Assembly: GCF_001545095.1 (NCBI RefSeq)
Contig: NZ_CP013213.1
Coordinates: 1,560,001 to 1,592,000, forward strand
Length of the DNA: 32,000 bases
Origin: Erysipelothrix larvae
GTDB lineage: Bacteria > Bacillota_I > Bacilli_A > Erysipelotrichales > Erysipelotrichaceae
Direction: 5' to 3'
The first letter of the stretch is position 1, and every line of letters begins with the position of its first letter. The position numbers and the translations under genes were made by a program. Shown here in pieces: positions 1-32,000 of this stretch. The notes beneath the pieces are model-generated. The model was not told the origin of the DNA. It did no database searches and saw nothing but the letters and a program-made list of their open reading frames with translations.

Positions 1-174
1 TTTTGCTTCGAAGATCTTAGCGAGTTGTTCACGATAAACAGTCATGAAGTTATCATCATACTTATAGATTGCAACCCCAATCTTAACTGTTTTTGATTCG
101 CTTCCTGAAGCGCCACATGCTGTTAGCATTGCTAAAGCAACAAAAACAAATAGAATCTTAGAAATCTTTCTCAT
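1..174 (-). CDS. Sugar ABC transporter substrate-binding lipoprotein, N-terminal 58 codons (MglB/RbsB-like); continues beyond the window start
   Basis: Reverse translation from ATG at 174-172 gives MRKISKILFVFVALAMLTACGASGSESKTVKIGVAIYKYDDNFMTVYREQLAKIFEAK. It has a signal peptide with lipobox LTAC, and 'KIGVAIYKYDDNFM' is typical of periplasmic-binding-protein type I sugar binders. GGAGGA RBS (181-186, complement). Confidence 0.7.
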   Translation of the reverse strand, partial: MRKISKILFVFVALAMLTACGASGSESKTVKIGVAIYKYDDNFMTVYREQLAKIFEAK

Positions 175-200
175 TTTTTCTCCTCCAACTTCTTAAGTTC

Positions 201-253
201 TAGTAAAATTTAGTAATTCTACACACATAATTTACTAAATGTAAGCGCTTCTG
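201..253. promoter_or_regulatory. Operator-like region upstream of the binding-protein gene: inverted repeat ATTTAGTAA(208-216)/TTACTAAAT(232-240), plus cre/LacI-type core TGTAAGCGCTTCTG (240-253, perfect AAGCGCTT palindrome)
   Basis: Read directly. The 10-mer TTTACTAAAT (231-240) recurs exactly at 1394-1403, upstream of the adjacent LacI-family gene. Confidence 0.4.
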
Positions 254-327
254 TCAATACCTTTTTATCATTCTTTAATAAAATTATTAAATATAGTCGC
301 GATTTAACATGAATTATTAACGAAAAA

Positions 328-346
328 AAAGGCTTTAGAAGCCTTT
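328..346 (-). terminator. Rho-independent terminator of the LacI-family gene
   Basis: AAAGGCTT/AAGCCTTT 8-bp stem with a 3-nt loop. It is followed on the minus strand by a run of 8 U (A-run 321-330 on plus). Lies 6 nt after the stop at 352. Confidence 0.7.
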
Positions 347-351
347 ATTCG

Positions 352-1341
352 TTATATTTTAAATGCACTGTCTCTTTCAATTAATTTTGTTGAAAGACTT
401 ATTTTGTAATTGATCGTTTCAGGATTATTCATCGAATGCATCAATGAAATTACTGCAGCTTCACTCATCGCACGCATATCAAGTCGGATCGTTGTAAGTG
501 GTGGGTTGAAGTATTGGGCTGTTTTGATATCATTAAACCCAACAATCGAGATGTTTTTGTTTTGTTCTCCGATTGCTCTGAGTGCTCCCATCGCAATGGT
601 ATCACTTTCGCAGAAAAAAGCAGTGGGCACTGATTCCTTTTGGAGTGCTTCAAGCATTGAATGATACCCTGTTTTCGCAGTGAAGTCTTTGATATAGATA
701 TCATCTGGGTTCATGTTAACCCCTGGTTCACGACTCATATATTCAATAAATGTTTTTTCACGCTTATCCACATATTCTTCCTTATCAGGACCGATGTATT
801 CACGTCCCCCAATAAATCCAATATGTGCATGGCCTAAAGACCGTAAATAATCAAGCGCTTTTTCAGTTGCTTTCTCAAAATCGAACACAACACTACAGAA
901 TCGATCGCCATCAGGATTTGAATCAACAAACACAATACTTTTCACATGTTCCTTTAATATCTCTGCTTGCTTAATTGAGAACTTACCCACACATGCAAGG
1001 CCTCCCAAATTATAATTTTCTAATACAGAATGCATATCCTCTTTATAGTATAAATGAACTTTATACCCCTTGCGCGTTAACACCGATTCAATTGCCTTAC
1101 GCAATTCATAATAGTAAGGGTCTACTTCTTCTTCAAATCGGGAAATCCATTGCATAACACCAATCTCGCATAATTGATCAGGTTTCTTGTTTCGTTTGAT
1201 GTATCCCATCTCATCAGCGATTCTTTTCACATCTTCGCGAGTTTCATCACGTACACTTAAAAGAGGATCATTGCGCAAAATTCGAGAAACGGTTGCACTG
1301 CTTACATTGGCACGCTTTGCAATATCTTTAATTTTGACCAT
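352..1341 (-). CDS. LacI/GalR-family transcriptional regulator
   Basis: N-terminal HTH MVKIKDIAKRANVSSATVSRILRND followed by a periplasmic-binding-protein-like sugar-sensor domain. GGAGG RBS upstream. Confidence 0.9.
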   Translation of the reverse strand: MVKIKDIAKRANVSSATVSRILRNDPLLSVRDETREDVKRIADEMGYIKRNKKPDQLCEIGVMQWISRFEEEVDPYYYELRKAIESVLTRKGYKVHLYYKEDMHSVLENYNLGGLACVGKFSIKQAEILKEHVKSIVFVDSNPDGDRFCSVVFDFEKATEKALDYLRSLGHAHIGFIGGREYIGPDKEEYVDKREKTFIEYMSREPGVNMNPDDIYIKDFTAKTGYHSMLEALQKESVPTAFFCESDTIAMGALRAIGEQNKNISIVGFNDIKTAQYFNPPLTTIRLDMRAMSEAAVISLMHSMNNPETINYKISLSTKLIERDSAFKI

Positions 1342-1384
1342 AATTTACCTCCTTTTCACACTAATAATAGCATGTTAAGAGAAG

Positions 1385-1401
1385 TTAGTAAACTTTACTA
1401 A
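1385..1401. promoter_or_regulatory. 17-bp palindrome TTAGTAAA-C-TTTACTAA, 44-60 nt upstream of the LacI-family start codon; candidate autoregulatory operator
   Basis: Perfect 8+1+8 inverted repeat read from the sequence. Shares the half-site with 208-240. Confidence 0.4.
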
Positions 1402-1478
1402 ATCTTTTTTACTAATATTTGATAAAAAAGTCACAATCCTTATATCTCAATCCAAGAAATCTGGGTAAAAAACCCTTA

Positions 1479-1748
1479 TTAGTGCGCCCACACATCTTTG
1501 TATTCATCAGATTTTTCGAATTCTCTTTTGACATAAGGGCATTGAGGTATGATTTTTAGTCCTTTTGCACGTGCCATTTCAACACTTGCATCTAAAAGAT
1601 CTTTTGCTAAACCCTGCCCACGGTAATCTGGATTCACAAAAGTATGATCAATTGTAATCACACCTTCGCCTTCAATCCAAGTGATTTCACCAATTTCGCG
1701 TGCATCATCAAAAAGTACAATTCGTGTTTTTTCTAGTTTTAGTTTCAT
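1479..1748 (-). CDS. Small GNAT-family N-acetyltransferase (YjdJ-like, 89 aa)
   Basis: Motif 'VNPDYRGQGLAKDLL' is the acetyl-CoA-binding motif A (R/Q-x-x-G-x-G/A). Size and layout match the single-domain mini-GNATs. AGGAG RBS. Confidence 0.8.
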   Translation of the reverse strand: MKLKLEKTRIVLFDDAREIGEITWIEGEGVITIDHTFVNPDYRGQGLAKDLLDASVEMARAKGLKIIPQCPYVKREFEKSDEYKDVWAH

Positions 1749-1829
1749 TTGTATACTCCTTTTTCCTCTACACTTATTATATCAAACTCCACAAGATCGG
1801 TTGATCTTTGTGCAATCAAATCGTGGGCA

Positions 1830-1858
1830 TGTTCATTTCCTTCAAAATTTGGTATACT
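1830..1858 (+). promoter_or_regulatory. Candidate extended -10 promoter (TGGTATACT) with a weak -35 (TGTTCA), driving the uppP leader
   Basis: TGnTATACT at 1850-1858; 17-nt spacer to 1830-1835. Sequence inspection only. Confidence 0.3.
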
Positions 1859-2010
1859 TTTAGGTGTGGTTATTATGAGTGATACAGTGTGATGATTGAT
1901 ACCTTTTATATTTTTGAATCATTATACCCTCACGCGTATCAGTAAAAACCCTTGTGGTTTTAACGGTATTTTTGTGTTTGTAGTCTCATATTATCAAGCT
2001 TATCGCATTG

Positions 2011-2039
2011 ACACCTTCCAAAAAGGAAGTGTTTTTTTA
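2011..2039 (+). terminator. Intrinsic terminator/attenuator hairpin 21 nt upstream of the uppP start codon
   Basis: ACACCTTCC-AAAAA-GGAAGTGT (8 bp, one bulged C) followed by 7 T. There is no plus-strand CDS upstream; the neighbour is on the minus strand. It therefore ends a leader or a small RNA rather than a gene. Confidence 0.55.
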
Positions 2040-2060
2040 TGAAATATAAAGGAGTAATTT

Positions 2061-2885
2061 ATGGATTTTATTGAGATTTTAAAGGTCATCTTTCTCGGAA
2101 TTGTGGAAGGGATCACAGAATGGTTGCCCATCAGCAGTACCGGACACATGTTACTTGTCGATGAGTTTCTTCAGCTAAATGCGTCGCAAGAATTTAAAAA
2201 CGTGTTCTTTGTAGTGATTCAATTAGGTGCAATTTTAGCGGTAGTTCTTATATTTTGGCATAAGATGTGGCCATTTCAGTTTAAAGATAAAAGCAAACCG
2301 ACCCTAAAGATGGACATCTTTACAATGTGGATTAAGGTTGTGATTGCATGTATTCCTGGTGCAATTGTTACAATCCTCTTTGACGATTATATTGAAGCAC
2401 ACTTTCAAACACCCCTTGTTATCGCACTTGCATTGATTATCTATGGGATTGCATTTATAGTGATTGAACGGTGGAATAAAACACGCGATCCAAAGATTGC
2501 AACCTTAGGTGATATTACCTATCAAACCGCAATCATGATTGGATTGTTTCAAGTATTATCAATTGTTCCTGGAACATCACGGTCTGGTGCTACAATCATT
2601 GGTGCCTTAATCATTGGTGTATCACGGGTTGCTGCAGCTGAGTTTACGTTCTTCTTAGCAGTACCGGTAATGTTTGGATTGAGTTTCCTAAAAATCTTAA
2701 GCTTTGGGTTAAACTTCACCGGTTATGAACTCATGCTTCTATTTGTTGGTTCCTTTGTTGCCTTTATTGTATCCATTGTTGTGATTAAGTTCTTGATGAG
2801 TTATATTAAGAAACACGACTTCCAAGTATTTGGATGGTATCGTATTGTGGTAGGGATCCTTGTTATTCTCTTGTTGGTTATCTAA
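2061..2885 (+). CDS. uppP: Undecaprenyl-diphosphate phosphatase (BacA/UppP)
   Basis: 274-aa polytopic membrane protein with the BacA signature motifs 'EGITEWLPISSTGH' and 'PGTSRSGATI'. AAGGAG RBS. Confidence 0.95.
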   Translation: MDFIEILKVIFLGIVEGITEWLPISSTGHMLLVDEFLQLNASQEFKNVFFVVIQLGAILAVVLIFWHKMWPFQFKDKSKPTLKMDIFTMWIKVVIACIPGAIVTILFDDYIEAHFQTPLVIALALIIYGIAFIVIERWNKTRDPKIATLGDITYQTAIMIGLFQVLSIVPGTSRSGATIIGALIIGVSRVAAAEFTFFLAVPVMFGLSFLKILSFGLNFTGYELMLLFVGSFVAFIVSIVVIKFLMSYIKKHDFQVFGWYRIVVGILVILLLVI

Positions 2886-2897
2886 TAATTGCATTAT

Positions 2898-2923
2898 AAA
2901 AAATGGGATTTCCCATTTTTTTT
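2898..2923. terminator. Bidirectional terminator between convergent uppP and the glycosidase gene
   Basis: AAATGGG-ATTT-CCCATTT hairpin flanked by an A-run and a T-run. Confidence 0.7.
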
Positions 2924-2938
2924 GTCTTTTGGCATGCT

Positions 2939-3889
2939 TTACGCACCTGTTACCACAAATGCTGTAGGAATACTTCGTTCTGAGTTGTTTGAGAGTGTGT
3001 TCATGAGCGTTCCATAGTAATACAACGAGCTTGACCCACCACCATCAAGGTTTGCAGCATTGACTGCTCCAAAGTCATTCATAATTTCTTGTAAGTCATA
3101 ATAGGTTGCACCCAAACTTTGGGTTGTACGGCCCTCAATAACCACAAAGATAAAGGTTCCATCTTCTGTTTGCCCAATTGCAGTTCGAGGCTGAATCCCA
3201 CCCGATACTTCACTATCAATTTGGTTTTCGCCATTCACAACAAGGAACGGTCCAAACTCTATTGCATCATCAATCCCTGCTTCGAGTGCTTGCTCAATTG
3301 TATAGTTTCCCAACATGAGCTTTCCATCTTTACTCATTCCAATCATGCTGTAGGTTACACCGGACTCACCATATAATACCGTACCATCAATAATGGTAAG
3401 TGAGTTTAAGCCACCACTGGAACTTAATCGCCTTGAGAAACTAAAACCACCCGCATTCATGGCCACCGCAAGATTCTCATTACTGACAACCTCAGACAGT
3501 TTTTGTCCTGATCCATCTTCAAGTGTATTCATCAATGAAACGGATGTGGGGTCTGATATTGTTACTACAGTTCCTGTATAGGTATCACCGCTTATATCAT
3601 ACTCTGTGATTTTGTTTTCAACAGGTTCACTGATTTGAACTGATTCTGAGTTTGAATTTGTATCATTTATGACTTCATGTTCGCTTAAGATTGAATCAAT
3701 TTCTTCTTGTGATAAAAACCATGTTGCCAAATATTGATGGTTCGAGGTGGACATCGCGGTTTCTACCCATAATGCCCGCTCATTCTCGAATAGATCTGTT
3801 TTAAAAAAGACAATCAGACCACTTACAAATGCAAAGGACAACACTCCAACGCCTGTTAATAGAATTTTTATGAGCTTTTTTATATCCAT
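2939..3889 (-). CDS. Phosphodiester glycosidase family protein (NAGPA/DUF2233-like), N-terminally membrane anchored
   Basis: One N-terminal TM helix. C-terminal 'PRTAIGQTEDGTFIFVVIEGR...NLDGGGSS' is characteristic of the phosphodiester glycosidase (uncovering-enzyme-like) domain. The ORF track starts at GTG 3892; ATG at 3889 is preferred. Confidence 0.75.
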   Translation of the reverse strand: MDIKKLIKILLTGVGVLSFAFVSGLIVFFKTDLFENERALWVETAMSTSNHQYLATWFLSQEEIDSILSEHEVINDTNSNSESVQISEPVENKITEYDISGDTYTGTVVTISDPTSVSLMNTLEDGSGQKLSEVVSNENLAVAMNAGGFSFSRRLSSSGGLNSLTIIDGTVLYGESGVTYSMIGMSKDGKLMLGNYTIEQALEAGIDDAIEFGPFLVVNGENQIDSEVSGGIQPRTAIGQTEDGTFIFVVIEGRTTQSLGATYYDLQEIMNDFGAVNAANLDGGGSSSLYYYGTLMNTLSNNSERSIPTAFVVTGA

Positions 3890-3896
3890 CACCGCC

Positions 3897-4721
3897 TTAT
3901 GCTGTTGTATTTGATTTAGTTGTACTAATTGATATGCTTTGTGTTAGAAAATCTTGAACTGTATTTGAAGGAATTGCGAACCCTAATCCTTCAATAGATA
4001 AACCCGATGATTTTGCATTTACAATCCCGATAAGATGACCTGCATCATCAAAGAGTCCACCCCCGGAGTTTCCTGAGTTGATTGCGGCTGAAGTTTGAAG
4101 AAGGTTCATTGTTTCTTCATCAATGGTAATTTCACGATCGGTTGCACTTAAAATTCCTTCCGTAACTGTACCGCCCAATGTACCCAGAGGATTCCCAATC
4201 GCAAGTGTTGTTTGTCCCACACGCAATGTATCGGAATCTTCGAATGTTGCAGTGTTAAGATTTGTTTCGTCAATCTTTAACAGTGCAAGATCCTGCTCTT
4301 CATCATCATTGATTAACCTTGCTGTATATTCTTCACCGTTTTGTAATCGCACACTGATTTGTGTCGCACTATCAATAACGTGATAATTTGTAACGATGTA
4401 TCCATCCTCTGTTACAATGACACCACTGCCTGCACCATAAGCCGTCTGACTTCTTCTAAAAGATCCTTGTGACTCAGATTCAATTACAGTATTAATTTCA
4501 ACTACAGAACTTGAAATCTGTGCTACCACATCAGCCAGTGATTCATTCACAACTGATGTTGTAGTGGATGTTTGGGATACTTGTGCTGTTGTTGGTGTTG
4601 TTTCTTGTTGGTTTTTAGATATTAATGTACCGCCGATTACACCCCCCAGTAAGCCTGAAGAACCCGCAACGAGTGCTGTTAATGTAATGAATGTTTTTTG
4701 GGAACTTTCTTTTATTTTCAT
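3897..4721 (-). CDS. Trypsin-like (S1C, HtrA-like) serine protease without a PDZ domain, membrane anchored
   Basis: Catalytic triad contexts TNYHV (His), DLALLK (Asp) and GNSGGG (Ser). N-terminal TM helix and a Thr/Ser-rich linker. GGAGGG RBS. Only a 4-nt gap to the downstream glycosidase gene, consistent with an operon. Confidence 0.85.
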   Translation of the reverse strand: MKIKESSQKTFITLTALVAGSSGLLGGVIGGTLISKNQQETTPTTAQVSQTSTTTSVVNESLADVVAQISSSVVEINTVIESESQGSFRRSQTAYGAGSGVIVTEDGYIVTNYHVIDSATQISVRLQNGEEYTARLINDDEEQDLALLKIDETNLNTATFEDSDTLRVGQTTLAIGNPLGTLGGTVTEGILSATDREITIDEETMNLLQTSAAINSGNSGGGLFDDAGHLIGIVNAKSSGLSIEGLGFAIPSNTVQDFLTQSISISTTKSNTTA

Positions 4722-4789
4722 AAAGTAACCCTCCTTACATCCATAATGTACATCTTCAACCTAAAATAAAACTAAAATTCTCAAGAAAA

Positions 4790-4808
4790 AAAGGGAAATC
4801 TTCCCTTT
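4790..4808 (-). terminator. Terminator of the GGDEF gene
   Basis: AAAGGGAA-ATC-TTCCCTTT hairpin overlapping the stop codon, followed on the minus strand by a U-run. Confidence 0.65.
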
Positions 4809-5928
4809 AAGTTACTACTTTTACTATTTGACGATATTTCTTGGCTTCGTATAACGCTTTATCAGTTTGATCTATTAAATCTGGAATGCTTTGATTTTGA
4901 CTGCATTGTGAGACACCAAAGCTTATACTAATATCCAGATTCCCAACGATGGGTTTTACAAGATTGATAAATGTCTCGTTGATTGCTTCACATTTTGATA
5001 CCACTTGGTCAATGGTAAAGTTATGAAACAATAAGCAAAATTCGTCTCCTCCAAATCGGAAGGATTTGAAGTCATTACTCAGACTTAAAAGAATGGTCGA
5101 AAGTTCTGCAATGCACTGGTCGCCAGCTTGATGACCGCAATAATCATTCACATGTTTAAAATTGTTGATATCTAAAAATACAAAGATGTTTTGGTCGAAA
5201 TCATTTTGAATTGACATTTTCGCAAATGTATTTTGAAGCTCAAGCTTGTTGTAAAGACCCGTCATTTCATCAAACTGAAGCCGACTTTCTAAAATTAAAC
5301 GTTGGTTTTCTAAATCAATACTGGCGTCATTTTTTTGTCTTTCAATATTCACGACGATAATACTAATGATTCCTGTGGCCAAAAGGATTGCGATAGCAGT
5401 AAAGAAGTTTACCATCCGTGAAGGGTCTTGGAAGATACTGGTTCGATCAACATCCCAAAACAAGAATAATTCGGAAAAGATAAGCGCGCTTACGCTAACA
5501 AAGAATGTTATTTTTGTGATTTTTGGTTCTGCATAAATTACGGTCAAAAACACTGCATGAATATAGAAATAGTAAGTTGCGGTGAATGCGCTGTGTGCAC
5601 TAAATAAAACAAAGCTAATTGCAACAATTATCAGTGAGAGTGACAGCGCCTTATTCGACACGTCCAATTCTGATGTATTGATGATATAATGTCCTACAAA
5701 TAAGAGTACTGAATTTGTTAATGTTGGGACAATAATGTATTTCATCAAAAATACCGGTAATGATGAAGATTCTAAGAGTGGTGTTTGAATGACATAGACA
5801 CCGATAAGCACTTCCGCAATAAATGCAAAAACAGTAAGAATTACTGCGATGTTGTATTGTAGTTTTAATCCTGCTTTGTTTATTTCATTGTATCGATCCT
5901 GTACGTTGCCAATATGATGCTTTTCCAT
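4807..5928 (-). CDS. Membrane-bound diguanylate cyclase (multi-TM sensor domain + GGDEF)
   Basis: About 6 predicted TM helices, then a coiled linker and a GGDEF domain with an intact 'FRFGGDEFCLLF' active site. No RxxD I-site is seen 5 residues upstream. Start chosen at Met30 of the track ORF (ATG 5928, preceded by GAGGGAAG). The longer start at 6015 has no RBS. Confidence 0.8.
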   Translation of the reverse strand: MEKHHIGNVQDRYNEINKAGLKLQYNIAVILTVFAFIAEVLIGVYVIQTPLLESSSLPVFLMKYIIVPTLTNSVLLFVGHYIINTSELDVSNKALSLSLIIVAISFVLFSAHSAFTATYYFYIHAVFLTVIYAEPKITKITFFVSVSALIFSELFLFWDVDRTSIFQDPSRMVNFFTAIAILLATGIISIIVVNIERQKNDASIDLENQRLILESRLQFDEMTGLYNKLELQNTFAKMSIQNDFDQNIFVFLDINNFKHVNDYCGHQAGDQCIAELSTILLSLSNDFKSFRFGGDEFCLLFHNFTIDQVVSKCEAINETFINLVKPIVGNLDISISFGVSQCSQNQSIPDLIDQTDKALYEAKKYRQIVKVVT

Positions 5929-6198
5929 TAATTCTTCTTCCCTCTTATTGTTATTAAAATCACCATGACCCCCCTCATGTTTTATGAAAAATCGCGTTTT
6001 ATAATATTCTAGCATAAATTTAATTTATGTCCAAAATAATCGCATCATATTCTTGTGATTATCGGTATAGTGTCACAGATATTTTGAATAAATCGGTCAT
6101 AATTTAAATTCAAGTCATCCTTGAATGGCCTAATTCAAGTACCACTTGCTTTATAAATTCATAGGAAGCTCATATAATAGTGTCATAGGAGGTCACAT

Positions 6199-7191
6199 AT
6201 GACAACATATAACTTTAGCACGATTAAACTTGGAAAATCGATTTCCCGCTGTCGGAAAGAAAAAAATCTTACACAGGGTGAACTCGCGGAATTATTAGGC
6301 GTTAGCCATCAAGCAGTTTCTTCTTGGGAAAATGGCTTAACCTGCCCGGATATTTCAAAACTTTCTGAACTATCCCGAATCTTTGAAGTTTCTATTGACA
6401 CAATCTTTGAACATAAATCTGTAGGACATATTATTGAGAAGGTTGAACAGAATGAACCGTTGGAAGAAGAGGAGCTTATTGTAGTTGCTCCCCTGACAAA
6501 ACCTCAAGAGCTTGATTCTATCATTGATAAAGCAAAAACCCACGCTTTCAAGTTGGAAACAATGGTTGGATTAGCACCATTTGCTCAAGAATCTCAAATT
6601 GAAGCATGGATCGACGCGTTTGATGATGAAACTGATCTTGAAGGCATCGTCGGTTTAGCGCCCTTTATCAGTTCGAGTGCCATTCTTAAATTAATTCAAA
6701 ACCAAAAGCAAACCGTCACTGCTTCGATGAAATCGATGGTTGGTTTAGCACCGTTTCTGGATGAAGAAGATCTCGATACAGTCATCCAATCCACACTGCT
6801 TGAAGGCTCGCTTAAAGATATCGTTCCCTTAGCACCTTTTGCAAGCGAAGAAACCTTAACTAAACTTATCGAAGACCTTGTGGATTCAGAAGACTTTAGT
6901 TTGAATGACTGTGTTGCACTTGCACCTTTCTTAAGTGAGAACGACCTTGATTTGTTATTAAAAAAGGCATCATCGAGTTCAATGCGTGACCTTGTCCCCC
7001 TTGCACCCTTTATCGGTGAAGAAACGTTATCCAATATCGTTAAGGATGCGCTAAAAGAACCTGATTTTAAGCCAAAGGAACTGATTGGGCTTGCGCCGTT
7101 TCTAGATCGTGATGTCATCAAAGAAATCATTGAGTTATCCATTAGTAACGGAAATCTTGAAGATGTATCAGGTCTGTTCCCCTTTATGTAA
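6199..7191 (+). CDS. XRE-family HTH protein fused to a roughly 240-aa array of 27-30-aa 'LAPF' repeats
   Basis: N-terminal 'LTQGELAELLGVSHQAVSSWENG' is a classic Cro/C1 HTH. Residues about 93-330 contain about 9 repeats of [VI]-x-LAPF-x5-[LI]-x3-[IL]. AGGAGG RBS. Confidence 0.85.
   Translation: MTTYNFSTIKLGKSISRCRKEKNLTQGELAELLGVSHQAVSSWENGLTCPDISKLSELSRIFEVSIDTIFEHKSVGHIIEKVEQNEPLEEEELIVVAPLTKPQELDSIIDKAKTHAFKLETMVGLAPFAQESQIEAWIDAFDDETDLEGIVGLAPFISSSAILKLIQNQKQTVTASMKSMVGLAPFLDEEDLDTVIQSTLLEGSLKDIVPLAPFASEETLTKLIEDLVDSEDFSLNDCVALAPFLSENDLDLLLKKASSSSMRDLVPLAPFIGEETLSNIVKDALKEPDFKPKELIGLAPFLDRDVIKEIIELSISNGNLEDVSGLFPFM
6475..7191 (+). repeat. In-frame degenerate tandem repeat (period about 81-90 nt) encoding the LAPF repeats
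   Basis: Recurring GGTTTAGCACC(A/G)TTT, CCCTTAGCACCTTTT, CTTGCACC(T/C)TT(C/T) and CTTGCGCCGTTT blocks. The copies have diverged at the DNA level but are conserved at the peptide level. Confidence 0.8.
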
Positions 7192-7192
7192 C

Positions 7193-7217
7193 AAAGGAAG
7201 CAATTGCTTCCTTTTTT
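7193..7217. terminator. Bidirectional terminator between the XRE-repeat gene and the nucleotidyltransferase gene
   Basis: AAAGGAAGC-AATT-GCTTCCTTT perfect 9-bp stem followed by a T-run. Confidence 0.75.
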
Positions 7218-8035
7218 TAGTGATTAAGATACGTTTCTTCAATCTCACAAATCAAGTTCTCAAGGAGCTCACATGCTTGTTGTGGCTTTTCCCCGCTGAT
7301 TGCAATCGCAAGATGAATGCTTCGTTTATAGTTTGTGGGCTTAAGTGGTAATGTCTCAATCAAACTCACTGCATTTTTTTCATTGATGCAATAGGTTTTG
7401 TTGAGTGCAAATACGATTTGATTGAGCGATGAAATTGAACGAACAATATGGGCATTTATATAGTAAGCATCTTCTTTGATGATCGCTTTTTGCGCTAAAT
7501 CTAAAGAAAATCGCGCTTCAAATTGAAACCAATTGATGATGCTTGTTTTAAGTGCCTCTGGATAAACTTCTGCTTGTTTCTTAAGGGATAAAAAATCATT
7601 ATCTCTTGAGAACAGCACATCACAAATTGCAAGTTCACCAACATACATCACATTGAAATAGGCATGGGGATGTCCGGTTTGATAATGAGCGGTAACATGT
7701 CCCATCGAACACTGATTGAGATAGTATTTTACACGGTGTATATCACGCAAAATAAAATCAACAGGTTTCTGGTCGATCGTCATCCATGCACCCCCATTCA
7801 CCCATTTCCCCCACACTCCAGGTTTAGCCAGCAAATCATCTCGATGTTCATCATCTAGGTAAGTTACAATCCGACTAAGATCATCCATATTGAGTGTATC
7901 ATTGTAGTAAATACCAATATCAATATCTGAATCCTCATCATGGGTCTTTTGGGCACGTGACCCACCCAAGACAATTGCTTCGATTCCTTGTATATCCTTC
8001 AGTGATTCAACAATACGCGCCATTATATCATCCAT
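7217..8035 (-). CDS. Pol-beta-superfamily nucleotidyltransferase with a helical C-terminal domain (DUF4037-like)
   Basis: 'LGGSRAQKTHDEDSDIDIGIYY' is the G[GS]-x9-13-DxD NTase motif. The substrate is unknown. AAGGGGGA RBS. The start lies 12 nt after the namA-like stop, so the two are probably co-transcribed. Confidence 0.7.
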   Translation of the reverse strand: MDDIMARIVESLKDIQGIEAIVLGGSRAQKTHDEDSDIDIGIYYNDTLNMDDLSRIVTYLDDEHRDDLLAKPGVWGKWVNGGAWMTIDQKPVDFILRDIHRVKYYLNQCSMGHVTAHYQTGHPHAYFNVMYVGELAICDVLFSRDNDFLSLKKQAEVYPEALKTSIINWFQFEARFSLDLAQKAIIKEDAYYINAHIVRSISSLNQIVFALNKTYCINEKNAVSLIETLPLKPTNYKRSIHLAIAISGEKPQQACELLENLICEIEETYLNH

Positions 8036-8047
8036 ATGTTTTCCCCC

Positions 8048-9064
8048 TTATTTAAATCCGCGTTCATATTGTGGTGGGACACTTTCCCTGATGTTGCGGT
8101 TGATTGCAGTTTCAATCACCCAATGTGGGTTTCTGAGTAGTGGCCGTGCTAGTCCAATAAAATCTACGGTTTCGGATTCAATCAAACACGATGCAAGTTC
8201 TGAACTTCCAAGTAATCCACATCCAATCACTGGAATATTGAGTGCGTGTTTAATTTGATGCGCAAATCCAATTTGATATCCAGGATAGATTTTAGTGGGT
8301 GGAATCGGTGTTATCCCTCCTGAAGAGACATTGATGGCATCAAGCATATCAAGACTTGGCTTCAGCATCCGTATTGTATCTTCAACCTGATAACCGTGTG
8401 GTTCGTAATCTGTGGCGCTCACACGTATGATTAACGGTTTTGTTTCTGGCCAGCTTTCTTTGACAGCCTTTATGACACCGTGGATAAAAAGGTTCCCATC
8501 ACGGTATGCATCCGTTCGCTTATTTGAGCAAGGGCTCATAAATTGAGAGATGAGATAGCCGTGAGCTCCATGTATTTCCAATACATCAAATCCTGCTTCA
8601 TCAGCACGTCGTGCAGCCTCTTTGAACTGATGAAAAACATGTTGTATTTCAGCGAGTGTGAGTTCATGAGGTATGCGACTTGATGCATCATACGCACACG
8701 CACTGGGACCATAAATCGTATCGACACCATCTACAGCCGTGCATTTTCGACCTGCGTGATTAATCTGAATCCCAATCATTGAGCCTTCTTGATGGACTGC
8801 ATCCACTACCTTTTTAAGGGCTTCTTTTTGCGAATCATTGTACAGGCCTAAGCAGCGATCTGTGATTCTTCCTTCAGGGCAAACACCCGTTGCTTCAACA
8901 AGAATGAGTCCAACTTGTCCAATTGCCCGTGATGTATAATGTGCCTGATGAAAGGATGTTGCACATCCATCATGGTTGAAGCATGAATACATGCACATCG
9001 GTTCCATTACAACACGATTTTTTAGTGTTAGATTTTTTAAAGTATGTGGTTCTAATAGTTTCAT
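8048..9064 (-). CDS. namA: NADPH dehydrogenase, Old Yellow Enzyme family (YqjM/NamA type)
   Basis: 338 aa. 'NRVVMEPMCMY', 'HQAHYTSRA' and 'EIHGAHGYLISQFMSP' are typical of the YqjM class of FMN-dependent ene-reductases. AAGGAG RBS. Confidence 0.85.
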   Translation of the reverse strand: MKLLEPHTLKNLTLKNRVVMEPMCMYSCFNHDGCATSFHQAHYTSRAIGQVGLILVEATGVCPEGRITDRCLGLYNDSQKEALKKVVDAVHQEGSMIGIQINHAGRKCTAVDGVDTIYGPSACAYDASSRIPHELTLAEIQHVFHQFKEAARRADEAGFDVLEIHGAHGYLISQFMSPCSNKRTDAYRDGNLFIHGVIKAVKESWPETKPLIIRVSATDYEPHGYQVEDTIRMLKPSLDMLDAINVSSGGITPIPPTKIYPGYQIGFAHQIKHALNIPVIGCGLLGSSELASCLIESETVDFIGLARPLLRNPHWVIETAINRNIRESVPPQYERGFK

Positions 9065-9240
9065 AAAGCGCTCCTTTATATAATCTAATTATACACTAGA
9101 AATTTGTGAAGATTGTATGTATAAAATCTTTTTTTGAGCATTAGATTTTCTTTTATTTAGAAAATCACTTATTATAGGGTTGAGGATGGTATGAGTCAAA
9201 CGAGCATACCCAAATGTACAAACCAACTCGATGAAAAAAA

Positions 9241-9268
9241 AGCACTATTGCCCCCCCTGGATAGTGCT
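9241..9268 (-). terminator. Terminator of the DtxR-family regulator gene; the stem overlaps its last codons
   Basis: AGCACTAT/ATAGTGCT stem with a 12-nt loop, A-run (9234-9240) and T-run (9269-9273). On the minus strand the hairpin is followed by a U-run. Confidence 0.6.
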
Positions 9269-9922
9269 TTTTTCATGTGCTTCAACAAAAATCATCAATG
9301 CAAGATTAAAGTTAATATACTTTTGTTCATTTCCTTTACGAAAGAATATAATCCCGTTGATTTGATCAAACTTATCAATCGTGATTTCATCGCCAATGTT
9401 TAGATTCGATTCATGAAGATGATGAATGACATTTTGATTATCTGTGATGCGTTTAATCACAACACTCGCATGCTCTTCATAATCTAAAAGCGTTTTATTT
9501 TGTGTTTCACGATAGTGAGTTGTATTTGGAATAATACCACCATGTGGGCAATTTGCAGGATAGTCAAGGAATTGTTCCAGGCGATCAAAGAACTTATCAC
9601 TTTCAATATGTTCAAGTAACTCCGCATCCCGGTCTACTTCCTCCAAAGAATACCCCAATACACTATAAAGGAAACTTTCTGAAAGTCTGTGTTTACGTAA
9701 CACATCAATTGCAATATCTCGACCCTTCTTTGTCAGCATGGCCCCTTTATAGGCTACATAATCAACCATTCCCTCTTTTTCAAGTTTGTGGAGCATGTCT
9801 GAAACAGACGGTGCGGATACATTGAGTTCTTGTGCGATGCGTTTATTGGAAACATAGGAATCGTAACCATTAAATTCAAATATTATCTTGAGATAATCTT
9901 CTCTTCCTGAAGACGGTTTCAT
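9245..9922 (-). CDS. DtxR/MntR-family metal-dependent transcriptional regulator with a C-terminal FeoA/SH3-like domain (SloR/ScaR/PsaR-like)
   Basis: N-terminal winged HTH 'EDYLKIIFEF...RIAQELNVSAPSVSDMLHKLEKEGMV', a dimerisation/metal-binding domain, and a C-terminal beta domain. It is divergent from a Mn-type ABC importer. Confidence 0.85.
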   Translation of the reverse strand: MKPSSGREDYLKIIFEFNGYDSYVSNKRIAQELNVSAPSVSDMLHKLEKEGMVDYVAYKGAMLTKKGRDIAIDVLRKHRLSESFLYSVLGYSLEEVDRDAELLEHIESDKFFDRLEQFLDYPANCPHGGIIPNTTHYRETQNKTLLDYEEHASVVIKRITDNQNVIHHLHESNLNIGDEITIDKFDQINGIIFFRKGNEQKYINFNLALMIFVEAHEKSTIQGGQ

Positions 9923-9947
9923 AAATTACAACTCCTTTCTTTGTTCC

Positions 9948-9976
9948 ATCTTACCACATCCCATCGACTTAAACAA
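9948..9976 (-). promoter_or_regulatory. Candidate promoter of the regulator gene (-35 TTGTTT, 17-nt spacer, extended -10 TGGTAAGAT)
   Basis: Hexamers read on the minus strand: complement of 9971-9976 and of 9948-9953. Confidence 0.35.
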
Positions 9977-9979
9977 TAT

Positions 9980-9995
9980 TTTAGACACGTCTAAA
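9980..9995. promoter_or_regulatory. Palindromic candidate metalloregulator operator TTTAGAC-AC-GTCTAAA
   Basis: 7+2+7 inverted repeat in an AT-rich context. It lies between the two divergent -35 boxes, 3 nt from one and 6 nt from the other. Confidence 0.5.
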
Positions 9996-10001
9996 TTTTT
10001 C

Positions 10002-10030
10002 TTGATACGCGCATAAATTTGTGGTATTGT
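10002..10030 (+). promoter_or_regulatory. Candidate promoter of the metal ABC operon (-35 TTGATA, 17-nt spacer, extended -10 TGGTATTGT)
   Basis: Hexamers at 10002-10007 and 10025-10030, about 25 nt upstream of the RBS/ATG at 10055. Confidence 0.5.
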
Positions 10031-10054
10031 ATGTATGAAAAGGGAGAGATATTT

Positions 10055-10795
10055 ATGATTGACATTAAGAATTTAGAAGTCGATTACTTCGGCAAAATAG
10101 CAATTGAAGGCGTCAATCTCTCCATTCCTTTTGGTTATAGCATTGGTATAATCGGTCCGAATGGAGCAGGTAAAAGCACCTTGATGAAATCGATGTTGGG
10201 TGTCATTGATAAAAAGAGTGGAACGGTCCTCTACAATAACACAGACATAAAACAGAAACTAAGAAAGATTGCTTATGTACCTCAAAAGACAGATGTGGAT
10301 CTAACATTCCCTATCACTGTTTTTGACGCAATACTCACAGGTACTTATCCAAATGTACCCTTATTTAAAAGACCGGGTAAAAAAGAAAGAGACACTGCGA
10401 AACAAGCAATGGATCTTGTGCAAATATCCGACTTAAGAGATAAGCAAATCAGCAATCTATCTGGGGGCCAACTTCAAAGAGTCTTCATCGCACGTGCTTT
10501 AGCACAAAATCCAGATGTATTCTTTCTAGATGAGCCATTTTCAGGGATTGACTTAGTGAGCGAGCAGATCATCATTGATTTACTCAGGGATTTAGAAAAA
10601 GATGGAAAAACGATTCTTGTAGTTCATCATGATTTACATGCAGTTGAGTCATATTTCGATAAATTGATAATACTGAATAAAGAACTAATCGCCTTTGGTG
10701 ATGTCCAAGATGTCTTCACTACAGAAAACATTAAGAAAGCTTATGGACAATCACTGGGAAATATTGAAGTTAAGGGATTGGGGGCAGTGTTATGA
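10055..10795 (+). CDS. Metal (Mn/Fe-type) ABC transporter ATP-binding protein (PsaB/SloA/MntB-like)
   Basis: Walker A GPNGAGKST, signature LSGGQLQR and Walker B VFFLDEP. Start moved to ATG 10055 (MIDIKNLEV...), preceded by AGGGAGAG. The N-terminal extension in the track ORF overlaps the promoter. Confidence 0.9.
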   Translation: MIDIKNLEVDYFGKIAIEGVNLSIPFGYSIGIIGPNGAGKSTLMKSMLGVIDKKSGTVLYNNTDIKQKLRKIAYVPQKTDVDLTFPITVFDAILTGTYPNVPLFKRPGKKERDTAKQAMDLVQISDLRDKQISNLSGGQLQRVFIARALAQNPDVFFLDEPFSGIDLVSEQIIIDLLRDLEKDGKTILVVHHDLHAVESYFDKLIILNKELIAFGDVQDVFTTENIKKAYGQSLGNIEVKGLGAVL

Positions 10796-11628
10796 GTTGG
10801 TTATCGGAAGTGACGAATATGCCAACATTTATGTTGAATGCAGGCGTTGCGTCAATTATCTTAGGTGTTGTTTCTGGGATTATTGGAACCTTTATCATTC
10901 TTAGAAAAATGGCGTTGATGGGTGACGCCCTATCACATGCCGTATTGCCAGGTGTGGCAATTTCATACATGCTTGGAATCAATATGCTCTTTGGTGCATC
11001 ACTGTTTGGATTGCTTGCGGCAGTTCTCATTCAGTTTATCTCTGAAAAAAGTACACTAAAAGGCGATACTTCCATCGGTATTATCTTAAGTACATTCTTT
11101 GCACTGGGCATCATCTTGATATCAAGTGCACAAAGTGGCATCGATTTAAATCATGTCCTCTTTGGAAATATATTAGCGGTCTCAGCACCACAACTTAAAC
11201 AATCATTTTGGGTGATGGTTGCGGTAATTGTGATTGTGTCCCTTTTCTACAAGGAACTCTTAATCAGTACCTTTGATCCTACTGTATCAAAAGCATATGG
11301 TTTAAACACAACGTTTTACCACTACCTCTTGATGCTTATGCTTTCGATTGTGACAGTATCGTCTTTATCACAAGTCGGAATTGTACTTGTTATTGCTATG
11401 TTGGTTATTCCAGCTGCAAGTGCTTATCTTTGGACCAATAAACTGCATCATATGATGATTCTTGCATCCATTGTTGGTGCAATCTCAGGCATTGTTGGAA
11501 CCTTAATAAGCTTTGAATACAATCTTCCAACGAGTGCCACGATTGTCCTTGTCGGTTCAGGCGTATTTTTGATTTCATTTATTTTTTCACCCAAGAACAA
11601 TTTCATAAAGAGAGGAAAAACAGCATGA
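10792..11628 (+). CDS. Metal ABC transporter permease (ABC-3 family; PsaC/MntC-like)
   Basis: 278 aa with about 8 TM helices. Its start overlaps the upstream stop and its stop overlaps the downstream start by 4 nt each. 'GDALSHAVLPGVA' is the ABC-3 family motif. Confidence 0.9.
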   Translation: MSWLSEVTNMPTFMLNAGVASIILGVVSGIIGTFIILRKMALMGDALSHAVLPGVAISYMLGINMLFGASLFGLLAAVLIQFISEKSTLKGDTSIGIILSTFFALGIILISSAQSGIDLNHVLFGNILAVSAPQLKQSFWVMVAVIVIVSLFYKELLISTFDPTVSKAYGLNTTFYHYLLMLMLSIVTVSSLSQVGIVLVIAMLVIPAASAYLWTNKLHHMMILASIVGAISGIVGTLISFEYNLPTSATIVLVGSGVFLISFIFSPKNNFIKRGKTA

Positions 11629-12536
11629 AAAAAATGTTCGCTTTTATGATCGCTACCTTGCTTCTTGTGACCGGGTGTAATTCCCAAACAAGCAAAGTAG
11701 ATGATGGAAAACTTCATATCGTGGCAACCTATTCAATTATTGCGGATATGGTTGAGAACATCACAAAAGATAAAGCAGTTGTAAATAGTATGGTACCAAT
11801 TGGGAGTGATCCACACTCCTATGAACCACTTCCAAGTGATTCACAAAATATATCCGACGCAGATTTAATCTTCTATAACGGATTCAATCTTGAAACAGGT
11901 AAAGGGTGGTTTCAAAACCTCTTGGATACCACAAATAAAAATGATGTTGCCTTTGCGGTAACTGAAAATGTTGAACCAATTCACTTAGCTGAAAAAGGTA
12001 AGGAAACTGAGATTGATCCTCATGCATGGTTGAATGTTAAAAACGGGATTAAATATGTTGAATTGATTGCAGATAAAATTATCGCTGCAGATCCAGACAA
12101 CAAAGCATTCTACGAAACAAATCGTGACGCTTATATCAAGGAACTGAAAGACCTTGATACATACATTCAGGATAAAGTAGATGCAATTCCTGTTGAACAA
12201 CGTATCTTAGTAACCAGTGAAGGTGCGTTTAAGTACTTCTCAAAAGCATATGGGTTTGATGCTCAGTACATTTGGGAAATCAATACCGATAACCAAGGAA
12301 CACCGGATCAAATGAAACGCGTCCTTGATATTATCAATACGAAAGATGTGAAAGCACTTTTCTTGGAAACAAGTATTAATCCTTCAACAATGGAAACAAT
12401 CTCTACGGAGACTGGTGTTCCAATTCATTCGAAGATCTTCACCGACTCATTGGCAGCAAAAGGCAATGATGGTGATACATATATTACAATGATGCAATGG
12501 AATATCAACCATATTGCAGAAGGATTGACGAAATAG
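11625..12536 (+). CDS. Metal ABC transporter substrate-binding lipoprotein (cluster A-I; PsaA/MntA-like, probably Mn)
   Basis: Lipobox LLLVTGC. Candidate ligand contexts are SDPHSYEP (His), IDPHAWLN (His), LVTSEGAF (Glu) and IFTDSLA (Asp), giving His-His-Glu-Asp as in PsaA-type Mn binders. There is no His-rich Zn loop. Confidence 0.85.
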   Translation: MKKMFAFMIATLLLVTGCNSQTSKVDDGKLHIVATYSIIADMVENITKDKAVVNSMVPIGSDPHSYEPLPSDSQNISDADLIFYNGFNLETGKGWFQNLLDTTNKNDVAFAVTENVEPIHLAEKGKETEIDPHAWLNVKNGIKYVELIADKIIAADPDNKAFYETNRDAYIKELKDLDTYIQDKVDAIPVEQRILVTSEGAFKYFSKAYGFDAQYIWEINTDNQGTPDQMKRVLDIINTKDVKALFLETSINPSTMETISTETGVPIHSKIFTDSLAAKGNDGDTYITMMQWNINHIAEGLTK

Positions 12537-12556
12537 CCTAAAATAGTTTTGCCTCA

Positions 12557-12587
12557 AAAGGCAGATGGCGCACATCCATCTGCCTTT
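12557..12587 (+). terminator. Terminator of the metal ABC operon
   Basis: AAAGGCAGATGG-(7 nt)-CCATCTGCCTTT, a perfect 12-bp stem 21 nt after the stop. The T tract is weak. Confidence 0.6.
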
Positions 12588-12607
12588 ACATTTTGTATTT
12601 GCACATA

Positions 12608-12644
12608 AAAAGACAAGCACACTTGAATTAACTGCTTGTCTTTT
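12608..12644 (-). terminator. Terminator of nagA (bidirectional hairpin)
   Basis: AAAAGACAAGC-(15 nt)-GCTTGTCTTTT, an 11-bp stem with U-runs on both strands, 7 nt after the nagA stop. Confidence 0.7.
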
Positions 12645-12650
12645 ATCATT

Positions 12651-13808
12651 TTAGTCTTTGGTATATGCTACGACACCACGACAAATTGTTGTTTGAATGT
12701 TGATGTCTTCATCAGTGATTACGATATCCGCATCTTTACCCACTGCGATGCTTCCCTTGCGTCCAAACACACCCAGTTGTTTCGCAGAGTTTGTAGACGA
12801 CATTTTAATAAGGGATTGCATTGAACAACCTGTGAAGTTCTTTAGGTTTCTAACCACAAAGTCCATCTCAGCAACTGACCCAGCAAGTGATCCTGTGTCG
12901 ATACGACATTCTTTGCCAATCTTCGATACCATTTGTCCACCAAGATCATATTCTCCATCAGGAAGCCCTTTTGCTCTCATCGCATCGGTTATTCCAATGA
13001 TGCCATCTTCTCCTTTAATGGTGAATGTAGCTTTCACTGAATCGGGATGAATGTGAATTCCATCCACAATCATTTCTGCTTTCAATTGTGGGTTCACAAA
13101 TCCAGCAGTTACTGCTCCAGGATTACGGTGATGATGAGGGGTCATTGCATTATGGAAATGGGTAAGATTTGATAGCCCTTCTTTACATGCATCCATAATT
13201 TGTCCATAGTAGGAATCTGTATGTCCTGCAGATGCAACAACGCCTTTTGACGTAATATAATCAATAAATCCAGGTTCTGCTTCTTCGGGTGCAAAGGTAA
13301 TTAATTTAATGCGTCCATCCGATTTTTCCCAATAATGATTAAAGTTTTCACGCGTTGGTTTTTGAATGAATTTTGGATTTTGAGCTCCAACATGTTTTGC
13401 GGAGATGAACGGACCTTCTAGATGCATTCCTAGCATCTCAGCTTCACCTGGTTTATTGTGATGATCCATGTACTCAACAATTGAACTTAATGCAATGTCA
13501 ACGGCTTCTTGAGATTGCGTCATCGTTGTAGGTAGATACGATGTTGTCCCTTCTTTTGGTATAAAATTAACAATCGTATGCAATGCTTCAAGGGTTCCAT
13601 CCATATGATCTGAGCCATAAGCTCCATGAATGTGTTGATCGATAAATCCAGGAATTACAGCATTCCCTTTTGCATCAATGACCTGATCATCATTCAGATC
13701 ACAAAACTCCATGGATCCAAAGCCAACAATTTTGTCGCCGGCAATTCGGACATACCCATTTTCAATCACACGATTTTCTAAATAAACTGTTCCATTAATA
13801 ATTAACAT
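12651..13808 (-). CDS. nagA: N-acetylglucosamine/N-acetylgalactosamine-6-phosphate deacetylase
   Basis: Amidohydrolase fold with 'GFIDQHIHG', 'HLEGPFIS', 'AGHTD' and 'THFHNAM' motifs as in NagA/AgaA. Start set at ATG 13808 (MLIINGTVY...), preceded by GGAGGAAACG. The track ORF is 13 codons longer. Confidence 0.9.
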   Translation of the reverse strand: MLIINGTVYLENRVIENGYVRIAGDKIVGFGSMEFCDLNDDQVIDAKGNAVIPGFIDQHIHGAYGSDHMDGTLEALHTIVNFIPKEGTTSYLPTTMTQSQEAVDIALSSIVEYMDHHNKPGEAEMLGMHLEGPFISAKHVGAQNPKFIQKPTRENFNHYWEKSDGRIKLITFAPEEAEPGFIDYITSKGVVASAGHTDSYYGQIMDACKEGLSNLTHFHNAMTPHHHRNPGAVTAGFVNPQLKAEMIVDGIHIHPDSVKATFTIKGEDGIIGITDAMRAKGLPDGEYDLGGQMVSKIGKECRIDTGSLAGSVAEMDFVVRNLKNFTGCSMQSLIKMSSTNSAKQLGVFGRKGSIAVGKDADIVITDEDINIQTTICRGVVAYTKD

Positions 13809-13974
13809 AACGTTTCCTCCTATGTCTATTATATGCTTTTCTGACACATTTGTGTAAAATGAATTGAGATAATTATTTCATTTTTCAACAATCAAAACTT
13901 AATCCTTGAATTCAATTTGCATTTGATGGTAAATTATGCAAAAATACTAGAGGAATTAATGAAAGAAGGACTGT

Positions 13975-14685
13975 ATGATTAACGTTGTTTTTGATCTTGA
14001 TGACACACTGTACTCGCTCTTACCCGTATTTGAGAAAACACTGCACCTGTTTATGCCTGAGCATACTTTAGATGTTCATGATTTTTATATCGCATTTAGA
14101 GAAGAAGCAAATAAGCTCTTTACGGATAGTCAAACAGGTAAAATCTCCATGGAAACCTTACATCGCTTACGTGCTCAAAATGCATTTAAACGCTATGGGA
14201 TTGTTTTAGATGACCAACAAGCCGATACTTTCCATGCAATCTATGATTCATACAAAGAAAACATAGCCTTGAGTGATGAAGCAATTGACATCATCCACTT
14301 GATGGATCAATATGGATTCAAAACGGGAATTATTACAAACGGAACATCACAAAAACAAAGAAAAACAATGCGATGTTTAGATATCACGCGATACTTTACT
14401 GATGACAATCTTATTATTGTATCTGGAGAACTTGGCATTGACAAACCCGACCATCGCATTTTTGATGCATGGACAGACCGCATTCAAAATACATCCCCTT
14501 CCCTTTATGTTGGTGATTCATTTACACATGATATCATCGGTGCATATCAGGCTGGATGGACACCCATTTGGTATAATCCACTTAACAAACATCACCCTGA
14601 AGTTGATTTTGAATTCATTGAAATCAAGTCACTGAGCGAACTTAAAACACTACCAATCATTACAGATAACGCAAACAGTAAGTAG
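13975..14685 (+). CDS. HAD-superfamily (subfamily IA-like) hydrolase/phosphatase
   Basis: Motif I 'VVFDLDDTLY', motif II 'GIITNG', and a motif III/IV region 'K...YVGDSFTHDIIGA'. The substrate is unknown. Confidence 0.8.
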   Translation: MINVVFDLDDTLYSLLPVFEKTLHLFMPEHTLDVHDFYIAFREEANKLFTDSQTGKISMETLHRLRAQNAFKRYGIVLDDQQADTFHAIYDSYKENIALSDEAIDIIHLMDQYGFKTGIITNGTSQKQRKTMRCLDITRYFTDDNLIIVSGELGIDKPDHRIFDAWTDRIQNTSPSLYVGDSFTHDIIGAYQAGWTPIWYNPLNKHHPEVDFEFIEIKSLSELKTLPIITDNANSK

Positions 14686-14717
14686 CATCTTGCACAAATT
14701 ACTGTTTTTTTTAATCT

Positions 14718-14735
14718 GTTTGTCGAAAAGTACAA
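14718..14735. promoter_or_regulatory. Conserved 'aga box' GTTTGTCGAAAAGTACAA upstream of the AgaZ-family gene
   Basis: 16/18 identical to 18590-18607. Related to the reverse complement of 18561-18578 and to 21863-21878. Lies 68-85 nt upstream of the ATG at 14803. Confidence 0.5.
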
Positions 14736-14802
14736 CCAGGTAACCACCTTCCCTAAATACCTTCATGATTGCGTTTTCTATAATATACATGAGGTGATAT
14801 AA

Positions 14803-16098
14803 ATGAGTGAAAATATACTTTTGAAATTAACGAATAAACACCCTGTCGGTGTCTATTCTGTATGTACGGCAAGCGGTCCTGTCATTAAAGCTTCTTTAGA
14901 ATTCGCGAAAGAAAATGGGTCGATTCTTGTTGTTGAAGCAACTGCAAATCAAGTCAATCAATTTGGGGGTTATACAAACATGACACCTTCAGATTATCGT
15001 GAATTTGTATACGATATTGCACACGACGTTGGTTTTGATCCATCGAGGATTGTATTAGGGGGTGACCACCTTGGTCCTTTGACCTGGACCGATAAAGATG
15101 AGGCTGAAGCCATGGCCCTTGCATCGACACTTGTCTATGAATATGCAAAAGCGGGGTATACAAAAATCCATCTTGATACATCAATGAAAGTTGCATCTGA
15201 TTCAGCATCAGAACCCCTCTCAAATACAATCATTGCACAGCGTTCTTGTGAACTCGCAAAAGCTGCGCTTCGTGGCTATAATGCCCTTAAAGAATCCAAC
15301 CCAGACGCAGTATTCCCTGTATTTATAATTGGCAGTGAAGTACCGATTCCAGGTGGTGCACAAGAAGCGGAAGAATCGCTTGCAGTCACCACTGTTGAAG
15401 ATTTTATGACGACCTACTTAGTATTCAAAGATGTTTATCAGAAAGAAAATATGATGAAAGTCTTCAATCACGTGATCGCGATTGTTGTGCAGCCTGGCGT
15501 CGAATTTGGCGATTCTGATTTGTTTATTTATCAACGCGAAAATGCTAAGAAACTCACTACAGCACTTAAAGAAAACTTTGAAACATTAAATTTTGAAGGC
15601 CACTCCACAGACTACCAAACACCGTCTGCTTTACGTGAAATGGTTGAAGATGGCATTACGATCTTGAAAGTTGGACCGGCTTTAACCTTCGCTTATCGTG
15701 AAGTATTGTTTGCATTATCAGAGATTGAACGGATTCTATTTAGTACCCCTTCACACCTCCCAGATGTACTTGAAAAAGCAATGCTTGATAATCCTAAGAA
15801 TTGGGAAAAGCATTATCATGGAAATACCCATGAGCTTGCATTCAAACGTAAATACAGCTATTCAGATCGTGCACGGTACTATTTACCAGTTCCTGAAGTG
15901 GATACTGCAATTCAAACACTGATTCACAATCTTGAATCGATTGATATTCCTGAAACCTTGTTATCGCAATACCTGCCATATCAATACCGTCATGTAAAGG
16001 ATGGGCTTATTACAAAACATCCCCATGATTTAATCTCCGATTACATTAAGTTGTATTTAGCGGATTATGAATACGCAACACAGAGTGCAAAACTCTAA
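14803..16098 (+). CDS. agaZ: GatZ/KbaZ/AgaZ-family protein (class II tagatose-bisphosphate aldolase non-catalytic subunit / tagatose-6-phosphate 4-epimerase family)
   Basis: Recalled E. coli GatZ blocks are present along the whole length: EATANQVNQFGGYTNMTPSDYREFV, GGDHLGP, KIHLDTSM, GSEVPIPGG, IAIVVQPGVEF, HSTDYQT, ILKVGPALTFA, YSYSDRARYY and SQYLP. Confidence 0.9.
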   Translation: MSENILLKLTNKHPVGVYSVCTASGPVIKASLEFAKENGSILVVEATANQVNQFGGYTNMTPSDYREFVYDIAHDVGFDPSRIVLGGDHLGPLTWTDKDEAEAMALASTLVYEYAKAGYTKIHLDTSMKVASDSASEPLSNTIIAQRSCELAKAALRGYNALKESNPDAVFPVFIIGSEVPIPGGAQEAEESLAVTTVEDFMTTYLVFKDVYQKENMMKVFNHVIAIVVQPGVEFGDSDLFIYQRENAKKLTTALKENFETLNFEGHSTDYQTPSALREMVEDGITILKVGPALTFAYREVLFALSEIERILFSTPSHLPDVLEKAMLDNPKNWEKHYHGNTHELAFKRKYSYSDRARYYLPVPEVDTAIQTLIHNLESIDIPETLLSQYLPYQYRHVKDGLITKHPHDLISDYIKLYLADYEYATQSAKL

Positions 16099-16122
16099 GA
16101 ACAGGATTTCCTGTTCTTTTTT
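16098..16122 (+). terminator. Terminator of the AgaZ-family gene
   Basis: AGAACAGG-ATTT-CCTGTTCT followed by TTTTT, overlapping the stop codon. Confidence 0.75.
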
Positions 16123-16195
16123 ACGAAGAAAAGTGATCATACGAATCGTTTGATTTGATGATCACTTTAATGTTTATTTACCTAGACAGTTGCAC

Positions 16196-16220
16196 AAAAG
16201 AGTCAGACTCTGACTCCTTT
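16196..16220 (-). terminator. Terminator of the PTS IIB-IIC-IID operon
   Basis: GAGTCAG-ACT-CTGACTC stem extended by A/T pairs, with a U-rich tail on the minus strand. Lies 31 nt after the IID stop. Confidence 0.6.
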
Positions 16221-16250
16221 GTTTGCTGGCTAAGCTATAGGAATTTATAT

Positions 16251-17171
16251 TTAATCTGCTGGTGGTGTTGGTAATTCATACCATCTAACAACTGGAGTAT
16301 ATCCGCCAGGAATTGAATTTCCATCAGCGTCAACAACACCAGAGTCACCTGCCCAAATACCAAAGAAGGTACCTACTAGACCGATTACGATAAGTAGTGC
16401 AATACACTTAGTTGGTGTCCAGTTATGTTTCTTAACAAGGAAATAAATCATCATCGTTAAGATTAATGGAATCAATTTAGGAATGACACCATCCAATACT
16501 TCTTGAATGATGATATATTCTCCACCACCTAAATCAACCGCAATTCGTAAGGTTGTACCACCGTAGTTTGATACAAGTGCACCTACGATGAATACCCCAA
16601 GAATACTTGCTGCACGCGTGAATTCTTTTGCATTCTTTGTGAAGACATCAATTGCTTGTGTTCCTAACTCATAGGATTTATGCATGAGTACATAACGCAC
16701 TACGAATTGGACAACATTAAAGATGATTAAGAATAAGAACGGTGCAAACCAATTACCACTAATCGCCATATTTGCAGTAAATCCTGCTGCGATTGGTACT
16801 AATGTTAACCAGAACAATGCATCCCCAATACCACCAAGTGGTCCCATTGCGGCAACACGTACCGCACGGATTGTTGGGATATCAGCTTTTTGTTGTTCAA
16901 GTGATAATACGATCCCCATAATAAAAGTTACTAAGAATGGGTGTGTGTTAAAGAATTCAAGGTTGTGTCCCATTGACGCAGCCAAGTCATCTTTGTCTGT
17001 ATGAATTTTTTCAAGCCCTGGCAAGATGCTGTATAACCATCCAGCTGCTTGCATACGTTCATAGTTAAATGAAGCTTGCAAGAAGCATGAACGCCACACC
17101 ATCTTATTGAGTGTTCGTTTATCCAGCTGTTGTGCAGGCGTTAGATTTTTATATAGATTAGATTCCATCAT
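16251..17171 (-). CDS. PTS mannose/fructose/sorbose-family transporter subunit IID (AgaD-like)
   Basis: Signature 'LEFFNTHPF' and the IID membrane topology. The start is either of the tandem ATGs at 17171/17168, downstream of GGAGGTG; the track start at 17183 is a GTG. Overlaps the end of IIC. Confidence 0.9.
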   Translation of the reverse strand: MMESNLYKNLTPAQQLDKRTLNKMVWRSCFLQASFNYERMQAAGWLYSILPGLEKIHTDKDDLAASMGHNLEFFNTHPFLVTFIMGIVLSLEQQKADIPTIRAVRVAAMGPLGGIGDALFWLTLVPIAAGFTANMAISGNWFAPFLFLIIFNVVQFVVRYVLMHKSYELGTQAIDVFTKNAKEFTRAASILGVFIVGALVSNYGGTTLRIAVDLGGGEYIIIQEVLDGVIPKLIPLILTMMIYFLVKKHNWTPTKCIALLIVIGLVGTFFGIWAGDSGVVDADGNSIPGGYTPVVRWYELPTPPAD

Positions 17172-17958
17172 CGTCACCTCCACCTGATGTTAGATCACGC
17201 ATACGTGTATTGGTTTGGAAATCGTAAATAGCGATTGCTAAACCGATCATTGCAAGAATAAGTAATGCTGGTCCTTGAAGGCTTTTGACTGCTCCAAGAA
17301 TTGTAGCAAATGCAAATCCCATGAAGTAAAATCCCCAGAGTTCTCCAGAAAGCATAATCTTCATTAAAATTGCAAACCCTACATAACGCATCATAACACC
17401 GGCTACTGCAAGTCCTGCCATTACCCAGCTATTATTTGCGGCAAAGTTAATAATTGCATCACTCGATGCAACACCTGCTGCCATCGCTACCATAACAACA
17501 ACACCAAAGAGTGTTCCTAAGATTCCCATACTAATGTAGTTAATCTTAGTAATTCCTTTAACATCAGCTTTTGCAGCATATTGATCTGCTTTAGACATTA
17601 ATGGTGACATAATTGTAAAGGTTGTTGTTACAGCGTATTGTCCTAATAACGCAAATGGAACAGCCATCCCCACAGCTGCAGCAGGTACAGTATTTTGTGC
17701 AATCGCAAAGACGGTTGCCATAATACCACCGATAACAGCATTTGGTGGTTGTGCTCCACCGATTGGCATACTACCAATTGTAATCAATTGATACGTACCA
17801 CCTACGATAAGTCCTGTATTCATATCCCCTAAGATTGCTCCAACAACTGGACCAACTACGATTGGTTGGTAAAGTGATTGGAGAAAGCTGAATTGGTCAA
17901 TCGCAACAATAAATGTAACGATAAACACCAGGATGTATTGCATTACATTAAAACTCAT
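17158..17958 (-). CDS. PTS mannose-family subunit IIC (AgaC-like)
   Basis: 266-aa polytopic protein with Gly/Ala-rich helices typical of EIIC-Man. AAGGAGGA RBS. Confidence 0.9.
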   Translation of the reverse strand: MSFNVMQYILVFIVTFIVAIDQFSFLQSLYQPIVVGPVVGAILGDMNTGLIVGGTYQLITIGSMPIGGAQPPNAVIGGIMATVFAIAQNTVPAAAVGMAVPFALLGQYAVTTTFTIMSPLMSKADQYAAKADVKGITKINYISMGILGTLFGVVVMVAMAAGVASSDAIINFAANNSWVMAGLAVAGVMMRYVGFAILMKIMLSGELWGFYFMGFAFATILGAVKSLQGPALLILAMIGLAIAIYDFQTNTRMRDLTSGGGDDDGI

Positions 17959-17981
17959 GTTTCTTTCCTCCTTATTGCTGA

Positions 17982-18458
17982 TTATTCAAATAATCCGGAT
18001 GTACTTTGTGCTCCTTCAGTTGGAACTTTTCGAATTTCAATCTCAACGCCAAGATCACGTAATTTCTTGAATGCCTCAACATCATTATCATCAACTGCGA
18101 CAACTTGAGATACTTGACGTTTCCCATCTGCCATATGCATGTTTCCAACATTCAATTTCTTGATTGGAACCCCTCCTTCAACAAGTGTCAGTACATCTTG
18201 TGGATTTTCGACAACCAAAAATATTTTTTGCTTGTCGGATGCTTTATGAATCGTATCGATTGTTTTCTGAAGCGACCAATAACGCGTCCCTGCATAACTT
18301 GGTGCGGCCATATCCATAAGTCCTTGGCGCATCGTGTTTGTAGACACCTCATCATTTGCAACTAATATGAGGTTTGCTCCTATTGCAGAACACCATTGCG
18401 TTGCAACTTGTCCATGAATCAATCGGTTATCGATTCGTGTTAAAACTATGTTTGGCAT
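17982..18458 (-). CDS. PTS mannose-family subunit IIB (AgaB-like)
   Basis: 'MPNIVLTRIDNRLIHGQVATQW' contains the phospho-His loop of EIIB-Man. Start set at ATG 18458, preceded by AAAGGAGAG at 6-nt spacing. Confidence 0.9.
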   Translation of the reverse strand: MPNIVLTRIDNRLIHGQVATQWCSAIGANLILVANDEVSTNTMRQGLMDMAAPSYAGTRYWSLQKTIDTIHKASDKQKIFLVVENPQDVLTLVEGGVPIKKLNVGNMHMADGKRQVSQVVAVDDNDVEAFKKLRDLGVEIEIRKVPTEGAQSTSGLFE

Positions 18459-18560
18459 AAACATCTCTCCTTTCACTTAGCCCAATAAGAGAATGAATGC
18501 TCTTACAAATAAATCTTATCAACTATTAGCGCATTTATATTTGCACTTATACACCTTCCG

Positions 18561-18607
18561 TTTGTACTTTTCAGCACAGAGGCATAAACGTTTGTCGAAA
18601 ATAACAA
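18561..18607. promoter_or_regulatory. Two copies of the 'aga box' in the IIB/araC divergent intergenic region: TTTGTACTTTTCAGCACA (18561-18578, inverted orientation) and GTTTGTCGAAAATAACAA (18590-18607)
   Basis: Direct comparison with 14718-14735. Confidence 0.5.
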
Positions 18608-18650
18608 AAACTTTGGCTTTTATGCTAAAATTTGGTTGGAGGTATTCACA

Positions 18651-19841
18651 ATGTACTTAAAAACGACAAGTCCCCAATTCTTGCAATATGGCTTAGTTTC
18701 CGATGCACCATCTGATTTCAGTGTTAAGCGCAACGCCTACGAAGGAAAACAGAGCGATACATTACGGTCAAATTCGCATCCAGTATCATTTCAAGTGATT
18801 GAAGGCATTGCTGTATTAATAATTGAAACACCCGATGCTTCCTTGCATGAATTTGTAATCCATCGAAGGGCAATCCTTGACGCAAACATCCCTTACACAA
18901 TCATCGCACTCACACAAAGTGTGTTGGTTGAAGAGTCGGTTCAAACGGATGCTCCATACCAAGAAATCGTCAAAAAAGCGGGGCGTTTGATTGAACATAA
19001 ACCCATTCAACCCCAATTTTATATTTCCGATATATTTTCATACTATTACAGTGTTAAAGGGCAAAAATATCATTTTGATGGGGAGTCTCATTACTATTGG
19101 GAGATTACCTATGTTGATACAGGAGAGCTCATCATTGAACTTGATGGTATTGAGTACAAACTTAACAACCAAGATCTTATGATTTACCTCCCAGGACAAT
19201 TTCATAAGCAACGCATTGCAGAAAGTAAAACCTGTTCCTATTTCACGATAATGTTTGATATGAATGGCCCGATTGGACTTTTTGATCAGCTTAAAAATCA
19301 AGTCATTCAATGCACTCAGCAGATGTACGCACTCATCAATCAATTCATTCGCCAATCTAATTTACTTGAGACGGATGAATTGCCTTTTACACGCGATTTA
19401 ATGATGTCCTACCTTCAAGAACTAATCATCCTCATGATGCAAAGTAAATCTGATCATGAGTTATTGACCATCACGAATATCAACCCTGCTCAAAATAAAT
19501 TTGAAAATGAAATGGTGGATGAAATCACCAACTACATTCTAAAAGAAATTTACAGTCCTATTACGGTCGAAGATATTTGTGATAATTTTGGAGTCAGCCG
19601 TTCAACCCTTCAATCATTATTTAAAAAACATTTGGGCGTACCACCGAAACAATACATCAATGATATGAAAATGCGAAAAGCACAACAAATCATCCTACAA
19701 GAAAATGTCCCGATTACGGAAGTGTCGTTGCGCCTTGGATTTAGTTCAATCCATTATTTCTCGCGAAAATTTAAAAAAGAATTTGGGTTGTCACCCAGTG
19801 AATTTGCACAATCTGTGTATCAAACAAGTCACGATGCTTAA
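18651..19841 (+). CDS. AraC/XylS-family transcriptional regulator with an N-terminal sensor region that includes a cupin-like module
   Basis: C-terminal double HTH ('ITVEDICDNFGVSRSTLQSLFKKHLGVPPKQYINDMKMRKAQQIL...LGFSSIHYFSRKFKKEFGLSPSEF'). Start at ATG 18651 after GGAGGT; the track start at 18636 is a TTG. Confidence 0.9.
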   Translation: MYLKTTSPQFLQYGLVSDAPSDFSVKRNAYEGKQSDTLRSNSHPVSFQVIEGIAVLIIETPDASLHEFVIHRRAILDANIPYTIIALTQSVLVEESVQTDAPYQEIVKKAGRLIEHKPIQPQFYISDIFSYYYSVKGQKYHFDGESHYYWEITYVDTGELIIELDGIEYKLNNQDLMIYLPGQFHKQRIAESKTCSYFTIMFDMNGPIGLFDQLKNQVIQCTQQMYALINQFIRQSNLLETDELPFTRDLMMSYLQELIILMMQSKSDHELLTITNINPAQNKFENEMVDEITNYILKEIYSPITVEDICDNFGVSRSTLQSLFKKHLGVPPKQYINDMKMRKAQQIILQENVPITEVSLRLGFSSIHYFSRKFKKEFGLSPSEFAQSVYQTSHDA

Positions 19842-19857
19842 TGCGTGACTTGTTTTT
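19824..19857 (+). terminator. Terminator of the AraC-family gene
   Basis: ACAAGTCACG-(10 nt)-CGTGACTTGT followed by TTTT. The 5' arm lies within the last codons. Confidence 0.7.
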
Positions 19858-19867
19858 ATAAAAAAGC

Positions 19868-19883
19868 CAACACGTATGTGTTG
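19868..19883 (-). terminator. Candidate terminator after the yajC-like gene
   Basis: CAACAC-GTAT-GTGTTG, with a U-run on the minus strand (A-run 19861-19865). Confidence 0.45.
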
Positions 19884-19892
19884 ACTCGAGTT

Positions 19893-20180
19893 TTATACAA
19901 TAATATTTGCGATACTGTAAAACGCTACTTCAATTTCAAGATTATTGGCAAGTTTTACTTTCGCAATTGATCCATCTTTATTGGTTCCTTGATAGATGCC
20001 AATTACACCCCCAGCACATAAAATCTTCATGCCTGGTTTCAACTCTTTTTTCAAGGATACTGAACGTTCGTTTGATTTTTTAAGTAAACTTTTGGTTCGA
20101 AACCAATAAAAACATAAAAAGATGATGATAAAAGCGATAACTGTTAAACTTGTATATAGTACGACATGAAAAGGTGTCAT
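19893..20180 (-). CDS. yajC: YajC-like small membrane protein (preprotein translocase subunit YajC family)
   Basis: 95 aa. One N-terminal TM helix, then 'LKPGMKILCAGGVIGIYQG...VKLANNLEIEV', resembling the YajC beta-domain. GGAGGA RBS. Confidence 0.7.
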   Translation of the reverse strand: MTPFHVVLYTSLTVIAFIIIFLCFYWFRTKSLLKKSNERSVSLKKELKPGMKILCAGGVIGIYQGTNKDGSIAKVKLANNLEIEVAFYSIANIIV

Positions 20181-20189
20181 ATGATCCTC

Positions 20190-20627
20190 CTAGATTCCAT
20201 CCTCATCTTCTTCAACATCACGCTTCATGAGGTCTTCTTTATCAAAGCGCGTCACTTGTTGCAACCCTGTTTCAACGAGCTTTTTAGCGAGTTCACCTAC
20301 GTCATCAAACCCACCACGCATCAATGTCCCTTCAAGAAGCATGGCGATGTTTGTTCCAGTAAGAACTTCAACATTCGGCTCATTCATTGCAATCATCACT
20401 GCTTGTTGGAATGGTGTTCCCCCTTTTAAATCCGTGAATACAAGCACCCCTTTGCCTTGATTCACAGTCTTTACTGCCTCAAATAAAGCAGTGTGCAATG
20501 CTTCGTGGCTTGATCCATCCAAGAAATTCACATTCAGATAGTGTTCTTGTTTTCCTGCGATCATTTCTACCGTTGAACTTACACCATCAGCAAATCGATT
20601 ATGTCCTGTTACAATGATTCCAATCAT
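20190..20627 (-). CDS. PTS mannose-family subunit IIA (AgaF-like)
   Basis: 'MIGIIVTGHNRFADG' carries the EIIA-Man phospho-His near residue 9. ATGA overlap with the agaS stop. Confidence 0.9.
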   Translation of the reverse strand: MIGIIVTGHNRFADGVSSTVEMIAGKQEHYLNVNFLDGSSHEALHTALFEAVKTVNQGKGVLVFTDLKGGTPFQQAVMIAMNEPNVEVLTGTNIAMLLEGTLMRGGFDDVGELAKKLVETGLQQVTRFDKEDLMKRDVEEDEDGI

Positions 20628-21802
20628 ACTTTTCCCCTTTCTGTATCAAATGGATACAATGTTACCCCTTGTACAACGCGATTAACCATTCCGGATGGCC
20701 ATGGATTATCCGGTGATTTCCCTAAAGAAACAGAACGGAGTAATCCAATCATTTGCGCAACAATAATGTAGCAAAGACCGATTAAATCTTTAGTAGTGGC
20801 TTCTACATGAATGGCAAAGTATTCATCAACAAGCACTTCAATATCACGGTCTTGTTTACAATCAATCGCAATCAATTGATTGCCATCTCTTTGACTGCTT
20901 ATTTCTTTGATGATATCAATTTGGTATTGACGAGTGTAGGGATCATCCGATAGGTAAATAACTGTTAGTGTCTCTTGATTCAAGATACTTTTTGGCCCAT
21001 GTCTAAATCCAAGTGGTGAATTAAACATCGATACCACTTCCCCTGCGGTGAGTTCTAAAATCTTCAGTGCAGACTCTTGGGCTATTCCATTAAGACTTCC
21101 ATCGCCTAAGTAGACAATTCGCTTGAAATCAAATGTATCGACAACACGTTGTGCAATTGGAAAGAAATCATTCAATATATGATGTGCTGCATCTTGTAAT
21201 GAAGCAATATCAAATTGATTGATAATTCCCTTATCTAAATTAAAACACAAATAAGCGGCTAATAACATATTTGTAAATGAACTTGTCATTGCAAAAGATA
21301 AATCATTAGTTTCATCCGGTAATATGATGGATGCATAGTGTTCCCCTTTACGCAGCGCTAATGCACCGTCTTTGTTACACGTAATAATCAAATGTTTGGT
21401 GTTTTTATTGATTGCATTAGCAACATCAATTGCACCAATTGATTCTGGAGAATTGCCTGAACGTCCAAACGAAACAACTAATGTTGGTTGATTTTCACGG
21501 ATATAGTATTCTGGAGTTGCCACTAAATCAGTAGAGGCTATCGATACAAAATGATCGTTTCCAGCCTTTTGAAATAGTGGTACGAGTGCATTTCCAACAA
21601 ATTCACTGGTCCCAGCACCTGAAAATATAATTTTGTAATGGTCTTGTTTTGTGATTGATTCAATAAACGCTTGAATTTCTTGATATTGATGCTTTATGAT
21701 TCCAACAGTCTTTGCCCATGTTTCTGGCTGTTGTGAAATTTCTTGAGCTGTATTTATGCCCATAACGTGTGTCCAATCGTCTTTTGATTTATTTAGTATC
21801 AT
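20624..21802 (-). CDS. agaS: SIS-domain sugar isomerase/deaminase, AgaS family (galactosamine-6-phosphate deaminase/isomerase)
   Basis: Recalled E. coli AgaS blocks are present: GAGTSEFVG, FGRSGNSPES, FAMTSSFTNM, RIVYLGDGSL, ESALKILELTAG, GFRHGPKS, PYTRQY and NRVVQGV. Start set at ATG 21802 (MILNKSKDDW...) after AGAGGTG. The track ORF has 26 extra N-terminal codons. Confidence 0.9.
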   Translation of the reverse strand: MILNKSKDDWTHVMGINTAQEISQQPETWAKTVGIIKHQYQEIQAFIESITKQDHYKIIFSGAGTSEFVGNALVPLFQKAGNDHFVSIASTDLVATPEYYIRENQPTLVVSFGRSGNSPESIGAIDVANAINKNTKHLIITCNKDGALALRKGEHYASIILPDETNDLSFAMTSSFTNMLLAAYLCFNLDKGIINQFDIASLQDAAHHILNDFFPIAQRVVDTFDFKRIVYLGDGSLNGIAQESALKILELTAGEVVSMFNSPLGFRHGPKSILNQETLTVIYLSDDPYTRQYQIDIIKEISSQRDGNQLIAIDCKQDRDIEVLVDEYFAIHVEATTKDLIGLCYIIVAQMIGLLRSVSLGKSPDNPWPSGMVNRVVQGVTLYPFDTERGKV

Positions 21803-21862
21803 TGTATAAACACCTCTTTCAAGTTTATTATATGAATCTTGTGAGTGTGTACAAGGGTATAA

Positions 21863-21878
21863 CTTAAAAGTATAAACC
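21863..21878. promoter_or_regulatory. Weaker aga-box-like element CTTAAAAGTATAAACC upstream of agaS
   Basis: Shares the AAAAGTA(C/T)AA(A)CC core with 14724-14737. Lies 61-76 nt upstream of the agaS ATG. Confidence 0.3.
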
Positions 21879-21950
21879 ATTCAACGAATATCACAAATTA
21901 ACACCTTATTTTTGTTGTATACTAATAATGACAAATGATGGAGGTGCATC

Positions 21951-22403
21951 ATGCCTAAAGAAACCTTAGAATTCACAGACATCCTCACGAAGCAAACCTA
22001 CCGTATTGAACACCACCAATTGAAACAGTATCAGATGTATCGATCACGGGTAGTGATTGGATTATCGATGATTATTCTTTTCTTTCAATTTAATGTATCA
22101 CTCCCACTATCAATTGGTACCGGTGTGCTGTTTATCGCAATCAGTGAGTTTCGCTATCGCACCCATTTTTTAAAGCAATGTAAAATACTTAAACAGCCAA
22201 CAACAAAAAAAGAAGAAATGGGACAATCATCTCTGATTTTTAATATGATCCTGTATTTAGTTTTAGGATGCGCCTTAATCTTTTATACCCTTTCAACATC
22301 AACAATAAAAAACCCTATAATTCTGTTTGGAATTGCAGGGTGTTCTTTATTCATTAGTATTGTATATGGGATCAAGGTGTTGAGTACATCAAAGCACAAA
22401 TAA
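21951..22403 (+). CDS. Hypothetical membrane protein (about 4 TM helices)
   Basis: Good RBS (GGAGGTG). Hydrophobic segments IGLSMIILFF, GVLFIAISEF, IFNMILYLVLGCALIFY and ILFGIAGCSLFISIVYG. I recognise no family. Confidence 0.6.
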   Translation: MPKETLEFTDILTKQTYRIEHHQLKQYQMYRSRVVIGLSMIILFFQFNVSLPLSIGTGVLFIAISEFRYRTHFLKQCKILKQPTTKKEEMGQSSLIFNMILYLVLGCALIFYTLSTSTIKNPIILFGIAGCSLFISIVYGIKVLSTSKHK

Positions 22404-22423
22404 TATCGAATAACGGATAATTT

Positions 22424-22783
22424 TTATAAGTCATGAATTTTCATGAGGTCTTCATCACTTTTCTTATACTTCTTGTTTCGATAATGAGTATGAAGCAAGT
22501 GATAAAACCAAAACATTGCGAGTGGAATTACTGCACACGACAAAACCGTTACGATTAGTCCGACAAAAACTTCCGAAAGGTTTGGGGGGCTATCTGTTCC
22601 TAAAAATGCAACCATGTTGAGTGAAAAGAAAATGGGGATGATAAACATAAACCCAGGTACGATCATACCATTGTATTTCCCTTCTGTTTTTGCAATAAAA
22701 TATTGCAACACGGCACAAATTAACGTCAAAGGCCACATTACAAGCCAAAATACCAATCCAAATATCCATACATTTTGCATCAT
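22424..22783 (-). CDS. Hypothetical small membrane protein (3-4 TM helices), translationally coupled to the upstream HTH gene
   Basis: The start ATG(s) at 22783/22780 overlap the upstream stop (ATGATG/TGA overlap). GGAG RBS. Strongly hydrophobic, with a basic C-terminal tail. Confidence 0.6.
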   Translation of the reverse strand: MMQNVWIFGLVFWLVMWPLTLICAVLQYFIAKTEGKYNGMIVPGFMFIIPIFFSLNMVAFLGTDSPPNLSEVFVGLIVTVLSCAVIPLAMFWFYHLLHTHYRNKKYKKSDEDLMKIHDL

Positions 22784-23073
22784 TTTTCTCCTTTTATGCC
22801 ACGATAGGCTGTAATTAACTGTTTTGCAGTCTCATAATCAAGCGTGTCTTCAACTGCAAGACGTTTCACAAGTCTAATGTACGCATCTGATTCTTGAGAA
22901 TCGTTAATTTGGATTCTCTCAATGAGACGATCCAATCTTAAGCGTACTGTTGGATAGGTAACATCATAATGCTTTGCGACATCTTTGAGCGATCCGGACG
23001 CCATCAGAAATACTTTAATAAATGCAATGTCTTCAGATTCTAATTCTTGAAGCCATTCAGGGATATAATCCAT
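22780..23073 (-). CDS. Small HTH protein, DUF2089-like C-terminal module (no zinc-ribbon)
   Basis: 'SEDIAFIKVFLMASGSLKDVAKHYDVTYPTVRLRLDRLIERI' matches my memory of the DUF2089 'FIxxFLxxxGNIKEVxKxLGISYPTVRxRLDxLI' pattern. Start chosen at ATG 23073, 8 nt after GAGG. Confidence 0.55.
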   Translation of the reverse strand: MDYIPEWLQELESEDIAFIKVFLMASGSLKDVAKHYDVTYPTVRLRLDRLIERIQINDSQESDAYIRLVKRLAVEDTLDYETAKQLITAYRGIKGEK

Positions 23074-23100
23074 AATCATCACCTCTATTCACATTATATT

Positions 23101-23139
23101 CTTTAACTTTATTAAAGTCAATCTTTAATATTGTTAAAA
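23101..23139. promoter_or_regulatory. Twin 17-bp palindromes CTTTAA-N5-TTAAAG (23101-23117) and CTTTAA-N5-TTAAAA (23123-23139), 22 bp centre to centre
   Basis: Read directly. Located 28-66 nt upstream of the DUF2089-like gene and upstream of the divergent SDR promoter. Confidence 0.45.
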
Positions 23140-23208
23140 TAGACTGGGTATCTTGAATGCTTGCATGTGTGATATAATTGAGATACATTATCAGGGAGGA
23201 ATCAAATC

Positions 23209-23991
23209 ATGACAACGAAGCGACCTTGCGCACTGATTACAGGTGCTACCAGTGGAATTGGCTATGAGCTTGCGAAACAGTGTGCATCAAAACATATTGA
23301 TTGTGTGCTTGTATCGCGTAATATCGATAAAATGAATGAAATCAAAACAGACTTTGAATCAACCTATAATATTACAGTAACACCCTTCCAAATTGACCTG
23401 TCCGATGAAACAGCTCCACAACGTGTTTTTGATTTTACAACATCCCAAGGGTTACACATCGATATTTTAATTAATAATGCAGGATTTGGAGATTTTGGCC
23501 CTTTTGATGCAAGTCGTTTAGAGCGTCAAAATAACATGGTTCGCCTCAACATTCTTGCACTGATGAATTTAACACATTATTATGTGCAACCAATGATCCA
23601 AAAAGGATCGGGAAGGATCTTGAATGTCGCATCAACAGCGGCCTTTCAAGCAGGACCCATCATGTCTGTGTATTATGCGACCAAAGCCTTTGTGTTATCG
23701 TTTAGCGAAAGTTTATCGGTTGAATTGAAACCAAAAGGAATCTTTGTCACTGCCCTGTGTCCTGGCCCAACAAAAACTGGATTTGTGGAAAATGCAAACT
23801 TACAGCGCTCAGGGCTTTTCACCAATCTTAAAAACACCACTGCTGAATTTGTAGCGAAAAAGGGGTATCAATCCATGCTTAAAGGTAAGGTCATTGAGAT
23901 ACCTGGATTAGCAAACAAGACCCTCATTTGTATGTCTAAGTTTGCACCGCGAAAACTTGTAAGAACCGTGATTCTTCACATTCAAAAATAA
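23209..23991 (+). CDS. Short-chain dehydrogenase/reductase (classical SDR)
   Basis: Cofactor motif 'TGATSGIGYELA', 'NNAG', and catalytic S...YxxxK ('ASTAAF...YYATKAF'). GGGAGGA RBS. Extended -10 TGATATAAT at 23170-23178. Confidence 0.9.
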   Translation: MTTKRPCALITGATSGIGYELAKQCASKHIDCVLVSRNIDKMNEIKTDFESTYNITVTPFQIDLSDETAPQRVFDFTTSQGLHIDILINNAGFGDFGPFDASRLERQNNMVRLNILALMNLTHYYVQPMIQKGSGRILNVASTAAFQAGPIMSVYYATKAFVLSFSESLSVELKPKGIFVTALCPGPTKTGFVENANLQRSGLFTNLKNTTAEFVAKKGYQSMLKGKVIEIPGLANKTLICMSKFAPRKLVRTVILHIQK

Positions 23992-24004
23992 CATTTTTAA
24001 AAAA

Positions 24005-24043
24005 GGAATGCTACGACTTCTTAGATCTGAAATCGTAGCATTC
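24005..24043. terminator. Bidirectional terminator between the SDR gene and the antiterminator gene
   Basis: GGAATGCTACGA-(16 nt)-TCGTAGCATTC stem, flanked by an A-run and a T-run. Confidence 0.75.
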
Positions 24044-24898
24044 TTATTTTTTTGACTCATCGTGTGAACCCTTTAGTTTCATGACTTGATGTAGGTGAAT
24101 GGTTAGGTACATTTTTTCATCGGCATTGAGACTATAATTGTATTCCTTCTCACAATACTTGGCAATTGTATCAACACATCGATTGAACTTGAGAATACTT
24201 GCGCGAATTTGTTTGATAAAACTATCGCTTGTCTCAAGGGTTTGAGGTGTATTACTATGAAAAATATTATGGGCAAGATATTTTAAATGGGTAATTAAAC
24301 GTCGATGACTCAGACTGTTTGTTTCAATGGTGACATTTAACTCTGAAGCGATGATTGTCATCACATCGTTTAAAAATTTGACGGATTTATTCGCATAATA
24401 TTTCTCGCTGGATGACGATGCGTTTACGATATGAATTGTGAAATAGGTTGCCTCTTCTTCTGGAAGTCGAATGCCAATTTTTCGTTCGATATAATCAAGC
24501 GCCCACAGTCCAATTTCATATGCTTCAGGGAAAAATAACTGCATATCATTTGATATACTTGGCATTGTGATTCCTTGATGTACCCGCTCAATCGCATAGG
24601 CAATGTGATCGGTAAGACTGATATTAATTTTGTCATCGATTGTTTCATTAAGTTGTGTTGCGGCGTATTCTGCAATATCACGGGTTATTTCAAAATACAG
24701 TACAGGATACTGTTCAAGCATTTTTTCAAATGCAGCCATGTTGTCATCAAAAATCACAAATGACTTCTCAATCTTTTGAGCATCAATTGTCTCTCCTGCC
24801 TTCATATGAAAGCCAACACCAGGTCCAGTTACAATGGTTTCTTTCCCATCCATCACAGTTTGGACACAATTGTTGTTGAAGATTTTACGAATTATCAT
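24044..24898 (-). CDS. BglG/LicT/GlcT-family PRD-containing transcription antiterminator
   Basis: N-terminal CAT RNA-binding domain 'MIIRKIFNNNCVQTVMDGKETIVTGPGVGF', followed by two PRD modules with conserved His contexts (LTDHIAYAIER, HIVNA, LITHLKYLAHN, LTIHL). Start at ATG 24898 after GGGAGGGG. Confidence 0.9.
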   Translation of the reverse strand: MIIRKIFNNNCVQTVMDGKETIVTGPGVGFHMKAGETIDAQKIEKSFVIFDDNMAAFEKMLEQYPVLYFEITRDIAEYAATQLNETIDDKINISLTDHIAYAIERVHQGITMPSISNDMQLFFPEAYEIGLWALDYIERKIGIRLPEEEATYFTIHIVNASSSSEKYYANKSVKFLNDVMTIIASELNVTIETNSLSHRRLITHLKYLAHNIFHSNTPQTLETSDSFIKQIRASILKFNRCVDTIAKYCEKEYNYSLNADEKMYLTIHLHQVMKLKGSHDESKK

Positions 24899-25048
24899 CG
24901 AACCCCTCCCCCAATAATACACGTCTATTTTAATCGATTTATATGCTTTACTTATTCAATTTATTATATCGTAGAAATCGTTGATTTCATAGGATGCAAA
25001 TTTTTATTATAATCAAATTCACTGCATTTGTATGGGTATAAAATAAAC

Positions 25049-25087
25049 AACATGCAAGCAATCTATCCGATAGACCCCTTGCATGTT
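25049..25087 (-). terminator. Terminator between the PTS EIICB gene and the antiterminator gene
   Basis: AACATGCAAG-(19 nt)-CTTGCATGTT, a perfect 10-bp stem 16 nt after the EIICB stop, with a U-rich tail on the minus strand. Confidence 0.65.
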
Positions 25088-25102
25088 ATTCCATCATTTA
25101 TC

Positions 25103-26548
25103 TTATTTTAAGAGCTTGATAAACTCATCTGAAACAAATTGAACGTAGGGTCCGATGATGACTTGGACACTTGTTTTTCCTGGCTTCACGATGCCAGAAA
25201 TTCCTGCTTCTTTGATCCGTTTGTCATTCACAATTGATTGATCTTTTACTTCCAATCTTAATCGTGTTGCGCAATAATCTGTTGAAGTGATGTTTGATGG
25301 ACCTCCCAATCCATCAAGGATAATTTGTGCAACTTTTTTATAATCGTCTTTTCCATTTGACTGGGTATCTAAGATCGCATCCAGATCATCTTCATTCACT
25401 TCACGACCTGGAGTCATAATATTGAACTTCACAATCACAAATCTAAACACGACATAGTAGAGTGCAAAGAACACAATTCCTTGTATCATAAGCATAAAGG
25501 GTTGATTTGCAATTGGCACCTTTAGACTCAAGATAAAGTCAATAAATCCGGCACTGAATCCAAACCCTGCTGTCCAATGAAACGTTGCAGATACAAACAA
25601 TGATAGACCCGTTAAGAGTGCATGTAAGAGGTATAATAAAGGTGCAGCAAACATAAATGAAAACTCAAGAGGTTCTGTTACACCGGTAAAAAATGAAGCA
25701 AAGCCGGCTGCAAGCATTAACGAACCAATTTGTTTCTTGTTTTCTTCACGTGCTGATTGGTAAATCGCAATCGCAGCACCTAATAGACCAAACATCATAA
25801 TTGGGAAGAATCCCGCTTGATACATCCCTGTTACACCTTTAATGCCTTCATTTCCCCAAAAGTTACCAATATCATTAATACCAATGAGATCTTGCCAAAA
25901 CACTGCATTGAGTGCATGGTGTAATCCGGTTGGAATTAAAAGTCGATTGAATAGTCCAAAGAGTCCTGCCCCTACAGCACCCAGTCCACTCATCCATGTT
26001 CCTAATGCGACTAATGCATCATAAATTGCTGGCCACGCATACAATAGAATAAATGACACAACAATCATCACAACGGATGTCACAATTGGTGCGGATCGTT
26101 TACCACTGAAAAAAGCAAGTGCATCGGGTAATTTAGTTTGTGAGAATCGATTATAAACAAGTGCTCCAATAACTCCGGATAGAATTCCGATAAATGCATT
26201 GTTTATTTTCGCAAATCCATCGCTTATTGCATCTACAGGGGTTCCTGTAATCATGGACACGACTTCCGTGCTGAGCAAGGTTGTCACCATCAAAAAGGCA
26301 ACCAGTCCACTGAGGGCTGCTGCACCATCATTATCTTTTGATAATCCATAGGCAACCCCCACTGCAAAAATAATGGGAACACTGTCAATGATTGCACTTC
26401 CTGATTTTATTAGAAATGCAGCCAATTGACTGTCTCCACCCCACCCCACTGGGTCAATCCAATAGCCAATTCCCATTAAGACTGCTGCCGCAGGGAGTAC
26501 TGATACGGGAAGCATCAAGGCTTTCCCGAGTTTTTGTAAAAATTTCAT
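25103..26548 (-). CDS. PTS glucose/GlcNAc-family transporter, fused EIIC-EIIB (no EIIA domain)
   Basis: About 10 TM helices with the EIIC-Glc motifs ('GITEPLEF'-like 'GVTEPLEFSFMFAAPLLY'). C-terminal EIIB has the phospho-Cys context 'ITSTDYCATRLRLEV'. AAGGAGGAG RBS. Confidence 0.9.
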   Translation of the reverse strand: MKFLQKLGKALMLPVSVLPAAAVLMGIGYWIDPVGWGGDSQLAAFLIKSGSAIIDSVPIIFAVGVAYGLSKDNDGAAALSGLVAFLMVTTLLSTEVVSMITGTPVDAISDGFAKINNAFIGILSGVIGALVYNRFSQTKLPDALAFFSGKRSAPIVTSVVMIVVSFILLYAWPAIYDALVALGTWMSGLGAVGAGLFGLFNRLLIPTGLHHALNAVFWQDLIGINDIGNFWGNEGIKGVTGMYQAGFFPIMMFGLLGAAIAIYQSAREENKKQIGSLMLAAGFASFFTGVTEPLEFSFMFAAPLLYLLHALLTGLSLFVSATFHWTAGFGFSAGFIDFILSLKVPIANQPFMLMIQGIVFFALYYVVFRFVIVKFNIMTPGREVNEDDLDAILDTQSNGKDDYKKVAQIILDGLGGPSNITSTDYCATRLRLEVKDQSIVNDKRIKEAGISGIVKPGKTSVQVIIGPYVQFVSDEFIKLLK

Positions 26549-26578
26549 AAGTCTCCTCCTTCTTCTTGGATAGGCATG

Positions 26579-26601
26579 AAAAAAAAGGCAAGTTCTACAA
26601 A
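26579..26601 (-). terminator. Orphaned 3' arm and U-tract of the RAT-controlled leader terminator (partner arm at 29156-29170)
   Basis: The minus strand reads TTTGTAGAACTTGCC followed by 8 U, ending 30 nt before the EIICB ATG. It is complementary at 13/15 positions to GGCAAGACCTACAAA, which lies next to the RAT on the other side of the IS. Confidence 0.65.
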
Positions 26602-26618
26602 CAAAACAGCATCACTGT

Positions 26619-26626
26619 ACTATTTG
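26619..26626. repeat. Target-site duplication ACTATTTG (left copy)
   Basis: Identical 8-mer at 29152-29159, directly abutting both IS ends. 8 bp is the usual ISL3-family duplication length. Confidence 0.7.
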
Positions 26627-26648
26627 GGATATTAAACTTTACTTGGGG
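26627..26648. repeat. IS left terminal inverted repeat GGATATTAAACTTTACTTGGGG
   Basis: Compared base by base with the reverse complement of 29130-29151. Confidence 0.6.
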
Positions 26649-26758
26649 TTTTCACTCGCAACACTATTTCTTGGGGTGAGGTAATCTTGCTCTAGCCTCT
26701 GTCTTTAAAGAAGTTTGGGGATTTCTGTTGTAAACTGATTATCTTAGACCAGCAGAAT

Positions 26759-26813
26759 AAAAAATCACTTTACTTTATGCACAATTAAGTGCTGTATTAA
26801 AGTGATTTTTTTT
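26759..26813. terminator. Strong bidirectional terminator-like hairpin inside the IS left arm
   Basis: AAAAAATCACTTTA ... TAAAGTGATTTTTT (up to 14 bp) with an inner GCAC-AATTAA-GTGC stem. A-run on the 5' side and T-run on the 3' side. Confidence 0.6.
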
Positions 26814-26911
26814 GTATTATTAGTTTAACGAGGTTAATAAAATGGTAGAAACCCCAAGTTTCCAGACCTAAGTTTCTACCAATCCAATACCTCCTATAAA
26901 GGAGTAAGAAT

Positions 26912-27382
26912 ATGATAACAGTTTTCTCAAACACATTCAATAATAAACAGTTTTCTCAAAAGGAATATTACAAATTTCTCAATTCAATTAATCCAAAAAC
27001 AATACCTTGTCCGTGCTGTTCAAAAACAGATACACTGATTCGTTATGGATACTATCCGAAAACCATAATTACTGGGCGATTAACCATTGTCGTAGAAATC
27101 GCACGTTTCTTTTGTAATCAATGTAAGAGAACTCATGCAATAATACCAAGTAACTTACTTCCCTATTTTCAACTGTCTGTACCCACAATTGAAATAATAT
27201 TAACCCATGAACTTGATAGCACGCTTTTAACTGATATTGATGAATCAACATATATTCGGATAAAAATACGTTTTAACGATTATGAATCGGTGAGACATTT
27301 AAGTTATTTGGAACGATTGAATTACTTCATATTATCCACAAAACGGAATATCTATCATTCCGCCATTACTTCACCAACATGA
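26912..27382 (+). CDS. Zinc-ribbon protein, DUF6431-like (IS accessory ORF)
   Basis: 'CPCCSKTDTLIRYGYYPKTI...IVVEIARFFCNQCKRTHAIIPSNLLPYFQLS' has a CxxC...CxxC layout and an 'H-x-(I/L)-(I/L)-P...L-x-P-Y' tail, as I recall for DUF6431. AAGGAG RBS. The family name is from memory. Confidence 0.6.
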   Translation: MITVFSNTFNNKQFSQKEYYKFLNSINPKTIPCPCCSKTDTLIRYGYYPKTIITGRLTIVVEIARFFCNQCKRTHAIIPSNLLPYFQLSVPTIEIILTHELDSTLLTDIDESTYIRIKIRFNDYESVRHLSYLERLNYFILSTKRNIYHSAITSPT

Positions 27383-27515
27383 GAAAAATAGTTTTAACTC
27401 CTCAGATTGAATATAATGAAGATGGTTATTTAAATAACAGACAATCATTTTTATATTTAGGAGCAAGATACATAATGAAACCTTATCAAAATAGTCAAAG
27501 AGAGGCAGGGTTTCT

Positions 27516-28991
27516 ATGAACGCTAATGCCACTCTTTTAAGTAACGAAAAAATTCTTGAATTATTTAACTTAGAACACCATCAAGTCCAGAAGATTGATA
27601 TCAAAGGTCAAAGTGACGCATTGAATGTGTACATTACGCTTCAGGTAGAGGAACAAACATGCCCAATTTGTGAAAGCAAAACATCCACAATCAAAGATTA
27701 TTCTGAAAAGAAGCTTCTCCACTCACTGGTAACACATATACCCTGTTACATTCGTTACCGTGCACGACGTTATAAATGCACAACGTGTAATAAATGCTTT
27801 TTTGAACACAATCCATTTGCGTATCGAAATATGAAGATTACTCAGCTGACCGTATATAATGTCCTGAATGATCTTAAATCGCCACATGAAACGTTTACCA
27901 CAGTTGCCAATAGATATCGGTTATCTCCCACTACAGTATCATCTATTTTCGATTCCCACGTTTCTGTCTCCAGACAAAAACTACCCGCTTATCTGCTTAT
28001 TGATGAATGTTATGCGTACCACAGTGATCGCAGTGATTATGTATGCGTTCTTATTGATGCAATGACAAAGAATATCGTAGATATATTACCGTCCCGTAAG
28101 AAACAAGACTTAGTCGCGTATTTTAGCCAAATCCCCCTTGAAGAACGCAAAGGAGTCTTAGGTATTGGAATCGACATGTGGTATAGCTATAGAGTCGTCG
28201 CAAAACAATTCCTTCCAAACGCGTTTATCAGTGTTGATCGTTTTCATGTTTATAGTGATTTAATGAAACGTATCGACTCTATTAGGGTAGACACTATGAA
28301 GAAACTAAAACCTCCTAAGAACTGGAAGCAAACAGAAGATAAAGTCAAAAGACAAGAATATTATAAGCGTGACCAGCAATACTATCTGCTTAAAAAGTTC
28401 AACTGGTTACTCTATAAAAACCCCAAAGCAACAACCACAGTTAAAGATAAGAAATACAATATATTTGATCCAAATGTACCGAAACAACGCAATAAGAAAT
28501 TGGGAAAGTTTCTAAACCTTTACGACATAATAGACCTAATTCTTCAAACGAGCAATGGCCTTGAAGATGCATATAACATGAAGTTCTTACTCGATCAATT
28601 CTTCAATGAATCAAAAGCTGAGAATGCACACGAGAATCTGAACACACTCATCAGAGTGATGGCTCAGAGTAGAGTTGCATCAATCGTTGATTTTAGCCGA
28701 ACTTTAGGAAAGTGGAAAAATGAAATTGTCGCAACTTTCAATAAAGTAGAAAAATGCACAAAGGTCACAAATAAGAAAACAGGAGAAACCCATTATGAAG
28801 TTTCCATAACACACATAAACAGTGCGTTGATTGAGAATCGAAATCGCATAATCAAGCAAATAAAAAACAATGCAAGTGGCTATCGTAATTGGGAGCGGTT
28901 TAGGAATCGTGTGTTGTATGTGCTTAATGAAGACGCAACATATCGAATTAACCCAATAATTAAAACAACCTATGACAAAGGACTCTCTTAA
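27516..28991 (+). CDS. ISL3-family transposase
   Basis: N-terminal zinc finger 'CPICES...YKCTTCNKCF', an HTH region, a 'LLIDECY' DDE block ('IGIDMWYSY', 'VDRFHV'), and the C-terminal 'NSALIENRNRIIKQIKNNASGYRNWERFRNRVLY' motif typical of DDE_Tnp_ISL3. Confidence 0.85.
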   Translation: MNANATLLSNEKILELFNLEHHQVQKIDIKGQSDALNVYITLQVEEQTCPICESKTSTIKDYSEKKLLHSLVTHIPCYIRYRARRYKCTTCNKCFFEHNPFAYRNMKITQLTVYNVLNDLKSPHETFTTVANRYRLSPTTVSSIFDSHVSVSRQKLPAYLLIDECYAYHSDRSDYVCVLIDAMTKNIVDILPSRKKQDLVAYFSQIPLEERKGVLGIGIDMWYSYRVVAKQFLPNAFISVDRFHVYSDLMKRIDSIRVDTMKKLKPPKNWKQTEDKVKRQEYYKRDQQYYLLKKFNWLLYKNPKATTTVKDKKYNIFDPNVPKQRNKKLGKFLNLYDIIDLILQTSNGLEDAYNMKFLLDQFFNESKAENAHENLNTLIRVMAQSRVASIVDFSRTLGKWKNEIVATFNKVEKCTKVTNKKTGETHYEVSITHINSALIENRNRIIKQIKNNASGYRNWERFRNRVLYVLNEDATYRINPIIKTTYDKGLS

Positions 28992-29129
28992 GAAATGACT
29001 CATTATTGATATACTATAACAAAAAGAGGGAAGCTATAGTCATGTGCGACTACGCTTCCCTTTGGTCTTTAACAAACTTGTTTGGGGTAACTTACTCCCC
29101 AAGTTATTTTATATCATTTTCTGAATTAT

Positions 29130-29151
29130 CCCCAAGTTATTTCAGACCGCC
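29130..29151. repeat. IS right terminal inverted repeat (reverse complement GGCGGTCTGAAATAACTTGGGG)
   Basis: See the left inverted repeat. Additional subterminal CCCCAA/TTGGGG copies at 29082-29087 and 29097-29102. Confidence 0.6.
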
Positions 29152-29159
29152 ACTATTTG
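29152..29159. repeat. Target-site duplication ACTATTTG (right copy)
   Basis: Identical to 26619-26626. Confidence 0.7.
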
Positions 29160-29188
29160 TAGGTCTTGCCTTTATAAGTCACAATCCC
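29156..29188 (-). promoter_or_regulatory. RAT (ribonucleic antiterminator) element plus the 5' arm of its terminator
   Basis: The minus strand reads GGGATTGTGACTTATAAAGGCAAGACCTACAAA. As I recall them, the B. subtilis sacPA/sacB RATs are GGATTGTGACTGGTAAAGCAGGCAAGACC and GGTTTGTTACTGATAAAGCAGGCAAGACC. The 3' part, GGCAAGACCTACAAA, pairs with 26587-26601. Confidence 0.7.
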
Positions 29189-29198
29189 ATCTACGTGA

Positions 29199-29227
29199 AG
29201 AATAACACATCATGAAAGGGCTGTCAA
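29199..29227 (-). promoter_or_regulatory. Sigma-A-type promoter preceding the RAT (-35 TTGACA, 17-nt spacer, extended -10 TGTTATTCT)
   Basis: -35 is the complement of 29222-29227 and -10 is the complement of 29199-29204. The RAT begins about 10 nt downstream of the -10. Confidence 0.6.
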
Positions 29228-29278
29228 TCTATGAAAAAATGTTATACCTAACGATATTTCACGATGGGTTTCTTTACT

Positions 29279-30388
29279 TCATGACGATGAATTGTTTCGT
29301 GAAAACAGTGTATCCCAGTTGGTTGCCACTGTTTCCAATGTAAAGTGTTCAACACGTTTTGATGCAAGGATTGCCAATTCGCTTCGATACACCTTATCTT
29401 CTATGAGTGTATTAATTCGATGTGCTAACGCGTGTTTATCATACTTCTTTACCAGTAACTGTTGCTCTAAATCTTCACCAAGCACTTCTTTAAGTGCGTC
29501 TATGTCAAAACCCACTAAGGGAAGTGCAAAACTCATTGCTTCCAATGATACCATGGGCATCCCTTCCCAACGTGATGGTAAGACAAATATTGATGCGGCT
29601 TCATAATACGGTCTGACATTATCCGTCGCACCATGAATCACAATATTGTTCTCAAGATTCATGAGGGATACTTGTGTTTTTAGTGCTTCTAAATCAGGTC
29701 CGTCACCGACAAGATGCCAGGTCCAATCGGGGTGCTTGTTGAATACATTGGGTAATGTTTCCAAGAAAAGATCAAGGCCTTTGTGTTTAAAAACAACGCG
29801 ACACACAGTCAATAACTGTTTTGAATCGGGGTTATATTGAGGCTCAATGATATCAAATGTAATTGGATTTACAATGCATGTTGTGTTTAAGTTAAAGTGC
29901 GCATCAAATTTCTCTTTGTCTTTGTTGGTTAAGACTACAACAAAATCATACATCGCCATTGCCTGTATAAATGGAGTGTCCAAATGCCACAAATACTCCC
30001 CTTCAGTTTTAAAGTATGCGTCAAAGGAGTTATGCATCCATGCACATTTTACACCTTTAAACTCAGTAAGTGCTGAAGATAAGGCAATAGCATACTTCCC
30101 TTCTACTCCAATAATGATATCAAAGTCATGTGCATCAATAAATTGCTTTAGTTTTCTATTTGAATGTTTTTCTAATGAAAATGACTCATCATGGATAAAG
30201 AGTTCTGGATCGTGAAGTGTATGGATTTGATCACTGAGTGTATAAACTAAATCCTTTGGCTCATAATCAGGATTTGTAGAGATGATTGTGATATCGTGTT
30301 CTTTCGACCAATGGTTAGCCATAAAAGTTGTGACTCGGGCAACCCCTCCTATTTTATAGATGGTATTTGTATACAAGCAAATTCTCAT
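29279..30388 (-). CDS. GT4-family (GT-B fold) glycosyltransferase
   Basis: 369 aa. C-terminal 'FVLPSRWEGMPMVSLEAMSFALPLVGFD' resembles the E-x7-E retaining-GT4 signature. N-terminal 'ICLYTNTIYKIGGVARV'. Confidence 0.85.
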   Translation of the reverse strand: MRICLYTNTIYKIGGVARVTTFMANHWSKEHDITIISTNPDYEPKDLVYTLSDQIHTLHDPELFIHDESFSLEKHSNRKLKQFIDAHDFDIIIGVEGKYAIALSSALTEFKGVKCAWMHNSFDAYFKTEGEYLWHLDTPFIQAMAMYDFVVVLTNKDKEKFDAHFNLNTTCIVNPITFDIIEPQYNPDSKQLLTVCRVVFKHKGLDLFLETLPNVFNKHPDWTWHLVGDGPDLEALKTQVSLMNLENNIVIHGATDNVRPYYEAASIFVLPSRWEGMPMVSLEAMSFALPLVGFDIDALKEVLGEDLEQQLLVKKYDKHALAHRINTLIEDKVYRSELAILASKRVEHFTLETVATNWDTLFSRNNSSS

Positions 30389-30434
30389 GATTCTTCCCCC
30401 TTTTTTATATTGTATCTTAAAGTAATTGCTTCAT

Positions 30435-30905
30435 TCAATCAGAGGCAAGCGATTCAAGCATATGGATATTAATTTTAGTCATTGACATGAGGGCTTTGAT
30501 TTGCGCTTCATTTTGCGTTAACGCATTCAAGTTTTCTGGCACAATTTGCCATGACAGCCCAAATCGATCTTTCACCCAACCACATTGTTCAAATTGTGGA
30601 TCATCGGATAATTGGTCCCAATAGGTATCAATCTCTTCTTGATTTTTACAATTTATCGTAAATGAAATCGCCTCATTGAATCGAAAGGTTGGTCCTCCAT
30701 CCAATGCAATAAATTTCTGGTTATTGAGTTCAAATTCTGCTGTAAGAACCTTACCGCTCATACCTTTGAAATGCTCATTTAGCGCTTCATCTGGATAATA
30801 GGTAATCTGTGTAATCTTTGAATTTGGAAATATTTTAACATACTCATGGATTGCTTCATCACAGTTATTATCCGCAAACCATAGACAAGGTACAATTTCT
30901 AACAT
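30435..30905 (-). CDS. VOC-superfamily protein (PhnB / 3-demethylubiquinone-9 3-methyltransferase-like domain)
   Basis: 'VPCLWF...AEEAI..Y..IF' type N-terminus (here 'IVPCLWFADNNCDEAIHEYVKIFPNS'). 'DRFGLSWQIVP' near the C-terminus is typical of this family. Confidence 0.7.
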   Translation of the reverse strand: MLEIVPCLWFADNNCDEAIHEYVKIFPNSKITQITYYPDEALNEHFKGMSGKVLTAEFELNNQKFIALDGGPTFRFNEAISFTINCKNQEEIDTYWDQLSDDPQFEQCGWVKDRFGLSWQIVPENLNALTQNEAQIKALMSMTKINIHMLESLASD

Positions 30906-31091
30906 TTTGATTCTCCTTTATTGTTAGTTTGATTGTACCACGCGTCCTTCATGACAGCTGTTATAACGCTTTAAATTGTATTTTTGACCTTATTATTTCT
31001 TAAATAAAACCATATTTCTTAGTCTACAAGAAAAAAAGTACACATTCAAAAGTAATGGGTTTTGGTGTATAATACTATATAGAGGATTATT

Positions 31092-31811
31092 ATGGGCACA
31101 AAAAATAAAACAATCAAAATTTTAATATCAATCTTTGCAGTGACCACCGTTACCTTTATTGCGGTGTTTTATGTGTATGTTTCAGATTATTATCGTGTTG
31201 ATAGTTCTGCGATTGTATCGGTTACAAACAGTAAATACATTACGCGTGATGGATCAATTACATCACTTGAAACATCACCACCCAGTACGATCGGGTTTAT
31301 CTTTTATCCTGGTGGAAAAGTTGAGTCGGATGCCTATTTACCCTTATTAAACCTTGTTCGAAACAAAGGCGTTAAACCCTTCCTTGTGAACATGCCATTT
31401 AACTTAGCAGTTTTAAACTCTAATGCTGCAACGAAAGTCATTGATAGCAATCCACAAATTACGACTTGGTATATCGGTGGACACTCATTGGGTGGCGCGA
31501 TGGCGAGTCATTATTTCTCCTCACATACCGATAACATCGATGGACTTATTCTATTGGGTTCATACACCTATGGAGATGTTCCACTCGATCGAACACTCAT
31601 TATCTATGGCTCAGAAGACATGATTCTTGATACCTCACAAATCACACAGTCTGAAAATGTAACCATCATTGAAGGCGGAAACCATGCTCAGTTTGGAAAT
31701 TATGGCCCTCAAAGTGGTGATGGCGTTCCAACAATCACTCCGATTGAACAACAAGTCATGACTACCGATATTATAATTGAATTTATATCAGAAGATACTC
31801 ACCCCAATTAA
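31092..31811 (+). CDS. Membrane-anchored alpha/beta hydrolase
   Basis: N-terminal TM helix. Nucleophile elbow 'GGHSLGG', then later 'GSEDMI' and 'GGNHAQFG', consistent with Ser-Asp-His. Confidence 0.75.
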   Translation: MGTKNKTIKILISIFAVTTVTFIAVFYVYVSDYYRVDSSAIVSVTNSKYITRDGSITSLETSPPSTIGFIFYPGGKVESDAYLPLLNLVRNKGVKPFLVNMPFNLAVLNSNAATKVIDSNPQITTWYIGGHSLGGAMASHYFSSHTDNIDGLILLGSYTYGDVPLDRTLIIYGSEDMILDTSQITQSENVTIIEGGNHAQFGNYGPQSGDGVPTITPIEQQVMTTDIIIEFISEDTHPN

Positions 31812-31824
31812 ACCTTGGGGTTTT
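31801..31824 (+). terminator. Terminator of the hydrolase gene
   Basis: ACCCCAA-TTAAACC-TTGGGGT followed by TTTT. The stop codon lies in the loop. Confidence 0.6.
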
Positions 31825-31825
31825 C

Positions 31826-31999
31826 TTATCCAAAGGTGATTAAGGTACCTGCACCTTCATGCAGTTTATGGAGTCCATCCAGTGATGTCAAAATTGCACT
31901 GGATTGTCGACAGGTTTCCACAAAACTGAGCGCTTGTTTTAAATAGATTCTGATTTCATGTGACTCAATGTCATGATTCGCTAAAAGGGTTCTCACTTT
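31826..31999 (-). CDS. 3' end (57 codons) of an unidentified CDS entering from beyond the window end
   Basis: Open frame on the minus strand: ...KVRTLLANHDIESHEIRIYLKQALSFVETCRQSSAILTSLDGLHKLHEGAGTLITFG*, with stop TAA as the complement of 31826-31828. Too short for the ORF track and no family is recognised. Confidence 0.35.
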   Translation of the reverse strand, partial: KVRTLLANHDIESHEIRIYLKQALSFVETCRQSSAILTSLDGLHKLHEGAGTLITFG

Positions 32000-32000
32000 A

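Follow-up and report, generated by a model that had tools for sequence, protein, structure and literature searches.

The island lies within a 32 kb window, the whole stretch of DNA that was analyzed. The window was compared with Pfam and TIGR/NCBIfam profile models using curated bit cutoffs, and alternative starts were read from the sequence. Profile matches recovered each of the ten genes of the original prediction where it had been placed, and the island is a real, widely conserved GalNAc uptake and breakdown cluster of an Erysipelothrix-like bacterium. Its features are as follows.

12651 to 13808, minus strand: nagA/agaA, GalNAc-6-P (GlcNAc-6-P) deacetylase (TIGR00221 nagA, 344.7 bits, cutoff 225.65; Amidohydro_1)
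13975 to 14685, plus strand: HAD-IA hydrolase, YjjG/YfnB-like (Pfam Hydrolase and HAD_2; TIGR02254, 123.8, below the cutoff of 159.9)
14718 to 14735, plus strand: operator-like 18-mer GTTTGTCGAAAAGTACAA, 68-85 nt upstream of the agaZ ATG
14803 to 16098, plus strand: agaZ homologue of the GatZ/KbaZ family, full length, 431 aa (PF08013, GatZ_KbaZ-like, 540 bits)
16251 to 17183, minus strand: PTS mannose-family IID, AgaE-like (PF03613, 317 bits; NF040760 AgaE, 294, below the cutoff of 500)
17158 to 17958, minus strand: PTS mannose-family IIC, AgaW-like (PF03609, 212 bits; NF040757 AgaW, 214, below the cutoff of 300)
17982 to 18458 (ORF to 18476), minus strand: PTS IIB, AgaV-like (NF008508, GalNAc IIB, 215, cutoff 180)
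18562 to 18607, no strand assigned: two copies of the operator-like motif in the divergent IIB/araC promoter region
18651 to 19841 (ORF from 18636), plus strand: AraC-family regulator (HTH_18, HTH_AraC, AraC_binding)
19893 to 20180, minus strand: YajC-like small membrane protein (PF02699, 31.6 bits)
20190 to 20627, minus strand: PTS IIA, AgaF-like (NF040761 AgaF, 144.3, cutoff 130)
20624 to 21802 (longest ORF to 21880), minus strand: AgaS family (TIGR02815 agaS_fam, 401.7, below the cutoff of 529.2; SIS domains)

The likely start of nagA is the ATG at 13808, with the RBS AGGAGG, while the longest ORF runs from a GTG at 13847. For agaS, the likely start is the ATG at 21802, with the RBS AAAGAGGTG, and this agrees with the end coordinate predicted originally. 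Starting from the ATG at 18458, IIB has 158 aa, the same as its relatives, and it also passes the GalN IIB model (198.7, cutoff 180). The regulator, which combines a cupin-type ligand domain with an HTH_18 DNA-binding domain, likely starts at the ATG at 18651 and has 396 aa. AgaS shares 38% identity with E. coli AgaS across 372 aa, and agaS_fam was far ahead as its SIS match (401 bits compared to 108 for GlmD). Since AgaS falls below its subfamily cutoff and AgaZ, with a score of 490.7, below the NCBI equivalog cutoff of 568.8 for agaZ_gatZ, transfer of function by orthology is approximate.

The genes probably form a GalNAc/GalN utilization regulon in separate units, agaS-IIA-yajC, araC, IIB-IIC-IID, agaZ, and nagA, under AraC control. 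The IIB gene opens its operon, and yajC closes the agaS-IIA-yajC operon, with a terminator next to it at 19887-19864. nagA is monocistronic, as is agaZ, which is its own transcription unit; a terminator, AGAACAGGAtttCCTGTTCTTTTTT, was read directly 3' of its stop codon. Downstream of the 18-mer at agaZ is a TATAAT box (14779-14784) with a poor -35. The 18-mer had two matches with at most three mismatches in the window, compared to a chance expectation of 0.04. One of the copies in the IIB/araC region is inverted (18562-18581) and the other, GTTTGTCGAAAATAACAA, is direct (18590-18607; families D16 and I8). Both E. rhusiopathiae and E. tonsillarum have an exact 12-mer, CGAAAAGTACAA, at an equal offset before agaZ, and the 12-mer core, with up to two mismatches, was approximately 10 times denser in target intergenic regions compared to whole loci. 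The AraC-family regulator, which is likely pathway-specific and probably an activator, may bind at the 18-mer, and it presumably regulates the island.

Between the HAD gene and agaZ, at 14674-14712, lies a hairpin (ACAGTAA...TTACTGT) with a T8 run behind it, and the HAD gene probably has a transcription unit to itself. No HAD gene was found at the equivalent position in E. rhusiopathiae, E. tonsillarum, strain HDW6C, or the relatives with 66-74% identity. The phosphatase had been counted as a member of the island, which its lack of conservation does not bear out, and it is probably peripheral.

Neither a kinase nor an aldolase was detected in the window, as had been predicted. Pfam scans of ORFs of at least 80 aa in the window found none of the PfkA, PfkB/LacC, F_bP_aldolase, and DeoC/LacD families, and tblastn of the window with E. 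coli KbaY, GatY, and FbaB and a PfkB-type sugar kinase gave nothing better than E = 0.4. Both absences had been read against the E. coli paradigm. Only that of the aldolase is informative, since the E. coli aga cluster likewise has no dedicated kinase and PfkA phosphorylates Tag-6-P there, making an absent kinase normal (PMC9720028). Tagatose-bisphosphate aldolase is presumably absent from the remainder of the genome.

Next, related loci were compared. The Erysipelothrix-type clade to which the window belongs comprises 11 loci, each with a core of AgaZ, IIB-IIC-IID, AraC, and YajC-IIA-AgaS, sometimes with NagA, and in none of them was a tagatose-bisphosphate aldolase found within approximately 10 kb. 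The only class II aldolase seen there, at locus L009 (38% identity to KbaY), adjoins genes that were judged pfl-like by eye and has the appearance of a housekeeping gene. Twenty related loci keep a gene at the AraC position (cluster 5) and 15 keep the YajC-like gene (cluster 11), and NagA adjoins AgaS/AgaZ in many. Among the 33 GalNAc-type loci surveyed, 26 had no class II aldolase within 5 kb. The other seven had an adjacent KbaY-like aldolase (46-57% identity), in some cases beside an AgaZ close to the stand-alone ones: the aldolase adjoins closely related Firmicute AgaZ proteins at L049, L082, and L085 and is missing at the sister locus L069. These loci mean that an aldolase route exists in the broad clade and that the two roles can coexist. 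In approximately 10 loci, the AgaZ gene is next to a cytidylyltransferase and a Zn-dehydrogenase, where an aldolase-helper role would make no sense.

The best PDB match of AgaZ was 3txv (339 bits), the S. meliloti TagE orthologue, and E. coli GatZ (2fiq) was also among the best. In AgaZ, C21, E45, D88, H89, E179, H267, and K289 match all seven of the catalytic residues proposed for the GatZ active site (PMC11907403), where the proposed roles are an Asp base and His/Glu/His metal ligands, along with Lys, Glu, and Cys. These residues are conserved throughout the family, including E. coli GatZ and KbaZ; they permit epimerase activity and do not discriminate between the roles. Phylogenetic placement was similar in this respect: E. 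coli GatZ and KbaZ, the "chaperones", group with S. meliloti TagE, an epimerase, so phylogeny does not separate the two kinds of protein, and AgaZ is equidistant from all three (43-45% identity). The premise of the original prediction, that GatZ-family proteins can be Tag-6-P 4-epimerases, was correct: conversion of Tag-6-P to Fru-6-P is established for Atu3167 of A. tumefaciens and TagE of S. meliloti, and epimerization of F6P and T6P in vivo was demonstrated in 2025 for the E. coli proteins GatZ and KbaZ (PMC11907403, PMC9720028). The activity of the E. coli proteins was described as low (PMC11907403), and they also stabilize GatY/KbaY, which need them for full activity (PMC9720028).

The strongest new evidence for an epimerase route came from E. 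urinaevulpis. This species has a second AgaZ paralogue, 57% identical and with all catalytic residues kept, in the operon lacR-lacF-lacE-lacG-lacA-lacB-agaZ, where it is translationally coupled to lacB. Neither lacC nor lacD is in this operon. A similar lacG-lacA-lacB...agaZ order occurs in an unrelated genome (L020). Thus, two modules that produce Tag-6-P, AgaS and LacAB, are each paired with a lone AgaZ.

We propose that the mannose-family PTS would import and phosphorylate GalNAc to GalNAc-6-P, which NagA/AgaA would deacetylate to GalN-6-P and AgaS would deaminate and isomerize to D-tagatose-6-P. The lone GatZ/KbaZ-family protein would then act as a metal-dependent D-tagatose-6-phosphate 4-epimerase (EC 5.1.3.40-type), using retro-aldol/aldol chemistry in an aldolase-like TIM barrel, and the D-fructose-6-P would enter ordinary glycolysis via PfkA and Fba, or biosynthesis. 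Both tagatose-6-P kinase and tagatose-bisphosphate aldolase would be dispensable. The specificity for GalNAc/GalN and the epimerase activity of AgaZ itself are predicted from sequence. Since the cluster contains no aldolase, the lone protein most likely makes Fru-6-P from Tag-6-P; the conserved residues, the AgaZ without aldolase across the clade, and the paralogue in place of lacCD make this the best explanation, and we hold it with reasonable confidence. These findings uphold the predicted shunt in part, tempered by the seven related loci with an aldolase. The further claim that no ATP is used fails for the whole pathway: Fru-6-P still goes through phosphofructokinase and FBP aldolase, so the shunt saves no ATP overall.

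Another possible explanation, which we consider rather unlikely, is a classical route in trans, as taken implicitly by published Erysipelotrichaceae reconstructions. Here PfkA (or FruK/PfkB) would phosphorylate Tag-6-P, an aldolase encoded elsewhere (a KbaY/GatY/LacD-type enzyme or the housekeeping class II Fba) would cleave Tag-1,6-BP, and AgaZ would be a non-catalytic stabilizing or activating subunit, as modelled on E. coli GatYZ and KbaYZ. The dependence of GatY/KbaY on their partners and the seven loci with a KbaY-like aldolase fit this route, but within the window's clade none of the 11 loci offers a partner aldolase near agaZ, and it is hard to explain why one genus would have two different Tag-6-P-producing operons that each include the helper and lack the catalytic subunit. 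We know of no GatZ-family protein that interacts with a housekeeping Fba, and Zgiby et al. in 2000 and Hall et al. in 2002 reportedly found that class II FBP aldolases strongly disfavour tagatose-1,6-BP. GalNAc-using pig Erysipelotrichaceae strains do have pfkA or fruK plus fba (PMC8063399; bioRxiv 10.1101/2020.07.16.206219). However, in a curated list that is not a full genome inventory, the only aldolase-type genes given for these isolates are fba (K01624), deoC, and gatZ-kbaZ, and gatY-kbaY, lacD, and lacC are unlisted (PMC8063399 Table S7).

It is improbable that the island handles another amino sugar or glycated substrate, with AgaS not yielding Tag-6-P and AgaZ acting on, for example, another ketose phosphate epimerized at C4. 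AgaS, IIC, and IID do score below the curated NCBIfam cutoffs, the regulator is AraC-type rather than AgaR, and sequence does not reveal PTS specificity. Nevertheless, IIA and IIB score above the equivalog cutoffs for AgaF and AgaV, agaS_fam is the best SIS match, and the lacAB-agaZ operon independently links the AgaZ family to Tag-6-P. Furthermore, in pig Erysipelotrichaceae isolates, GalNAc induces the same set of NagA, AgaS, AgaZ, and an Aga-type PTS, and this set supports the stimulation of growth (PMC8063399, PMC11462708, bioRxiv 10.1101/2020.07.16.206219).

The 1996 prediction that AgaZ is a tagatose-6-phosphate kinase, which survives in SEED-type annotations, in the titles of PDB 2fiq and 3txv ("(putative) tagatose 6-phosphate kinase"), and in some reviews (PMC12118421, PMC4694137), is almost certainly wrong and is effectively refuted by published negative assays. 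Neither AgaZ nor GatZ gave detectable Tag-6-P kinase activity, and their family, with a predicted aldolase-like TIM barrel, conserved metal-binding His, and catalytic Asp, was dropped from the kinase classification (PMC1079889). The models matched here (PF08013, NCBIfam agaZ/gatZ, KbaZ, and GatZ) represent no kinase family, and the product, Tag-1,6-BP, would again require the absent aldolase.

Under the epimerase route, published pathway descriptions most likely mislabel the AgaZ step as "aldolase". The enzyme activity of the family is already known, and a role for it in the breakdown of GalNAc and lactose seems not to have been described. The S. meliloti locus that encodes 3txv has no aldolase and comprises an ABC transporter, a sugar kinase, a GatZ-like gene, and LacI. 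In the lactose-PTS operon of E. urinaevulpis, the AgaZ paralogue occupies the slot after lacA-lacB that is usual for lacC-lacD.

The island's gene content was established from the open reading frame (ORF) listing and profile searches, and every gene named in the original prediction was recovered where it had been placed.

Genes of the island, with window positions, strand and supporting match
12651-13847 (longest ORF; refined start 13808), minus strand: nagA/agaA deacetylase; nagA equivalog, 344.7 bits against a cutoff of 225.65
13975-14685, plus strand: HAD-IA hydrolase; ORF listing and profile search
14803-16098, plus strand: agaZ, GatZ_KbaZ-like, full length; PF08013, 540.4 bits
16251-18476 (IIB start refined to 18458), minus strand: PTS IID, IIC and IIB; profile search
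18636-19841 (start refined to 18651), plus strand: AraC-family regulator; profile search
19893-20180, minus strand: YajC-like protein; profile search
20190-20627, minus strand: PTS IIA; AgaF model, 144.3 against a cutoff of 130
20624-21802, minus strand: agaS, SIS protein of the AgaS family; AgaS_fam, 401.7 bits, subfamily cutoff 529.2

A reading of the intergenic sequence showed that the starts adopted for nagA (13808), IIB (18458), araC (18651) and agaS (21802) have good ribosome-binding sites and give lengths that agree with relatives. All four mannose-family Pfam families (IIA, IIB, IIC and IID) were found, and the PTS is of the Aga type. IIB passes the AgaV model (215 against a cutoff of 180), and the AgaW and AgaE models were the top matches for IIC and IID, yet under their cutoffs. 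AgaS is 38% identical to E. coli AgaS over 372 amino acids, though its AgaS_fam score lies below the subfamily cutoff.

The absence of a tagatose-6-phosphate (Tag-6-P) kinase and a catalytic aldolase, which had been claimed for the window, was confirmed by two types of search. Profile scans of the 32 kb found no PfkA, PfkB/LacC, class II aldolase (F_bP_aldolase) or DeoC/LacD-type aldolase, and tblastn of the window with E. coli KbaY, GatY and FbaB and a PfkB-type kinase returned nothing (E > 0.4). The DeoR-type regulator AgaR was also absent from the window in a tblastn panel that included E. coli AgaR as its DeoR-type reference.

The remaining genes of the window have unrelated functions: a LacI regulator, BacA, a phosphodiester glycosidase, a protease, a GGDEF protein, an OYE reductase, an MntR-type repressor and metal ABC transporter, an SDR, a BglG antiterminator with a glucoside PTS, an ISL3 transposase and a glycosyltransferase. 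The three-gene ABC-3/ZnuA-type metal uptake operon (10019-12536, plus strand) directly adjoins the island, from which it is separated by a strong bidirectional terminator (12557-12587) in front of nagA; divergent from it is a DtxR/MntR-type metal-dependent repressor with a FeoA domain (9245-9922, minus strand). The BglG-type antiterminator (24044-24922, minus strand) and a glucose/glucoside-family PTS EIICB (25103-26548, minus strand) make up a further module for sugar uptake. A DUF6431 protein and the ISL3-family transposase (26912-28991, plus strand) lie next to it, and a mobile element thus forms its border. The phosphodiester glycosidase, which has a NAGPA domain (2939-3892, minus strand), adjoins a trypsin-like serine protease (3897-4721, minus strand), and both may act on host glycoconjugates as surface-bound or secreted enzymes.

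E. coli GatZ and KbaZ, which belong to the same family as AgaZ, have been described as helpers for full GatY/KbaY activity, with PfkA as the Tag-6-P kinase (PMC9720028). In 2025, both proteins were reported to epimerise fructose-6-phosphate (Fru-6-P) and Tag-6-P in vivo, and an active site was proposed for GatZ with an Asp base and a Zn held by His, Glu and His (PMC11907403). The original prediction had stated that GatZ-family proteins standing alone are Tag-6-P 4-epimerases; this was correct, and it applies to the proteins of A. tumefaciens and S. meliloti (TagE) (PMC11907403).

The PF08013 match of AgaZ spans residues 8-427 against profile positions 7-420 of 420. Seven residues, C21, E45, D88, H89, E179, H267 and K289, correspond to the proposed GatZ Cys20, Glu44, Asp87, His88, Glu171, His257 and Lys279; all are kept, and they are invariant in a 15-sequence alignment. 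AgaZ did not reach the equivalog cutoff of TIGR02810, the non-catalytic subunit of class II D-tagatose-bisphosphate aldolase (490.7 against 568.8 bits), and fell under the KbaZ (443.9 against 707) and GatZ (411.1 against 579) models. The best match among solved structures was 3txv, the S. meliloti TagE protein. Judged by identity, AgaZ is as similar to E. coli GatZ (43.5%) and KbaZ (44.6%) as to the TagE epimerase (43.3% over 420 amino acids to the S. meliloti pSymB orthologue).

Two features were considered as discriminators between epimerase and helper, and both were rejected. All family members examined keep the active-site residues, which are therefore compatible with the epimerase reading of AgaZ but do not decide it. 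In a neighbor-joining tree of 85 family members, E. coli GatZ and KbaZ group with S. meliloti TagE, and the window AgaZ falls in an Erysipelothrix clade. The tree tracks taxonomy rather than function, and aldolase adjacency is patchy over it; phylogenetic placement was therefore set aside. The context of AgaZ is of the epimerase type: AgaS in the same island, a common promoter motif and no aldolase.

The neighborhoods of 93 loci with an AgaZ-family gene were surveyed: the window, two from E. coli, one from S. meliloti, 80 species-representative genome contigs and nine further loci. GalNAc-type loci were defined by the presence of AgaS, and an aldolase was counted if a KbaY/GatY-like class II gene lay within 5 kb. 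Such an aldolase was adjacent in 18 of the 93 loci, in 7/33 GalNAc-type loci (E. coli counted in) and in none of the 11 loci of the window's own clade. De novo clustering of all ORFs in the neighborhoods, with Pfam searches on cluster representatives, found no LacC/LacD-type or other substitute aldolase. Sister AgaZ proteins differ in this respect, as an aldolase adjoins the gene in two loci (L049 and L085) and not in a third (L069). This patchiness implies that both routes exist in Firmicutes, where the aldolase looks like an optional addition to AgaZ loci.

The island is real and conserved, and its gene set has already been described in Erysipelotrichaceae. The nearest relatives of AgaZ are metagenomic proteins (66-74% identity), followed by those of named Erysipelothrix species (63-66%). 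A core consisting of AgaZ, IID-IIC-IIB, AraC and (YajC)-IIA-AgaS, sometimes with NagA, is syntenic in E. rhusiopathiae, E. tonsillarum, E. urinaevulpis, Erysipelothrix sp. HDW6C, several MAGs and the closest metagenomic relatives, and the genes flanking it vary in each. The AraC-linked architecture reaches Lachnospiraceae, Oscillospiraceae and other Erysipelotrichales. Variation within the genus was seen in E. rhusiopathiae (L001, the locus from CP152290, 11338-13287 and 17080-18018). There, a gene for an InlK_D3-domain surface protein lies between agaZ and the PTS IID gene, and the YajC-like gene, which is present in E. tonsillarum, is absent. In one strain, a transposase gene that encodes an integrase-core (rve) domain is inserted between araC and IIA.

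A second AgaZ paralogue in E. urinaevulpis provided a separate line of evidence. LacAB converts galactose-6-phosphate to Tag-6-P, and in the textbook operon LacC and LacD come next. The E. urinaevulpis operon (L096, the locus from this species, 4700-12159) encodes LacR, LacF, LacE, phospho-beta-galactosidase, LacA, LacB and AgaZ, followed by an EamA-family gene, with no lacC or lacD within 10 kb. The paralogue is 57% identical to the window protein, keeps all catalytic residues and is translationally coupled to lacB, whose stop overlaps the agaZ start. Hence a single agaZ gene apparently replaces the second half of the tagatose-6-phosphate pathway. A comparable lacG-lacA-lacB...agaZ neighborhood, with a Cof-type HAD, occurs in an unrelated Bacillota genome (L020, 6644-12202). 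A metagenome scan with the lac-linked paralogue gave only one 4 kb contig, the flanks of which were uninformative for lacAB-agaZ operons. Within one genus, a lone AgaZ thus accompanies two biochemically different Tag-6-P-forming modules, AgaS in one case and LacAB in the other. This would be expected if AgaZ alone disposes of Tag-6-P and is hard to explain by a helper role for a distant aldolase.

The agaZ gene is monocistronic, set off from the HAD gene by a hairpin followed by T8 (14674-14712) and ended by a canonical terminator directly 3' of its stop; terminator-like hairpins end the agaS-IIA-yajC and IIB-IIC-IID operons. An 18-mer, GTTTGTCGAAAAGTACAA, lies 68-85 nt upstream of the agaZ start (14718-14735). 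Two further copies, one with two mismatches and one inverted, lie in the divergent IIB/araC promoter region (18562-18607), and the 32 kb has no others; 0.04 matches would be expected by chance. In E. rhusiopathiae and E. tonsillarum, the exact 12-mer core precedes agaZ at the same distance. With up to two mismatches, the core is about 10 times denser in the relevant intergenic regions than in whole loci. The presence of the motif in both the agaZ and the IIB/araC promoters favors co-regulation of agaZ and the PTS, for which the AraC-family protein is a plausible regulator. Upstream of agaS and nagA no convincing copy turned up, so their place in the predicted regulon follows from synteny only.

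Taken together, these data suggest the following pathway. The PTS would import and phosphorylate GalNAc to GalNAc-6-P, NagA would deacetylate this to GalN-6-P, and AgaS would turn GalN-6-P into Tag-6-P. AgaZ, acting as a 4-epimerase, would convert Tag-6-P to Fru-6-P, which would enter glycolysis. Such a shunt had been predicted, and it stands as the best-supported reading on the strength of the lone AgaZ in an aldolase-free clade and of the lacAB-agaZ operon; the residues and the phylogeny do not discriminate. We consider that the AgaZ of the island is probably a Tag-6-P 4-epimerase giving Fru-6-P. The epimerase reading is well motivated and is strengthened by the comparative genomics. The shunt had also been described as proceeding without ATP use, and this part does not hold: there is no overall ATP saving compared to the classical route because Fru-6-P is still phosphorylated by PFK. 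What the epimerase route does is dispense with tagatose-specific enzymes and deliver carbon to a branch-point metabolite.

The strongest alternative is the classical route, with PfkA as the kinase, an aldolase that is encoded in trans or is a housekeeping enzyme, and AgaZ as its helper. It agrees with the role first described for GatZ and KbaZ in E. coli, but the carbohydrate KOs listed for pig isolates that grow on GalNAc are fba, deoC and gatZ-kbaZ, with gatY-kbaY, lacD and lacC not listed. This list weakly supports the absence of a tagatose-type aldolase, and we regard the classical route as rather unlikely. It is more doubtful still that the island acts on a different substrate: the GalNAc-induced homologous clusters of pig Erysipelotrichaceae point, by analogy, to GalNAc or GalN as the likely substrate (PMC11462708; bioRxiv 10.1101/2020.07.16.206219). 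That AgaZ is a kinase is scarcely credible, as its assignment as "Tag-6-P kinase" was withdrawn when kinase activity proved undetectable and the predicted fold was an aldolase-like TIM barrel (PMC1079889).

The HAD gene had been listed as part of the island. It is present at 13975-14685, and it does not belong to the conserved core. The HAD-IA protein scores under the YjjG-family cutoff, and its gene is a separate transcription unit. It was rejected as an integral pathway enzyme because no close relative has it in synteny and the hairpin and T-run separate it from agaZ, and it is probably peripheral to the island. A Cof-type (HAD-IIB, Hydrolase_3) phosphatase, non-homologous to the window HAD-IA, lies directly beside AgaZ in six otherwise different loci; as a speculation, it could be a recurrent relief or overflow valve for sugar phosphates.

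Cof-type HAD genes beside AgaZ genes, by surveyed locus
L098:9560-10489
L099:8144-8947
L020:11387-12202
L047:4255-5037
L073:4627-5445
L082:8162-8938

Two further contexts of AgaZ-family genes were seen in the survey. Polyol-type loci (L014, L017, L031, L050, L068 and others), many of them in Lachnospiraceae and Clostridia, combine AgaZ with an FGGY kinase, a GatD-like Zn-dehydrogenase, an aldo-keto reductase, RbsD/FucU and an ABC transporter, and 13 of 19 have no adjacent aldolase. They appear to be the Firmicute equivalents of the hexitol and tagatose pathways of Agrobacterium/Sinorhizobium, in which a Tag-6-P epimerase carries out the last step. In about 10 genomes (L027, L037, L039, L041, L053 and L074-L078), the AgaZ-family gene adjoins an IspD/TarI-type cytidylyltransferase, with a Zn-dependent dehydrogenase also adjacent in nine; frequent neighbors are a TagF-type glycerophosphotransferase and a multi-pass membrane protein without annotation. 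Pfam confirmed representatives of these neighbor families. The cassette looks like a route from Fru-6-P through Tag-6-P and hexitol-phosphate to a CDP-hexitol for a teichoic-acid-like polymer.

A broader proposal, which we make tentatively while thinking it quite possible, is that in many Firmicutes (Erysipelotrichaceae, Lachnospiraceae and others) GatZ/KbaZ proteins are not helpers but the sole, general exit for Tag-6-P. This C4-epimerase bypass would replace LacC/LacD or PfkA/KbaY in the use of GalNAc (AgaS-linked), lactose/galactose-6-phosphate (LacAB-linked) and hexitols (Zn-ADH/FGGY-linked), possibly running in reverse, from Fru-6-P to Tag-6-P, in the IspD/TarI-type cassettes that seemingly build CDP-hexitols for cell-wall polymers. 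To judge by the lacAB-agaZ operon, this bypass may stand in for LacCD in some Gram-positives.

The well-known effect of host ABO genotype on the gut microbiome has been proposed to work through GalNAc use by Erysipelotrichaceae. Published reconstructions of the GalNAc pathway in these bacteria enter the GatZ/KbaZ protein as "the aldolase," a function it is not known to have, and reviews of GalNAc metabolism and Erysipelotrichaceae papers still give AgaZ as a kinase or "the aldolase" (PMC12118421; PMC4694137; PMC8063399; PMC11462708; bioRxiv 10.1101/2020.07.16.206219). None of the papers found in our literature search proposed that GalNAc or lactose catabolism proceeds from Tag-6-P through an epimerase. 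Neither the enzyme activity nor any of the parts is new in itself; the Tag-6-P 4-epimerase reading for amino-sugar and lactose catabolism appears to be new. If it is true, the pathway is complete without a tagatose-specific kinase or aldolase, and GalNAc carbon enters at Fru-6-P, where it serves glycolysis, the pentose-phosphate pathway and cell-wall amino-sugar synthesis. KEGG/SEED-type scoring, with K16371 as an aldolase subunit or "Tag-6-P kinase," would then mispredict the users of GalNAc, lactose and galactitol among gut bacteria. The reading would thus correct a widely copied pathway annotation, and it is directly testable. Were the bypass general, the textbook "tagatose-6-phosphate pathway" and the GalNAc pathway behind the ABO-genotype effect would need redrawing. 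The family is also of applied interest for the production of tagatose from glucose, for which natural high-flux epimerases from catabolic operons would be useful.

Among known systems, the pig-gut Erysipelotrichaceae strains 4-8-110 and 4-15-1 from the ABO-genotype/GalNAc study have the same set of genes as the island (agaFVWE, nagA, agaS and gatZ-kbaZ), and in these strains GalNAc stimulates growth and induces the genes (PMC8063399; PMC11462708; bioRxiv 10.1101/2020.07.16.206219). In those papers, the aldolase step is assigned to gatZ-kbaZ and the kinase step to pfkA or fruK, with no mention of an epimerase route. The organism of the window belongs to another lineage, its AgaZ being 63-66% identical to those of named Erysipelothrix species. 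With the Firmicute lacABCD pathway, the island shares Tag-6-P as an intermediate, but lacC and lacD are found in neither the window nor related loci, and in E. urinaevulpis and L020 the AgaZ gene stands after or near lacAB in place of lacCD. For Lactobacillus casei and streptococci, LacC/LacD acting in trans have been proposed to process the Tag-6-P derived from GalNAc (PMC4694137).

The E. coli aga/kba cluster (agaR-kbaZ-agaVWEFA-agaS-kbaY-agaBCDI) resembles the island in its mannose-family PTS, deacetylase, AgaS (38% identity) and GatZ/KbaZ protein (44.6% to KbaZ), and both lack a dedicated Tag-6-P kinase. The catalytic aldolase KbaY is present in E. coli and not in the window, and the regulator is of the AraC family in the island and a DeoR-type AgaR in E. 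coli. The island also differs in having several separate transcription units and a YajC-like gene, and neither AgaI nor a second GalN PTS. In S. meliloti tagABCDE and the A. tumefaciens C58 galactitol-altritol pathway (TagE / Atu3167, EC 5.1.3.40), as in the island, a lone GatZ-family protein follows a Tag-6-P-forming step in a locus without an aldolase, and the window AgaZ shares 43% identity and the same predicted active site with S. meliloti TagE. The hosts of TagE and Atu3167 are Proteobacteria, whereas the window organism is a Firmicute. Their Tag-6-P is formed through a sugar kinase from tagatose or galactitol imported by an ABC transporter; in the island, AgaS would supply it from an amino sugar taken up by the PTS.

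Follow-up and report, generated by a model that had tools for sequence, protein, structure and literature searches.

An ISL3-family insertion sequence splits the RAT/terminator leader of a PTS EIICB gene in Erysipelothrix larvae

The window analysed here, a 32,000-nucleotide stretch from Erysipelothrix larvae (NZ_CP013213.1:1560001-1592000; positions are counted from its first letter), carries an intact PTS EIICB gene on the minus strand and, on the far side of an insertion sequence (IS), a promoter and a ribonucleic antiterminator (RAT) that appear to belong to it. The questions raised by the locus are what leader preceded the gene before the insertion, what the insertion does to its transcription, and why the IS lies at this site. 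Our reading, to which we give a probability of about 0.8, is that the IS split the RAT/terminator attenuator of the EIICB gene, that the gene is most likely silenced, and that the IS belongs to a clade whose insertions tend to lie in or beside terminators. The insertion event itself is ordinary, and the terminator habit of the clade is the more interesting lead.

The gene (25103-26548, minus strand) encodes a NagE/NagP-type EIICB of 481 aa with PTS_EIIC and PTS_EIIB domains. The protein passes the NCBIfam model TIGR01998 with 625.7 bits (cutoff 553) and matches a protein of E. larvae at 100% identity. A ribosome-binding site, AGGAGGAG (26553-26562, minus strand), is read from the sequence 5 nt ahead of the ATG. 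Upstream of it, the minus strand at 26579-26618 holds the remainder of a hairpin loop, a terminator 3' arm and a U8 tract; the arm, TTTGTAGAACTTGCC, occupies 26601-26587 and is followed by T8 at 26586-26579, 30 nt ahead of the ATG at 26548, as the earlier note had claimed. The promoter it had placed on the other side of the IS is also present: TTGACA (29227-29222), 17 nt and TG-n-TATTCT span 29227-29199 on the minus strand, and with 10/12 matches and an extended -10 TG this is the top-scoring promoter-like site in 24000-29400. The intact RAT that follows, GGGATTGTGACTTATAAAGGCAAGACC, reads at 29188-29162 on the minus strand as proposed, aligns with GGATTGTTACTGAAGAAGGCAAGACC of orthologous leaders, and is one substitution away from the pattern GGnTTGTTACT...GGCAAnACC. 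With up to 3 substitutions allowed it is the sole match to that pattern in the 32-kb window, and roughly 1 Mb of other loci yielded seven matches, of which the one inspected (L061) sits before an antiterminator/PTS operon. A search of Rfam 15 returned no family at gathering score in the window or in four IS-free leaders, which says little because we know of no RAT model in Rfam.

The two halves of the leader were joined by removing 26627-29159 in silico. The resulting 114-nt leader forms a single long terminator hairpin (-39.3 kcal/mol) in which the two arms pair stably, as had been predicted, and a repeat search independently returned the arms 26584-26601 and 29156-29173 as 18 nt with 89% complementarity. 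The 5' arm (29152-29173, minus strand) overlaps the 3' half of the RAT, is base-paired in the excised-leader fold, and carries at its end the left copy of the duplicated target described below. In the excised leader the terminator 5' arm begins at AAAGGCAAG within the RAT and U8 follows the hairpin, so that RAT and terminator would be mutually exclusive; in the genome as found this overlap is broken by the IS. The description of the IS as lying in the loop holds for the 15-nt arms, which have 21 nt between them, but not for the minimum-free-energy fold, where the duplicated octamer forms upper stem beside the apical loop. Judged from its sequence, the EIICB gene is thus predicted to have stood originally under a standard attenuator of the BglG/LicT type, with promoter, RAT, overlapping intrinsic terminator, ribosome-binding site and gene in that order.

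The element between the halves is a 2525-bp ISL3-family insertion sequence (26627-29151) whose own genes lie on the plus strand, antiparallel to the leader. As the earlier note stated, it is flanked by a perfect 8-bp direct repeat, ACTATTTG, directly at the IS tips on the gene side (26619-26626) and the promoter side (29152-29159). Its ends read GGATATTAAACTTTACTTGGGG... and ...CCCCAAGTTATTTCAGACCGCC; both tips have GG as their first two letters and, at position 15, a common ACTTGGGG, while the intervening 13 nt differ, a pattern also seen in relatives. The transposase (27516-28991, plus strand; 491 aa) matches DDE_Tnp_ISL3 (PF01610, 1.3e-40), Zn_ribbon_ISL3 and HTH_Tnp_ISL3 (PF14690, 1e-6, and PF13542, 3.7e-6, the last 0.7 bits below cutoff), and reaches 212 bits with the NCBIfam model transpos_ISL3 (NF033550; cutoff 180). 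Ahead of it lies an accessory ORF of 156 aa (26912-27382, plus strand) with a DUF6431 domain (PF20020, 1.3e-10). The IS is multi-copy in the E. larvae genome: counted from protein accessions, identical transposase and identical DUF6431 proteins each occur under at least four chromosomal accessions, as adjacent pairs, and an E. larvae plasmid carries a further copy with a 99% identical transposase.

Support for the insertion comes from homology besides folding. Four IS-free orthologous leaders, from E. urinaevulpis, E. rhusiopathiae and two uncultured relatives (L081, L082, L084 and L086), were compared with the window; the comparison thus rests on other species and one E. larvae genome. All four keep the layout of promoter, RAT, terminator and ribosome-binding site, with TTGACA-17-TAnnnT and the RAT sequence conserved and a gap of only 11-31 nt between the terminator arms, rather than unrelated sequence between RAT and U-tract. 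The string AGGCAAGACCTA-CAAATA, which spans the insertion point, is invariant in all five aligned leaders, and this invariant stretch includes the octamer's left copy. The consensus terminator of the five-sequence alignment has 23 pairs, four with compensatory changes, includes the arm at 29152-29173, and starts inside the RAT. Because the orthologous leaders share this layout and the invariant string, the excision in silico reflects real history and not coincidence. The element, with its DUF6431 ORF and transposase, transposed into the upper stem of the leader terminator and duplicated ACTATTTG, and the insertion almost certainly disconnects EIICB from its promoter.

Why the IS lies in a terminator was approached through its relatives. 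The clade is defined by a DUF6431 ORF and an ISL3 transposase, the former upstream of the latter in L087-L090 and L171-L179, whereas no DUF6431 ORF was found among the gene calls of L181. The relatives are 2214-2507 bp long and, in a comparison of their own DNA, keep the same end architecture, with G[G/A] followed after 13 nt by the motif at one tip and CC at the opposite tip; perfect 8-bp duplications flank 16 other insertions, so that the octamer reads as a duplication and not as part of the element. The clade is mobile elsewhere as well, with three copies in Tannockella kyphosi that each have different flanks. Among 17 distinct clade insertions, the window's included, 13 lie in or against terminator-like hairpins and four lack such an element. 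At 12 of 16 sites the insertion overlaps or abuts a terminator-like element, compared with 15% of intergenic control bases from the same loci (binomial p 1.7e-7, with detector thresholds set after viewing the data, looser detectors giving p of about 1e-3, and 17 sites in all). Relative to the IS genes, the terminator at these 12 sites is on the opposite strand in nine cases, on both strands in three, and co-directional only in none. At the seventeenth site, L181, the target was the 3' stem and U-tract of a terminator with -26 kcal/mol. The octamer is loop or apical hairpin sequence at L101, L105, L106 and L113, and coincides with the U-tract or stem base at L095, L097, L116, L165, L172 and L181.

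We tentatively propose, at slightly less than even odds, that the elements with DUF6431 and an ISL3 transposase form a previously undescribed terminator-seeking clade, which would recognise hairpins, insert in the loop or at the stem base and U-tract antiparallel to the terminated gene, and use antisense terminators at both of its own ends to replace the broken one and to shield the transposase. Near-random insertion in AT-rich DNA, with insertions near terminators persisting because they are harmless and this one persisting with them, has a sizeable minority chance of being the whole explanation. All the sites are natural and already selected, the duplicated octamers are AT-rich, four of the 17 sites are free of any terminator-like element, and the antisense orientation could itself be selected if it protects the transposase from being driven by host transcription; since terminators are the least harmful places for insertion, survival could yield part of both the enrichment and the orientation bias. 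Against survival as the sole cause stand the precise placement of the octamer at loop or apex (four sites) and at U-tract or stem base (six sites), the measurement of the enrichment against intergenic controls from the same loci, and the insertion in the window, where a 5' leader is not a harmless place. Were the clade indeed terminator-seeking, terminators of 5' attenuators (RAT, riboswitch and T-box leaders) would be hit collaterally, and the knockout of EIICB in E. larvae would be one such accident, reached by an element that tends toward intrinsic-terminator hairpins in the same orientation.

The clade resembles the ISL3 family (ISL3, IS1167, IS1411 and ISPst9) in its DDE_Tnp_ISL3 domain with N-terminal zinc ribbon and HTH, its ends starting with GG and its 8-bp target duplications. 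Typical ISL3 members are about 1.2-1.5 kb with a single ORF (ISfinder), whereas the clade measures 2.2-2.5 kb, has a conserved extra upstream DUF6431 ORF, has ends that match weakly and both bear a subterminal motif that also occurs in repeated copies, and carries conserved internal antisense terminators together with an apparent preference for terminator hairpins. These large two-ORF elements are a distinct sub-group that is still within the ISL3 family. Class C group II introns insert after terminators, with the target set by a stem-loop. REP-targeting IS, including ISPpu9, are palindrome-seeking, and their target, the REP repeats, is set by a stem-loop rather than a sequence motif (PMC1525189; PMC12288879). 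The clade differs from both in enzymes and chemistry, and its targets are the loop and U-tract of ordinary gene terminators. In staphylococci, the hairpins into which IS1272/TnSha1 (IS1182 family) inserts share no primary-sequence consensus, and many are confirmed terminators; the element produces no target duplication, and part of the stem is deleted (PMC4923244). The sites of the clade likewise concentrate in stem-loops and follow no sequence consensus, but it makes clean 8-bp duplications without target loss, leaves hairpins fully restorable, and has another transposase family and an orientation bias. The clade is IS1272-like in target choice and not a member of the IS1272 group.

Transcripts from the native promoter would keep the RAT and enter the IS in antisense direction, where a terminator-like hairpin, T_R (29061-29015, minus strand), should stop them about 90-135 nt in from the right end. 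T_R reads GGGAAGC...GCUUCCC followed by UCUUUUUGUU (centroid fold -20.8 kcal/mol, z -3.6). An equivalent on the minus strand, about 80-160 nt inside the right end, occurs in nine of 10 other clade members (weak in L087, absent in L165). T_R has no overlap with the RAT, and so the antiterminator could not relieve it. Any transcript passing T_R would meet 2.5 kb of DNA and a second IS-borne hairpin, T_L (26759-26811), an A-tract/stem/T-tract structure that is terminator-like in both directions (-19.3 and -19.9 kcal/mol; z -5.4 on the minus and -3.9 on the plus strand) and whose position, at IS coordinates of about 105-280, is kept with differing sequences by all 11 of the divergent clade members compared. 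The earlier note had named the hairpin at 26759-26813 as the block to read-through from the native promoter; the hairpin is real, but the first block would be T_R.

It had also left open whether the gene is silenced or driven from within the IS, and of these silencing is the better supported. On the minus strand downstream of T_L toward EIICB there is no promoter-like site at 9/12 or better; the best candidates between 26830 and 26549 (n=3) reach only 8/12, and the two of them that lie downstream of T_L have off-optimal spacers of 15 and 19 nt. With no outward promoter of consensus grade directed at EIICB, the sequence favours silencing, and the gene is most likely silent, or only weakly and constitutively expressed. 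A selected gain of expression, with EIICB now constitutive and free of RAT and antiterminator through an IS promoter or read-through of an IS terminator, is unlikely. Outward promoters are known in some ISL3 members, such as IS1411, and the insertion destroyed the only terminator between IS and EIICB: RNA that comes out of the IS toward EIICB forms a hairpin separated by GCC from U8, not a canonical terminator, so that any IS-derived transcript past T_L would reach EIICB. The AT-rich stem of T_L could leak, and a promoter-like site with 9/12 matches and a TG is found inside the IS on the minus strand at 26940-26912. That site, however, lies upstream of T_L, whose position the clade keeps throughout, and the promoter-like sites of the scanned region are in no excess over shuffled sequence (25 found, 21.6 +/- 4.5 expected). 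Silencing thus remains our preferred reading, and low RAT-independent expression could arise from the 26940-26912 site or from leakage through T_L. That the assembly misplaced a multi-copy IS and the real chromosome has an intact leader is very improbable: at least five near-identical copies are a setting where assemblers err, and several metagenomic contigs of a related IS have mismatched flanks without duplications, but a mis-join would not yield a perfect 8-bp host duplication exactly at both IS tips, the flanks together make up a single hairpin that four related taxa have uninterrupted, and the source record is a single 2.495-Mb contig.

The protein expected to read the RAT is encoded next to the PTS gene, where the earlier note had placed a LicT/GlcT-type antiterminator. 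An intact BglG/LicT-family gene (24044-24898, minus strand), with likely start ATG 24898 after GGGAGGGG, encodes CAT_RBD (7e-17) and two PRD domains, and this adjacent protein is the predicted cognate reader. It scores 239 bits with the NCBIfam LicT model, under the equivalog cutoff of 300, and does not reach the GlcT cutoff either. Treating the two genes as one operon was probably wrong, because EIICB has its own terminator, a hairpin directly 3' of it (25089-25036, minus strand; -26.9 kcal/mol, then GUUUAUUUUAU), and the antiterminator gene has its own promoter-like site (24990-24963, minus strand; ATGAAA, 16 nt, TATAAT; 10/12). In two sister species EIICB and the antiterminator gene converge. 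Production of the antiterminator in E. larvae probably continues, driven by its own promoter.

The reconstructed leader is like those of the BglG/SacY/LicT/GlcT systems (B. subtilis ptsG-GlcT, licS-LicT and sacB-SacY) in having a promoter, a RAT whose 3' half overlaps the terminator 5' arm, a PTS EII gene, and a CAT_RBD-PRD-PRD protein encoded alongside. It differs in that the controlled gene is of NagE/NagP type (TIGR01998), the RAT, at 26-27 nt, is smaller than the 29-nt RATs of Bacillus and its apical stem is shorter, the antiterminator falls under both the LicT and the GlcT equivalog cutoffs, and the element is split by an IS. In the cryptic bgl operon of E. coli, IS1 or IS5 upstream of the promoter activates a silenced operon whose RAT and terminator are intact. 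Both cases have an IS altering the expression state (here predicted) of a PTS system under a BglG-family antiterminator; unlike those insertions, the one in E. larvae lies within the attenuator and is most likely silencing. In a full-length alignment of the antiterminator with four orthologues, H106, H164, H212 and H276 are invariant.

An insertion sequence (IS) that splits the terminator arms of a PTS leader is confirmed in the window. Re-reading of the minus strand over 26400-29400, ahead of the NagE/NagP-type gene EIICB (25103-26548), bore out the promoter and the ribonucleic antiterminator (RAT) proposed in the earlier note, with TTGACA at 29227-22, a 17-nt spacer and TG-T-TATTCT up to 29199, followed by GGGATTGTGACTTATAAAGGCAAGACC at 29188-29162. 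The distant complementary arm was likewise located, TTTGTAGAACTTGCC at 26601-26587, with T8 at 26586-26579. A consensus scan ranked the promoter first in 24000-29400 (10/12, extended -10 TG), the RAT pattern with three substitutions allowed matched once in the window (the leader RAT) and seven times in about 1 Mb of other loci, and a repeat finder paired 26584-26601 with 29156-29173 (18 nt, 89% complementary). A ribosome-binding site (RBS), AGGAGGAG, was read from the sequence upstream of the EIICB ATG at 26548 (minus strand). The proposed direct repeat is ACTATTTG at 26619-26626 and 29152-29159, with exactly 2525 bp between the copies. When 26627-29159 is removed in silico, the leader folds as predicted into one long hairpin (-39.3 kcal/mol) followed by U8, and the 5' arm of this hairpin starts within the RAT. 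No Rfam family matched. Within the BglG/LicT/GlcT RAT-terminator class the leader is unremarkable; it is joined to a NagE-type EIICB, and its RAT is short-stemmed. In the IS-bearing RNA (26553-26590, minus strand), a predicted pairing of the U8 tract and next bases with the purine-rich RBS region (CCUUUUUUUU...AAGAAGAAGGAGG) would hide the ribosome-binding site whenever the 3' arm of the terminator is free.

The closest EIICB homologues were fetched with their flanks, yielding IS-free orthologous leaders from an uncultured relative (L081, 69% identity), E. urinaevulpis (L082), E. rhusiopathiae (L084) and a MAG (L086). At all four loci an antiterminator gene adjoins EIICB, and the leaders open with TTGACA-17-TAnnnT, continue with GGATTGTTACT...GGCAAGACC and then GACCTACAAATA, and, after a loop of 11-31 nt, end with TATTTGTAGGTC, a T-run and the RBS; none holds unrelated sequence between RAT and U-tract. 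These leaders rule out chance complementarity of the two E. larvae arms. Stable pairing of the arms is seen both in the excised-leader fold and in the RNAalifold consensus, a single terminator of 23 pairs, four of which are kept paired by changes on both sides. The string AGGCAAGACCTA-CAAATA is invariant in the alignment of the orthologous leaders with the IS-excised E. larvae leader, and thus the left copy of the duplicated octamer (CAAATAGT, minus strand) begins within conserved host leader. The E. larvae leader terminator is shifted, a GG to AA change in its 3' arm being offset by 8-9 additional pairs deeper into the RAT.

With the IS in place the RAT is intact, the terminator that once competed with it is split, and transcripts from the native promoter would run into the IS through its right end, in the antisense direction relative to the transposase. 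Some 90 nt further on they would meet a predicted terminator, GGGAAGC...GCUUCCC followed by UCUUUUUGUU (29061-29015, minus strand; centroid -20.8 kcal/mol, z -3.6), which the consensus scan missed because its loop exceeds 8 nt. The bidirectional hairpin at 26759-26811, previously named as the block to read-through, is real, but it is not the first block, since the right-end hairpin comes 2.2 kb earlier. Downstream of the last IS terminator, up to the start of EIICB, promoter-like sites all fall short of 9/12, the best candidates scoring 8/12 with 15- or 19-nt spacers. The split terminator, the two IS hairpins and the lack of a 9/12 outward promoter favor silencing of EIICB by the insertion. 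The earlier note had allowed either silencing or expression driven from within the IS, and of these the latter is now the less favored. Low constitutive expression of EIICB is less likely than silencing, but has in its favor that RNA exiting the IS on the gene side meets no canonical terminator any more.

The gene downstream of EIICB (24044-24898, minus strand) encodes a CAT RNA-binding domain and two PRDs, as expected of the proposed antiterminator; it aligns full length with its orthologues, with four invariant histidines, and probably starts at the ATG at 24898, which GGGAGGGG precedes. Its placement in one operon with EIICB was not upheld. EIICB is followed by its own hairpin (25089-25036, minus strand; -26.9 kcal/mol, U-rich tail), a promoter-like site lies ahead of the antiterminator gene (24990-24963, minus strand; 10/12), and the two genes are convergent in E. 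urinaevulpis, E. rhusiopathiae and the MAG and co-directional in E. larvae and L081. The two are probably separate transcription units and, given these signals and the convergent orthologues, production of the antiterminator probably does not depend on the IS. A RAT would still be there for it to bind, but the terminator to override would be gone.

EIICB passed TIGR01998 (N-acetylglucosamine IIBC equivalog) with 625.7 bits against a cutoff of 553, and its best homologue among 5.8 billion proteins, beyond the 100% identical protein of E. larvae itself, has 69% identity. A scan of the genome collection gave 80 loci of at most 64% identity, none with a RAT directly upstream; six clostridial-type loci (L061, L032, L042, L054, L059, L062) have a canonical RAT roughly 1.7 kb ahead of a NagE-type EIICB. 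These loci were unsuitable as orthologous leaders. At the one clostridial-type locus examined (L061, 4200-7434), the RAT heads an antiterminator-EIIA-HPr-EIICB operon. These loci indicate that RAT control of the NagE-type transporter is widespread, in a different gene order. For annotation, the leaders point to RAT/antiterminator control of a NagE-type sugar transporter in Erysipelothrix, and expression of its E. larvae copy cannot be taken for granted. Close by (12651-21880) is a second amino-sugar system that comprises a NagA-like amidohydrolase, GatZ/KbaZ, a mannose-family PTS IIB/IIC/IID, an AraC regulator and a SIS-domain protein; should its substrates be related amino sugars, the NagE-type EIICB might be lost at little cost. 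No accessible phenotype data on N-acetylglucosamine were found in the E. larvae literature.

The earlier interpretation is supported after three refinements, namely separate transcription units, an earlier IS terminator, and silencing over rewiring. Mutations in which an IS enters a regulatory region are familiar, and this one affects one gene in one sequenced strain. The E. larvae case resembles the E. coli bgl operon, where an IS likewise alters the state of a BglG-controlled PTS, but from a position upstream of the promoter and by activation. An IS within a RAT leader was not found reported in the literature. The E. larvae insertion is a clean natural case of a mobile element disabling a riboregulatory leader at nucleotide resolution, and the ancestral leader can be rebuilt and then checked against sister species.

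The 2525-bp segment (26627-29151) encodes a 491-aa ISL3 transposase on the plus strand, in line with its earlier classification, and a 156-aa DUF6431 protein (26912-27382, plus strand). Its ends are GGATATTAAAC... and ...CAGACCGCC, and its tips, GGATATTAAACTTTACTTGGGG (left) and GGCGGTCTGAAATAACTTGGGG (right, reverse complement), both begin with GG and have ACTTGGGG starting at position 15. It belongs to the ISL3 family, but to an unusual sub-group with two genes and a length of 2.2-2.5 kb. Identical transposase and DUF6431 proteins are each found under at least four E. larvae chromosomal accessions, as adjacent pairs, and a 99% identical copy lies on a 16-kb E. larvae plasmid; the IS is thus multi-copy and recently active. 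Megablast of the IS and its flanks against PLSDB, from which the E. larvae plasmid is absent, gave no match. Two perfect copies of CCCCAAGTTATTT stand 33 bp apart at the right end (29097-29109, 29130-29142), the left end has degenerate inverted copies (26636-26648 and 26707-26719, minus strand), and the related IS L087 has CCCCAAGTTATTTT and CCCCATGTTATTTT at its right end. Such repeated subterminal copies suggest multiple transposase-binding sites, which would be unusual for ISL3.

Relatives were collected at 37-55% transposase identity, standing in for other E. larvae copies, and their ends were set by flank divergence between copies with different flanks. They share an end build (G[G/A] tip, about 13 variable nt, a motif common to both ends, right end ...CC), and perfect 8-bp duplications flank 16 further distinct insertions, three of them in the finished genome of Tannockella kyphosi; L087 has no target duplication. 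The octamer thus lies outside the element as far as these relatives, rather than other E. larvae copies, can speak. In the largest metagenomic group, from gut metagenomes (L126-L168, ends GAATATAT...GGATTACC), most contigs are without matching flanks, likely through chimeric joins across the repeat. The ends of this most abundant related gut-metagenome IS (L126-L168, L180) are also given as GAATATATAAAA...GCGGATTACC, and the two flanks of L141, the same insertion as L180, are AGAAAATC and AAGAAAAT, one base out of register.

Target analysis was restricted to insertions with a perfect 8-bp duplication, and the empty site was rebuilt for each. For L101, L105, L106 and L113 the octamer occupies the apical part or loop of a terminator-like hairpin, and for L095, L097, L116, L165, L172 and L181 the U-tract or 3' stem base. 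It lies at or within the 5' arm for L171 and L173 and directly beside a hairpin for L092; the window insertion, in the upper stem, fits this pattern. Compared with control windows of the same loci, site-centred 60-nt windows form more stable folds (Mann-Whitney p 2e-4), as do those of the 12 relatives alone against intergenic windows (p 5.5e-4). An energy-based detector (hairpin span of at most 50 nt, -7 kcal/mol or lower, T-rich tail, 3-nt margin) found a terminator-like element at 12 of 16 sites against 15% of intergenic control bases (binomial p 1.7e-7), and looser detectors at 9 of 13 sites against 22-27% (p about 1e-3), in a small sample and with thresholds set after data inspection. Relative to the IS genes, the terminator was on the opposite strand at nine sites, on both strands at three and on the same strand only at none.

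The elements also carry terminator-like hairpins of their own. A terminator-like element on the minus strand at IS coordinates of about 105-280 is present in 11 of 11 clade members (the window IS, L087, L092, L101, L105, L113, L122, L132, L165, L171 and L181), and a second, also on the minus strand and about 80-160 nt from the right end, in nine of the ten relatives besides the window IS (weak in L087, absent from L165). Both are conserved across the 11 members in position and not in sequence, and are usually the strongest such elements of each IS; they could replace the broken host terminator and shield the transposase from host transcription. Judged from these patterns, the odds that the clade both seeks and carries terminators are roughly even. 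The competing explanation is survival bias, as all insertions seen survived selection and terminators are the least harmful landing places. Hairpin or terminator targeting is published for IS1272/TnSha1, which makes no target duplication and deletes part of the stem (PMC4923244); ISL3 elements targeting terminators were not found reported in the literature. If the clade does seek terminator hairpins and bring replacement terminators, this would explain the low-cost spread of a multi-copy element, and attenuation-controlled genes would be predicted to be unusually exposed to it. This apparent terminator-related behaviour is a better lead than the single event.

The DUF6431 ORF lies upstream of the transposase in all relatives with gene calls examined (L087-L090, L171-L179). 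It is not a copy of the transposase N-terminus, with which it has no similarity; it had no match in PHROGs and a weak RING-finger-like match in the PDB (E 0.003). DUF6431 is also reported with an IS21-like DDE-plus-AAA cassette of which one Clostridium genome has 15 copies (bioRxiv 10.64898/2026.08.16.744336), and could be a target-selection or regulatory factor.
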